DNA of 43,775 bases, taken from contig JALMLS010000399.1 in NCBI GenBank assembly GCA_038496445.1, forward strand, positions 1-43,775. Reading direction: 5' to 3'. Both the position numbers and the translations under genes were made by a program. This DNA comes from Trichosphaerium sp. ATCC 40318. Lineage: Eukaryota; Protista; Tubulinea. Numbering within the stretch: the first letter of the stretch is position 1; the number at the start of each line of letters is the position of its first letter. Shown piece by piece: positions 1-43,775 of the stretch. The notes below the pieces were generated by a model. The model was not told the origin of the DNA and made no database searches. It was given only the letters and a program-made list of their open reading frames with translations.

Positions 1-206
1 GTTATTCTTTTTACAATGCCACGTATTTGAGAACTATAAATGGTACAAATCGTTTCTTTACACGTGATAAAGTATGGTGAGAGCATTTTTGGCGGTTAGA
101 AAAAATGCCTTAAATCTTACACTTCCTTTGACTATTTGTCCATTTATTCAACAGCATCAAAACGTTAATATGTATATTGTTTACATGGCGTTTAATGTAC
201 AAAGAA

Positions 207-1514
207 CTAATTACATTGAGCACCCAATGCAACAACAGCAGCTTTTGTACACTTTGTACCAACAATAAAAACTCTAAAAGCTCCTTCAAGAGCTGATATC
301 CCTTTGTCTGTCACACGAGAGCACCCCATTAATCTTATTGTATGAACACCCGCAAGAGCCCTTATTCCTCTATCTGTTATCTTGGTACACTTAACTAAGG
401 ATATCTCATGTACACCAGCAAGATGAATAACACCTTCATCTGTGATTTCACTACAATCATTCAAGTGAATAGTATGCACTCCTGCAAGTGATTTCAATCC
501 GTTATCAGTTACACCTTTACACCAACTCAAATCTATTTTGTGTACTCCTGATAAACATCCAAGCCATGAGTCTTGTATGGTTAAACGCTTCAAAGAGATG
601 GTGTGAATACCAGCAGAAAAGGCTGATATTGAAGCAAGAGTTATTTCTTGACACCCACTCAAGTCGAGTACACTTGCACCAACAAGAGGTGTTATATCTT
701 CATCTTTTACAGTCAAATCGGATAAGATGATAGCATTTACACCTGATAGTTGTTTTAAATGTTCAACAGACACAAAGTCGCATTCAGAAATGTCAATTGT
801 GTGAAGACACATTTCACCTGTTCTGTTTTTAGGTCTAGTCAAGTGTTCAAAACAAGAACCATCAATGCCTAAGCAACTAAACATAAGTATTGTGTGAGCT
901 CCAGCAAGTGCTTTTACACCATTGTCAGTAAAGTTGCAAGAGCTGATATTTATAGTATGAACACCAGCAAGACATTTTAATCCTTCATCTGTGCAACGAT
1001 AACAACTCGAAATATTTACATTGTAAGCACCTGAAATAGCATCCAATGAATCATCTGTCAAATTACCTATACAGCCTATATCTATGGTATGTACGCCTGA
1101 CAAGAATTGTATACCTTTATCTGTAATACGCTTACATATGTATATATCTATTTCAACAACACCAGCGAGTGCCTGAAGGCACTTATCAGTCACTGCCAAG
1201 CGCCTTATTGATAATTTTTTAACACCCGCCAATGAACTTATTTCCTCGTCTGACGCCTTGTATTTCGTTACTGACACAAGAGTATTGTCCAACAGCGATT
1301 TTTTCTTGATTAAACGCTTTAAGGACTCCGACGACCTTATATCTATTAAACCGTAACCAACGTGTCTGTGGATAATGTCATAGAACAGCCAACAAGTCTG
1401 AGCGACTGGATAGCGTGTTTTATTCGGAGTGTACTCAAAAATGCTAACAATAAGCTCTGTTGCTATTGTTTCAAGGAAGCAAGGATTTCTGCCATTATAG
1501 TGTACACTAGCCAT
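207..1514 (-). CDS. F-box/leucine-rich repeat protein (cysteine-containing 22-23 aa LRRs), intronless
   Basis: First ATG at 1514 (MASVHY...). F-box-like N-terminus LETIATELIVSIFEY...VAQTCWLFYDII, then many repeats of the form GVHTIxLxxCxxITDxGxxxLA. Confidence 0.85.
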   Translation of the reverse strand: MASVHYNGRNPCFLETIATELIVSIFEYTPNKTRYPVAQTCWLFYDIIHRHVGYGLIDIRSSESLKRLIKKKSLLDNTLVSVTKYKASDEEISSLAGVKKLSIRRLAVTDKCLQALAGVVEIDIYICKRITDKGIQFLSGVHTIDIGCIGNLTDDSLDAISGAYNVNISSCYRCTDEGLKCLAGVHTINISSCNFTDNGVKALAGAHTILMFSCLGIDGSCFEHLTRPKNRTGEMCLHTIDISECDFVSVEHLKQLSGVNAIILSDLTVKDEDITPLVGASVLDLSGCQEITLASISAFSAGIHTISLKRLTIQDSWLGCLSGVHKIDLSWCKGVTDNGLKSLAGVHTIHLNDCSEITDEGVIHLAGVHEISLVKCTKITDRGIRALAGVHTIRLMGCSRVTDKGISALEGAFRVFIVGTKCTKAAVVALGAQCN

Positions 1515-1842
1515 TACCGCAGAGTAATAATCGGAAAAGTGATTTGTAGGTTGCCTTAGTGAACTAGTTAAGGACAGGAAACAAGTGCATTTAAACCTAG
1601 AGTGGGCGCTCAACTGCAATCTGCTGTCTCATTCAAATACAATTGGCTACACCCGCGAATCAGATGCCAAAAACTACAAGACTGTACAAATGTTACCAAT
1701 CCACATGCTTAATCAACAAGTGCACGTGACTTTTCAAAAATAAGAAAAAAATACAGTTTGTTGTTGTTGGTAATTAATATTTGATCTCACTAACTACTCC
1801 TGGTTTACTATTTTGTTTACAACAAAAATACTGTACGACTTT

Positions 1843-2727
1843 TCACAACACATAGCAAGTACTTCTCAATGAGTTCACACATTGGACTGTAACAGCAGTA
1901 TCATCAAGTGATATTACTGCAACACCTATGAGTGATTTGACACCTTCATCCGTTATGCCTTTACAGTTGGTAAGAAGAATGGTATGAACACCAGAAAGAG
2001 CTTTGAGACCTTCATCTGTAACTGACGTTCCAGAAAGACCAATAGTGTGAACGCCAGCAAGTGCTTTGACACCTTCATCTGTTATTGAAGTGCTACTAAG
2101 ATTAATAGTATGAACCAGCAAGTGTGGATACGTTAGTTACTTGAGTACCAGCGAGGTTTATGCTACAAACTCCAGCAAGATATTTGACACATTCATTTGT
2201 TACTGATGTGCCAGAAAGATCAATGGTATGAACACCAGATAGTGCTTTGACTGGATATGAAAGAGTTACCATCAATACTACTGAACAAGCAACTATTAAA
2301 ACATCAGGCCACTCTACGACATACCATAGTCAAACTTACAGCTTTTGAAGATTATGATGCTGTTGTCTAACAGTTTTCTGGTGTTCATGCCATTGATCTT
2401 ATTGACACTCCCGTAACAGATGAATGTATTAAATCTCTTGCTGGAGTTCAAAAGATTAGACTTGAAAAGTGCATGAACATAACTGACAAAGGTATACAAG
2501 CTCTCTGTGGCGTTCATACAATCAGTCTTTGTGGCACTTTAATAACAGATATATCCAACAACGTCATGAATGATAGAAGCAAGAAGAAAGCACGTTTGTG
2601 CAGCTGCGAACCGTGCTTTTGTGACGTTTCGTAAAATAATATGCGCTAAAATCTCGACAGGAAGGTCTAAAAGGCTCGCTGGTGAGGAGGGATGTATTGG
2701 AGCTAATTCTACAAGTTCTTTTGACAT
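1843..2727 (-). pseudogene. F-box/LRR paralogue broken by an internal inversion and frameshifts
   Basis: ATG 2727, F-box LLDLPVEILAHII...AAQTCFLLASII on the minus strand. The segment ~2259-2550 reads as LRRs on the plus strand (FSGVHAIDLIDTPVTDECIKSLAGVQKI...). LRRs resume on the minus strand from ~2250 to 1843. Confidence 0.8.
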
Positions 2728-3147
2728 TGTGTTGTTATCCCAATCAGCGCCACTCAATGCTATTAAGGTAGAAGCTTTAAGGAGGTATGATGTTTTGATA
2801 TTGCAGCCTGTACTTAACATATTGAAATATCCAGACAATGTCGTATGTAGGATTGAAATACTGCTATTTATTGTATTGCAGCGCTGAGACTTCTTTTTAA
2901 AAGGCCACTCCGATTTGTAGCACGTGACTTGGTCAAATCCGTAGAAATATTCTGTTATTAGTAAGCACATTTATTGTATAAGTCAACCTAAGGTACGAGG
3001 ATATCACATACTCCATGGCATACATAATGAAAAAATGGATTTATGTTACTACACTACTATCATGGCTTTGAGTGGATAAAGAATTTGACCTTGATGAAAA
3101 GATTTAATGGACAAAATAATAAAGCTAGCTATCTGAAAAAGGATTGT

Positions 3148-4491
3148 TTAAAACAATCTTGGCCAAAAGTCTATGCAAGTCCTACTAGTTTTGCATCCTA
3201 GGTGTTTAACCATTCTTTGTGTTATTTGTGTACCAGGACAATAAATATAAGTAAGGCATGTTAAATTAATGACACCGTTATCTGTGATTTGGTTGCAGTC
3301 TTTTAGATCAATTTTTCTAACACCAATAAGACTGTTAACTCCTTTGTCAGATATCAATTTACAACCACAAAGGCTTATGCATTTAACACCAACCAAGTAT
3401 TGTAAACCTTTATCTGTCACAAGTGTATCATCAAGAAATATTGTATGCACCCCAGCAAGTGCTTTTAAAGTACTATCGTCAACACAATCTATATCTGAAA
3501 TATCAATTACTTTTACTCCTGCCAATTGTTTTATCACATCATTTATAACTGACTTACAACCAGCAAAGTCAATATGCTGTACACCTGCAAAACATGACAG
3601 AGTATCACTTTGTAGTTGTATACAATTGTAAAGCTCTATCCAAGGTATACCAGCCAAAAGGTTAAACGTGTTGTTTGATATTTGAGTGCAGTGGCTGAGA
3701 CTAATTTTTTTGATGTTCTTTGTGATTTGATTTTGTGTTAACAAATACTTTACTCCTTCATCAGTAATGCCTGTACAGCTATCAAATGATATTTCACATG
3801 CTGTTGTTGTTAGCGCTTTTATACTATCATCTGTAATATCACATCCACCAACATGAATCTTGTAAACGCCATCTGAAATGGCAATAACACCTTTGTCTCT
3901 TATATTGTTACAGCAATGTAAATTAATAGAGTGTACTCCAGAGAGTGCTGCAAGTCCACTGTCCGTTATACCAGTCCCTGAAAGGTTGATTGTATGAATA
4001 CCAGCTAGTTGTTGAAGCCACTCATCAGAACAATATGCCCATGATAAGTCTAGTGTGTGAATGCCATGAAGTGATTTAATTCCCAAACTTGTCACCTTTC
4101 TACTATATTCCAGTATAGATAGTTTCAAATGATGTACACCTGAAATATGGCCTAACATAACATCTGTTACTGGCATTCGAGAACCTATTTCAAGGTGATA
4201 GACACCAGAGATACTTTTAAAGTCATCAGCAATTGTATTAATACCATCTATAACTATTTTTGTATTTTTTAAAAGAGGGCTTTTGTTCAGTTTGAGCAGA
4301 TCCTCTCTTGACTTCAAGTTCACCGTGAAAAACCCTAAATGTTCCAAAATGATTGTAGAAAACAGTTTACATACAAATGTCGCAGATATACGGCATTTCT
4401 TGCCCAATAGCACCAGAATACAAAATATAAGTTCTGTAGGCAGCCAAAGCAATTCAAATGGCCTATGAATGTGTCTTAGACGATATTTCAT
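3148..4491 (-). CDS. F-box/LRR protein, intronless, 447 aa
   Basis: F-box LLWLPTELIFCIL...ATFVCKLFSTII followed by GVHxIxLxxCxxITD LRRs; paralogue of 207-1514. Confidence 0.87.
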   Translation of the reverse strand: MKYRLRHIHRPFELLWLPTELIFCILVLLGKKCRISATFVCKLFSTIILEHLGFFTVNLKSREDLLKLNKSPLLKNTKIVIDGINTIADDFKSISGVYHLEIGSRMPVTDVMLGHISGVHHLKLSILEYSRKVTSLGIKSLHGIHTLDLSWAYCSDEWLQQLAGIHTINLSGTGITDSGLAALSGVHSINLHCCNNIRDKGVIAISDGVYKIHVGGCDITDDSIKALTTTACEISFDSCTGITDEGVKYLLTQNQITKNIKKISLSHCTQISNNTFNLLAGIPWIELYNCIQLQSDTLSCFAGVQHIDFAGCKSVINDVIKQLAGVKVIDISDIDCVDDSTLKALAGVHTIFLDDTLVTDKGLQYLVGVKCISLCGCKLISDKGVNSLIGVRKIDLKDCNQITDNGVINLTCLTYIYCPGTQITQRMVKHLGCKTSRTCIDFWPRLF

Positions 4492-4729
4492 TTTTAGGGT
4501 AACAAGTGAGATTCTGTCCTATTATTCTTCAAAAACGTACGTAGCAAGATCTGCAGAAGTACGAAGCATGTTCACTACGGGTTGAGTTCGTATTTTTTGT
4601 CAATTAAAAAGTAGACTTATTCCCAAAAAATTATCACGTGGCTACCTCTGATTGCGCTAAGCCAGTAAACAAAACTATGAACTCAATTTCCACGTGACTA
4701 ACGATTGCGTCAAACTACTGTTGGTTGTT

Positions 4730-5475
4730 ATGTCTGAAGTGGACGTATTCGGTTATGTACCGCCAGAGATACTCCAAGAAATATTAAAAGAAGTGGCGTT
4801 AACAAGCTTGGAAACCCTTAGCGATTGTTTTGTTGTATCTCATGCTTTTCGGTCTATAATTCTCTCAAAACGCATTATAGTACAAGCACTAACGCATTAC
4901 ATACAGTTATGGGAAATTGAGGAGGAACCAGATATTACAAATCGTTATGGACAACTCGAAGACAACTTTCAACATAATTTGATACGTACATCATCTCAAA
5001 AGCATAAGAAGTTTACAGTTTTGATGCCCTCTGAAACATGGCTTCTTCTAGACCCCAAAACATGCTCTAATGATGTTAATGATTGCCAACAGAGGCTTTT
5101 CACATTGTTGTCCTTGAAGGAGTTTCTGCTATTCGAACATACAATACATTTTAATGGATTCTTTGAAGTTACTGGCTTTTTACATACCCACAACCATAAA
5201 AAGTAGGAAAAAACAAAGATGAGTGTCCTCCATCCGGAGAGGACTTTTTGAAGCTTATTGGTATGAAAGAAGTAGAAAAACATTCAACACCACCAATCGC
5301 AGATGTAAAGAACTTAGATTCATTTGGATTTGGATGTAACTTTGATGATATCAGTATAAAGGATACTCACTACGTTGCTACTGTTATTAACTATAATACT
5401 ATTATCTTGGTTTTTGTTGGTTATAACAGGTTTGGTTATTTAGCAGGTGCTTCAGTCTTCAGATATGATCTTTAA
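4730..5475 (+). CDS. F-box-containing protein with apparent frameshift(s) near 5200-5250
   Basis: MSEVDVFGYVPPEILQEILKEV...CFVVSHAFRSII is F-box-like. ORFs 4694-5206 and 5248-5475 are probably one gene, broken at A/T runs. Confidence 0.55.
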
Positions 5476-6588
5476 GCGATCAACTCCGAAAATAAAACGT
5501 TTACGCTCACCAAAAATACATTTGCATAATCACTATCCTTGTTGGCGATAACATTCAGGATACAACAATCTACAGCAAGCAGGTATTTTTGCAAAACGTG
5601 ATAATAAAACTGCTTTATTGAGAATGAACTACAATAGGCCCCAGATAAGTTCCAATTGACCACTTGTGCTTTATGTCTTTTTTGCAATATCTTCTGTATA
5701 ATAAAGTGATATAATGCAATTAATACGTTGAGCCATGATTTTAGCTTTGGGTCTAATAACCTTGAAAGTACTAGTTATCTTCTCTCTTGTTTCCTCCACG
5801 ACCCATTCCTATACCTCGCAGAATGACTTTGTATGTGTTACTCCCGACCATACTCATTAATACATTTTTCTATAACTTCTCCCAATAACTCTCTCTACGT
5901 ATGTGTTTAACCATTCCTCATCTTTCATTAGCGAATCTATATTTCACCTGCTTGGAGTTTACAGTACATGGCTTGTGTGCCGAAAAGCGTTCTAAAAATA
6001 AACAAAGTAATTATTTTTAAACGTTTTTTCTGAAATCAGATTAATGGGTAAAAATTAATCTTACGCATTTCCCTTCATCTGGGTACCTACAAACTTATGC
6101 AAAACTGTGTGTACTTAACATCTATGACTAAGTTGACCTATAATTAGCACTAATAAAACACAAATCCAGCACCATTACAAGGTACACATAATATGAAGTT
6201 TGTTTAATCCTTACCGTGTGTTTAGATATTCTAGCACTGTCAAATGAGTTCAAAACCCATTACCGGCTCCCTCAAAAGCAATAAAGAGAGCACCAATGAG
6301 TACGTTAACCTTGTTAGTGTGATCTAAACGTTAAATACGCTGAGATTACCACATTTACATTAATTGCATTACAAAATGAGTGAATAAAGTTTATTTCGGT
6401 TTTTGAGCACGTGTAAAACCGCAAACACGTTTTTTTTCGAAAAATTACGGAGTTGACCAGTAGAGTGATAAAAAATGTCACACTACAATCGCAGTGTTGC
6501 ACTGTGAGCATGTAGCTCCTTTTAATAAGTAAAATATGGATTCAAATTCTCACCACTTTATTTAAGTCGTTCAGAGACAGAAAAAGTC

Positions 6589-7500
6589 ATGCCTTCTGGT
6601 TCAAACCAAGAGAGTTGCGATGAGCAAACTAGCATACCAACAGAGAGCAGTCCTGATAAAAATCAAGTGTCCAAAACCTGCAACGTTCCCAGCAGAATCA
6701 CAATTTTATCGAGTGAAGATTGTGTGAATTATTCAGGAAGTCCTCTTCTTCGCCAGTCAGAAATATCATTGGAGGAATTTCCAGATGCAACAGATGAAGA
6801 TCTCGCTCTTCTCTCGGGTGTTAAACACTTGACACTGTGCAAAAATAACAAAATAACAAGCACAGGACTCAGCTCAGTGTGTGGAGTAGAAATTCTTAAT
6901 TTGTGGTATTGTCCGGAAGTTACTGATTCAGGCATATTCGCAATAGTAAAGCACCTCAAATTAATTAGCATGGTGGGTACAAGCGTTACAGACAAGGGCG
7001 TGAAAGCGTTTAAGGGAATAGCAACAGTTGGTCTACCACACTCCAAGTTAAGCGGAGATACTTTCTCAGCCTTGTCTGGTGTTTCTTATCTTGATCTATA
7101 TTCTGCTCACCTCAATAACAATGGCGGAATCTCAGCACTGACTGGAATACATACCGTTGATTTAACCAGAGCAACATTTACAGATGAATGTGTCGCAGCG
7201 CTAGCTGGAGTACATACCATTAACTTACAAGATACGATGGTTACAGACAAAGGTGTAGCGGCTTTAAAGGGCGTACACACTATCAGTCTCAAATTTTGTA
7301 AACGTATCAATGGATCTTGTATGAAAAGTCTTGCGAATGCTCACACTATTAACATTTCACGAACAAATGCAAGAGATGATTGGATCCTTCCACTTACCGG
7401 TGTACACTTGTTAATAATGAACTATTGTCTAGACGTGTCTTTTGAAGCTATGCAAACAGTTAGAAACTATGGAGGAGAAATAGAATGTTGCTATGGATAG
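6589..7500 (+). CDS. LRR protein of the same family, without a clear F-box
   Basis: 303 aa ORF with GVHTINLQDTMVTDKGVAALKGVHTISL repeats; retains the SPLLR linker seen after the F-box in paralogues. Confidence 0.82.
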   Translation: MPSGSNQESCDEQTSIPTESSPDKNQVSKTCNVPSRITILSSEDCVNYSGSPLLRQSEISLEEFPDATDEDLALLSGVKHLTLCKNNKITSTGLSSVCGVEILNLWYCPEVTDSGIFAIVKHLKLISMVGTSVTDKGVKAFKGIATVGLPHSKLSGDTFSALSGVSYLDLYSAHLNNNGGISALTGIHTVDLTRATFTDECVAALAGVHTINLQDTMVTDKGVAALKGVHTISLKFCKRINGSCMKSLANAHTINISRTNARDDWILPLTGVHLLIMNYCLDVSFEAMQTVRNYGGEIECCYG

Positions 7501-7650
7501 GCTGAGTTGTAACATCTCCACTTTTAGAAAAAAATTTGCAGAAAGTAATTACAGTCCAAGTCTAACCTACCAACTATTTCGACAAGAAACTAATAAACAA
7601 TCACTTTCAAATAGTAACCTTTAGTAAACGAAAGGACTCTTTTTTTTTTG

Positions 7651-8025
7651 TTAAAGGTGTATTGTACAAGTGAATACATACCCATTTATTTCATGTGGGC
7701 GAGATAAACAAGTGAACACGTGTTTGGCCTTAATCGGTACAAACCAAAGAAACCAATCCAGACGTGCTAACCCCCTTTGTAAGAAAGATGATGGGTAATA
7801 GGTTGTCATCCCATCCTTGCTTTTTAGGCCTAGCTTGCTGCAATAGCTTTGTTGAGCCTTTACTCCACTTTTTTTGTGAATTTTAGTGCAAATCCAATGT
7901 TTTTGTTTATTGTCTAGACTTACGTTAGTTGCTGCACGTGTTGAAGTTGCGTTCTTCCGCTTTCGCAATTTTTCTTTTGTTTTTGCCAAGATGCTCTCGT
8001 AGGAGGCCTCTAATGTGAGATTCAT
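7651..8025 (-). CDS. Hypothetical basic protein, 124 aa
   Basis: ATG-initiated ORF divergent from the F-box gene at 8104; no recognised domain. Confidence 0.3.
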   Translation of the reverse strand: MNLTLEASYESILAKTKEKLRKRKNATSTRAATNVSLDNKQKHWICTKIHKKSGVKAQQSYCSKLGLKSKDGMTTYYPSSFLQRGLARLDWFLWFVPIKAKHVFTCLSRPHEINGYVFTCTIHL

Positions 8026-8103
8026 TTCCGATAGTTTTTGAGTCGTTTTGATGAAGTTTTACTAGCCTAAACGAACTTAAATAAGTAAGCCCAACAAAGC
8101 AAA

Positions 8104-8986
8104 ATGTCAGTCAAACGTCCAACCTCAGGCGTAGCTATTTCATCACAATCCTTGTTGTCAATACCTGTTGAGATTCTTTTGATTATTATCGTGAGAAATG
8201 GCATTTCATGGCAAGATTTGGCTTCGTTACAACAATCAAACCATTTTCTGGACGATATGATACGAAACAACTCAGATTATATTTATCGAGGCTTGTACCA
8301 TCGGAAATGGGGTAAGGGCGCTGAAGAAATAGAGTCTGCTATCCACGTGATTATTCAGAAAAATTTAATGAAGTATAAACCCATAGCACCACCTACTGCA
8401 TACAAATTAGAACCAATCACGTGGAAAGAAAAGTACAAAAACAAACTTGTTCCAAACATCATTGCTGAGTTGACTTGTGATAAAACACGTGTACATAACG
8501 GTGATACTATATTATTCACACTCAAACTAGAAAATGTTGGTAACAAATCAGAGACCATACAATCCAGAGGTATTGAAGGAGGTCATGGTTTATATGTATG
8601 GAATTTCTAGAGTATCAGTTTCTTCTTCATATTTAGGTAATTATAGAACCATTAACTTTAGTGTTCCAAGCCTACATTACTTAGATATTATACTCAATCC
8701 AGGAGATGTACAAACATACACAGAACCTTTTCGTTTTGGTATATCACATCCATGCACAAACATTTTCTTCTCTAAGTCACAAGATGATAAACCTTCGGAA
8801 ATGTTATCTCTTCATAGTAAAAGCTTAGAAGTACGTGTTGCTGATTCTTCAACACCACATGTATTTCAGCTTCAAGCGTTTTTTAAACTTAACATTGTAA
8901 AGAAAAAACGTGAGGAGATGTCAGGCCATTGTTCTTATCTTAGTAGTAGTATTGTAAATCTTACCATGTACAAGCAAAAACAATAA
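8104..8986 (+). CDS. F-box protein with a beta-rich C-terminal region; frameshift near 8605
   Basis: LLSIPVEILLIII...WQDLASLQQSNHFLDDMI is F-box-like. ORFs 8104-8610 and 8534-8986 overlap and look like one gene. Confidence 0.6.
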
Positions 8987-9345
8987 ACTAGATGCCCAAC
9001 CAACTTGAAAATGTTTTTTGATGACTGATTTATTTGTTTAACTTGTCATAGCTATAATAGCAACGTTTTTCATACTTTCCATTCTCTTGCCACTCTTTGT
9101 ACTCACCATGCAAAGCACCTTCAATATAAAAACAATGTATCTTAACTTGGCCATGCCAATACCATTTCTTATACTCCTTATTCAGCTTACCATTGACATA
9201 AAAACAACGTAGACGTAATCTACCTGTTTTTTTCCATTCTTTGTACTTTCCATTTAAGCGACCATTTGCATAAGAGCACTGTACTAGTAAGACACCGTTG
9301 TCATACCACTCTTTGTATTTTCCATTCAACTCACCTTGACAGAAC

Positions 9346-10482
9346 CAGTAGTAAATTAAAAACGGGATTTTCCTCTGGAATCCTGTTAAATTCCGTGTTT
9401 TTTAAGGATTTTAACGGAATTGTGGAAAAAATCCCTAAGCAATCTGAATTTTCAATAGGATTTTTGATGGGATTTCTGCTATATTCCATTAAAATAAGGA
9501 ATTTCTTGGGATTTGTAAAAAAATCCCAAACAACAATATTGGCAAATGTTGGCAGCATATCAACGGGAATACTTGAAGGGATTTTTAACAGAATTCCGTA
9601 TGGATTTTGTAGGGAATTCCCTTGGGATTTTTAATGGAATTCCATAGGGATTTTTAACGAAATTCCGTATGGATTTTGTGAGAATTCCTTTGAAAAATAT
9701 TTTTGGTGAAAATTCAAAATTATTCATTATTTCGACAACTATCAAAGCCTTGCCTAACCAAGTTTTTTTTTAGTAAACCACATCGTCACTCTTTTATTGG
9801 TGTAAAAAACCAATGGATACAACGAAAAGACGTTAAATCAAAAAGTAAGCGAGATAAGTATTTTGGTGATTTTCGTTAGCAGCAACATTTCTATATCGCT
9901 TACTAATCCATTTTGAGGCTTGTAAAGCATTTCAAAGGCCTTTACACACCACTAGAACACGCATTTAGGGCATTAATCTCAAGTACGTTGTTTTTAAAGG
10001 TTATTTCCATTTAATTTATCAAAAAACTACTCTTTTCTTATTTTAGCTTCTACGAATGCGTTATTAGCAGTTTATGATCACGATACCAGGTGCGATAAAT
10101 TCTTGGCCAAAGATTGAAAAGATTTGATGAGTTTGGCTTGTATGCGATAGCGTGTGGAACATTTGCGTTTCGTAACTAAATTATCATTGGTAAATAAAAC
10201 GAATTTTGTGCTACAAAACTTGATGTAAATATTGTAAAGTATTTTGAGGTAATTTGTTTGGAATTTCATAAGAAATCCATTGGGAATTCCGTTGTTAATC
10301 CTTAAGGAATTCCGTCCGGATTCTTTAAGGAATTCCATCCGGATTCCATAGGGAATTCCATTCGGATTCCATAGGGAATTCCGTCCGGATTCCATAGGAA
10401 TAAAGGAAGAGATTTTCCGCTTATAAATCCTTAGGATTTTAAGACGGAATCCCTTAAAAACCCCGATTTAAATTTACCACTG
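9346..10482. mobile_element. Non-autonomous TIR DNA transposon A (~1.14 kb), 2-bp TSD AC
   Basis: Imperfect TIRs CAGTAGTAAATTAAAAACGGGATTTT versus reverse complement CAGTGGTAAATTTAAATCGGGGTTTT. AC flanks both sides. Dense GGAATTCC/GGATTT subterminal repeats; interrupts the MORN ORF. Confidence 0.85.
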
Positions 10483-10958
10483 ACGGCATTGCTTGTATAG
10501 GCTATCACCATCTTCATAGAACTCCTTGTACTGTCCATCAAGTTTACTGCAATCATAAGAGCAATGTACCTTCAATTTATCAACCCAATGCCATTCTTTG
10601 TACTCTTTATCCAATAGGCCATCAGAATAAAACGCATGTTTGCGTATTTGCCCATCACATGCCCACTCCCTGTACCATCCGTCCAACACGCCAGTTTTAG
10701 AATAAAAGCAATGTTTGTGTAGTACGTTATTATAGTGCCACTCCCTGTACTCATCTCTCAAGAAACCTTTGTTGTAAAAGCAGTGAAGTACTAACTCACT
10801 GTCACGCCACTTTTTGTACTCTCCGTCTATTTCACCTTGCGAATAAAAGCAACGTTGGAGCAAGGTATCTGTACCGCCCATCCACTTCTTATACTCACCA
10901 TCTTTTTTGCCGTTTGAGTATATGCATTGTTCAAGTGGTAAACCAGATTCAAGCCATT

Positions 10959-11970
10959 CAGGGCTGAAACTCAGCTAGGCATTGCCTTAAAAAATGATGC
11001 ATATTCCTAACATTTGGCATTAGGTGGCAAAATCAAGGCATTTGCATTTGGCAATGCCCAATAAAATAAGGCATTTTTACAAAAAGGCAATGCCTTCATC
11101 AAAAAGGCATTAAAACCAGGCATTTTTGGGCATCTTTTGGCATTGCATAAAATCAGGTAATGCCTTGTATTGCATTTTTTGGCATTGCATAAAATCAAGT
11201 AATGCCCTATATTGCAAGTACTTTATGCCTTTATTATGCCTTATTTTTTAAGCATTATATGCCTTGTATTTTAATTCATATATAAGGCATTGCCTATACT
11301 ATATCATAGGACTGATCACATTAAGGAAGTGGTTTAAGGTAAGTAACAGTCAAACAACTTTTACACTTTTTTTTTCACATCACCTACTGACGTTTTATAT
11401 AGATAGGCACCTAGCGCTCTTAGTAATTCATGAAATTAGACGAAACCACCGCCAAACGAACCGCAGCACCCTATTTCACCTACAACAGCAGTAGGAGTGA
11501 ACTCCGCGATATTTCCAGGACCGCGGAATTCTAACACTACAAGGTAAGTTTTTTTTTTTTTTTTTCTACACCATCTCATATTTTCTTTAAGGTTTTTTCA
11601 AATGTGGACTTAGGAGTTTTGTGTATTGTATGTGTACTGTATTATAAAATAAATAGTTGTGTTATTACCTGAAAATGCCCTGGTTTATTAGGCACTGTAG
11701 ACTATGACAATGCTTTCTTTTTGCCTTCAAAATAAGGCATTGATGCATGAGTTATGCCCTAATTTGAAGGCATAATTCCTTAAAATATGCAAGCAAAACC
11801 ATTGCAATCTTGTGTACCAGATGCAAGCATTTTTCATCAAAAATAAGGCATTGCCCTGTATTTGCCTTTTTGAATGAGGCAAAAACTAGGCATTTTTGTA
11901 AAAAATAAGGCATTATTTGATGAAAATGCCTAGGCATTGTCCAAAAATGCCTTGTTGAGTTTCAGCCCTG
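10959..11970. mobile_element. Non-autonomous TIR DNA transposon B (1012 bp), 2-bp TSD TT
   Basis: Perfect 15-bp TIR CAGGGCTGAAACTCA...TGAGTTTCAGCCCTG, TT on both flanks, many AGGCATT/AATGCC subterminal repeats. Excision restores the MORN reading frame exactly. Confidence 0.9.
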
Positions 11971-12438
11971 TTTGTTGTACTCTCCAACCAATCGGCCTTT
12001 AACATAAAAACAACTCAAAAACAGTTTGCTGTTGTAGTGCCATTCTTTGTACTCTTTGCTTAACTTGTCTCTGACATACGAGCAATGTACTTTCAATTGT
12101 CCGTTGCTAAACCAGTGCTTGCTCTCGCCATGACGTTTGCCATGTTTCCAAGAACATCTACGGAGAAGCTTCCACGTGTTGTTTTGACAATGAAGTTGTT
12201 TCATCCACACACCATGCTTTCTGAGCTTAGAATCAAACCTTGTCGTCATCGCCATGTGTTTTGATAACAATGGCCATTTATAAAAATGTCAGCTGCTAAA
12301 TCAGTAATACAAAGGTGTAGCTCCACTGGGAGGTTGTGCAGGTGACTTTTTTTTTTCAAACAAGAGGCGAGCGCCGTAGCCCTCACTTTATTCATAATAA
12401 TAATTACAAGATAATTACATTGAAAAAAATCACCGTCC

Positions 12439-12858
12439 CAGCTTGCCCGATCAGGCTCCGAAATTTGTTCTCACAAATTTTGGAGGGCCACGTGCCAGCG
12501 TCGTACCATAATACAACCTAATTAAACCAATAAAAGTAAAAAGGTAAGAAAAGAAATGGAAAAAATAAAAATAAAAAGTGCCAACAAAAGTCAAATTAAA
12601 ATCAGCTTGCCCGATCAGGCTCCGAAATTTGTTCTCACAAATTTTGGAGGGCCACGTGCCAGCGTAGTACAATAAATGATTGAATAATAAGAAAATAAAA
12701 GGAATATAGTGCTATTAAAAGAACAAATAAATTTTTGTAAAATTAAAGCATAAAATAAAAAGAAAAGAGAAAAGAACCAATAACTAGACTCATCCCAGCT
12801 TGCCCATTCAGGCTCCGAAATTTGTTCTCACAAATTTTGGAGGGCCACATGCCAGCGT
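12439..12858 (-). repeat. Three copies of a 63-bp structured motif in the LINE 3' UTR
   Basis: CAGCTTGCCCGATCAGGCTCCGAAATTTGTTCTCACAAATTTTGGAGGGCCACGTGCCAGCGT at 12439-12501, 12603-12665 and 12796-12858 (third copy has 3 substitutions), separated by unrelated AT-rich spacers. Confidence 0.93.
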
Positions 12859-12870
12859 CATGTATATTAA

Positions 12871-15800
12871 TTAATTGTAATCGTCTTCCCATTCAATAAA
12901 TCCAATTCGTTTAACTTGTTTTGATTTACGCTTTTTGAGTGAAGGAGCCAAATGCTTGGATAGAATAACGGTACCATCTCTGTTAAAACCATCTATACCA
13001 TGACCAATAGCAAATGCAGGAGTATTGCGCTGTCTACGCTTAAAGAGCCACTCCTCTGAACCCACAGTACCATAATCCAAGGAAACTTGAGAACCATCCA
13101 ATCTTCTAACTATAGATACAGCAGTGACATTATCAAACCACGATGGTTTATCAAAAGATTCACGATCTATGGTCAAAGAAAGCCACTTGTAAAATCTAAG
13201 GCGTAACGTTTGAGCAGACATCCACTTGTACTTCGGGACATTATGTTTCACATCATTCCTTATAATCCACGTAAAAGCCATAATAGCACCTAAACAAAAC
13301 AAAGTAGCAGGTTTTTTACATTTGATTAAATTTTGCTCTGTCAAAGCAGGTACGTTAAATTCTTCTATGAGATCTGACAGTACATCTCTAATACTAGCAA
13401 CAACTTCCCAACTGTAGAATAGCTCCTCATGTTTTTCTGGAGGCATAGCATCTTTGACATGAGTCACAGGCATCACCCTCATTATCACTCTCCATATAAC
13501 ATCTCTGACATAATTCGCTGATTTAAGTTCTAACAATGCAGGCAAACAGGTACACTGATCTTTGATAGCAAACCACGAACGCTTCCAACGTGAAACTGAT
13601 TGAATGAGCTTGATTTTCATCACGTGTTTAAGCTTTCTAGGTTTAGCTTTGAGACTAACGTTTAAGGAACACCACACATCTCTGCACTTTTTACCTAAAT
13701 CTGTACCAACAAACCATACTTCCGAATAAAAAGTACCTTTGATCAAGTGCCTTTCCCACAATGTCGCTTTAAACCCAGTAGCTATCTGCGCTATAGAAAA
13801 AAGTTGTAAACCACCATTTTTGTAGCACTGATTCATGTGAGTCCAAGAGACACGTGATTTATGAATGCTGTGATTGTAAACGTATGAACTTTCCCAAAGA
13901 AACCAATTAATAATTGAATGATACCTAGGAACAAGGTGAACAGGAAAATCAAGTGCTCTAGCACAATCAGGTCTAAAATTCTCAAGCTGTTTTTATGGTA
14001 GATACCATGAATTTGTGGTATAATTATACCATTGATTACAATTTTATACCACAAATTCCAGTATAATATACCATAAATCAAAGGATTTATACCATAAAAC
14101 AGCCAAATTATACCATAAATATGCAGTAGAAAGTGCGAATTTATACCATATTTTTTCACCTGAAAAAATGCAATATATGGTATAATTCTACCATAAAACA
14201 TGGTATAAAACACAGTATAATACCACAAAGTCTGGTATATTATACCTTAAAACTTGGTAGATTATACCACAAAACCAAGTGTATTATACCGTGTAAAAAC
14301 TGTTCTAATAATAAAACCACATTTATTAATACATTTTTTTGTTTACATCCGTGACCTTTGGTTTTGTCCATATCCTCTTTTGTGGTAGTTGACACATCAA
14401 ATAACCTTCAAAAAAAATATTGTACTTGCTGTAAGTGCATCGAATGGACATAGCATGAAAACTAGAAGAAGAATTAGTGAAGGCTTGATGCACAAAATAA
14501 ATAGTCGTACAAAAATTGCTGTTTTGTTGTGGTGGCAGCACTGGAAGTAACAAATGACCTGTGTGGTGGAGCCAAACCAAGACTAAAACAAAGAAATGAA
14601 AATAACTGCCAACTTCATCGGAAACAAGTTCTAGCAGAATCGTACCTGTTAGTTAACACATCCTGGTTTTTTTTTTATCATCTATTTAGCTTGGTTAAAA
14701 CCTATGGCAAGCGGCTTCAAAACAACTACTTTTAGTGTACCTTGTGTTGTGTGGGCAATAAACTGGACAAGACTTAGTTTTGTGCTCTGACTTAGCCAAT
14801 TGGTTTACAATATCACTCGTAAGGTCAACACATGGGTGTGAAGCCTAAATGCTATCTGTTCTGGCAAATGCGGGCGTTTAGTAGGGAAAAATTCAAAAAA
14901 ATCCAAAAAAATCCAAAAAAAACCAAAAAACTCAAAAAATGGGTAGGCTCTGAAACAACTTGGCCTTATAGCACTATTCACGCGTTTTAACATGCATTGG
15001 AGCGTATATCAAAAATGTCAAAAAAAAATAAATAATTTTGCTCCTGATTTGGTAAATGAGGCTGTATGGCGTTGATTGAGTGTAAAAATGCCTATGGAGG
15101 GGAGAAAAAAATGAGAGCCGGGGAAAAAAACCTCCAATTGGAGGTTTTTTGCGAATGGGCATTTTTCAAGCGCTAAACGCGTTTTTGGTGTGTCTACCAC
15201 TGTAGCGTTCTAACATGGGGTACGTGGAGTGGTTTCTTCCTCAAATACTGTCAATCGGAGAAAATTGGCCAATTTATCCCTAAAACGCCCGCAATTGGGG
15301 CGCGTTACCAGATTTCTCTCTTAAAACTGTTTTTCACACATTTATATGCCAATTATGTTCAATAACGGCTACTGTCAAAGCATTGTGTGGTATGGCGTTT
15401 GCGTAGGGCCAAAGGCTATTAAATCAAGTATAGACCAAGTGAACTTTGACTAACTTATACTTATACGGTATAATACCACGGTATAATACCACATTTTATG
15501 GTATAATTATATGGTATAATGCACGGTATACAATACTGTAAAATACAGTATAATACCATGGTATAATACTGTGTTTTATGGTATAATTATATGGTATAAT
15601 GCATGGTATACTATACTTTAAAATGCAGTATAATACCATGGTATAATACTGTGTTTTATGGTATAATTATATGGTATAATTATGGATTATACTGAGCTTG
15701 TACCATAAAAGGTGATTATACCATAAAATACGGTATAATACCATGATAATTTTCAGACCTGTATTCGCTTGAAAACACTTTGAACTGTTAACAAAAAGAC

Positions 15801-17646
15801 CAGTAGCAAGCTTATATTTGTCTAAATACTTGTTAAGATAAACAATATCGTTTTTAGAGCTGGCATTCAGAATGAGATCGTCAGCAAAGAATAAATTCTT
15901 TACACAGACATTGCCAGGAAGTGTAACACCAGCAATTTTTGATACTTTGTTGATGAAAGAGTTGAGAGGTTCTACTATTAGAGCAAACAAATAAGGGCTG
16001 ATAGGATTGCCTTGACCTGTACCACGTTTTGTTGTAAAAGAGCCTTCACTGATGCTGTTGTTAATACGCACTTTAACATCAAGGCGCAGAGCATGTACAA
16101 TTGCCTCAGCAAACTCAGACTTGTACCCAATAAATTTTAATATATGGATCAATGCCAAATGACTACAAGAGTCAAAAGCCTTTCTGAAATCATACGCAAT
16201 AAGACTCAGCCACTTTAATTCTTTTTTACAAAAACTAATAACTTCTAGAGTTGTTATGAGATTGTCAACAATATCTCGCCCTGGTATGAATCCATTTTGT
16301 GATTCCAAAATGTATTTTTGCATGAATGGAGTCATACGGTTGTAAAATACTTTCATAAATATTTTATAGTCAACGTTTGCTAAAGTAATTGGACGGTAGT
16401 TACTCAAATCAGAAGCGTCTCCTTTTTTAAAGATAGGTACAATGATTCCCTTACACAGATGCTCATCAACCTCACCATTTTCAAGGAACAGATTGAATAG
16501 GTTAGCCAATATAGGAGCAAAAGTACCGCTCAATGATTTGTACAAGCACGCTGTTAAACCATCAGGCCCAAGAGCCTTGTTAATTGGGAGTTTTGCTATA
16601 ACCTTAGTAACTTCCTTGACAGTAATTTTTTTGTTAAGCTTATCCACAAACTTGTTATCACACGGAATGTCCCATTTGTTAATAAACGATTCAAGTACCT
16701 TTTCTTCAAAGCACTTGGAACTTCCTCAAACATAGCTTTTGTTGATGCCGCTAGATTATTAAGATGTTGGTTTTTTTCCTCACAAAGAAATTGATATGTT
16801 AAGAACTTCTTTTGTGTAATATCAGTACCATTTGCTAGTTGAGAAGCAATAAGTTCACAAGCTGTAATTTTGTTTTTTAATTCATCCTTTTGCGCTTCCT
16901 TTAAGATGTTGATCATCGCCTGTTTAGCAAAAAAGTAGTCGTCAACAGAGCGACCAAAATTCATCTCACAGATTATATTTTTGTTGTAAGAATTCCAGAA
17001 AACTTGATTTAGTTTAAAACTCTGCTCACTGCGTTTTGGAAAATTAAGTTCTAACAACATTAATTTATGATCTAAGTGAAAAAACCCAGTTGGAACAAGT
17101 TTAAAACTCTTCATGTGATTTTTAACATAGTCAGAAACAAAAATCATGTCTATTCTACCACCACGGTCATGGGTAGGATGAGACTTTTCAGTAAAAACAG
17201 CAACGTCAGAAAATCCTAATAAACAAATGTTTTCATAAATTTCTTTGTCCAAACTGTTTTTGTCAATACGTAAATTAACATCACCTGCTATTATGTCGCA
17301 TTGTGCCAAATCATCATAGACAGAATCCCAAAAAACACATTTGTTTTTGCAAGGTGCGTAAACAACACCTAAGAGAAACACCTGATGCTTGAACATCAAC
17401 AATTAATAAACGACCTTTTTGTTCATGCACAAGTTTCGATTGAGCTCCACGGAGTGTAGCAAGAGCGACCCCAGTACCTCTACCAGCATCTGTGTGTAAA
17501 ATACGTTTACTGTTAATATGAGAAGGGAATGAATTGGTTTCAGTAGCACAAAAGTAATTACACTTTAAATTAAATGAAAATTGTTTTAGGCGAAAGAAAT
17601 TTGAAAAACCTCTACTATTTACTACCGCTAGTTTGACTCTAGGCAT
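12871..17646 (-). pseudogene. LINE ORF2: AP-endonuclease, reverse transcriptase and C-terminal domain; frameshifted and interrupted
   Basis: MPRVKLAVVNSRGF...ATETN...YAP...IAGDVN...RIDMIFVS...DHK (APE); GPDGL, NYRPITL, QNGFIPGR, DFRKAFDS, GQGNPISPYLF, FADDL (RT); FLW...GGL...WIIRN in the C-terminal part. Frameshifts near 17390 and 16650-16710; insertion at 13968-15761. Confidence 0.93.
13968..15761. mobile_element. Non-autonomous TIR DNA transposon C nested in LINE ORF2
   Basis: Ends CAGGTCTAAAATTCTCA and reverse complement CAGGTCTGAAAATTATCA. TATACCA/TGGTATA subterminal arrays include three ~80-bp tandem units from 15466. No TSD is visible and the flanking ORF2 appears deleted. Confidence 0.8.
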
Positions 17647-18543
17647 TAGATGTTTTAGTCCTTGGATTATAAGAGTTACCTCTTTGTGTTGAGGTTTTTG
17701 CTTTCTTTCGTCTCGTATTATCATCTTTAGAAGTATCACGTGCTCTTTTGGCATTATCACGATATGAGGCAGCCTCCAAAGGAGAGAGCTTTGAAATATT
17801 TTGAGAATACCTTTGCACTTTTTCAAAATCACTTTCGGAGTTAAAAACCTTCATAACCAAAAATCCAGATCCACATTTGTATACCTGATATTGTTCCAAT
17901 CCAGTGAGTTTTTTTGAACATACGAAAACACACTGTTAGTGGGTAAATCACTAAATTTTGTATGCCATCTACGGAACATCAACATCCGTCCTCCAAATCC
18001 TAAACATATTCTATCACAAATAGTGCACATAGTCTCTTTGTCATCAAGAATGTCAAAACCTGATATAACAATCTTTATAGAGCCGTGAGCATAAATGTAA
18101 AATTTATATCTTTTGTCTCGAAAAATATCAATTTGTTTAGAAAATTGTGTATGTAAATTCTCCTTATTTTTTATGACCATGATAATTCTATTTGGATATT
18201 CTTTTGCAGTGATTATTTTAGAACTACCTTTGAAAGCATTAACTAGGTTCAAACGGTGGTCGTTGAATTCTTTTAGTTCGCCATTGGAAGAGTCTTCGTT
18301 GATTCCAAAATTTATAATCCAATAAAGCTCGTTGTTCATTTTATCAGCATTGTACCTCATAATCCGCTCTTCGGAGACTTTTTTGATACAATTCAAGATA
18401 ATGTTGTTGTCGATTTTTCGTTCTTCTACAGGAAACGTACTTGTAAGGTTTCGGACATCTTCAGCATCTTCCATATCAAAATCAGTAACACTTGAGTAAG
18501 AGGCTTCAGCCCCGCTGGTTATGGCAGTATCTTTCGGTTCCAT
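17639..18543 (-). CDS. LINE ORF1 (~300 aa; one apparent frameshift at the T-run near 17910)
   Basis: ORFs 17851-18543 and 17639-17899 join into one protein whose stop overlaps the ORF2 start region (ATG at 17646); position is typical of ORF1. Confidence 0.75.
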
Positions 18544-19072
18544 CCTATTAAACGTATTCTACAACAGAACGGAACAATTAAAGAAATATAGTAAGAGACG
18601 TTGTTAACCCCTGACCAATTAAGGCAGGCTCAGGTTGTGCAGGTGACTAAAATCAATGCTGTCCTTATGTGCCTACTATCACGTTATAAAAATAAAAGAT
18701 ACACGTGTACTACCTTTTCCATTGTTGCGAAAGTGGTATAGTTTAATGATTTTATTCGTTCTCGTTTCAATGATTTGTAACGCGCAATAAGCTTGGCTAA
18801 GTTTGTCGTCACTAACCAAAGGAGTATCTATTTACGATACTTTCCGTTAAAACATACGCCTAAAAGGTTGTTCACAAATATCGCTCTAAAACTCAGGCGC
18901 TTTTACAGTTCATTGAGACTAAATTTCGGAAAGCTTTTTTTTCCGTAACTTTATTCACTTATTCAATGCGTTAATTTTACATACTCTCAGCCGGCAAACT
19001 TTTATTGCGAAAAGGAACAAAAAATCGTTTTGCAGTTTTGAAGAGTATCACAAAAATAAGCAAAAGGATATT

Positions 19073-19144
19073 AGGCTCCACCCGGAGTCGAACCGGGGTC
19101 ACATGTACCAAAAACACGTATGATAACCGTTACACCATGGAGCC
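19073..19144 (-). tRNA. tRNA-Gln(UUG)
   Basis: GGCTCCATGGTGTAACGGTTATCATACGTGTTTTTGGTACATGTGACCCCGGTTCGACTCCGGGTGGAGCCT folds as a cloverleaf: acceptor GGCTCCA/TGGAGCC, anticodon loop TTTTGGT, T-loop TTCGACT, discriminator U. Confidence 0.92.
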
Positions 19145-19954
19145 ATTTGTTGATAACAAAGTGCAGAGACGCAATACCGATCGAAAAAATATGCCTAGCA
19201 GAACTACCCAAACCAACGAAATACTGTAGCCTTACATATTTTCGCAGTATAACTCCATACTAGTACGTACGAGGGAAAACCAATCACGAGAGTGCTGTAG
19301 TTGAACCAAAACAAATAAAGCGGTAATTTGTAATATTAGTAGCGGTAAGACCGTGATAAGCCATCTTGCAAGGAGAATAGGCAAATAACCATCAACATAA
19401 TACTAAAAACGCTTTGTCGCATTTAATTCATTCTGGGCTTACCAGCTGTAAACACGTTTTAGCTTCTTGCTGAGTTTAAGATGTTGGCGTGGTCTTTGGT
19501 TTTGTCAAACTACACCTGGTGGTGTCGATACGCTCAGAAGTGGTGTGCTGTATTCACTAATCACTCTAAACACACAATCTATATTGTACGAAACCGGTTT
19601 TGGTGCCAAAATCCTTGAAAACTGTACGACATGCATCAGCTGATAACTTGCGGTTAGTACTGGCGGTGTTGGTTTTCCACTGGTACTGCAAACGAACAAA
19701 AATCAAACAGTACACTGGTTTTGGCATCGAAAATCTGATTGAATTCAAGCAACTAAAGAAGAGTTAGCAATCTGCCAATACACGCAAGACGTTCTTTGTG
19801 ATCTCCTTTTATTATTCCTGATTGAAAGATATCAATCAGATGGCCTGGTATCGGACTTTGGTTGAAAAGCGAAAACGACGAAATTACAGTATTTATTTCA
19901 TTATTTACAAACACAACAAAGTGAACAACAACAGCGAAAACAACTTCTCTAACA

Positions 19955-20445
19955 ATGAATCAAGCACACCAACGTATCGATAATGCTATAGTAGACTTGT
20001 TCGAGAATTTCTCTTCCGAAGCCTATGATAGATTGGGCAACGAACTAGAAGCCGAATACGACGTCAATATACCTGCCACAGCTGGAAGGAGTCGCCCTGC
20101 TAATCATTCGGCTGAAGCAATACAAGTCATGGAAGAATATCCTTACAACTCTTTATTTGGAAAAATCAATCATTTGAAATTTTTTGTTTTTTCTTTCTTC
20201 TTGTTTTAATCTTCACACATCGTTCTCCTTAACTCTTACTCACTTGGTATACACCTAACATACCTGAGCCATACCCTAAGTATCATGAGAAGCTCGTACT
20301 CGCAAGAGACTCTGGTCTAACTGTAGCACAAGTTAGTACTTGGTTTGCTAACATGCGCGCACGCCGTGGACACACCAGAACCAAAAAATGCACCGAGGAT
20401 TCAATAGCAGCCACTCAAACCGAAAGATTAGTCGATACTGAATAA
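19955..20445 (+). CDS. TALE homeodomain protein, short class (S1); exons 19955-20136 and 20244-20445
   Basis: Splicing the AT-AC intron gives ...[48 protein letters not shown] (PYP loop, WFxN). Confidence 0.88.
20137..20243 (+). other. U12-type (minor spliceosome) AT-AC intron
   Basis: 5' ATATCCTT, branch TCCTTAAC at 20226-20233, 3' AC 10 nt later; removal restores the homeodomain. Confidence 0.92.
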
Positions 20446-20917
20446 AAACAGTAGCATTGACGTAATTCAATAGTGAGATAGTATTATGTAATGCAAATAA
20501 ACTGACAGCTTGATATTCGCAACTCGTAGTAATTTTATTCTTTTTTTGGACTTTTTTTGTACCACTTTTTAAACTATCGCGTTCGGGTTTTAAACAACAG
20601 TTTGCCTTAGAATATTATCTAAAGCGTACCTTCGTAACCACTAGAAAGCGTAATCTGCTACGTTGATAGAATTCTAATTGATTAGTTCGAAATCAATCTA
20701 TTGCTCTCAACGGCTCTTATATTCGCCGCTATCAATCACCTCACGCTGTACCAACACTCTCAAACTACCACCAGATGATTGCTAAACACGGGCAAAAGCA
20801 ACTGTAGCTTTGAGAAAATACAACGCCGATAATCTTTCAGATTCTAATTTTATTCTTGACATACTATAATACATTTTCCAACATTACCAAAAATGGAACG
20901 CAGGAAGAAGTCTTAAA

Positions 20918-22583
20918 CTACAACAATGCTAAATGAAGCTGTAGGGATACTTCTTTGTTCTTTAACGATGTAGCTTTACCCAAAGCATCTCGTCCAACAG
21001 TTAAAATTTGTTCCCAATCATTAACAACAGCAGAAGCATGCGTTAAAGTATCGCCTAAAGCTTTAGAAGCGGTTATAAGCTTCTGTTGATCATCTATTAT
21101 CCTTGTAGACTTTTGAAGTAGAACACTCGCTTCTTCTAGCTTTGTTCTAACTTGTGGTTGATCTAGCTTAACATTATCACGAACTCTCATCATTTGAGCG
21201 ACTTGGTTCACTTTCACGCTCATTTTTTTGTATTTTTCGAGACAAGCCGTTAATTCCTTTTCAAATGAAAACAAGTTTGTGGCTTGCACAGAAACAATAG
21301 AGTCACCGAAAGCCTAAACGGAAACTCAGAGCGAACAAAAAAAAGACAAAGAGGATAAAAAAGAAGTGATTGATTTTACAGATCTGTAAATTCCTGCGGT
21401 TGTTGGTACTGAAAACTCACCTTTTGTTTGCTGTTTTCCAGTTCAGTAGATTGTTTTTTGAGCTGTGTACGAAGTTGTGAAACATTCTTTGATACAGCGT
21501 AAATTTCACCCTAGGGAATCGTGTCAGCGTGCACAATTAGTTCGTAAGAGTCGTACGAGCGTATTTGCTGTATTCGCTTTTTTGGCGATTGCTGCATTTT
21601 TGTTCATGAGTTGCCATTGAAGGAGTTGGGTTTGTAGAAGCTCTATACGCTTCATTTTGGTGTCCTTAGACTTTTCCATTCCCATTCGGACTCGCTACAA
21701 AAAAAATAAATAAACATTCTAAAAACAAGTTGTTCCGGGCTTCTACACGAACAGAAAAAATAGAAAAAAATGCCACGCTATGCACATCATATTAATGTAC
21801 TCATAGAAAACTTTTGAGCTTCAAACGATTTGATACAAACGCGCGAAAAATCGGTAAATAAAAATAGCATTTTAAATCCGAACGTACTGTCGTTAACTTT
21901 GAACGTTGCGGTTTGTTTTGTGCTGGTTTGGTAGTAGTATTGACTCTACGCTTTCTTACAACAGGAGTTTTTGTAAGAAAAGCTCTGGCCTGATTTCTCG
22001 CATTTTCACTTGCAAACGCGCTATTTCGTACTGGTTTGCGCTTCTTCATCGAAGAACGAAGCGTACCAGCTACTACCGGCTTTGGCTTTCGTTTGTGGGC
22101 CCAGTCACCTGTATGGTGGCCGTGAGTCGTCATTTCAAAGCTTTGATTTTAACGTACGTGTTATCATCGTTGCGCGTCTTCCATTTGGCGCTGGTTGGCG
22201 TTTTTGAAGAGCAGCAGGAAGCATTGTAGCTCTTCGTGTTTGTAGTGGCGGAAGTTGAGTAAGTGGCTTCCTGGTTTTCTTTGTGGTTGATGATGGCTGC
22301 ATATAACGCGAAGCAACATGTTTAACTACAATTCAGCGTGAGCAATTTTACCGTTATTCTTTCTTTACCTCTTCTACGTTTCGCTGTAGACGGTGCTGCA
22401 GTGCGTTTTGGTACAGTTTTTCGGTTATACGGCGTCTCAAGCAGAATATCATCAGTAGGTAGCCGTCGTTGCTTTTTTGCTAATAAATATAAGGTTTGAA
22501 GGTGGTTTTATTAGCGTTTTACTTGTTGAGCTAAATAATCGCTTTTGAACTGATCCAAATGGCGTTTGCGAAGACAGAGACAT
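20918..22583 (-). CDS. Multi-exon gene of unknown function: basic low-complexity N-terminal part and coiled-coil C-terminal part
   Basis: ATG 22583, several GT-AG introns (e.g. 22480-22522), exon ORFs 21801-22133 and 20918-21289 (heptad-like). Exon structure is not fully resolved. Confidence 0.5.
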
Positions 22584-22748
22584 GATACAATCAACGCGGG
22601 AAACAAATCAAGTGGTGTTTTCAAACGAAGTCATTTTTTTTTTTGTACATTGGTTTATTGACGCATAGGCAGCCCATTTACATTTTTATGAGTATCATAG
22701 TACTCGTACAAGTAAGTGATGAGCTAGTGTCGTCGCACGTGAAGAATT

Positions 22749-23288
22749 TTACTCTTCTTCAGTCTTTTTAGCGCGTTTAGCGGTCTGTTGCCTTTCCAGT
22801 TCTTCCTGGGCCTTGCGTATCTTGTAGGCCTTCTTGGTATCGCCACGGCGACGGCGGGTGTTGGTGAACCATACGCTCACTTGAGAGACTGATAGTCCTG
22901 TAGTTGTAGCAAGTTCTTCTTTGACGTCAGTTTCTGGGTATGGCAGAGGTAGATGAGCTTGGTACCATGTACGTTAGAGTTAAGGAGGAGAAGATTGAAA
23001 AAGCAGAAAAATGATTGATTAAAAAGGATATAAGTCCATGGTAGCAATAGCATCAGCGTTGTGGTTTGCGGGGCGGTTATTACCAGTTATTGGAGGAATT
23101 CTAACGTCGTAGTTGTTTTCGTGGTCCTGTCTAATGGTTGGGGAGTAATCGTTTAGGTCTTGACCGTCAAGTAGCCCAGTCACTAAATGATCAACATCAG
23201 ACTCTATCATCGCTAATTTTTGCAATCCTTTGCGAACTGCTTCGTTTTCGAGAGTGTTTTGCGGTTGTTGTTGTTGAGATGCTGCCAT
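22749..23288 (-). CDS. TALE homeodomain protein, short class (S2); exons 23288-23032 and 22968-22749
   Basis: Spliced product ...AIATMDLWYQAHLPLPYPETDVKEELATTTGLSVSQVSVWFTNTRRRRGDT. Confidence 0.9.
22969..23031 (-). other. U12-type AT-AC intron (63 nt)
   Basis: 5' ATATCCTTT, branch TCCTTAAC (22986-22979), 3' AC 10 nt later; same codon position and phase 2 as the S1 intron. Confidence 0.92.
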
Positions 23289-23751
23289 TGTTGTTGAAAG
23301 TTGTTTTTATGCAAGTTATGCCGATAAAACTTTGGCATGAAAAGTCTCTAATCACTCAACAAGTTGTACCTGAATAAAAATTATGGGCACAGCCTAACGG
23401 AGGCAGTATTTAGACGCTTGTTGAGTGTTTTCAAACCTTTCTACTTTTGGAGAAAACATATTTCGAGTTATTACACCTCTAGTTAGGGTCGTGTACGTAT
23501 TCTGAGACAGACGCGCGCATTTCCGTAATTTGCTTTAAAATAAAATAAATGATTGATACCGTAAAATCTCATATTCCAGTCTTATCTACCTTACGCGTTA
23601 GTATAAACTTGTAGGAGTAAAAAACGAGTTTGAAGAGAAACCGGGATTGTCGCCAAATTTGGAGACTTTGGGTGGTAGACTTTCACATTCAAATTCATCT
23701 ATCTATCATTCGTAATCCATCAACAACTCGTCAACGACTCTTAAACGAAAA

Positions 23752-25144
23752 ATGGCTGAACGCACCGAAGATACCGCTCGTATTAATGAAGAAGTACTCA
23801 ATCTGGCAAAAGCCTTCCAAAAATCTGTAATAATCACTCCAAAACAACCAATTCCCGAAGTTGTACCCCAGATAACAAAAGATGAAGTATTTGCAATGTT
23901 TGCCGAGCATATAACCAGCGAACTCATGGTTCAAAAAGTTACTTGGTTATTCTCGCAATACGTTAACGCTCTTACGCAACTTGAAGCCATCGTAAATACC
24001 AAGGTTGAAAACCTATCACGTGAGCTATCCAGCCCAGCTATGGTTGCGTTGATTCCAAGCGAATTGAAGAAATTGAAATTGCACATCGTTTCAATCGAAT
24101 ACAACTCAGTACGCCTTAAATACCAGGAGAGACTTGCCAGAGCTATTACTCAAGCAATTGAATATCAACGCACTCTTCCTGAGCAAACTAGACGAATTCC
24201 TCCTCGCGCGCACAGAATTCTTACCAATTGGCTCTTTGTACACGCTGCAGTACGTATATTTGTTTCTTTCGTTCAACCTTTGTTATGATTGATACTAATT
24301 ATTGTCATAGAATCCTTATCCAACCGAGGCCGAGAGACAGAAGCTTGGCTATGTTTGCAACTTGAAATGGGCTCGAGTCAAGACATGGTTCAACAACAAC
24401 AGGAATCGTCGCCGTGAAGATTTGGCTGCATGGCTTGTTGCACGTGGTGTTGTACCAGTTCCAAACGCTCAAGGTCGTCGCAAAAGAAATCGTGCTGCTG
24501 CACCTGGGCGTACACCTGTAGCCATGCCTGCTCGTGCGCCTGTAGCCACTCCTGCGCGTGCACCTGTAGCTGTACCTGGGGGCGCACCTGTAGCCAGACC
24601 TGCTCGTAAACCTGTAGCATCTCCTTCACATAGCGCCACTCCAGCTACCCCTCAGCGTAGACCTAATCTGAAGAAGATTAAGAAAGAGAAGAATTACACC
24701 GAGAAAACACCAACCACAACTCCAGCTAATCAATCAAATGTACACTCAATGCCACCTTCGCCAGCTGTCAACAACGCTGTCAATACAGTCTTTCCAATGA
24801 CAAGTACGCTTGTTTTTACTACTCTCTAAGCCTTTCTTACTTGCTTAGCTACGTTTCCACCCGCCATTCTCACTGCTCCAGTCCTAGATGATGCGTTCAT
24901 CAAAACTGAAACCAATTTTCTAAACCATGGAATGATAACTGATGGAGAGGAACCAATGGAACTTGAGCTACCTATATTTCAAGACCCTCCCGAAATGCTA
25001 TTTAGCCCGATGGGAGAACTCGTAGTATCTGACGAGATGCTCCTTGACACTGATGATATCATCGACCACAGTTTTGGTGAACTTGTAACTGGTTTCTTAA
25101 ACGAGATGGCAGACCAATTTGTCTTTCGTGATCCTAAACCATAA
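23752..25144 (+). CDS. TALE homeodomain protein, long PBC-like class (L1); introns 24250-24310 and 24804-24848
   Basis: Spliced ILTNWLFVHAA-NPYPTEAERQKLGYVCNLKWARVKTWFNNNRNRRR; helical N-domain, Pro-rich linker, acidic C-terminus. Confidence 0.9.
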
Positions 25145-25706
25145 GTTAGTTTTTTGGAGTATATTCCTGTGACACAGAAATAAAATCAAACTCAATATAT
25201 ATCTTGTTTATGTGCTTGTACCACTTTCCTCGTCTCTTATATAGCCTTATAGCACCTTAAGATCTGTTGATTCCGCTAAAGTAATTGCCGTTTGCACGTA
25301 TGAGATGGATTCGGTGATGATTGATTCAAGATTGATTTTTAACATAATCTTTATCGAAATACGCCCAGAACATCGAATAGTGTACGTAGAGTTCATGTAG
25401 ATGAGTTTTAAAAGTTTCTGGAAAGAAACTTTCGAACGTTACCAAATATGGAGAAGACGTTGGTGAGGACTCGCTTTATGAACTAAAAAATGAATATAAA
25501 GTGTTATATCACCGTGTAAAAGTTCTATCAATGGTTGTAAAGTGATATCAATCAACGTACGTAAGTTTTCGTGGATATTTGTAAAAAAAAATCTATCAAA
25601 ACCAATCAACACTGAAAACGAATTTGGCCACAAAACTTTTTACACTCAAATACAGTCAAATAAAAATCATTCCAACATCATCAAACAACAACAACAGCAC
25701 CTCAAC

Positions 25707-27145
25707 ATGGCCGAAAACAATCCAAAAGACCGTTCTAGTACCAAACAAAGCGAAGTTGATGAGTTGACTAAGCTTTTCGCTTCTGCAATGTACATCCAAT
25801 CACCTGATGGTGTCGACATTGTGAAACAACTCACGAAACAAGAAGTATTCAACAGATTCGAGAACAAGATTACAACCGACTTGCTCATCGAAAAAGTATC
25901 ATGGCTGTACTCTCAATATGTCATCTCTTTAGTCCGTCTCGAGACTATTCTCAGTAGACATCAACAAGTAGTAAAACAAGAGCTATCTAAAGATCAAGTG
26001 GTATCTACAATGACTCCAGAATCGATAAAGAAGCATATTCAACTTCTAAATATAGCATGTAATCGTGCAAGACTTGTGTATCAACAACAACTCTTCTTGT
26101 CAATTGTGAGTACAATTGAACGTCAAGCAAGTCTTCCAGCAGGCACAAGAAAGATTCCATCACGTGCCAAGAGAATCCTCACCAACTGGTTATTTGAACA
26201 CGCCACTGTACGTATATTTTACACAGCTGTTCAGTATCAAATAGTTGATACTCACCTTTGTTTTAGAACCCTTATCCAACTCAAGCTGAACGTGAAAAGT
26301 TGGCTTTCATTTGTGATATGAAATGTGCTAGAGTCAAGACTTGGTTCAACAACAACCGCAATCGCCGTCGTGAAGATTTGGAGAACTGGATTGATCAGCA
26401 AAACCTCGCAGAAAACCATGTGCCAAGACGTAGAAGGAACCAACGTAGGCGCAACCCAAACCCTCGACCAGCCAACCCAGTGGCTATTCCTACCCTACCA
26501 GCTCCAGCTACTATTCTTGCCGCCCCAACTCGCCAAGTCAAGCCACCAGTAACTATTCCTACTCCACGTACACGCGCAGCTGTTCCATGTTGTCCTAAAA
26601 TCAAAAAAGAACCTAAAAAAGTTCAACGATCATCAACTTCTCCTTCACCTCATCCACCATGTATTCTAGCGCCAACACTTCCCTGTATCAGATCTATAAC
26701 TGCTTTCAATGCCCTGGCTCATCCAATACCTTTAGTGAACAACGAGACTGTACCTCAACCAACCTTAGGTACGTCTTAGAGAAACCTGCATCCGAAATAT
26801 TTGCTAACTCTTTGCATAGTTGAAGTGAAGCGTGAAGAAGTACTATGTGCTCCAACGGACAGATACTGCTTCTCAATAATTAACACTTTTCTCACCAGTG
26901 GTATGGATGGTCCAGATGACGAAGATGTGTCAGGCTTAGCGCCAGTTTATGGCTCATTGCCAGTGATGACAATCGATCCATTTGGAATACTCTCTCAAGG
27001 AACCGTTCCTCATTTATCAACTGAAGGTCTATCCTCAGAGAACGCTGAACAAACTGTAGACGCTTTCGTTAATTCTGTAGCGGATAACTTTGTTCTTAAA
27101 GGATTTGAGGATTCCTTGGATGAAATGGATGAAGATAAAAAGTGA
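25707..27145 (+). CDS. TALE homeodomain protein, long class (L2); introns 26208-26266 and 26769-26819
   Basis: ILTNWLFEHAT-NPYPTQAEREKLAFICDMKCARVKTWFNNNRNRRR; same exon structure as L1. Confidence 0.9.
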
Positions 27146-27485
27146 AAGTTCGATTAACGTAACTGCAAAATCTGCAGTGAGCATAAAAGTAATAAATATC
27201 AAGTTTGTATTCACTTCTTTCTTTGCTTTAACGTTCTGTGATAAACCACTTGCTAAAATTGAACGTATCAACGCACTATCGACGCTCAAGTCACGTTTTG
27301 AAAGCGAATTTAGCAGATTTGTTATTTTATGTTTAAAAACCTCTGTAGCGTCATTTGCGCTTTATCTAATGAATTAAAATAGGTTGTGAAGTTTTCAGTA
27401 TTCGCCATATTAGGAATATTCCTGTAAGTCAACAAAACGTACACAAAACAACTCAATCAGCTTGCAATCGCTCTAATATCAATCA

Positions 27486-28778
27486 ATGACAACATCTATC
27501 AACTCTAGCACTAAAATCGATAAAGGCGTTGCTGAACTAGCTAATTACTTTACAAAAACAAGTTTTATCCAATCTCCAGTCGAAGTAGAACTTGTTAAAC
27601 AACTTAGCAAACAACAAGTATTTAATTACTTTAAACCTTTAATAACAGACAAAATACTAGATGAGAAGGTATCTTGGTTGTACTCTCAGTACGTAGTATC
27701 ACTTCGACGGCTTGAAACAAGTGTGATTAAAAGCCAAGAGAAATTTGCACGTGAACTCTCCCAAACACCCTCATTATTAGCTCACAGTTCAACATTCCGT
27801 TATGCTCAAGTACATTTCATATCAGTAGAGTGCAATGAGATGAGGACAAAATATCAAGAACAACTATTCTCAGCAATAGAATTCACACATGATCGCTATT
27901 CGAAACTCCCTATTAGAAAATCCAGACGTTTTCCTAAACGTGCTCTACGTATCCTGACACACTGGCTGTTTGAAAATGCTGCAGTAAGTAATGCCCTTTC
28001 TAATGTCTTATGATACTTACATCATGTACAGGATACTCACCCAACCTTCGAAGAGATCCATAAGCTAGCCTTTGTTTGTGATTTGGAATGTGCTCAGGTA
28101 AAGAGATGGATAATAAACAACGCTATACGTAGAAAAGAAGATTTGACAACTTTTATGCAAGAGAAAGAAGCTAGGGAGAATAAACAACTGCTGGAGAAAA
28201 ATAAGAACACAGCTACTAGTAGACCGGATTCTTTTATTCAATTTCCTAGTCAAACAATCGAACTGCAACATAGCAAACATCAAACTATAGACCTTCCTGT
28301 ACATCTTGCGTCAAAAGATAAGGAATATGAGGTTCCTCTAGTACCACCACGTGTTCAGCACGTAAATCATAGTGATAGTATGCTGATGCAAGATGCAAAC
28401 ACAAATTCGCAATCTCTTGACAACGAAACAGGTACATACCACAGCAGCTGTTTGTTAACAATACACTGACTATTTTTAGCGCCAGTATCTCTAGATCAAG
28501 GTGACTTAGGTGTTTCTTGGCCTGTATTACAACAAAATGACATAGTTCTAAACAATGATTGGGCAACAGATGACAACTCAGGTTTTTGGAACAAGCTTGA
28601 GACCAATGAAGCAGAACACGAAATCTTTTGGGAAGATCAATTGAACAATAGCACAACAGCAGAGCCAGTATATATGGAGTTTACTATGGGTGATATGCTC
28701 CTATCAGATCCACTCTATACAACACCAGAACCAGAATTTCTTGTATTAGGCTATAGTGGCGAAGTACTTAGTCTATAA
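27486..28778 (+). CDS. Long-class TALE paralogue with a degenerate recognition helix (L3); introns 27984-28031 and 28432-28479
   Basis: KVSWLYSQYV N-domain intact; homeodomain ILTHWLFENAA-DTHPT...QVKRWIINNAIRR; spliced ORF open to TAA at 28778. Confidence 0.85.
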
Positions 28779-29226
28779 TTGTAAACATACAATGATCATT
28801 TCAATACAATACTTAGCTGCCTTTATCTACATATTTCTTTCATTCTTAAGTGTACTGTTCTAGCAATACTAACCTTTAGAGACTCGAAAAGTGATACATC
28901 AATCGTTCTGGTACGGCAACTGTTCGAAAATGTAACAAGCTTGTTTCTCGAACTGGTTGTTTATGTAGGCTTGTGTTGTAGATAAATGTCATTTTTGATG
29001 TAAATCAATATTGGTATCGTTGTATCAACGATTTACAATGCTAGACATTGGCGTGGTACACGTGATTCAAGAAAGTTTTATTGACATAAAGGAAAGCAAC
29101 AATCTAGGTTTACACAAAGGATAATATCTAATGTTTTCGAAATGCAAAGTGGGTAATTAACAAGACAATCTTAAATTCAACCAGTTGTTTTATTGGAATA
29201 TTTGACAAACAGATCCCAGTATGAAG

Positions 29227-30553
29227 TTACTCTTCTTTGATCTCTTTTTCTTCAGAATTCATTGCATCATAGAAAGGTTGATAGCCACAACTATCAAGCA
29301 CAAAGTCATCAACAACGGTAGTTAGGAAAGACTCGACTTTAATCTCAGCGTTTTCAGCTGTAAAGTCATCGATCGGTAGCTGAGGAACGGTAGCATCAGG
29401 TAAGGTTCCAAATGGTTCGAGCATCATCAAGTTATGTCCATACGCTGGTGACATATCAGTCATTTCTTCGTCATCTGAATAATCAATGCCGTAGGTGAGA
29501 AAGTTGTTGTTCATGAAGGACTGTCTATTAGTTTGTGTAGCGATTGGTTTCTCTTCTTTTACTTCAACTAGGAAAAGAGTGAGTCGTAAAAAGTACACGT
29601 GATTTTAATACGTACCAAAAGTTGGCTGAGGTGCAGCGTTGCTGTTTACGACAGGTACTGGAGACGTAGGAGATGCAGTAGCCGCTACAGTATTGGTTTG
29701 GAGAGTAGTTGGTGGAACAGGAGCAGCTACTGGTGTTGGCGGATTGGCTGGAATCAGTGCAGGAGCAGCCGTTGGAGCTGGAGGGTTGGCTGGTCGAGGG
29801 TTTGGATTGCGCCTACGTTGGTCCCCTCTGCGTGTTGGCACTGGGTTTGGTACGAGGTTGTTTTGATCAATCCAGTTCACCAAAGCTTCACGACGACGAT
29901 TACGGTTGTTGTTGAACCAAGTCTTGACTCTCGCACATGTCATATCACAAATGAAAGCCAACTTTTCACGTTCAGCTTGAGTTGGATAAGGGTTCTAAAA
30001 CAAACGTGAGTGTCAAATATTTGAGACAGAATAACTTGTAAAATATGCGTACAGTGGCGTGTTCAAATAACCAGTTGGTGAGGATTCTCTTGGCACGTGA
30101 TGGAATCTTTCTTGTGCCTGCTGGAAGACGTGCTTGACGTTCGATTGTGCTCACAATTGACAAGAAGAGTTGTTGTTGATACACAAGTCTTGCACGATTA
30201 CATGCTGTATTTAGAAGTTGAATATGCTTCTTTATCGATTCTGGAGTCATTGTAGATACCACTTGATCTTTGGATAGCTCTTGTTTTACTGCTTCCTGGT
30301 TTCTACTAAGAGTAGTCTCAAGACGGACCAAAGAGATTACATATTGAGAGTACAGCCATGATACTTTTTCGACAAGAATAGCGGAAGTAATCTCGTTCGC
30401 GAATCTGTTGAATACTTCTTGTCTTGTGAGTTGTTTCACAATGTCGACACCATCAGGTGATTGGATGTACATTGCAGAAGCGAAAAGCTTAGTCAAGTCA
30501 TCAACTTCGCTTTGTTTGGTACTAGAACGGTCTTTTGGATTGTTTTCGGCCAT
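29227..30553 (-). CDS. TALE homeodomain protein, long class (L4), inverted paralogue of L2; introns 30052-29995 and 29615-29568
   Basis: Near-identical to L2 in the N-terminus and homeodomain (WFNNNRNRRR); diverged linker and C-terminus. Confidence 0.9.
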
Positions 30554-31291
30554 GTTGAGGTGTTGTTGTTGTTGTTTGATGATATTGGAATGATATTTAT
30601 TTGACTGTATTTGAGTGCAAAAAGTTTCGTGGCCAAATTCGTTTTCAGTGTTGATTGGTTTTGATAGATTTTTTTTACAAATATCCACGAAAACTTACGT
30701 ACGTTGATTGATATCACTTTATATTCATTTTTTAGTTCATAAAGCGAGTCTTCACCAACTCTTCTCCATATTTGGTAACGTTCGAAAGTCTCTTTCCAGA
30801 AACTTTTAAAACTCATCTACATGAACTCTACGTACACTTTTCGATAATTCCGGGCGTATTTTGACAAAGAAAATGTTAAAAATCAATCTTGAACCAATCA
30901 TCACGGAATCCATTTCTAATTTCATAAGCGTGACTATAGAACTCGGTATTATGCTCATATCCCGTTTTAACTATTAAAACTAACTGTTTACGGGTTTCTG
31001 CTTTAATTTTAGAAAAGTAAATAGCAGCCTATTTAAACTGTATAACTAGGCGCCATATTTGAGGTTATAGCTATTCTACGCGATTGCTAAGCACTAAACA
31101 CGTTTCCGACCGAAATTTGTTAATGTTACAACCAATTTTAATAATTATAACCTACAACGTCTTATCCACGTATAGTATGTATCCGGGTTTGTATTTTCAG
31201 TTTTCGCCTAATTAGGAATAGAGAAGTAAAAGTTTTAGTGTACGTTGAGAGAAACTACTCAATCAACACGCTTTCAAGCTCTCAACAACCA

Positions 31292-32507
31292 ATGAACAAA
31301 TCTACCAACAAACCAAAGCGTAAAGACCAGGATATTGTAGAATTGACTAAAAGTTTTCAATCATCTGTTACTATTAGTCCTACACGCGCAAATGGAATTG
31401 TAAGACAATTGAAGAAAGAAGAAGTATTAGAAACGTTTAAAGGGCATATAACGAGCAAAATACTTGAAGAGAAGGTCTCTTGGTTGTATTCTCAGTATGT
31501 GAAAGAGCTAGTGCGTATGGAGACATTGATAAAGAAGAGCCAAGATGAAACAGCACGTGAACTGTCTGAATCATCTATCGGTGTAGCTTTATCAAAAAAA
31601 GACAAACAAAAGCAACTGGAACTGTTGAGTTTACAGTGCAACAAAATTAGAGTTCTCAAACAAGAGCGATTATTCAAAGCCATCGTCTTTACATTGGACA
31701 GACACGCTAAGCTGCCCAAACAAACAGGAAGACTGCACCCTGAACGTGCTATACGTATTCTAACACACTGGCTATTTACAAATGCAGCTGTACATACACA
31801 ACAAAGCAATTCTTTTTCAAGCAAAAAAACACTTGTTTCTCACTTTGTATTTAGGATCCTCACCCAACCACAGAAGAGGTCGCAGAACTCGCTTTTGCAT
31901 GTGATTTGAAACGCTGTCAGGTAAAGAGGCGGATAACTACAAATGCACGTAACCGAAAGCCCGACTTGGAGGTCTTTCTTGATCCAACCAAAAAAAAGGA
32001 GGAAGAAAAAAAGCCGGTCATCAGTACAAATACTGAAGCTATTGAGCGTTGTATTGTGCCACCAACAAAAGTAGAGACTATAATCAAAGAGATAGTAGTT
32101 GAGCCTTGTATGCCAACATCTCCACAGCGAACAGTTATCAAAATACAACCAGAAACGGACATTTTACCTGAACAGAATTCGTGTAACAAATCAACTCTAA
32201 CTCATCCAGAACAAAGCAAACAACAAGGTACAAAATATAAGTACTCTTCTTTTATTAACAGTTGTTCTAAGATAAACAGGTCTCATTTAGTGTAGACTCA
32301 ATAGTGTACGATAGTTCTTGGGATACACTTGAAACAGAACAAAACAATGCTTTGTTTTGGGAACGTCAAAATGACACATTGACAGAAATGTCAAATGATT
32401 CCTTCGCATCTACAACGTATGAATTTAACTGTATGGGCACGCAATACATCTCAGACATACTGGAATTCCCTATACTAGACTATAACGAAGACCTAGAAGA
32501 TTTGTAA
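31292..32507 (+). CDS. Long-class TALE paralogue with a degenerate recognition helix (L5); introns 31790-31854 and 32228-~32295
   Basis: KVSWLYSQYV N-domain; ILTHWLFTNAA-DPHPT...QVKRRITTNARNR; the second acceptor is ambiguous (32271 or 32295). Confidence 0.83.
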
Positions 32508-33453
32508 TCCGTTCCAAATAAAAAAACCACACCATATTTTGATTCGGATTCGGAAGATAGCCGCGTAGAAAAGGCTTATTCTAGGTTTTTGCAGAATTTT
32601 ACTTCATCGTCGCTTGTTTCGGTCTAGATTTGGTTTATTGAGTTTAAAACAGTATAACAATCGTAACACGTCCTGAATCACACGTCTCGTCTACGACAAT
32701 GATTTAAACACAAAACCTGCGGTGAATTTTTGTTTAACTCACCAATCCCGCCCTTGTTTCCAACAATGCGTGCCACACCATAATGAACTGTATTTCAGCT
32801 GGAAAGAGCGTAGTAAAATTCCAAAACAAGCAAGTTCTGAACTGTGCATTTTACGTTCTTACCACACTTGAAACGAGATAACCATACGCCATTAAAACAT
32901 TATACAAAGCTTTTAAGCGTATTATACTATTGGCAAAAAAAAAAAGAATACGAAGCTAACAAACCTCGCTTGCTATTATTCACATGATGTAAAACTACGC
33001 GATTATTGACCAATGCGAGTCTTTAAAATACTTCAAATATTATTTTGAATGTACTAACACTACAGATCTGTAACAAACTCACACTTATTAATTGAACTCT
33101 TATCAACGATCTAAAGATTGATTTTTATTTGTCAGAATAAACAGAATTCGGGTAAAGTTTGAGACAGTGAGTGAAAAAATCTTTCGATCTTAAACTTTCA
33201 AAAACCAAAACATCTTCTTTGGCTATTTGAAAGCTTCTAAGGCCGCCTCTGATTATGATTGATAAGTACTTTTAATTGAAATAAAAACACTCCCTTACGC
33301 TCGGATATACTACATTTATTGACATAGCATGGTTGGAATTGTAAATGGACGTACAACCAAATTAGGATGAATGAATTTTCGAGTTTTTTAGCCTAATATA
33401 TCATTATCAACCAAACGTACAAGCTCAACAACAACTCCTCAATCAAGAATACC

Positions 33454-34737
33454 ATGACAGAAACCACCTCTATGAATAACAAAGCATTCAATCAACAACT
33501 AGAAAACGTAGCTGCAAAGACTAAAAGCCTTACTCTAAGTCAGCTAAACAACAACTCCATCACTCCTCCGATCTCTAGACCAGCTTTCTTCCAAAAGTTC
33601 AACCAAGCAGTAAACGGAAACCTTTCTCTCGAGAAGCTATCATTCCTTTACGATAGATACGTCTTAGCGCTAGAAGACCTCGAAAGTCAAGTAACTAAAC
33701 AAGTTGCAAAACTTGAGCGCGTTCTTACAACTCCACCAGCATCGAACTTTATCAACGAAGCAACACGTGTTCAAAAGCTCAATTCTCTCTCTGCTAAATT
33801 CAATACTGTTCGTGTTGCTCAACAAACAAAGTTGTTTCAACTTGCTGCTAAGGCAATCGAACGTTGTGCTCTTATCCCAACATCAAGAAACCTCTCACCA
33901 CGTGCAAAGAGAATTCTAACCCACTGGCTCTTCCAAAATGTTAACGTACGTCCTTTTCTCTATCTCGCTTTGTCTATTTTAGTATCGCCTATCAATCACT
34001 CACTTTACGTTTAGAATCCTTGTCCAACTGACGCTCAAGTGCAAACTCTTGCTTACGTATGTGACATCGAACAAGTGAAAGTAAAAAACTGGTTCAACAA
34101 CAACAGACATCGACGCTCAGAGGACCTTAGAACCTTCCGTGTAAACAACGGTATCGCTCCTAATGCTCCCACACGCGTAGTACAACCATGTGATAACGAG
34201 AAATCGACCGCTCCTCCTAACCGCAAAATTCTTCGTGCCAATCGTGTCAAACCTGCTACCAACAAAGCAGCAACACCAACGCCAGTACCAATGCAAGTGC
34301 CTATCGTGATTAAAGATGAACCAAAAGAAACAGCGCCTAAATCTCCTCCTGCCACCCTCCCTCTCATTCTGCCTTCTCCAGTGATCAGCGGCCCAGCTGA
34401 AGTGCAACCTGTCGAAAGTACGTCTTTTATAAACAAACAGTTTCTGTTGTTTGACATAATTCTTACTTTGTTTTTTGCTATAGTTACTGTTCTCGAAGAA
34501 GGCTTTTCGGCTCCAGTTATTGACTTGGATGGTTCCGCTTACTTTCCAGAAGGCGAGGATTTTCTCACAACTGGTATGATCGAAGAATATCAGCCATTTG
34601 GCAGCTTTGGTTTTCTGAATGCAGGAAATAACATGGATGCTGCGGGCACAGAAGTTGCCCCTGTCTCTGATACGATGTTTATGAACGGAATGGTGGATGA
34701 ATACGTTTTCAATGAAGACTCTCCTCAAGATCTCTAA
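33454..34737 (+). CDS. TALE homeodomain protein, long class (L6); introns 33946-34014 and 34418-34483
   Basis: KLSFLYDRYV N-domain; ILTHWLFQNVN-NPCPTDAQVQTLAYVCDIEQVKVKNWFNNNRHRR. Confidence 0.88.
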
Positions 34738-35262
34738 AGAACAATATCACACAATACCTCGTAACGACTTGTCTCAATAAAATGTCACTTTTTATGATTG
34801 TTACAATTTGTTTGCCCTTGGTTTATGCCGATAATGACACCAATATTACTTATTGAGTTTGTTATGTGCCTTGATTGATTTCCGCGCTTCAAATTTTGAA
34901 ATGTAGCGCTTGTTACAATTTGGCTGAAAGTATGTTCCTGTTATCGAGCTAAACTGCCCTGACACTTACTTCTACGCATGTAGAGCGTAATAAAGTGATG
35001 TATAACGTAAAGTAAAGCAAAATAAATAAATAAAAAGAATTCGTACTAAAACTACATGCAGTTGTACAAGCAGACATTTCTATCCACACAGTTTTCCAAA
35101 TCTAGAAAGAGTAGAAGATGTATGTTTCATCAATCAGGTAGTGTTATCGCTCTGTTAAACCGCATTGCCTTTAGAACCACTCCTGTTAGTACTTTTCGGA
35201 ACATACAGCGTAAGTATACTAATTTCGGCAAGTACTTTTGGGTTGTTATTTTAGATGGCCTA

Positions 35263-35688
35263 CTACTTCTTTTTGCTTGTTTTAGAGCGTTTGGCGGGTC
35301 GGTTTTGTTCTTTCGTTTGTTTTTGTAGTCGCCGCTTACGCCTTGCCTTACGGTTGTTAAACCAAGCATTGACCTGCTTAAACGTATTCCCGGTTGCTTC
35401 AGCAAGCTGCATCTTTTCTGATTTATTCGGCATTGGATGAGGCAAATGAGCTATAAACCAATCTTCTAGCACTTTGGTAACTTCAGGAGGAAACGCACTA
35501 CCTCTGGCTACTTGCACTTTTTCTTTTTCTTCTGTGATGCATACTTCGTCGTAGATCTCGCTACCTACGGTAATAGTGTCCATTAGGCCTCTAATTTCGT
35601 CGTCTATTTCATCTTCAAGGTTAATTATGTTATTACAAAAGTTTGTAATTTGGTTTACGGTCACAGTTCCGTAATGTTCTTCTACCAT
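35263..35688 (-). CDS. TALE homeodomain protein, short class (S3), intronless
   Basis: FPPEVTKVLEDWFIAHLPHPMPNKSEKMQLAEATGNTFKQVNAWFNNRKARR; first ATG at 35688. Confidence 0.87.
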   Translation of the reverse strand: MVEEHYGTVTVNQITNFCNNIINLEDEIDDEIRGLMDTITVGSEIYDEVCITEEKEKVQVARGSAFPPEVTKVLEDWFIAHLPHPMPNKSEKMQLAEATGNTFKQVNAWFNNRKARRKRRLQKQTKEQNRPAKRSKTSKKK

Positions 35689-36260
35689 TTGTACGTCTTT
35701 TGCTGCAAACCAGATTGTTGAAATTTGTATCTTTTTGTACAAGACAGAACTTTCAACGAAAATAATGAAGGGCTGTAAGCCAATTTTAATGTCACGGTAA
35801 TTGCGACCATATATAGGTTATTATAATAATCAGGGAGGTACGCTTAGACTTCATTTTATCTTACTGTAGGATAGATTTTGGCGTTTTTCTACTAAACAAA
35901 AAAGTTCCACTAGCATTAGTAGTATCATACGCTATATCTTGCACTTTTTCTGTATTGTCATGAGGTGGAAAATAAAGCATCAATATTTGGTACACTACCA
36001 CAAAAAGGAGAATCACGTATTCTCCCACAGTGCTATGTTAAAGGCCAATTAAACCGTAAGGCAGCAGAAATAACCAAGCAAAAAAAATAACAGACAGTTT
36101 TTCTCCGGCGTCTGGGCGTGTTGACAAAATAATGACATGCAAAAAGAGAACTTGAGAATGATGCTAGGCAGTTATAATAGTATTTAAAGAACCAAACGTA
36201 GACAAAAATATGATAACAATAGGTTTATTTATATAAGAACAAGATTATATTGTACAGATT

Positions 36261-36767
36261 CTATTCTTTTTTTTCTTTTTTGATCTCAACCTTAGCTCTC
36301 TTGTTGGCGGCTTTCTCCCTGTCAATATCGGCTTGCATCTGTTGCAAACGACGCTTCAAGTTTGCTCTAGTATCTCCATGACGAGAGCGGGTATTACTGA
36401 ACCAGACACTGACTTGTGCAACAGTTAATCCGGTCACCTCAGCCAAAGAGATTTTATCCTCCTTTTTTGGATAAGGTATTGGAAGGTGAGCATTATACCA
36501 ATTTTGGAGAACTTGAACGACTTGAGGAGGAAAATTAGCGTTCCTGTGAGGTCCTGCAGCTGTTGGAATTCTATTATCGTAGTTTGCTTCTACTTGAGCG
36601 TAATTACCAACATCTCCAAGTGAGAGCGTTTCAAGGTGGGCTATGGCTGTGTCGTCGAGTTCTTGTTCCAATTGTAGTATATTCACGAGTTTGTCACAAA
36701 GATCTTGCCGTTCTGCGAGAGTCATGTTTTTGAGATTCTGCTTGTTGTTTGTCTTTTGTTCTGCCAT
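36261..36767 (-). CDS. TALE homeodomain protein, short class (S4), intronless
   Basis: [56 protein letters not shown]; first ATG at 36767. Confidence 0.9.
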
Positions 36768-37203
36768 TGTATTTGCTGTTTGAGTTGTTATTACTGTTGT
36801 TGTAACTGATTTATGTTTATAATCACCCAAATACTATCGATGTAAATTTGCCTGTCAAAACGACTATTTTCAATGAAAGTATTTTTACAGTTCATCGTTT
36901 TTACAATCAAAAATTCACTCATTTCTCAATCAAATAAAAACCTGTCATAAATTTGATAGATTAAACGACGTACTAGTCAATCTAGACGCTATAAATACAT
37001 GCTAAGAGCGATTTCCGATTGATAAAAAAGTAATTGCAAAAACGTTGAATTGATTAAAAACAAATCCTTCTATGTGACTGAAATACAATTATTTACGATT
37101 GATATTAAGTTTAAACTACTTTTAATACATTTTTTTACAATACAAGTGCGGTTGAGCTATTTACAAAAGAAATAATAGAGTTTTTCCGGTTTCTCAGTTC
37201 ATT

Positions 37204-39678
37204 TCAACGTTTTCGACCTCTACCTTTACGTTTTGGTCTTTTCTTTGGTGATGAAGTTGAATTACCAACGTTAGGGTTCGAAAGAGATACGACTTGGCCT
37301 TCTTTTATTTCTTTTTGATCCATCGCTTCTATTTTATCCTTTGCCTCAATATACAGCATTAAATCACGCACTTGTTCCTAATAAAATACTTAGTTTTAAA
37401 TATCCATCAACAGAAAGAATGATTGACAAGTTCGAAAAAAAAAAAAAAAAAATTGCCCAAATTAGGAATGTACCTGCAACTCTTTAATTTTCTTATCTTT
37501 ATCCATATCTGTATCAGCTTCACGGGATTTCAAGTATTCTATCTTCTTACGATACTCATCTTGATTTTCTTGCATTGCCTTATTGACATTTCGTAAAAAC
37601 TCAGATTCTTGCATTAAATCATTCATCTTCTTCTCCAAGTCCTTTGTACGGCATTTTAAACGTTGTTTTTCGCTTTCAACAGTTTGTAGACGCTTTGCGC
37701 AATCTATTTTCTGACCAAGCAGTTGAGCATACTGATCCTCCATAAACGCTAGTTTACCGGTTTTCTGGTGATGCACCATTGCTAGCTGCTTTTCGAAGTA
37801 GTCTCGCTGTGTTTCGAGCTGCGCTGTAAGAAGATAGGAGTACTCCAAGGATAAAGCATCTAGCTTACCCTACAAATGATTTAGACAGAGTTTGGAAAAT
37901 GTATCGGGCGAAGAAAAGTCTGGAAAATCTCTAGAATTCTTGATTTTCCACTACGCGTACCATATACTCCTTTCCTTTAGCCTTAGAGTACTTTGGATCT
38001 TCTTCACCGCTCATTCCAGGGTCTGGTAATGCGATTAATTTACCGTCAGCTTCATTTCTGACAAGTCTACAAAAAAATCAGAAAAACTGCTATAAAACTG
38101 AATAAAAGTAGCGCAAACACTACAAAGCATTGAGTGCTCCACAAACGTGCACAAGAGTTCAAAAAAATTCTACAAAAAGCCATCTACGCGTACCTATGCA
38201 CGTAGCCATCACTAGTATAATCCCAGACACGTTGCGTTTCCAACTCGAGTGCATAAGTATGTCTGCTTTGCTCGAAATGTTGAAAAGCGTGGGAGTTAAC
38301 ATAGCGTCCACAACCCACGTGACCACATACTAAGCATATCCAAAGAGCCTTTGACGAACCACAACCATGGCATTGAGTCTTTGAACCATTTGGTTGTTGA
38401 ACATGACGACAAACTGGACAAGAATTATCTTCTCGCCACTTCCTTAGGCAGTGGCAATGAAAGTAGTGGTTGCATAGTATAGTAACAATACCAGTTGCTG
38501 AACCATCCAATCGCTCTAGAATACACGTTGGTAAGCATTAATCGCCAAAAAAATAACAAATGTTTTTTGCTTTTTTTATGGATTAAACTGAATGTCTCCG
38601 GACGATTGTCGCATACTTGCCCTTAATTGACAAGCACACTGAAAGATACGCTTTAGGAATTTTTTATTGCTCCTTGGAGGCTGTGACACCGATTGAATTG
38701 CGGCGCACACGGTTTAAGAGCTTAAAATAAAAAAACAGAAAAAAAATTGTACCTAAGCACACCGGACACGTTGGTAGCTCCTTTTCCATCTGATGTGGGA
38801 ATATAGATGACTTTGAGTCAACAAAGTCAACTCCTTTGGCGAATACTGGATAAGCTACTTCATCACCCTGTAAACAATAAGTCAGAATACCCTCAGAGGT
38901 GTCAAAATGTGTCAAATGACATTTTCGGATAAAAAACCCAGAAAGGCTTAATTATTTAGATTTTGGGCATATTAACGCCCCTCATGACTCAAAATACTGT
39001 CAAGTAGGGGAGCTGGATATCCCGTATTACGTTTTTTTCGCATTTATGAAAAAAAAAAACTGATCACATGTTCATCACGTGAGAAGTAACTTACCAATGA
39101 AGAGAATTCTTTTCCATAATAATGGAGATAGAATTCATCAGCATGCTTCTGCTCTCTAAAATTAGCCAACACCATGTAACGTTGACTTGATGCATCACTA
39201 GTGAGGTAAAAAAGTCAGACAAAATGAATTTCAGGTGACGTCATAATAACTGGGCGAATTGACGTGAATCAAAGCTATTTTCATACCTTAATACGCGCAT
39301 GCCATCCATGTCTGCTATAAATGCTCCACACCAAGTAATAAAATCAGCAACCAAAATATAACTCGGTACTGCGAGTATTAGGATCAATCGTGAAGTTAGC
39401 TTCTAATTTGCGGTGGTTAGCGTGGATTTGACAAGAAATAACGGTAAATGCCGTTTTTAACGTACAGGAAGTTTACCGCGCTCATGTACGATACCATGCG
39501 CTTCTGCATCTCGCAATAAATGAATCACACCCTTAGTAATATGCACCGAAGGGTTTCCTGCAAAAAAATGGACAGTGCTACCACACACACCATTAGAACT
39601 CGTTTGATCTTTTTTAGGTGATTGGAGCGCCATTGCTTCTGTTTTAGGGTCTTCACACTGTACTACCACTGAGAACAT
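37204..39678 (-). CDS. BRAP: BRCA1-associated protein BRAP2/IMP-like E3 ubiquitin ligase (multi-exon)
   Basis: BRAP2 domain (ILAVPSY...DFITWCG, RYMVL), RING-H2 ELPTCPVCLERLD...LCNHYFHCHCL...CPVCR, ZnF-UBP LWICLVCGHVGCGRY...HA..HF...HTYALELETQRVWDY, coiled coil EYSYLLTAQLETQRDYFE...QVRDLM. Confidence 0.93.
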
Positions 39679-40531
39679 TCATTTAGGTGTTCGCAAAAGC
39701 AAGCAGCGGCCGCTTTGGTACGTTTGGCTGTTATTTTTGTAAACTTAAGCTTCTTAAGTTAAAATGAGAAAGGGAGAAGATAGGGCGATATACTGCACTC
39801 GTTTTTGTAGTGGCAATAAAATCAGACAGGCATGTAGTCAAAATTATGAGAATACGTACCAGATGTCGCTTTGTGTCCTTTGGCTACGATAGCTATACTT
39901 TATCGTGTAACGACACGATCACTCACCGATCCCTAGCTTGTTGTCTTTCTTGTATTTTTTTGGGCATAAAGTCGTGATAGACATTTGTGATAGCGTATTG
40001 TGTTTTATTTGCTGGGATACAGATAAGAAAACGAGAAAGTTGATTTGCCAACAGCGACCGCTTAAGGGTACTTAAGTGTAGACAACACGCCATTTTCACG
40101 TTGCTTCAATGATAAATCGAGTACCACAGGTGCAGTATTATGACAAAATCCGAATTTTCCCAAAAAGGTAATTGATACTTGAGCCGTAGTTGTCGAAATG
40201 ATTTGTGAAACTACTTTTCTCATGATATGACGGATATACACATAACCACATTAGCTCGGATAAAAACTTTATGCGCAACCGCGGTAATACTAGTTCACCC
40301 GTCGACAAAAGGAGAAGTTCAAGCCCAAAAAACTCCGCAACACGTTGCTATATTCATGAGATAACAAGTTCGCTAGATCCAAGTAAATACAATTACTTCT
40401 GTGTAAAGTTAGTTGCAACACAGACTTTTTCCTAATTTTGTTGGAAAACGGCACAAAAAGGAGAGACGTAGATAAAGGGAGGTGCATTTATTGTACAGTT
40501 ATTTTGTTTATTCTGTTGTTTTCTTTTCTTT

Positions 40532-41299
40532 TTAGTCTACAGATACTTTTGTTCGGTTCTTATGTATTGGTGTATTGGTGTACCCTTGTCCCCAAACGTA
40601 GTATTGAGGTGATGATAAAATAACGGGGTTGAACTGTTTTTTATCATCTACGCTTTGACGGTTTTGCGTAGCAACATGCATTGGTGGTAATCTTGCTAAT
40701 GGAGGGAGAATATCATATTGGGTATGTGTACGTTGAGGACAACAGTTGATTACCATATTAGGTGTTGAGCCAGTAGATAGCTTTAAGACGCCCTGACTGA
40801 TTAGACTAGCAATAGAAGGTAGTATTGGTTTATAAAAGCAAACCTTTGACTCCAATTTCCATCTATACAAGATTAGCAAAACCTTTTCATATCCCTCCGA
40901 TTTTGGATTTGACGTACTTGTCTTGTGAAATAAGCTTAGTATTGTGCGTTGATGATGCTTTTTTCTTTGTTGGTTTAGCATGATTATGGTCATGGATGTA
41001 GCAAACGTCTCTATAACATCAGTATCTGACGTATTTCCAAGCAGAAAAAGTAGCAAGTAGACGCACATAAAAGTGTTGTTTTCGCTGTTTTGTTGAACGT
41101 GTTTCTTCGCTGGGCAAGAGCGTAGAGCGCAACGATAGTACGTGCGCTTATTCTGTGATGCTTTGAGTACGCGATTGCCAATGTTACGCCACTTCCAACC
41201 GTCGCAAGTTGTCTTGTATTCAGCGCGTACTTGTAGCATACGCATGTTTGTAGAATTGTATTCAAAAGAGCCTCTCATCTGTCTTGTTTGATTATTCAT
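40532..41299 (-). CDS. Variant WRKY-domain transcription factor; introns 41066-41011 and 40917-40863
   Basis: DGWKWRNIGNRVLKASQNKRTYYRCALRSCPAKKHVQ; after splicing the zinc finger is complete, C-X4-C-X23-H-X-H (…YIHDHNH). Confidence 0.85.
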   Translation of the reverse strand: MNNQTRQMRGSFEYNSTNMRMLQVRAEYKTTCDGWKWRNIGNRVLKASQNKRTYYRCALRSCPAKKHVQQNSENNTFMCVYLLLFLLGNTSDTDVIETFATSMTIIMLNQQRKKHHQRTILSLFHKTSTSNPKSEGYEKVLLILYRWKLESKVCFYKPILPSIASLISQGVLKLSTGSTPNMVINCCPQRTHTQYDILPPLARLPPMHVATQNRQSVDDKKQFNPVILSSPQYYVWGQGYTNTPIHKNRTKVSVD

Positions 41300-43595
41300 T
41301 TGTATGGTTAGAATACGTATCTACAAAGTCTTTGTTAACGATACGTTGCTTGAATATCACAGAAGAAGCCAGTTTTTGATAAAAAAGTTGAAAGCGGTTT
41401 TTGAAACGACGCCAAGTTTTCATAGATTCAAAAAAAGGGTGCCCCTGAACCGTCAACCTTATGCACTATGCAATGGGTGGACTGGAATTGAGTAGGAAAA
41501 GTATCTAATGCTTTACTTCGAAGTAGTTTTGTGCAGACGCTTATGTGTTGTTTAATATAAACTTACGCTTATAATTTCTCTTTTAGTATCTAGCGAAGAG
41601 TTGTATTGCTGTTGATGTTGCTCTAATTATGGATTAAGAATGCTCTTTGGTAACAAAACCAAGAAATTTGATAATATTTTCCATTTAGTTCTCTTATAAA
41701 ATTGTATCACGGTCTGCTTACAGCTAATAAAATACATGTTTTTTTTGGTGAACTTTGAATTTGTTCCTTCACTAGTTCGTTTTTCTAAACCAACCGGTTT
41801 TGGAAGACGAAAATGGTCAACAATCTGAGATTTCTTAGCTGGATGAAAAACACTAGTATATGTAGTGTAGGTACCTTTTCCGTTCGGATTTCGTACTGAT
41901 CCAAGTTTAGAACAAGAGCGTACATCTTTATGAAAAGGGCATACGAAAAAAATTCTGTTGACTTTTTTTTTTTTCGACTCGGAAATAAGTTCATTCAATA
42001 CTAAACTAAAAACGCTTCATAGGCGTATTTGATTAAATTCACGTGCTAAAAAGCATAATTTTAAGCTCCCTAATATCTAAACTCGGAAAGAGCTTTTATG
42101 CCCACCACCATTCAGTATATTGTCATAAATACCATTATACAGCGTATTTATGATAATTAGTACGAGAGAAAGATGTCTACAGATAGATCATCATTTCTGT
42201 GGTGTCTACGTGTTTCATGTGGAAAATAACACTCGGAATATAATAACCATACGCGTGTACTAAATGTATGGTATGTTAACGTTGTCGATAATGAGAAGTA
42301 CGTGACTTTAATTTGAAAACTTTTGACACTCTAAACATGACAACGCTGATTACCGTACGTTGGTGTAAATGCTCCCGCATGTTCCGTTAACAACTGTGTA
42401 CTTTTTTAACAATGTCATTTTTCAGACTCAGTGTGACGCTATACACAGATTACGAAGCTACTAGCAGCTTGAAAGCCAAAATTCAGGCCTTATGTGTATT
42501 CAGACTACAAAAATTCAGACCTAAAAAACTTATGCGCTAGTGGTGAGGAACTAGCGGGAGGTCCACAGGTATCTTTTTACTTCTCCAATAAATAAATCTA
42601 TCACTGGCTTTTTGGCTCTTTTCGTTTTCTATTTGTAAGAACGCAAGGCCTAGTAACCAGTGTGCTGAATAAGATTTAAAAATAATGGTTTGTCAAAGTG
42701 CAATTTTTTTATAAGTCCAGAATTCAGAGTTTGCTCAGTACACCCCGACATTTTATTCATATATTCATTACAGACCCATTTCATGGTTTATGATATTGCT
42801 ATATACTAGTACGTACATATGAATGTATTGATAATAATTTTGTATCGCCACATTTCTGACAATCCGAAAAATACAAAAAAAAGTTGAAAAAATCGGTTTT
42901 CAAATTCTGTTTTCGCCTTTTTTGGGTTTTGTGTTTGCCTGAAATACAGAAATCTGTCGGTACTTATTGGTTCCGGAAGATTTACACTGTTGGTACAGCT
43001 AACAATAAAATTTGATCAAAAAACAACAAACAGGCTGAAAAAAACCAAAAAAGTTTGAAAATATGCCAGTTTTCGCTTGTATGCGAACATTGACGCTAGT
43101 AACCAAACGGAAAATATTTGCTTTCTAGGCGCACAAAAATATATTTACGAAAGTCTGACGAAACTTTGGGTCTTGAGCCAAACAAGCTATCGATTTTTTT
43201 AATTCTACCTTTTCTATTATGGCCTACTATGTATTGTTCCTTGCATCCTGGAGGTAAATTTTTGTATATGCAACTCCGAGTATCGGAGGCCCAAACTCGT
43301 TTATTTTCAAAACTATGCAGATCCCGGGCTATTTATCCGAAGGTGTCTTGCCTAAAGGCGTGAAAATAAACTGTCTTGTATTTTCTCTGTCAGTGCAGCG
43401 AGCCAACAGATTTACGCGTTGACTTCTGTTTTAGGCGGAGGAGATCGAAAACTAAAACAAAAACTGCCATGCGATAGCCCACAATGAGTGAGTTGTTGTA
43501 TTTTGATTGTTGACGTTACAATCTACATTAAGCCACTACCGTTTTCTTAAATGTTTAGGACATACTCCATGTTCCCTTCTATCGAGCGTATGCAT

Positions 43596-43775
43596 TGGCA
43601 GAACAAAAGACAAACAACAAGCAGAATCTCAAAACATGACTCTCGCAGAACGGCAGATCTTTGTGACAATACTCGTGAATATACTACAATTGGAACAGAA
43701 CTCGACGACACAGCCATAGCCCACCTTGAAACGCTCTCATTGGAGATGTGGTAATTACGCTCAAGTAGAAGCAAA
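43596..43775 (+). pseudogene. Inverted, indel-rich partial copy of the 5' end of homeobox gene S4 (runs off the window)
   Basis: Matches the reverse complement of ~36583-36766, differing essentially only by single-base indels. Confidence 0.7.

Follow-up and report, generated by a model that had tools for sequence, protein, structure and literature searches.

A lineage-specific cluster of ten TALE homeobox genes of two structural classes in Trichosphaerium, with tandem TGAT sites concentrated inside the cluster

The locus described here is a lineage-specific tandem cluster of ten genes for TALE-homeodomain transcription factors, belonging to two structural classes. Within the window (the whole 43.8-kb stretch of DNA analysed), motif scan and tblastn detected exactly ten homeodomain-coding sites, all located between positions 20233 and 36542 and none outside, and complete gene models were obtained for all ten, in agreement with the ten-gene cluster predicted by the first-pass annotation. 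The interval, which runs from the start codon of S1 (19955) to that of S4 (36767), contains six long genes (L1-L6, 368-442 aa) and four short genes (S1-S4, 127-168 aa), and all ten reading frames are intact (Table 1). The proposed division into two classes was also confirmed, since the S genes are set apart by homeodomain sequence, intron position and architecture, and the L genes form a single clade. The S genes are located on both sides of the L array, and S2/L1 is the only divergently arranged S-L pair, with a 463-bp promoter in common. The first-pass annotation had counted one other gene inside the cluster; open reading frames are indeed present between S1 and S2, but the two of them matched no Pfam family and have no RNA support. 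A LINE element adjoins the cluster. No description of this cluster was found in the literature searched, and homeobox genes receive no mention in the main text of the paper on the Trichosphaerium genome.

Table 1. Positions of the cluster genes and associated sequence features in the window
Feature	Position	Strand	Description
TGATTGAT sites	19831..35136		16 exact copies (tandem TGAT cores), mostly in promoters and introns of cluster genes
S1	19955..20445	+	short TALE gene, 127 aa; exons 19955-20136, 20244-20445; Homeobox_KN 45.7 bits
Non-homeobox ORFs	about 20900..22330	-	131 and 115 aa; candidate coiled-coil gene outside the TALE family
S2	22749..23288	-	short TALE gene, 158 aa; exons 23288-23032, 22968-22749; Homeobox_KN 56.1 bits
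L1	23752..25144	+	long TALE gene, 428 aa; exons 23752-24249, 24311-24803, 24849-25144; Homeobox_KN 32 bits
L2/L4 inverted repeat	25302..26478 (L2 arm); 29783-30916 (L4 arm)	+ (L2 arm)	promoter, exon 1, intron 1, homeobox; 88-99% identical
L2	25707..27145	+	long TALE gene, 442 aa; exons 25707-26207, 26267-26768, 26820-27145; Homeobox_KN 34 bits
L3	27486..28778	+	long gene, 398 aa; intact ORF, degenerate recognition helix; Homeobox_KN 14.1 bits
L4	29227..30553	-	long TALE gene, 406 aa, expressed; exons 30553-30053, 29994-29616, 29567-29227
L5	31292..32507	+	long gene, 368 aa; intact ORF; Homeobox_KN 17.4 bits
L6	33454..34737	+	long TALE gene, 382 aa; exons 33454-33945, 34015-34417, 34484-34737
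S3	35263..35688	-	short TALE gene, 141 aa, intronless; Homeobox_KN 42.4 bits
S4	36261..36767	-	short TALE gene, 168 aa, intronless; Homeobox_KN 51.3 bits; PBX1 E 1e-10

The two-intron structure ascribed to the L genes was recovered in all six spliced models, each of which consists of three exons joined in frame and ends at a stop codon: intron 1 (phase 0) lies within the homeodomain between WLFxxAA and NPYP, and intron 2 (phase 1) upstream of the acidic tail. Among the S genes, S1 and S2 carry one AT-AC intron each, of 107 nt (phase 2, in helix 1 of the homeodomain) and 63 nt, respectively, at the identical position, and removal of the intron restores the homeodomain frame in both genes. Both introns begin with ATATCCTT and contain TCCTTAAC, after which 10 nt remain, the last two being AC; they thus show all the features by which U12-type introns were called here (5′ ATATCCTT, a TCCTTAAC branch site 10-15 nt from the 3′ end, and AT-AC termini), and are predicted to be removed by the minor spliceosome.

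The Pfam Homeobox_KN profile (PF05920; curated cut-off, 24 bits) matched eight of the ten proteins (L1, L2, L4, L6 and S1-S4) with scores of 26.5-56.1 bits, and L3 and L5, which scored below the cut-off, are members of the family by paralogy only. The three-residue TALE loop between helices 1 and 2 (positions 23a-c) was found in all ten, and the distance from position 1 to W48 is 50 residues throughout, versus 47 in a typical homeodomain. The key residues W48, F49, N51, R53 and R55 are complete in L1, L2, L4, L6, S1, S2 and S4, with K53 in S3. The recognition helix of L3 reads W-I-I-N-N-A at positions 48-53, with W48, N51 and R55 kept among the five, and all five are substituted in L5. In the homeodomain phylogeny, a check suggested by the first-pass annotation, the L homeodomains formed one long-branched clade (support 100/99), in which L3 and L5 are sisters (100/98). 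The homeodomains of the S class are similar to generic TALE domains, with PBX as the best match among solved structures, and S4 could be aligned with PBX1/Exd through the loop without a gap. Pfam searches at E<=1 detected neither PBC-A/PBC-B (PF03792) in any L exon 1, S3 or S4, nor MEINOX domains (Meis_PKNOX_N, KNOX1/KNOX2, ELK) in the N-terminal region of any L or S protein, and no Pfam match to the POX (SKY plus BELL) domain was obtained for L or S proteins.

Outside the homeodomain, the L proteins had been described as carrying a helical N-terminal domain, a Pro-rich linker and an acidic tail. The helical domain was reproduced as a long helical hairpin in the AF2 model (pLDDT 71.5), which adjoins the homeodomain without a linker, and a short conserved extension follows helix 3. 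The acidic tail is present in every L protein: the final 90 residues have a net charge of -15 to -19 and include 6-11 aromatic ones. The linker was confirmed as Pro-rich and basic in L1, L2, L4 and L6, but this description does not apply to L3 and L5. The N-domains share 20-43% identity, versus 43-78% for the homeodomains, indicating a faster divergence of the N-domain, which is greatest in L6. A profile built from the six N-domains retrieved no protein at E<=0.001 among 1.84 billion, a result compatible with distant kinship beneath the reach of HMMER, and the search for structural matches was likewise negative. The C-termini of S2-S4 are basic (net charge +3 to +10), and in S4 an acidic N-terminal helix, a disordered linker, the homeodomain and a basic C-terminal helix follow one another.

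The L genes are products of local duplication, and L2 and L4 are joined by a gene-conversion tract, in which the identity reaches 88-99% across 1.17 kb. The two genes lie in opposite orientation with L3 in between and differ in their 3′ halves. The dN/dS ratio of their N-domains is 0.31, indicating purifying selection, and therefore both copies are under constraint. In the one public RNA run containing the locus, contigs derived from L4 matched the genome exactly and lacked both introns; L4 is thus the sole gene with expression shown, and these contigs cannot tell whether the other nine are silent.

In an unbiased comparison of the cluster with its flanks, TGATTGAT was the top-ranked 8-mer. 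All 16 exact copies in the window fall within the cluster, against 2.88 expected, and none of 100 shuffles reached this number, the enrichment being measured within the 43.8-kb window of a 71-Mb genome. The sites are located 5-386 nt upstream of S1, S2, L1, L2, L3, L4 and L6 and within the introns of S1, S2, L1 and L6, and only one-mismatch variants were found upstream of L5, S3 and S4. The introns of S1 and S2 have in common a 12-nt block around TGATTGAT and are otherwise diverged. The same tandem site was obtained by site selection with PBX1, implying binding as a dimer (PMC6426973). If the DNA specificity of animal PBX may be carried over to the cluster homeodomains, which are unlike PBX at positions 50 and 54, then TGATTGAT would be a site for the cluster proteins themselves. 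Such a density of sites fits a self-regulating, dimer-binding switch; it is compatible with a role in the life cycle but is no proof of one.

Taken together, the best explanation, to which we attach moderate confidence, is that the cluster forms a TALE module specific to this lineage, which controls its own activity and that of its members and binds DNA in the form of dimers. Dimers of the cluster proteins, be they L-S, L-L or S-S, would bind the TGAT-TGAT sites within the promoters and introns of the genes that encode them, and such self-binding could provide the feedback needed by a developmental or life-cycle switch. As to the parts played by the individual proteins, the 145-aa helical-hairpin domain adjoining the L homeodomain is a candidate dimerisation surface, the acidic and aromatic C-terminal tail is a candidate activation domain, and the S proteins, with their acidic N-terminal and basic C-terminal helices, may act as small TALE partners or modulators. 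Since L3 and L5 have lost DNA-contact residues but kept the N-domain and tail, they are putative competitors that do not bind DNA.

Two other accounts of the locus were considered. The L and S genes could be unrelated neighbouring TALE subfamilies brought together by ordinary tandem expansion and acting independently, for instance as L homodimers on TGATTGAT, in programmes of cell form or stress, with neither L-S partnership nor a role in sex. The local duplication of the L genes, the conversion tract between L2 and L4, and the LINE element beside the cluster are in favor of this account, as is the ability of PBX to self-associate through PBC-B and to select TGATTGAT without a partner class (PMC6426973). 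On the other hand, the S genes border the L array on both sides and carry TGATTGAT in their own introns and promoters; S and L genes therefore share a cis-code, which argues for common regulation, and we regard independent action as possible but rather doubtful. That most members are pseudogenes or assembly duplicates is very improbable and close to refuted. The degenerate recognition helices of L3 and L5 and the 88-99% identity of L2 and L4 over 1.17 kb might be read in this way, but all ten frames are intact over conserved splice sites in spite of the low N-domain identity, the L2/L4 pair shows constraint together with different 3′ halves, opposite orientation and an intervening gene, and L4 is transcribed and correctly spliced.

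The first-pass annotation favored a combinatorial L x S code with a mating-type or haploid-diploid function. On this view the cluster would be a homeodomain locus for mating type or zygote identity, in which L and S would depend on one another as partners across the two classes, pairing only between haplotypes or being expressed in different gamete types, and the heterodimer formed after fusion would start the diploid (schizont) program. The linkage of both classes within 17 kb, the S2/L1 divergent promoter resembling basidiomycete HD1/HD2 pairs, and the faster divergence of the L N-domains agree with this proposal, and basidiomycete HD1 mating-type clusters are among the protein language-model neighbours of S4 (scores 0.75-0.80), which we take as a lead only. 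In addition, Trichosphaerium is reported to alternate between gamont and schizont stages (PMC10521059). Against these points stand the expression of L4 in the sole public run containing the locus, with mRNA contigs showing no differences from the genome, the purifying rather than diversifying selection on L2/L4, the 6:4 ratio of mostly unpaired genes, unlike HD1/HD2 cassettes, the TALE nature of both classes, and the lack of a detectable PBC, MEINOX or POX domain. We thus consider a locus of this type improbable, and the weak pointers at hand lean against self/non-self recognition. The fuller version, in which L and S from different haplotypes or gametes pair, bind TGATTGAT, keep the cluster switched on through positive feedback and set off the schizont program, with L3/L5 as buffers, would be the amoebozoan counterpart of such loci, and is in our view equally unlikely. 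If true, it would extend the control of the haploid-diploid transition by TALE heterodimers to Amoebozoa and open the sexual cycle of Trichosphaerium, itself unconfirmed, to molecular study.

Dimers of TALE homeodomain proteins rank with the most ancient developmental switches of eukaryotes, and to our knowledge almost nothing is known of them in Amoebozoa. The self-regulating module preferred here brings together within 17 kb a TALE class peculiar to this lineage that evolves fast and has an unrecognisable N-domain, a short PBX-like class with predicted minor-spliceosome introns inside the homeobox, two decoy-like members and a concentrated tandem TGAT site, and offers a testable case of a TALE network regulating itself. 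Should TGATTGAT prove to be the site recognised by the cluster proteins, both the DNA specificity of TALE proteins and their binding as dimers would be conserved from animals to amoebae.

Among known systems, the animal PBC proteins (PBX/Exd), including the PBX-MEIS/PREP dimers, share with the cluster the TALE homeodomain with its three-residue loop, free of gaps between S4 and PBX1/Exd. The L proteins resemble PBX in the linker-free helical domain before the homeodomain (compare PBC-B) and in the extension past helix 3 (compare the PBX C-terminal helix), and the site selected by PBX1 is the one enriched in the cluster. Unlike PBX and MEIS, the cluster proteins gave no PBC, MEIS or PKNOX domain in Pfam and exhaustive profile searches, the L homeodomains form their own long-branched clade and differ from PBX at positions 50 and 54, and the genes are linked, those for PBX and MEIS being dispersed. 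A TALE heterodimer acting as haploid-to-diploid switch has its precedents in KNOX/BELL of plants, GSM1/GSP1 of Chlamydomonas and ORO/SAM of brown algae (PMC6219170). These systems resemble the cluster in having two structurally different TALE classes per genome, but the cluster proteins gave no match to a KNOX1/2, ELK, POX or PBL domain. We know of no linked multigene array of the partners in these three systems.

Basidiomycete HD1/HD2 loci (bE/bW, A-alpha/A-beta, SXI1/SXI2) have in common with the cluster the linked homeodomain paralogues of two classes with one divergent pair (here S2/L1), a variability that is higher in the N-terminal regions than in the homeodomain, and an acidic tail in one class and a basic tail in the other. 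In contrast to the fungal loci, which combine one TALE and one typical homeodomain, both classes of the cluster are TALE, the ratio is 6:4, and the eight genes besides S2/L1 are not divergently paired; HD1/HD2 loci are defined by multi-allelism and non-self pairing, and the L4 contigs of the one run containing the cluster are identical to the genome. Plant KNATM is a dominant-negative TALE derivative without a homeodomain, and L3 and L5, as judged from their sequences, appear similar in keeping a putative interaction domain and an intact frame with loss of key DNA-contact residues, but unlike KNATM they retain a degenerate homeodomain. Finally, the Iroquois genes of animals (IRX/Iro-C) are tandem TALE homeobox clusters arising from local duplication, but consist of three genes of a single class with the IRO box, whereas the cluster described here comprises ten genes of two classes, with decoy-like members and dense candidate binding sites for its own family.

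Six-frame motif scanning and tblastn over the whole 43.8-kb window, the latter with three homeodomains from the window itself as seeds, identified ten homeodomain-coding sites, all within 20233-36542 and none elsewhere in the window. Splice-aware gene models derived from the reading frames and splice sites gave six long TALE homeobox genes (L1-L6; proteins of 368-442 aa) and four short ones (S1-S4; 127-168 aa), as listed in the table together with the flanking features. The models bear out the first-pass annotation in the number of genes of each class and in the two-intron layout common to L1-L6, and the bounds that it set for the cluster, 19955-36767, coincide to the nucleotide with the start codons of S1 and S4. 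In all six L genes, intron 1 is a phase-0 GT-AG intron inside the homeodomain, with WLFxxAA before it and NPYP after it; intron 2 is a phase-1 GT-AG intron that precedes the C-terminal tail. Intron 2 of L6 (34418-34483, 66 nt) is in frame and stop-free, and its retention would add 22 residues without truncation. All ten ORFs are intact over conserved splice sites, and the divergence between paralogues is deep.

Genes of the TALE cluster and flanking features
Feature	Position	Strand	Description
F-box/LRR genes	207-7500		left flank; three genes in succession; LRR_6 with F-box or F-box-like matches
LINE-type retroelement	12871-18543	-	1.4 kb upstream of cluster; reverse-transcriptase ORF, RVT_1 E 9e-26 at 15667-16647
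S1	19955-20445	+	gene model, one AT-AC intron
ORFs between S1 and S2	20900-22330	-	unannotatable, no Pfam family; probably coiled-coil and basic protein
S2	23288-22749	-	gene model, one AT-AC intron
L1	23752-25144	+	spliced model
L2	25707-27145	+	spliced model
L3	27486-28778	+	spliced model
L4	30553-29227	-	spliced model
L5	31292-32507	+	spliced model
L6	33454-34737	+	spliced model
S3	35688-35263	-	gene model, intronless
S4	36767-36261	-	gene model, intronless
RING + zf-UBP (BRAP2-like) gene	37462-38510	-	right flank; coiled-coil exon
WRKY DNA-binding-domain gene	40532-41299	-	right flank; E 5.5e-13; WRKY domain uncommon outside plants

The cluster with its two classes is genuine, and it is unusual; no description of a TALE cluster in Amoebozoa was found in the literature searched. 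The GC content (37.69%) and mean intron length (75 nt) of the published Trichosphaerium genome agree with the window; homeobox genes are absent from the text of that paper, its tables give only a few unrelated homeobox proteins, and it places RNA-seq of single small, medium and large cells under BioProject PRJNA833396 (PMC10521059).

The TALE residue spacing is present in all ten cluster proteins, and L1, L2, L4, L6 and S1-S4 score above the curated cut-off of Pfam Homeobox_KN (24 bits), with L3 (14.1 bits) and L5 (17.4 bits) below it. S4 aligns with PBX1/Exd without gaps across the three-residue TALE loop (E 1e-10), followed by MEIS (3.5e-9) and then TGIF, with MAT-alpha2 far lower. A phylogeny of the homeodomains had been proposed as a check, and in a maximum-likelihood tree of the ten cluster homeodomains, PBX1 and four metagenomic TALE domains, the L side came out clearly, as a single long-branched clade (support 100/99) with L3 and L5 as a sister pair (100/98), while the S homeodomains grouped with PBX1 and the outgroups without a resolved branching order. 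This separation indicates that the two classes are real. The L genes are a private lineage that was duplicated locally, and the S homeodomains are nearer to generic TALE domains; from their placement in the tree they are not truncated L derivatives, and the differing intron positions of L and S carry the same message.

The strongest functional clue is the tandem-TGAT 8-mer site TGATTGAT, which is enriched in the cluster: the expectation was 2.88 +/- 1.84 copies for the window, which carries 16 exact ones, a number reached by 0 of 100 shuffles, and all 16 are located between 19831 and 35136, or 35% of the window. By our own arithmetic, the chance of 16 random sites all falling there is about 5e-8, or ~1e-7 when the L2 and L4 promoter sites are counted as one. 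In an unbiased k-mer comparison between cluster and flanks, TGATTGAT was the top 8-mer by a wide margin. It is not a repeat element, because the flanking bases vary between sites. A or T directly follows 15 of the 16. Copies are located upstream of S1 (121 nt), L2 (157 and 386 nt), L3 (5 nt), L4 (155 nt) and L6 (195 nt), in the 463-bp promoter common to S2 and L1, inside introns of S1, S2, L1 and L6, and at 20731 and 21367 in the S1-S2 interval, in the region of 20900-22330; one-mismatch variants are found 13-48 nt before the start codon of each L gene and also upstream of S4.

The introns of S1 (20137-20243) and S2 (22969-23031) interrupt homeodomain helix 1 at the same phase-2 site, start with ATATCCTT, carry TCCTTAAC followed by 10 nt, and terminate with AC, so that we classify them as predicted, textbook U12-type AT-AC introns; their excision brings the homeodomain back in frame. 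Introns of this type at first brought Physarum matA to mind; GC content and intron size point instead to Trichosphaerium, and the literature searched contained nothing on a homeodomain matA of Physarum. The block AATCAATCATTT occurs in both, and a 12-nt block around TGATTGAT is common to the two introns, the remainder having diverged.

The L proteins carry before the homeodomain an N-domain of about 145 aa, with an identity between paralogues of 20-43% except for L2/L4 (90%), the corresponding value for the L homeodomains being 43-78%. The helical nature claimed for this domain is supported by an AlphaFold2 model (mean pLDDT 71.5), in which two helices (57-92 and 103-141) form a long hairpin that continues directly into homeodomain helix 1. 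The claimed acidic tail also holds, the final 90 residues of every L protein having a net charge of -15 to -19 and 6-11 aromatics, a composition that suggests an acidic activation domain; the Pro-rich linker, which is basic here, is present in L1, L2, L4 and L6 but not in L3 and L5. In the model of S4, an acidic helix near the N-terminus (17-51) is joined to the homeodomain by a disordered linker, and a long basic helix makes up the C-terminal part; the C-termini of S2-S4 have a net charge of +3 to +10.

For database searches the exons of the spliced genes (L genes, S1 and S2) were entered separately. S4 gave no match in a word index of 5.8 billion proteins, exact-protein look-up found no record for S4 or a flanking F-box ORF, and no candidate came from a search with the homeodomain region of L6. 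A metagenome scan with the L pattern detected no locus; the S pattern detected ten loci, each with one generic TALE gene and none with a cluster. Two metagenome contigs (L007:1620-1826 and L008:2102-2308; GC 0.30) encode a homeodomain whose helix 3 is followed by RRGDT[HK], the C-terminal signature of the S type, but in which the three TALE loop residues are missing; it may be a relative of the S class outside TALE, from a different protist of low GC.

An inverted tract common to L2 and L4 (25302-26478 and 29783-30916; 88-99% identical) spans promoter, exon 1, intron 1 and homeobox, with L3 between its arms; the 3' halves of the two genes are only about 55-64% identical, and the tract is most simply explained by gene conversion or partial re-duplication. 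The 13 synonymous and 15 non-synonymous changes in exon 1 (dN/dS 0.31) indicate purifying selection; diversifying selection between L2 and L4 was rejected at this value. The contigs from the single public run with the locus are spliced and hence RNA-derived: one lacks intron 1, and another passes from exon 2 of L4 through exon 3 into its 3' UTR with zero mismatches. At all 30 listed differences from L2 the contigs have the L4 base, and the numbers of differences (17 and 18) match those between L2 and L4 over the same ranges; the contigs are therefore exact L4 mRNA, and L4 is transcribed and spliced as modelled. No contigs for L1, L2 proper or L3 were found in this run, although contigs cannot prove absence.

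Among the recognition-helix residues, L3 keeps W48, N51 and R55 and has I49 and A53, and L5 has lost W48, F49, N51, R53 and R55. In both, the N-domain, splice sites and acidic tail are preserved and a frame of about 370-400 codons stays open, which at such divergence is not expected of neutral sequence. On the simplest reading, L3 and L5 would be competitors without DNA binding.

TGATTGAT is a tandem TGAT-core pair recovered in PBX1 site selections, from which it was concluded that the PBX homeodomain requires a second homeodomain for stable binding (PMC6426973). Together with the enrichment in the cluster, this identity suggests a self-regulating TALE module whose proteins bind DNA as dimers, our preferred reading, for which we consider the chances evenly balanced. 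Plain expansion of the genes without any L-S partnership is rather unlikely. Still less probable, in our judgement quite improbable, is the mating-type or zygote-identity locus that the first-pass annotation had in view. Trichosphaerium is a marine amoeba with a reported, unconfirmed alternation of gamont and schizont (PMC10521059), and TALE heterodimers have deep precedent at the haploid-diploid transition (PMC6219170); linkage of both classes, the divergent S2/L1 pair, fast-evolving N-domains and complementary acidic and basic tails would all fit such a locus. However, no partner domain was recognised, L2/L4 are under purifying selection, the one run with the locus expresses L4 and displays no polymorphism, and the genes, in a 6:4 ratio, are mostly unpaired.

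The first-pass annotation had separately likened the L N-domain to PBC-B, for which the searches gave no support. PBC, Meis_PKNOX_N, KNOX1/2, ELK and POX had no Pfam match at E<=1 in any N-terminal region; a profile built from the N-domains of all six L proteins retrieved 0 of 1.84 billion representative proteins at E<=0.001 and nothing below E 0.06 among PDB sequences; an ESM Atlas feature search with the L1 N-domain gave no usable match; and fold searches with the modelled L N-domain yielded generic helical hairpins only (TM below 0.5, E above 0.6). A kinship with PBC may lie beneath the sensitivity of HMMER, and the layout of the L proteins resembles that of PBC, with a helical domain directly adjoining the homeodomain and, after helix 3, a conserved extension of the form EDLxxW/F.

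Follow-up and report, generated by a model that had tools for sequence, protein, structure and literature searches.

Predicted U12-type AT-AC introns at a shared homeodomain position in two small TALE genes of Trichosphaerium sp.

The window analyzed here is a 43,775-nucleotide stretch of DNA from Trichosphaerium sp. ATCC 40318 (contig JALMLS010000399.1). It contains a homeobox cluster in which two small genes, S1 and S2, are each predicted to be split within the homeodomain by an intron of the minor-spliceosome type. In S1, exon 1 (19955..20136, forward strand) starts with the ATG at 19955 and is 182 nt long, or 60 codons plus two bases; its translation comprises the N-terminal region, the N-terminal arm of the homeodomain, and most of helix 1, ending in RPANHSAEAIQVME. 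A predicted 107-nt, phase 2 U12-type AT-AC intron follows (20137..20243, forward strand). Its 5' splice site is ATATCCTTA at 20137-20145, of which ATATCCTT spans 20137-20144; its branch site, TCCTTAAC, lies at 20226-20233, and its terminal AC at 20242-20243. Exon 2 (20244..20445, forward strand, stop codon included) supplies the last base of codon 18 (GA/T, Asp), Trp19, the TALE loop (PYP), and helices 2 and 3 (WFANMR). The exon 2 protein reads WYTPNIPEPYP...WFANMRARR and matches the Pfam Homeobox_KN model over positions 1-40 of 40 with 45.9 bits, relative to a cut-off of 24 bits.

The S2 gene lies on the reverse strand and has the same organization. Exon 1 (23032..23288) starts with the ATG at 23288 and is 257 nt long (85 codons plus two bases). 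Its N-terminal region is strongly divergent from haplotype to haplotype, and its translation ends, across the N-terminal arm and helix 1, in RPANHNADAIATMD. The predicted U12-type AT-AC intron (22969..23031, reverse strand) is 63 nt long and in phase 2, with the 5' splice site ATATCCTTT at 23031-23023 (ATATCCTT spanning 23031-23024), the branch site TCCTTAAC at 22986-22979, and the terminal AC at 22970-22969. Exon 2 (22749..22968, reverse strand, stop codon included) provides the last base of codon 18 (TT/A, Leu), Trp19, the PYP loop, helices 2 and 3 (WFTNTR), and a basic tail; its protein, WYQAHLPLPYP...WFTNTRRRR, likewise aligns with Homeobox_KN over positions 1-40 of 40, at 56.2 bits.

U12-type AT-AC introns are recognized by a 5' splice site of the form /RTATCCTT and a branch site of the form TCCTTRAY, with the branch-site A approximately 10-15 nt from the 3' splice site. 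Both introns have such a 5' splice site, such a branch site at the expected spacing, and AT-AC termini, and in both the distance from the branch A to the last intron base is 11 nt. The preliminary description had placed ATATCCTT, TCCTTAAC, and the terminal AC at these positions in S1 and S2, and our reading agrees with it. We numbered the homeodomain by counting back from W48 of helix 3, which makes the tryptophan residue 19. Both introns therefore fall after the second base of codon 18, directly before Trp19, at a site written 18(2/3) in the notation of PMC6219170. The earlier proposal of an identical phase 2 position just before the helix 1 tryptophan is borne out by the lengths of the first exons (182 = 60 × 3 + 2 in S1 and 257 = 85 × 3 + 2 in S2), and the junctions 20136/20244 and 23032/22968 are correct by sequence; in each exon 2, a single base precedes the Trp codon. 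Removal of the two predicted introns restores a TALE homeodomain in S1 and in S2, with the three-residue loop extension (..PYP) between helices 1 and 2 and WFxNxR in helix 3.

If the intron is kept, S1 reaches an in-frame stop after 24 intron codons and S2 after 4, yielding N-terminal fragments of 84 aa and 89 aa, respectively, that lack the homeodomain. These are the points, inside the introns, at which the S1 and S2 open reading frames end, and the list of open reading frames misses both homeodomains, as had been noted. When we scanned both intron sequences for AG, there was none in either, and the nearest GT..AG alternative for S1, read from the sequence, is out of frame. The long-class (L-class) homeobox genes of the cluster have ordinary GTACGT...YAG introns of ~60 nt, which interrupt the loop between its residues b and c in phase 0.

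Several intronless relatives allow the junctions to be examined at the DNA level. Within the window, the S-class paralogue S3 (36261..36767, reverse strand; 168 aa) reads through the intron site, and its Pfam Homeodomain match, at residues 78-130, includes that site, which makes S3 an internal control for the junction. S3, S4 (also in the window), and at least three S genes on other haplotypes are intronless at 18(2/3). In an exon-by-exon alignment of S1 and S2 to five intronless relatives, exon 1 ended at column 121 and exon 2 started at column 123, so that exactly one column remains for the split codon.

The assembly contains two further copies of the locus, on contigs that we call C301 and C205. 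C301 is 95-97% identical to the window over positions 127-22632, and C205 is 95-97.5% identical to both flanks of the window (127-19192 and 37470-43598). Between the flanks, these copies of the homeobox cluster are only ~70% identical or are rearranged. We interpret the window, C301, and C205 as three haplotypes of one hypervariable locus. In the published Trichosphaerium sp. assembly (70.87 Mb, 37.69% GC, mean intron 75 nt), heterozygous regions were reduced with Redundans (PMC10521059), which is consistent with the persistence of haplotigs only where they are very diverged, as these three are.

C301 carries S1 with the same intron. Three further S genes on C301 are intronless, with AIQVMEDWYTP or IQVMESWYT across the site. 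The Asp produced by joining the split S1 codon is the residue found at that place in the C301 paralogues reading AIQVMEDWYTP. Compared exon by exon between the window and C301, S1 has 0 differences in the 182 nt of exon 1 and 3 differences in the 202 nt of exon 2, all of them synonymous and at third codon positions; the 107-nt intron has 4 differences, all interior, and its splice signals are unchanged. C205 carries an S2 allele that lacks the intron. Its nucleotide alignment with the window S2 contains one gap, which coincides with the predicted intron and measures exactly 63 nt; the reading frame is kept. S2 exon 2 is ~90% identical in nucleotide sequence between the window and C205, and the changes between the two S2 alleles fall at 24 third codon positions, compared with 14 first and 9 second positions. 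The blastn match between the window and C205 ends at window position 22967, the first full codon of S2 exon 2. Exon 2 of S1 and of S2 is thus under coding constraint in the predicted frame. Taken together, the intronless paralogues, the C205 S2 allele, and the differences between S1 alleles confirm the predicted junctions independently of RNA.

These comparisons bear on the possibility that the introns are not functional, either because the two genes are decaying or truncated or because the major spliceosome uses other sites. Such a reading could appeal to the lack of homologues: word-index searches of a 5.8-billion-protein collection, with S3 and one C301 S gene as queries, returned no S-class protein, spliced or unspliced, and no relatives of the S-class genes outside this genome. 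The C301 query contains the same junction-spanning words as spliced S1. Nevertheless, the signals match the U12 consensus perfectly, exon 2 is constrained in the predicted frame, neither intron contains an AG, there is no in-frame GT-AG alternative, and the gap in the intronless C205 allele is of exactly the predicted length. We therefore regard nonfunctional introns as very improbable. The preferred interpretation, which we consider very probable on the basis of these sequence comparisons, is that S1 and S2 are paralogous small TALE genes split at 18(2/3) by U12-type AT-AC introns that are likely relics.

We also asked how often sites of this kind occur in the window (~37% GC) and in the whole assembly used here (70.28 Mb in 642 contigs). 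Neither signal is enriched in the window by itself: RTATCCTT has 5 matches (2.75 expected), and TCCTTAAC has 3 (1.42 expected). The other RTATCCTT matches, at 404, 5366, and 19071 (all on the reverse strand), were rejected as introns, as they have no downstream branch site; one of these three directly adjoins a tRNA-Gln gene. Across the 70.3-Mb genome, the combined pattern ATATCCTT..TCCTTAAC..AC occurs 17 times, compared with 4 in the reversed control, and 3 of the 17 matches fall in this locus. The GT-AG version of the pattern has 11 matches (reversed control, 3), and a looser U12 pattern has 225, some of them nested (reversed control, 39). With 17 strict matches per genome, two in one 44-kb window at the same homeodomain codon lie far beyond chance; however, S1 and S2 are paralogues, and the paired introns accordingly count as one evolutionary event rather than two. 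Based on these counts, consensus U12 introns are real but rare in this genome, on the order of 100, relative to ~2 × 10^5 introns in the published annotation (27,369 transcripts with 8.7 introns each; PMC10521059). Most introns at the locus, and most U12-pattern sites in the rest of the genome, are shorter than ~200 nt.

The genome also encodes components of the minor spliceosome. U11 (66.4 bits) and U6atac (51.9 bits) scored above their Rfam cut-offs. U12 was recovered at full length with 39.2 bits, below the Rfam gathering cut-off of 53, and it has an intact branch-site-pairing box, GAGUAAGGAAAAU. By direct reading, this box pairs with UCCUUAACUC of both introns through 9 base pairs around a bulged A, and CCUUU of the 5' splice site pairs with UAAAAGGG, the 5' end of U11. 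Among the proteins, PDCD7 (U11/U12 59K) was identified with 42.5 bits relative to a cut-off of 27. The Pfam zf-U11-48K model gave no match, but it has only 25 positions and is hence uninformative.

The AAGGA box of human U6atac pairs with the 5' splice site. The sole U6atac candidate in this genome keeps the AGAGA and GGUUAGCA boxes and has GAGCC in place of human AAGGA; a genome pattern search for a second, canonical U6atac with a AAGGAGAGA box gave nothing above control. U4atac was not found by the Rfam family search, in which 50 of 2688 candidates were scored, and a pattern built from the complement of the genome's own U6atac stems gave counts equal to those of the control. The two best matches to that pattern are not U4atac according to cmscan.

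The search for minor snRNAs proposed in the preliminary description therefore succeeded in part: it recovered U11, U6atac, and a full-length, below-cut-off U12, together with PDCD7, but within the 50 of 2688 candidates scored it did not recover U4atac. The broader suggestion that the host retains a minor spliceosome is upheld by the presence of genes for U11, U6atac, U12 with its branch-site box, and PDCD7/59K. Dictyostelium discoideum has lost minor splicing; the presence of these four components indicates that the host of S1 and S2 is not devoid of minor splicing in the same way.

Based on the established mechanism, the U11 AAAGGG box would pair with the 5' splice site of each intron, and the U12 GAGUAAGGA box would pair with the branch site UCCUUAACUC through 9 base pairs with a bulged A; both pairing boxes are present in the genome's own snRNA genes. 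For an S1 or S2 transcript to encode a DNA-binding protein, the intron has to be lost.

The introns of S1 and S2 resemble each other beyond the position that they share. Their last 21 nt are nearly identical, and beyond the splice signals they have in common an interior 12-mer, AATCAATCATTT; 56 of 20,000 shuffles do likewise. The simplest reading would be that one old intron persisted in S1 and one of the S2 alleles but was removed precisely elsewhere. We think it reasonably probable that the two introns are homologous, predate the S1/S2 split, and were later precisely deleted from the other S-class copies, including the C205 S2. In the S-class homeodomain tree (58 columns), the only supported grouping is the pair formed by the window S2 and the C205 S2 (97/97). 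As the tree resolves only this pair, the preference for loss over gain is based on parsimony and on the similarity of the introns. The 12-mer AATCAATCATTT could be a shared binding site instead of a mark of common descent, given that it is the complement of TGATTGAT, a motif enriched across the cluster (16 observed, 2.9 expected).

The same similarity could also reflect a recent gain followed by transfer, in which the intronless state is ancestral, the intron arose once, for example in S1, and it was copied to the window S2 by gene conversion. Intron-bearing genes are in the minority, being limited to S1 and one S2 allele; the distance between S1 and S2 is 2.3 kb, and the S-class tree gives no order of events. 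The very similar last 21 nt and the interior 12-mer also speak for copying. However, the two introns have different lengths (107 and 63 nt) and largely different interiors, and the flanking exons share only ~50% protein identity, so no recent conversion tract is visible. In addition, U12 introns are considered to be rarely gained, and the usual outcome for minor introns is precise deletion (PMC10639083). Overall, gain and transfer seem unlikely, and the homologous-intron reading with later precise losses is the one that we carry forward.

A further question is whether the introns serve a regulatory purpose; the preliminary description proposed that minor splicing could gate production of the two proteins. 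In animals, the notion of U12 splicing as a rate-limiting step is established, and slow or stage-dependent minor splicing could limit production of S1 and S2, with retention leading either to no protein or to a decoy partner that lacks the homeodomain. The in-frame stops described above, which would give N-terminal fragments of 84 aa (S1) and 89 aa (S2) upon retention, are compatible with such a gate. Comparison of the S1 alleles shows variation in the intron interior and perfect conservation of the splice signals, although such conservation is to be expected in any intron that has to be removed. Both introns also contain a site for the cluster-enriched motif TGATTGAT, at 20165-20172 in S1 (read on the reverse strand) and at 23012-23019 in S2. 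On the other hand, the intron is missing from the C205 S2 allele and from most S-class paralogues, which would make any gate optional. We consider a regulatory gate quite unlikely. The intronless state of the C205 S2 allele and of S3, S4, and other S genes indicates that the intron is dispensable for this gene family, and the intron of S1 and S2 has most likely been tolerated as a relic, with no required role as a regulatory gate.

A more speculative idea, to which we assign a low probability, is that presence or absence of the U12 intron segregates between old, diverged alleles of a multi-allelic, two-class TALE locus and thereby ties partner expression or autoregulation to minor splicing. 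The two-class TALE locus is a candidate mating-type or self-recognition locus. If this idea is true, only some of the alleles would depend on the minor spliceosome, and the intron would also house TGATTGAT, a predicted TALE-type binding site.

The S1 and S2 introns resemble the U12-type AT-AC introns of animals, plants, Acanthamoeba, and Physarum in their 5' splice site ATATCCTT, in their branch site TCCTTAAC at 10-15 nt from the 3' end, and in their AT-AC termini, the absence of a polypyrimidine or AG requirement, and a phase other than 0; like other hosts of U12 introns, this genome has genes for U11 and U6atac, along with the below-cut-off U12. Unlike in the known cases, the genes concerned are small, lineage-specific TALE genes for which public protein sets yielded no relatives. 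At 63 and 107 nt, the introns are very short, as are other introns at the locus, and their presence is polymorphic between haplotypes of one assembly.

With respect to TALE genes, the shared intron positions within the homeodomain are 44/45 and 48(2/3), plus the 24(2/3) of BELL/GLX (Joo et al. 2018, PMC6219170). As with those introns, an intron within the homeodomain is common to paralogues of one class and differs between the partner classes; however, neither the S-class site at 18(2/3) nor the L-class site between loop residues b and c is among the ancient positions named there, and the S-class intron is U12-type, whereas the L-class introns are ordinary. The C205 S2 allele, which lacks the intron to the base with its frame kept, also resembles known intron presence/absence polymorphisms and cases of precise loss. 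It departs from the usual cases in that the missing intron is U12-type and is located at the margin of a hypervariable, multi-allelic homeobox cluster.

The U12 introns of S1 and S2 are thus a real but fairly ordinary feature that reveals no new mechanism, and their most interesting aspect is presence or absence at the level of alleles. Their recognition provides correct models for two homeobox genes that GT-AG gene finders and lists of open reading frames would truncate, and these models matter for reading a candidate life-cycle or mating-type cluster. It also adds one more amoebozoan, beyond Physarum and Acanthamoeba, with clear consensus U12 introns. Finally, a U12 intron that is present in one allele and precisely missing from another offers a natural experiment on the cost or regulation of minor introns.

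The only candidate for U6atac, one of the minor-spliceosome snRNAs, lies at positions 307774-307894 of contig C20 from the same assembly; it carries GAGCC at the location where human U6atac has AAGGA, through which the human snRNA base-pairs with the 5' splice site of U12-type introns. A second U6atac copy was sought and not found. The U12-type AT-AC introns of the small TALE homeobox genes S1 and S2 nevertheless retain a perfect ATATCCTT, despite a candidate that lacks the AAGGA box. Another ATATCCTT, at 19064-19071, was rejected as an intron signal; it immediately adjoins the 3' end of a tRNA-Gln (TTG) gene on the reverse strand (19073-19144).

The motif TGATTGAT is over-represented in the window, with 16 matches against 2.9 expected. 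Matches fall within the U12 intron of S1 (20165-20172), within that of S2 (23012-23019), and within the GT-AG homeodomain introns of two of the long, L-class homeobox genes in the same cluster (24286-24293 and 33991-33998). Because this enriched motif occurs inside both kinds of intron, the U12 introns and the L-class homeodomain introns may carry binding sites.

The assembly contains three haplotypes of the homeobox locus, namely positions 127-43598 of the window, contig C301, and C205:51820-85002. The flanks share 95-97.5% identity among haplotypes, and the cluster between them varies in gene number, order, and sequence, with ~70% identity or none. C301 resembles the window on its left side and C205 on its right side. 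S1 is missing from C205, where its place is occupied by an L-class gene near position 63293 on the reverse strand. A ~6.3-kb stretch of the window (12348-18631) contains LINE-like ORFs, of which those at 16596-18543 are endonuclease-like; this stretch is absent from both C301 and C205 and, based on this comparison, is therefore an insertion polymorphism. In C301, an S-class (small homeobox) fragment at 35442-35681 on the reverse strand comprises only the first 80 residues, contains an in-frame TAA, and is probably a pseudogene remnant.

Between S1 and S2 lies a multi-exon gene on the reverse strand (20918-22500) with no Pfam match; it is ~90-95% conserved across all three haplotypes, whereas its homeobox neighbors are not. 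The transition from conserved to hypervariable sequence is located within S2 itself (22632-23288). When the window is compared with C205, the S2 homeodomain and tail show ~90% identity, and exon 1, which encodes the N-terminal domain, is barely alignable. Basidiomycete HD mating-type alleles have a variable N-terminus and a conserved homeodomain, an arrangement that the S2 alleles appear to resemble.

Follow-up and report, generated by a model that had tools for sequence, protein, structure and literature searches.

The locus described here raises the question of whether a conserved N-terminal domain, placed directly ahead of the homeodomain in a family of homeobox proteins from the protist Trichosphaerium sp. 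ATCC 40318, is related to the PBC-B domain of animal PBX proteins. TALE heterodimers (PBX-MEIS, KNOX-BELL and GSP1-GSM1), the regulators to which the switch from the haploid to the diploid phase is ascribed, are thought to have existed already in the last eukaryotic common ancestor, and Amoebozoa are thinly sampled for them, being represented by essentially one Acanthamoeba protein. An earlier note on this DNA had aligned the domain without gaps to a PBX1 segment, and had proposed PBC-class TALE proteins in a non-animal eukaryote. The register-specific resemblance of the domain to PBC-B is real, and a probability of about 0.5 is given to the reading that the domain is a PBC-B-like (PBL-type) hairpin, that is, a true but remote homologue of PBC-B. 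If the family is PBC-B-derived, it would be a second and much richer amoebozoan example, with six paralogues, an adjoining second TALE class and candidate binding sites, and it would offer a system for testing the PBC-B hairpin as an ancient dimerisation surface. If the likeness is convergent, the domain is an ordinary lineage-specific helical domain.

Homeobox gene cluster and gene structure

The window, i.e. the whole stretch of 43,775 nucleotides that was analysed, belongs to contig JALMLS010000399.1 of Trichosphaerium sp. ATCC 40318 and is AT-rich (36-41% GC). Ten homeobox genes of two classes, long (L) and short (S), lie at 19.9-36.8 kb of the window, and Homeobox_KN, a TALE model of Pfam, was matched by each of the two. 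F-box/LRR genes, a reverse-transcriptase element, a WRKY-domain gene and a RING/zf-UBP gene were also found. Introns are of ~60 nt, and this length, like the presence of a WRKY gene, speaks against an animal source. S2 and L1 form the sole head-to-head L-S pair and are separated by a divergent promoter region of 460 bp.

Exon 1 of L1 (23752..24249, forward strand) encodes a variable N-terminus, the hairpin under study and the homeodomain arm with helix 1, and ends with WLFVHAA. It is followed by a putative phase 0 intron of 61 nt (24250..24310, forward strand; GTACGT...AG), which interrupts the TALE loop between residues b and c. The remaining TALE homeodomain, from NPYP to WFNNNRNRRR, is encoded at the start of exon 2 (24311..24420, forward strand), where Homeobox_KN was matched with E=1.2e-7 and Homeodomain with 2.5e-7. 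In the L class the two halves WLFxHAA and NPYP are thus rejoined by the predicted splicing. Introns that would restore NPYP or NPCP in this way were located in L1, L2, L4 and L6, and a GT donor stands at the same position in L3 and L5, so that an L-class gene structure of exons divided by a TALE-loop intron is read from the sequence.

Hairpin domain of the long class

The hairpin was delimited in L1 at 23914..24177 (forward strand, residues 55-142) on the basis of the AlphaFold helices and the register-specific similarity to PBC-B. The corresponding segments are 25872..26135 in L2 (forward strand, residues 56-143), 27645..27911 in L3 (forward strand, residues 54-142, with one additional residue ahead of the homeodomain), 30125..30388 in L4 (reverse strand, residues 56-143), 31451..31717 in L5 (forward strand, residues 54-142) and 33613..33873 in L6 (forward strand, residues 54-140). 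The interval of 23932-24200, given by the earlier note for the alignment in L1, is correct in both coordinates and frame, and runs from K62 (which starts at 23935) to I149 (homeodomain position 8, which ends at 24198).

Exon 1 of L2-L6 is 31-41% identical to that of L1. The core conserved in the six paralogues is EKVSWLYSQYV.SL.RLE ... N..R...Q..L, in which K62, L66, Y70, L74, E78, L92, N118, R121 and Q125 are invariant in L1-L6. The K motif is separated from the first homeodomain position by 88, 88, 89, 88, 89 and 87 residues in L1-L6, respectively, and invariably by 88 in PBC-B. L2 and L4 are near-duplicates in opposite orientation, with an exon 1 nucleotide identity of 94%. Between these two genes dN/dS of the hairpin was 0.25 (12 synonymous and 11 non-synonymous changes), from which purifying selection on the hairpin domain is deduced, as against ~1 from few changes in the variable first 55 residues.

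PBC reference set

For the collection of reference sequences, the helix-3 motif of PBX was back-translated and scanned over a metagenome collection, and 120 loci were obtained. Only the 44 loci with cDNA-like ORFs, in which PBC-A, PBC-B and the homeodomain stand in a single frame, were used, and two of these (L020 and L077, the most vertebrate-like) were excluded. The final alignments contained 38 distinct sequences from metatranscriptome contigs, all of them metazoan and of low diversity. One alignment (A2) covered PBC-B and homeodomain helix 1, and another (A3) extended from PBC-A through the homeodomain. Reference sequences matched Pfam PBC (PF03792) with E=5e-69 and 1.7e-57. PBC-B was exactly 88 residues long, with zero indels, in all 38 references, and all 38 homeodomains were invariant for NWFGNKRIRYKK, the motif by which the set had been selected. 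The PBX1 fragments used in the earlier note agree with the consensus of these 38 real PBC-B domains, and L1 is identical to the four fragments at 10 of 53 residues in the register given there, the fragments being the best-matching parts.

Homology searches

The six L exon-1 proteins gave only noise in a Pfam scan at E<=10, with no PBC, MEIS, KNOX or POX domain among the matches. A profile of the six L sequences, searched against 1.84 billion (1.84e9) representative proteins at E<=1e-3, found zero matches, neither PBX nor AcPbx, the PBC-B-bearing TALE protein of Acanthamoeba castellanii. When the L2 ORF was used as the query of a word-indexed search for homologues, 70 candidates were returned, none of which scored; the ESM Atlas search by features returned nothing usable, and the homologue search with the S4 homeodomain returned no candidate sharing three words.

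Direct comparison with the reference profiles was done by using HMMER and hhalign. Unfiltered scores of the PBC-B HMM against the L N-domains were 0.3-7.2 bits; L1 scored 7.2 bits in the forward and 6.1 bits in the reversed direction. Each sequence was also compared with 2000 shuffles of itself, and L1 (P=0.0085) and L5 (0.045) alone stood out, five of the six L proteins having P of at least 0.04. By hhalign, the L N-domain was aligned to PBC-B with a score of 17.3 (P=0.029, probability 1.7%), and the reversed controls scored higher than this forward comparison (18.9 for reversed L and 18.6 for reversed PBC-B). The addition of homeodomain helix 1 raised the probability to 9.1% (P=0.0036). The top hhalign alignment joined residues 62-123 of L1 to positions 8-69 of PBC-B in 62 gapless columns, on the diagonal that is colinear with the homeodomain. 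In the global mode, hhalign of L against PBC-B gave no outlier; a circular-shift null for this mode was discarded, because gapped alignment recovers the true diagonal for the larger block. The profile check against PBC that the earlier note had proposed has a negative to marginal outcome, with no Pfam match at E<=10 and a P value of 0.03 by hhalign, where reversed controls scored higher.

Identity between the L proteins and PBC-B is 9-12 of 88 residues (11-14%), while other registers have means of 5.5-5.9 and a maximum of 11.8, and the two consensus sequences have 9 of 88 residues in common. The conserved columns of L and PBC-B do not coincide (r=-0.006), and PBC invariants such as C27, F30, H33, L37, R45-P46, F63 and C75 are replaced in the L proteins. 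Five PBC-B residues (K8, Y16, L20, L38 and R84) are common to both families, and the first four of these are conserved, with the same residue, in L and PBC-B alike.

Such results would be expected if the hairpin were an unrelated, lineage-specific amphipathic helical domain, whose likeness to PBC-B is convergent or generic and not inherited. In favour of this explanation are the reversed controls that equal or beat the forward local scores, the global hhalign comparison, the identity that other registers nearly reach, the lost invariants with conserved columns that do not coincide, and the negative results from Pfam and the 1.84e9-protein profile search. It is regarded as quite possible, and the comparison described below bears on it from both sides.

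Homeodomain-anchored comparison

The score of this comparison was the profile-profile BLOSUM62 expectation over all 88 columns, without gaps, with the two families anchored on the homeodomain. At the anchored diagonal, the L-family profile scored +4.0 against PBC-B (z 4.1). The remaining 113 diagonals with full overlap, in forward and reversed orientation, scored -62 +/- 16 with a best value of -14.6. Shuffling of the 88 facing columns gave P=2e-5. The hydrophobicity correlation was 0.49 at the anchored diagonal, which ranked first, with null maxima of 0.36 (forward) and 0.40 (reversed).

The same register was obtained sequence by sequence. For each single L protein the anchored register ranked first of 77-80, with scores from -6 to +27.6 (the top one being that of L5) against -60 +/- 20 for the others. 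The gapless, homeodomain-colinear alignment of 88 residues that had been put forward for L1 is therefore upheld, as the register is top-ranked for all six L proteins. Among 2249 windows taken from other proteins in the window, the maximum against PBC-B was -5.8, which was exceeded by L2, L4 and L5 and marginally by L1 and L6, whereas L3 (-6.0) was narrowly below it. As a control from the short class, the region upstream of the S4 homeodomain, anchored in the same way, scored -61 against PBC-B. When the L profile was scanned reciprocally along 40 PBX ORFs (~263 windows each), the PBC-B window came first in 40 of 40, with z from 3.6 to 5.4.

The two helices were also scored separately. Helix 2 alone (PBC-B columns 49-88) scored +8.4 against -27 +/- 10.6 and ranked 1 of 105, a score that none of 209 null diagonals reached; local profile methods were not significant for it. 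Helix 1 alone (columns 1-41), the part in which PBL-domain TALEs have a MEINOX-type motif, ranked 3 of 104, and 3 of 207 null diagonals scored at least as well. Two motifs are common to L and PBC-B in register, namely K-x3-[IL]-x3-Y-x3-L and [FYC]-N-x-[IV]-[QR]-[VL]. In L6, KFNTVRV stands exactly opposite KFNSIQV of the real PBC-B consensus (the earlier note had set it against KFSSIQM of PBX1), and this is the best of the in-register motif matches.

When the shuffles retained the hydrophobic/polar pattern, P was still 0.013. The shared signal lies chiefly in how the buried face is patterned in a hairpin of identical geometry, plus the two short in-register motifs. This is consistent with convergence, since a hydrophobic pattern could be common to two hairpins of the same size without any relationship between them, and with that pattern fixed the residue-level excess is only that of P=0.013. 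For convergence, however, chance must put the best of ~230 diagonals on the homeodomain-colinear one, independently for both helices, and must also give the spacing of 88 +/- 1, the same loop position and the in-register motifs; the unanimous reciprocal scan argues against it as well. The objection foreseen in the earlier note, that a generic coiled coil would score equally well, applies to the local profile scores but not to the anchored gapless score. As a point of method, the likeness is invisible to Pfam, HMMER and hhalign and becomes clear once the comparison is anchored on the adjacent homeodomain.

Predicted structure

In the AlphaFold model of L1 (pLDDT 71.5), helices were predicted at residues 57-92 and 103-141, and homeodomain helix 1 follows at 151-165. 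In the model of a real PBX (pLDDT 78), residues 87-130 and 138-182 form the two helices and residues 186-198 homeodomain helix 1. When the two are aligned without gaps at an offset of 35 residues, their second helices begin at matching positions (103 and 138, respectively), homeodomain helix 1 coincides, and the proline-containing loops of the two models face each other. The predicted layout of the L hairpin is antiparallel, with a helix of ~36 residues, a loop of ~10 residues with a proline and a helix of ~39 residues that runs directly into the homeodomain.

Fold searches of the Atlas and the PDB with the L1 model found generic helical hairpins only, which again is in line with a convergent likeness. 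A PBX cluster exists in the Atlas (the PBX model found it at TM 0.59) and was absent among the neighbours of the L1 model.

Class membership and relation to known systems

In animal PBX, Extradenticle and CEH-20, PBC-B adjoins the TALE homeodomain on its N-terminal side, as the L hairpin does, with 88 residues against 87-89, and it consists of a helix, a proline-containing loop and a helix, the same layout as is predicted for the L hairpin. Unlike animal PBX, to which their identity is 11-14%, the L proteins have no PF03792 match, no preceding PBC-A and an N50 homeodomain without GNKRIRYKK. For PBC-A, the subdomain that makes the MEIS/PREP contact, the HMM gave no more than 0.3 bits against the L proteins (P of at least 0.04), and hhalign of the L N-domain against PBC-A gave P=0.34. 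The L homeodomain carries WFNNNRNRRR (Asn50) and HAANPYPT, and is without the PBC signature (Gly50, WFGNKRIRYKK and LSNPYPSEE).

What remains of the earlier assignment to PBC-class TALE proteins is therefore the PBC-B-like domain, for which a single register and the agreement of the predicted helices speak; the class itself is not retained, given the missing PF03792 match, PBC-A and homeodomain signature. Genuine membership of the L proteins in the PBC class, as orthologues of PBX and Extradenticle, is very unlikely. The anchored score, the helix boundaries, the reciprocal scan and the hhalign register agree with orthology as they do with a PBC-B-like domain, and TGAT-type sites are enriched in the cluster, but these three defining features of the class are lacking, and the intron at b/c of the TALE loop is off the positions reported for PBC genes, that of AcPbx being at a[1/2] (PMC6219170 supplement).

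PBC-type domains outside animals are already published, an amoebozoan protein among them (PMC6219170, PMC3957477), and their novelty, implied in the earlier note, was overstated. PBC-B-bearing TALEs are known from Acanthamoeba, Guillardia, Naegleria, Apusozoa, Ichthyosporea and choanoflagellates (PMC6219170), PBC-B-like domains of algal TALEs were defined as 'PBL' by Joo et al. 2018 (PMC6219170), and outside animals PBC-B/PBL domains mediate TALE heterodimerisation (PMC6219170). At most, the L class joins these proteins as a new member that is divergent and has expanded.

The closest parallel is offered by AcPbx of Acanthamoeba castellanii, which is without PBC-A, has a strongly divergent homeodomain and failed to dimerise in vitro when combined with AcMeis (Hudry et al. 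2014, PMC3957477). AcPbx (XP_004342337), a probable amoebozoan relative, has PBC-B without PBC-A next to a divergent homeodomain (PMC3957477), and by this analogy the L class fits the amoebozoan pattern of a PBC-B-like domain only, with a divergent homeodomain. Its intron also lies inside the TALE loop, at a[1/2] as mentioned above, which is close but not identical to b/c (phase 0) in the L genes. The AcPbx PBC-B fragment (PMC6219170 supplement) and L2 share 12 of 70 residues by a count made by eye, in the same gapless register and including K-V..L...Y...L..L. In contrast to the L proteins, AcPbx gives a match to Pfam PBC and has retained HVM.LL and TRPIT; and it is a single protein of 537 residues with a long N-terminal sequence of low complexity, whereas the L proteins come from a cluster of six genes.

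The PBL domains of algal non-KNOX TALEs (PBX-Red, PBX-Glauco and GLX/GSP1; Joo et al. 2018) are weakly conserved PBC-B-like helices by a TALE homeodomain, to which the L hairpin is likened by description. They were defined by ad hoc similarity of low significance and are a proposed heterodimerisation surface. Their TALE partners carry KNOX/MEIS domains, unlike the S class described here.

L1-L6 are read as a lineage-specific, tandemly expanded TALE family of a non-animal, probably amoebozoan, eukaryote, and the hairpin, taken as PBC-B-like, would most likely be a very divergent descendant of an ancient TALE dimerisation hairpin, comparable to that of Acanthamoeba AcPbx.

Putative function

The L hairpin is amphipathic, has been conserved by selection and occupies the place that PBC-B, PBL and BELL-type domains have in other proteins, and for these reasons we infer that it is a protein-interaction domain, most likely for TALE-TALE dimerisation. 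The hairpin would pair an L protein with a second TALE protein, and the dimer would bind composite DNA sites. Since S2 and L1 share the 460-bp divergent promoter, the short-class genes are candidate partners, and the neighbouring short-class proteins may be those with which the L proteins dimerise; no MEIS/KNOX domain was found in them by Pfam. The TGATTGAT motifs concentrated in the cluster may be the target of the dimer. All 16 of the 16 TGATTGAT sites of the window lie inside the homeobox cluster, as compared with 2.9 expected, and 0 of 100 shuffles reached 16. This concentration would fit autoregulation by TGAT-binding TALE proteins, for which it is circumstantial evidence.

The arrangement of the locus resembles that of the basidiomycete HD1/HD2 mating-type genes (bE/bW), which likewise encode helical N-terminal domains ahead of homeodomains and are clustered, partly head-to-head and with multiple paralogues, as in the L/S cluster. 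There is no sequence relation between the two systems, and the divergently transcribed HD1/HD2 pair, which is marked by an allele-specific, hypervariable N-terminal recognition domain, consists of a TALE-like HD1 and an HD2 with a typical non-TALE homeodomain, whereas both classes here are TALE. By this parallel the hairpin might act as a self/non-self recognition module, the paralogue-specific surfaces of which set the pairing of L and S proteins, in a cluster that serves as a mating-type or life-cycle switch. This is a functional proposal, compatible with either origin of the hairpin, and it is considered doubtful. Two homeobox classes in one cluster, the head-to-head S2-L1 pair with its shared promoter, the many paralogues whose first 55 residues vary (by few changes in L2/L4), the autoregulatory look of the TGATTGAT sites and the haploid-to-diploid switch run by TALE dimers in algae and plants (PMC6219170) speak for it, and the TALE type of both classes, unlike HD1/HD2, together with the single divergent L-S pair, speaks against it.

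In its widest form, the homology of the hairpin to PBC-B would mean that it truly descends from an ancestral PBC-B/MEINOX domain for dimerisation, with the exact length kept for more than 1 billion years and nearly all residues changed. The L and S proteins together would then be an expanded amoebozoan TALE heterodimer switch, self-wired via TGATTGAT, that controls a cryptic sexual or life-cycle transition. This extended proposal is rather unlikely as a whole. One of the TGATTGAT sites lies within the L1 intron, at 24286.

PBC-B length and the homeodomains of the long-class proteins

Of the PBC proteins encoded by the metatranscriptome contigs, those of the metagenome loci L071, L066, L013 and L011 diverged most, with 59-78% identity to the remaining PBC proteins over the stretch from PBC-A to the homeodomain. 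PBC-B (the second half of the Pfam PBC domain) was exactly 88 residues long even in these, and therefore no indels are tolerated in it among the sampled animals. The recognition helices of the long-class TALE homeobox paralogues L3 (28083-28130) and L5 (31906-31950) were degenerate, with KTWFNNNRNRRR replaced by KRWIINNAIRRK and KRRITTNARNRK, respectively. The N-terminal hairpin, the two-helix domain before the homeodomain, was retained in both, and the top score against PBC-B among the long-class proteins was in fact that of L5.

Near-duplicate genes and C-terminal block

The L2 copy (25542-27145, forward strand) and the L4 copy (29227-30688, reverse strand) were inverted near-duplicates of each other, with 94% nucleotide identity in exon 1, the same text in the upstream ORF and the same acidic exon at the C-terminus. 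The pair appears to stem from a recent segmental duplication in inverted orientation, with one copy on each side of L3. The long-class proteins had in common a C-terminal block of acidic and hydrophobic character, ...F[VL]N.[MV][AV]D.[FY]V[FL]... (24932-25144, 26801-27145, 29227-29598 on the reverse strand and 34500-34737), which was encoded by a separate last exon and is possibly an activation domain.

TGATTGAT sites and other elements of the window

The 43.8-kb window contained 16 exact TGATTGAT sites, every one of them within the homeobox cluster (19831-35136), as compared with 2.9 expected, and none of 100 shuffles reached 16. Several were located immediately upstream of long-class and short-class genes, and one (24286) lay within the L1 homeobox intron. 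Immediately 5' of the cluster was a non-LTR-type retroelement (15667-18543, reverse strand; RVT_1, E=9e-26) with upstream ORFs, and the stretch from 0.2 to 7.5 kb was taken up by F-box/LRR_6 genes. A multi-exon gene for RING-H2 and zf-UBP domains (37204-39700, reverse strand; zf-UBP, E=1.4e-24) with a C-terminal coiled coil appears to encode an E3 ligase of the BRAP2/IMP type. A gene at 40532-41299 on the reverse strand encoded a DNA-binding domain of the WRKY type (PF03106, E=5.5e-13); such domains are rare outside plants and known from just a few protist and fungal lineages. An additional short-class-like N-terminus, closely similar to the short-class protein S4, was split across two frames (one with MTLAERQ...) at the window edge (43507-43754); it represents a copy with a frameshift or else a gene that is interrupted by an intron and continues past the window.
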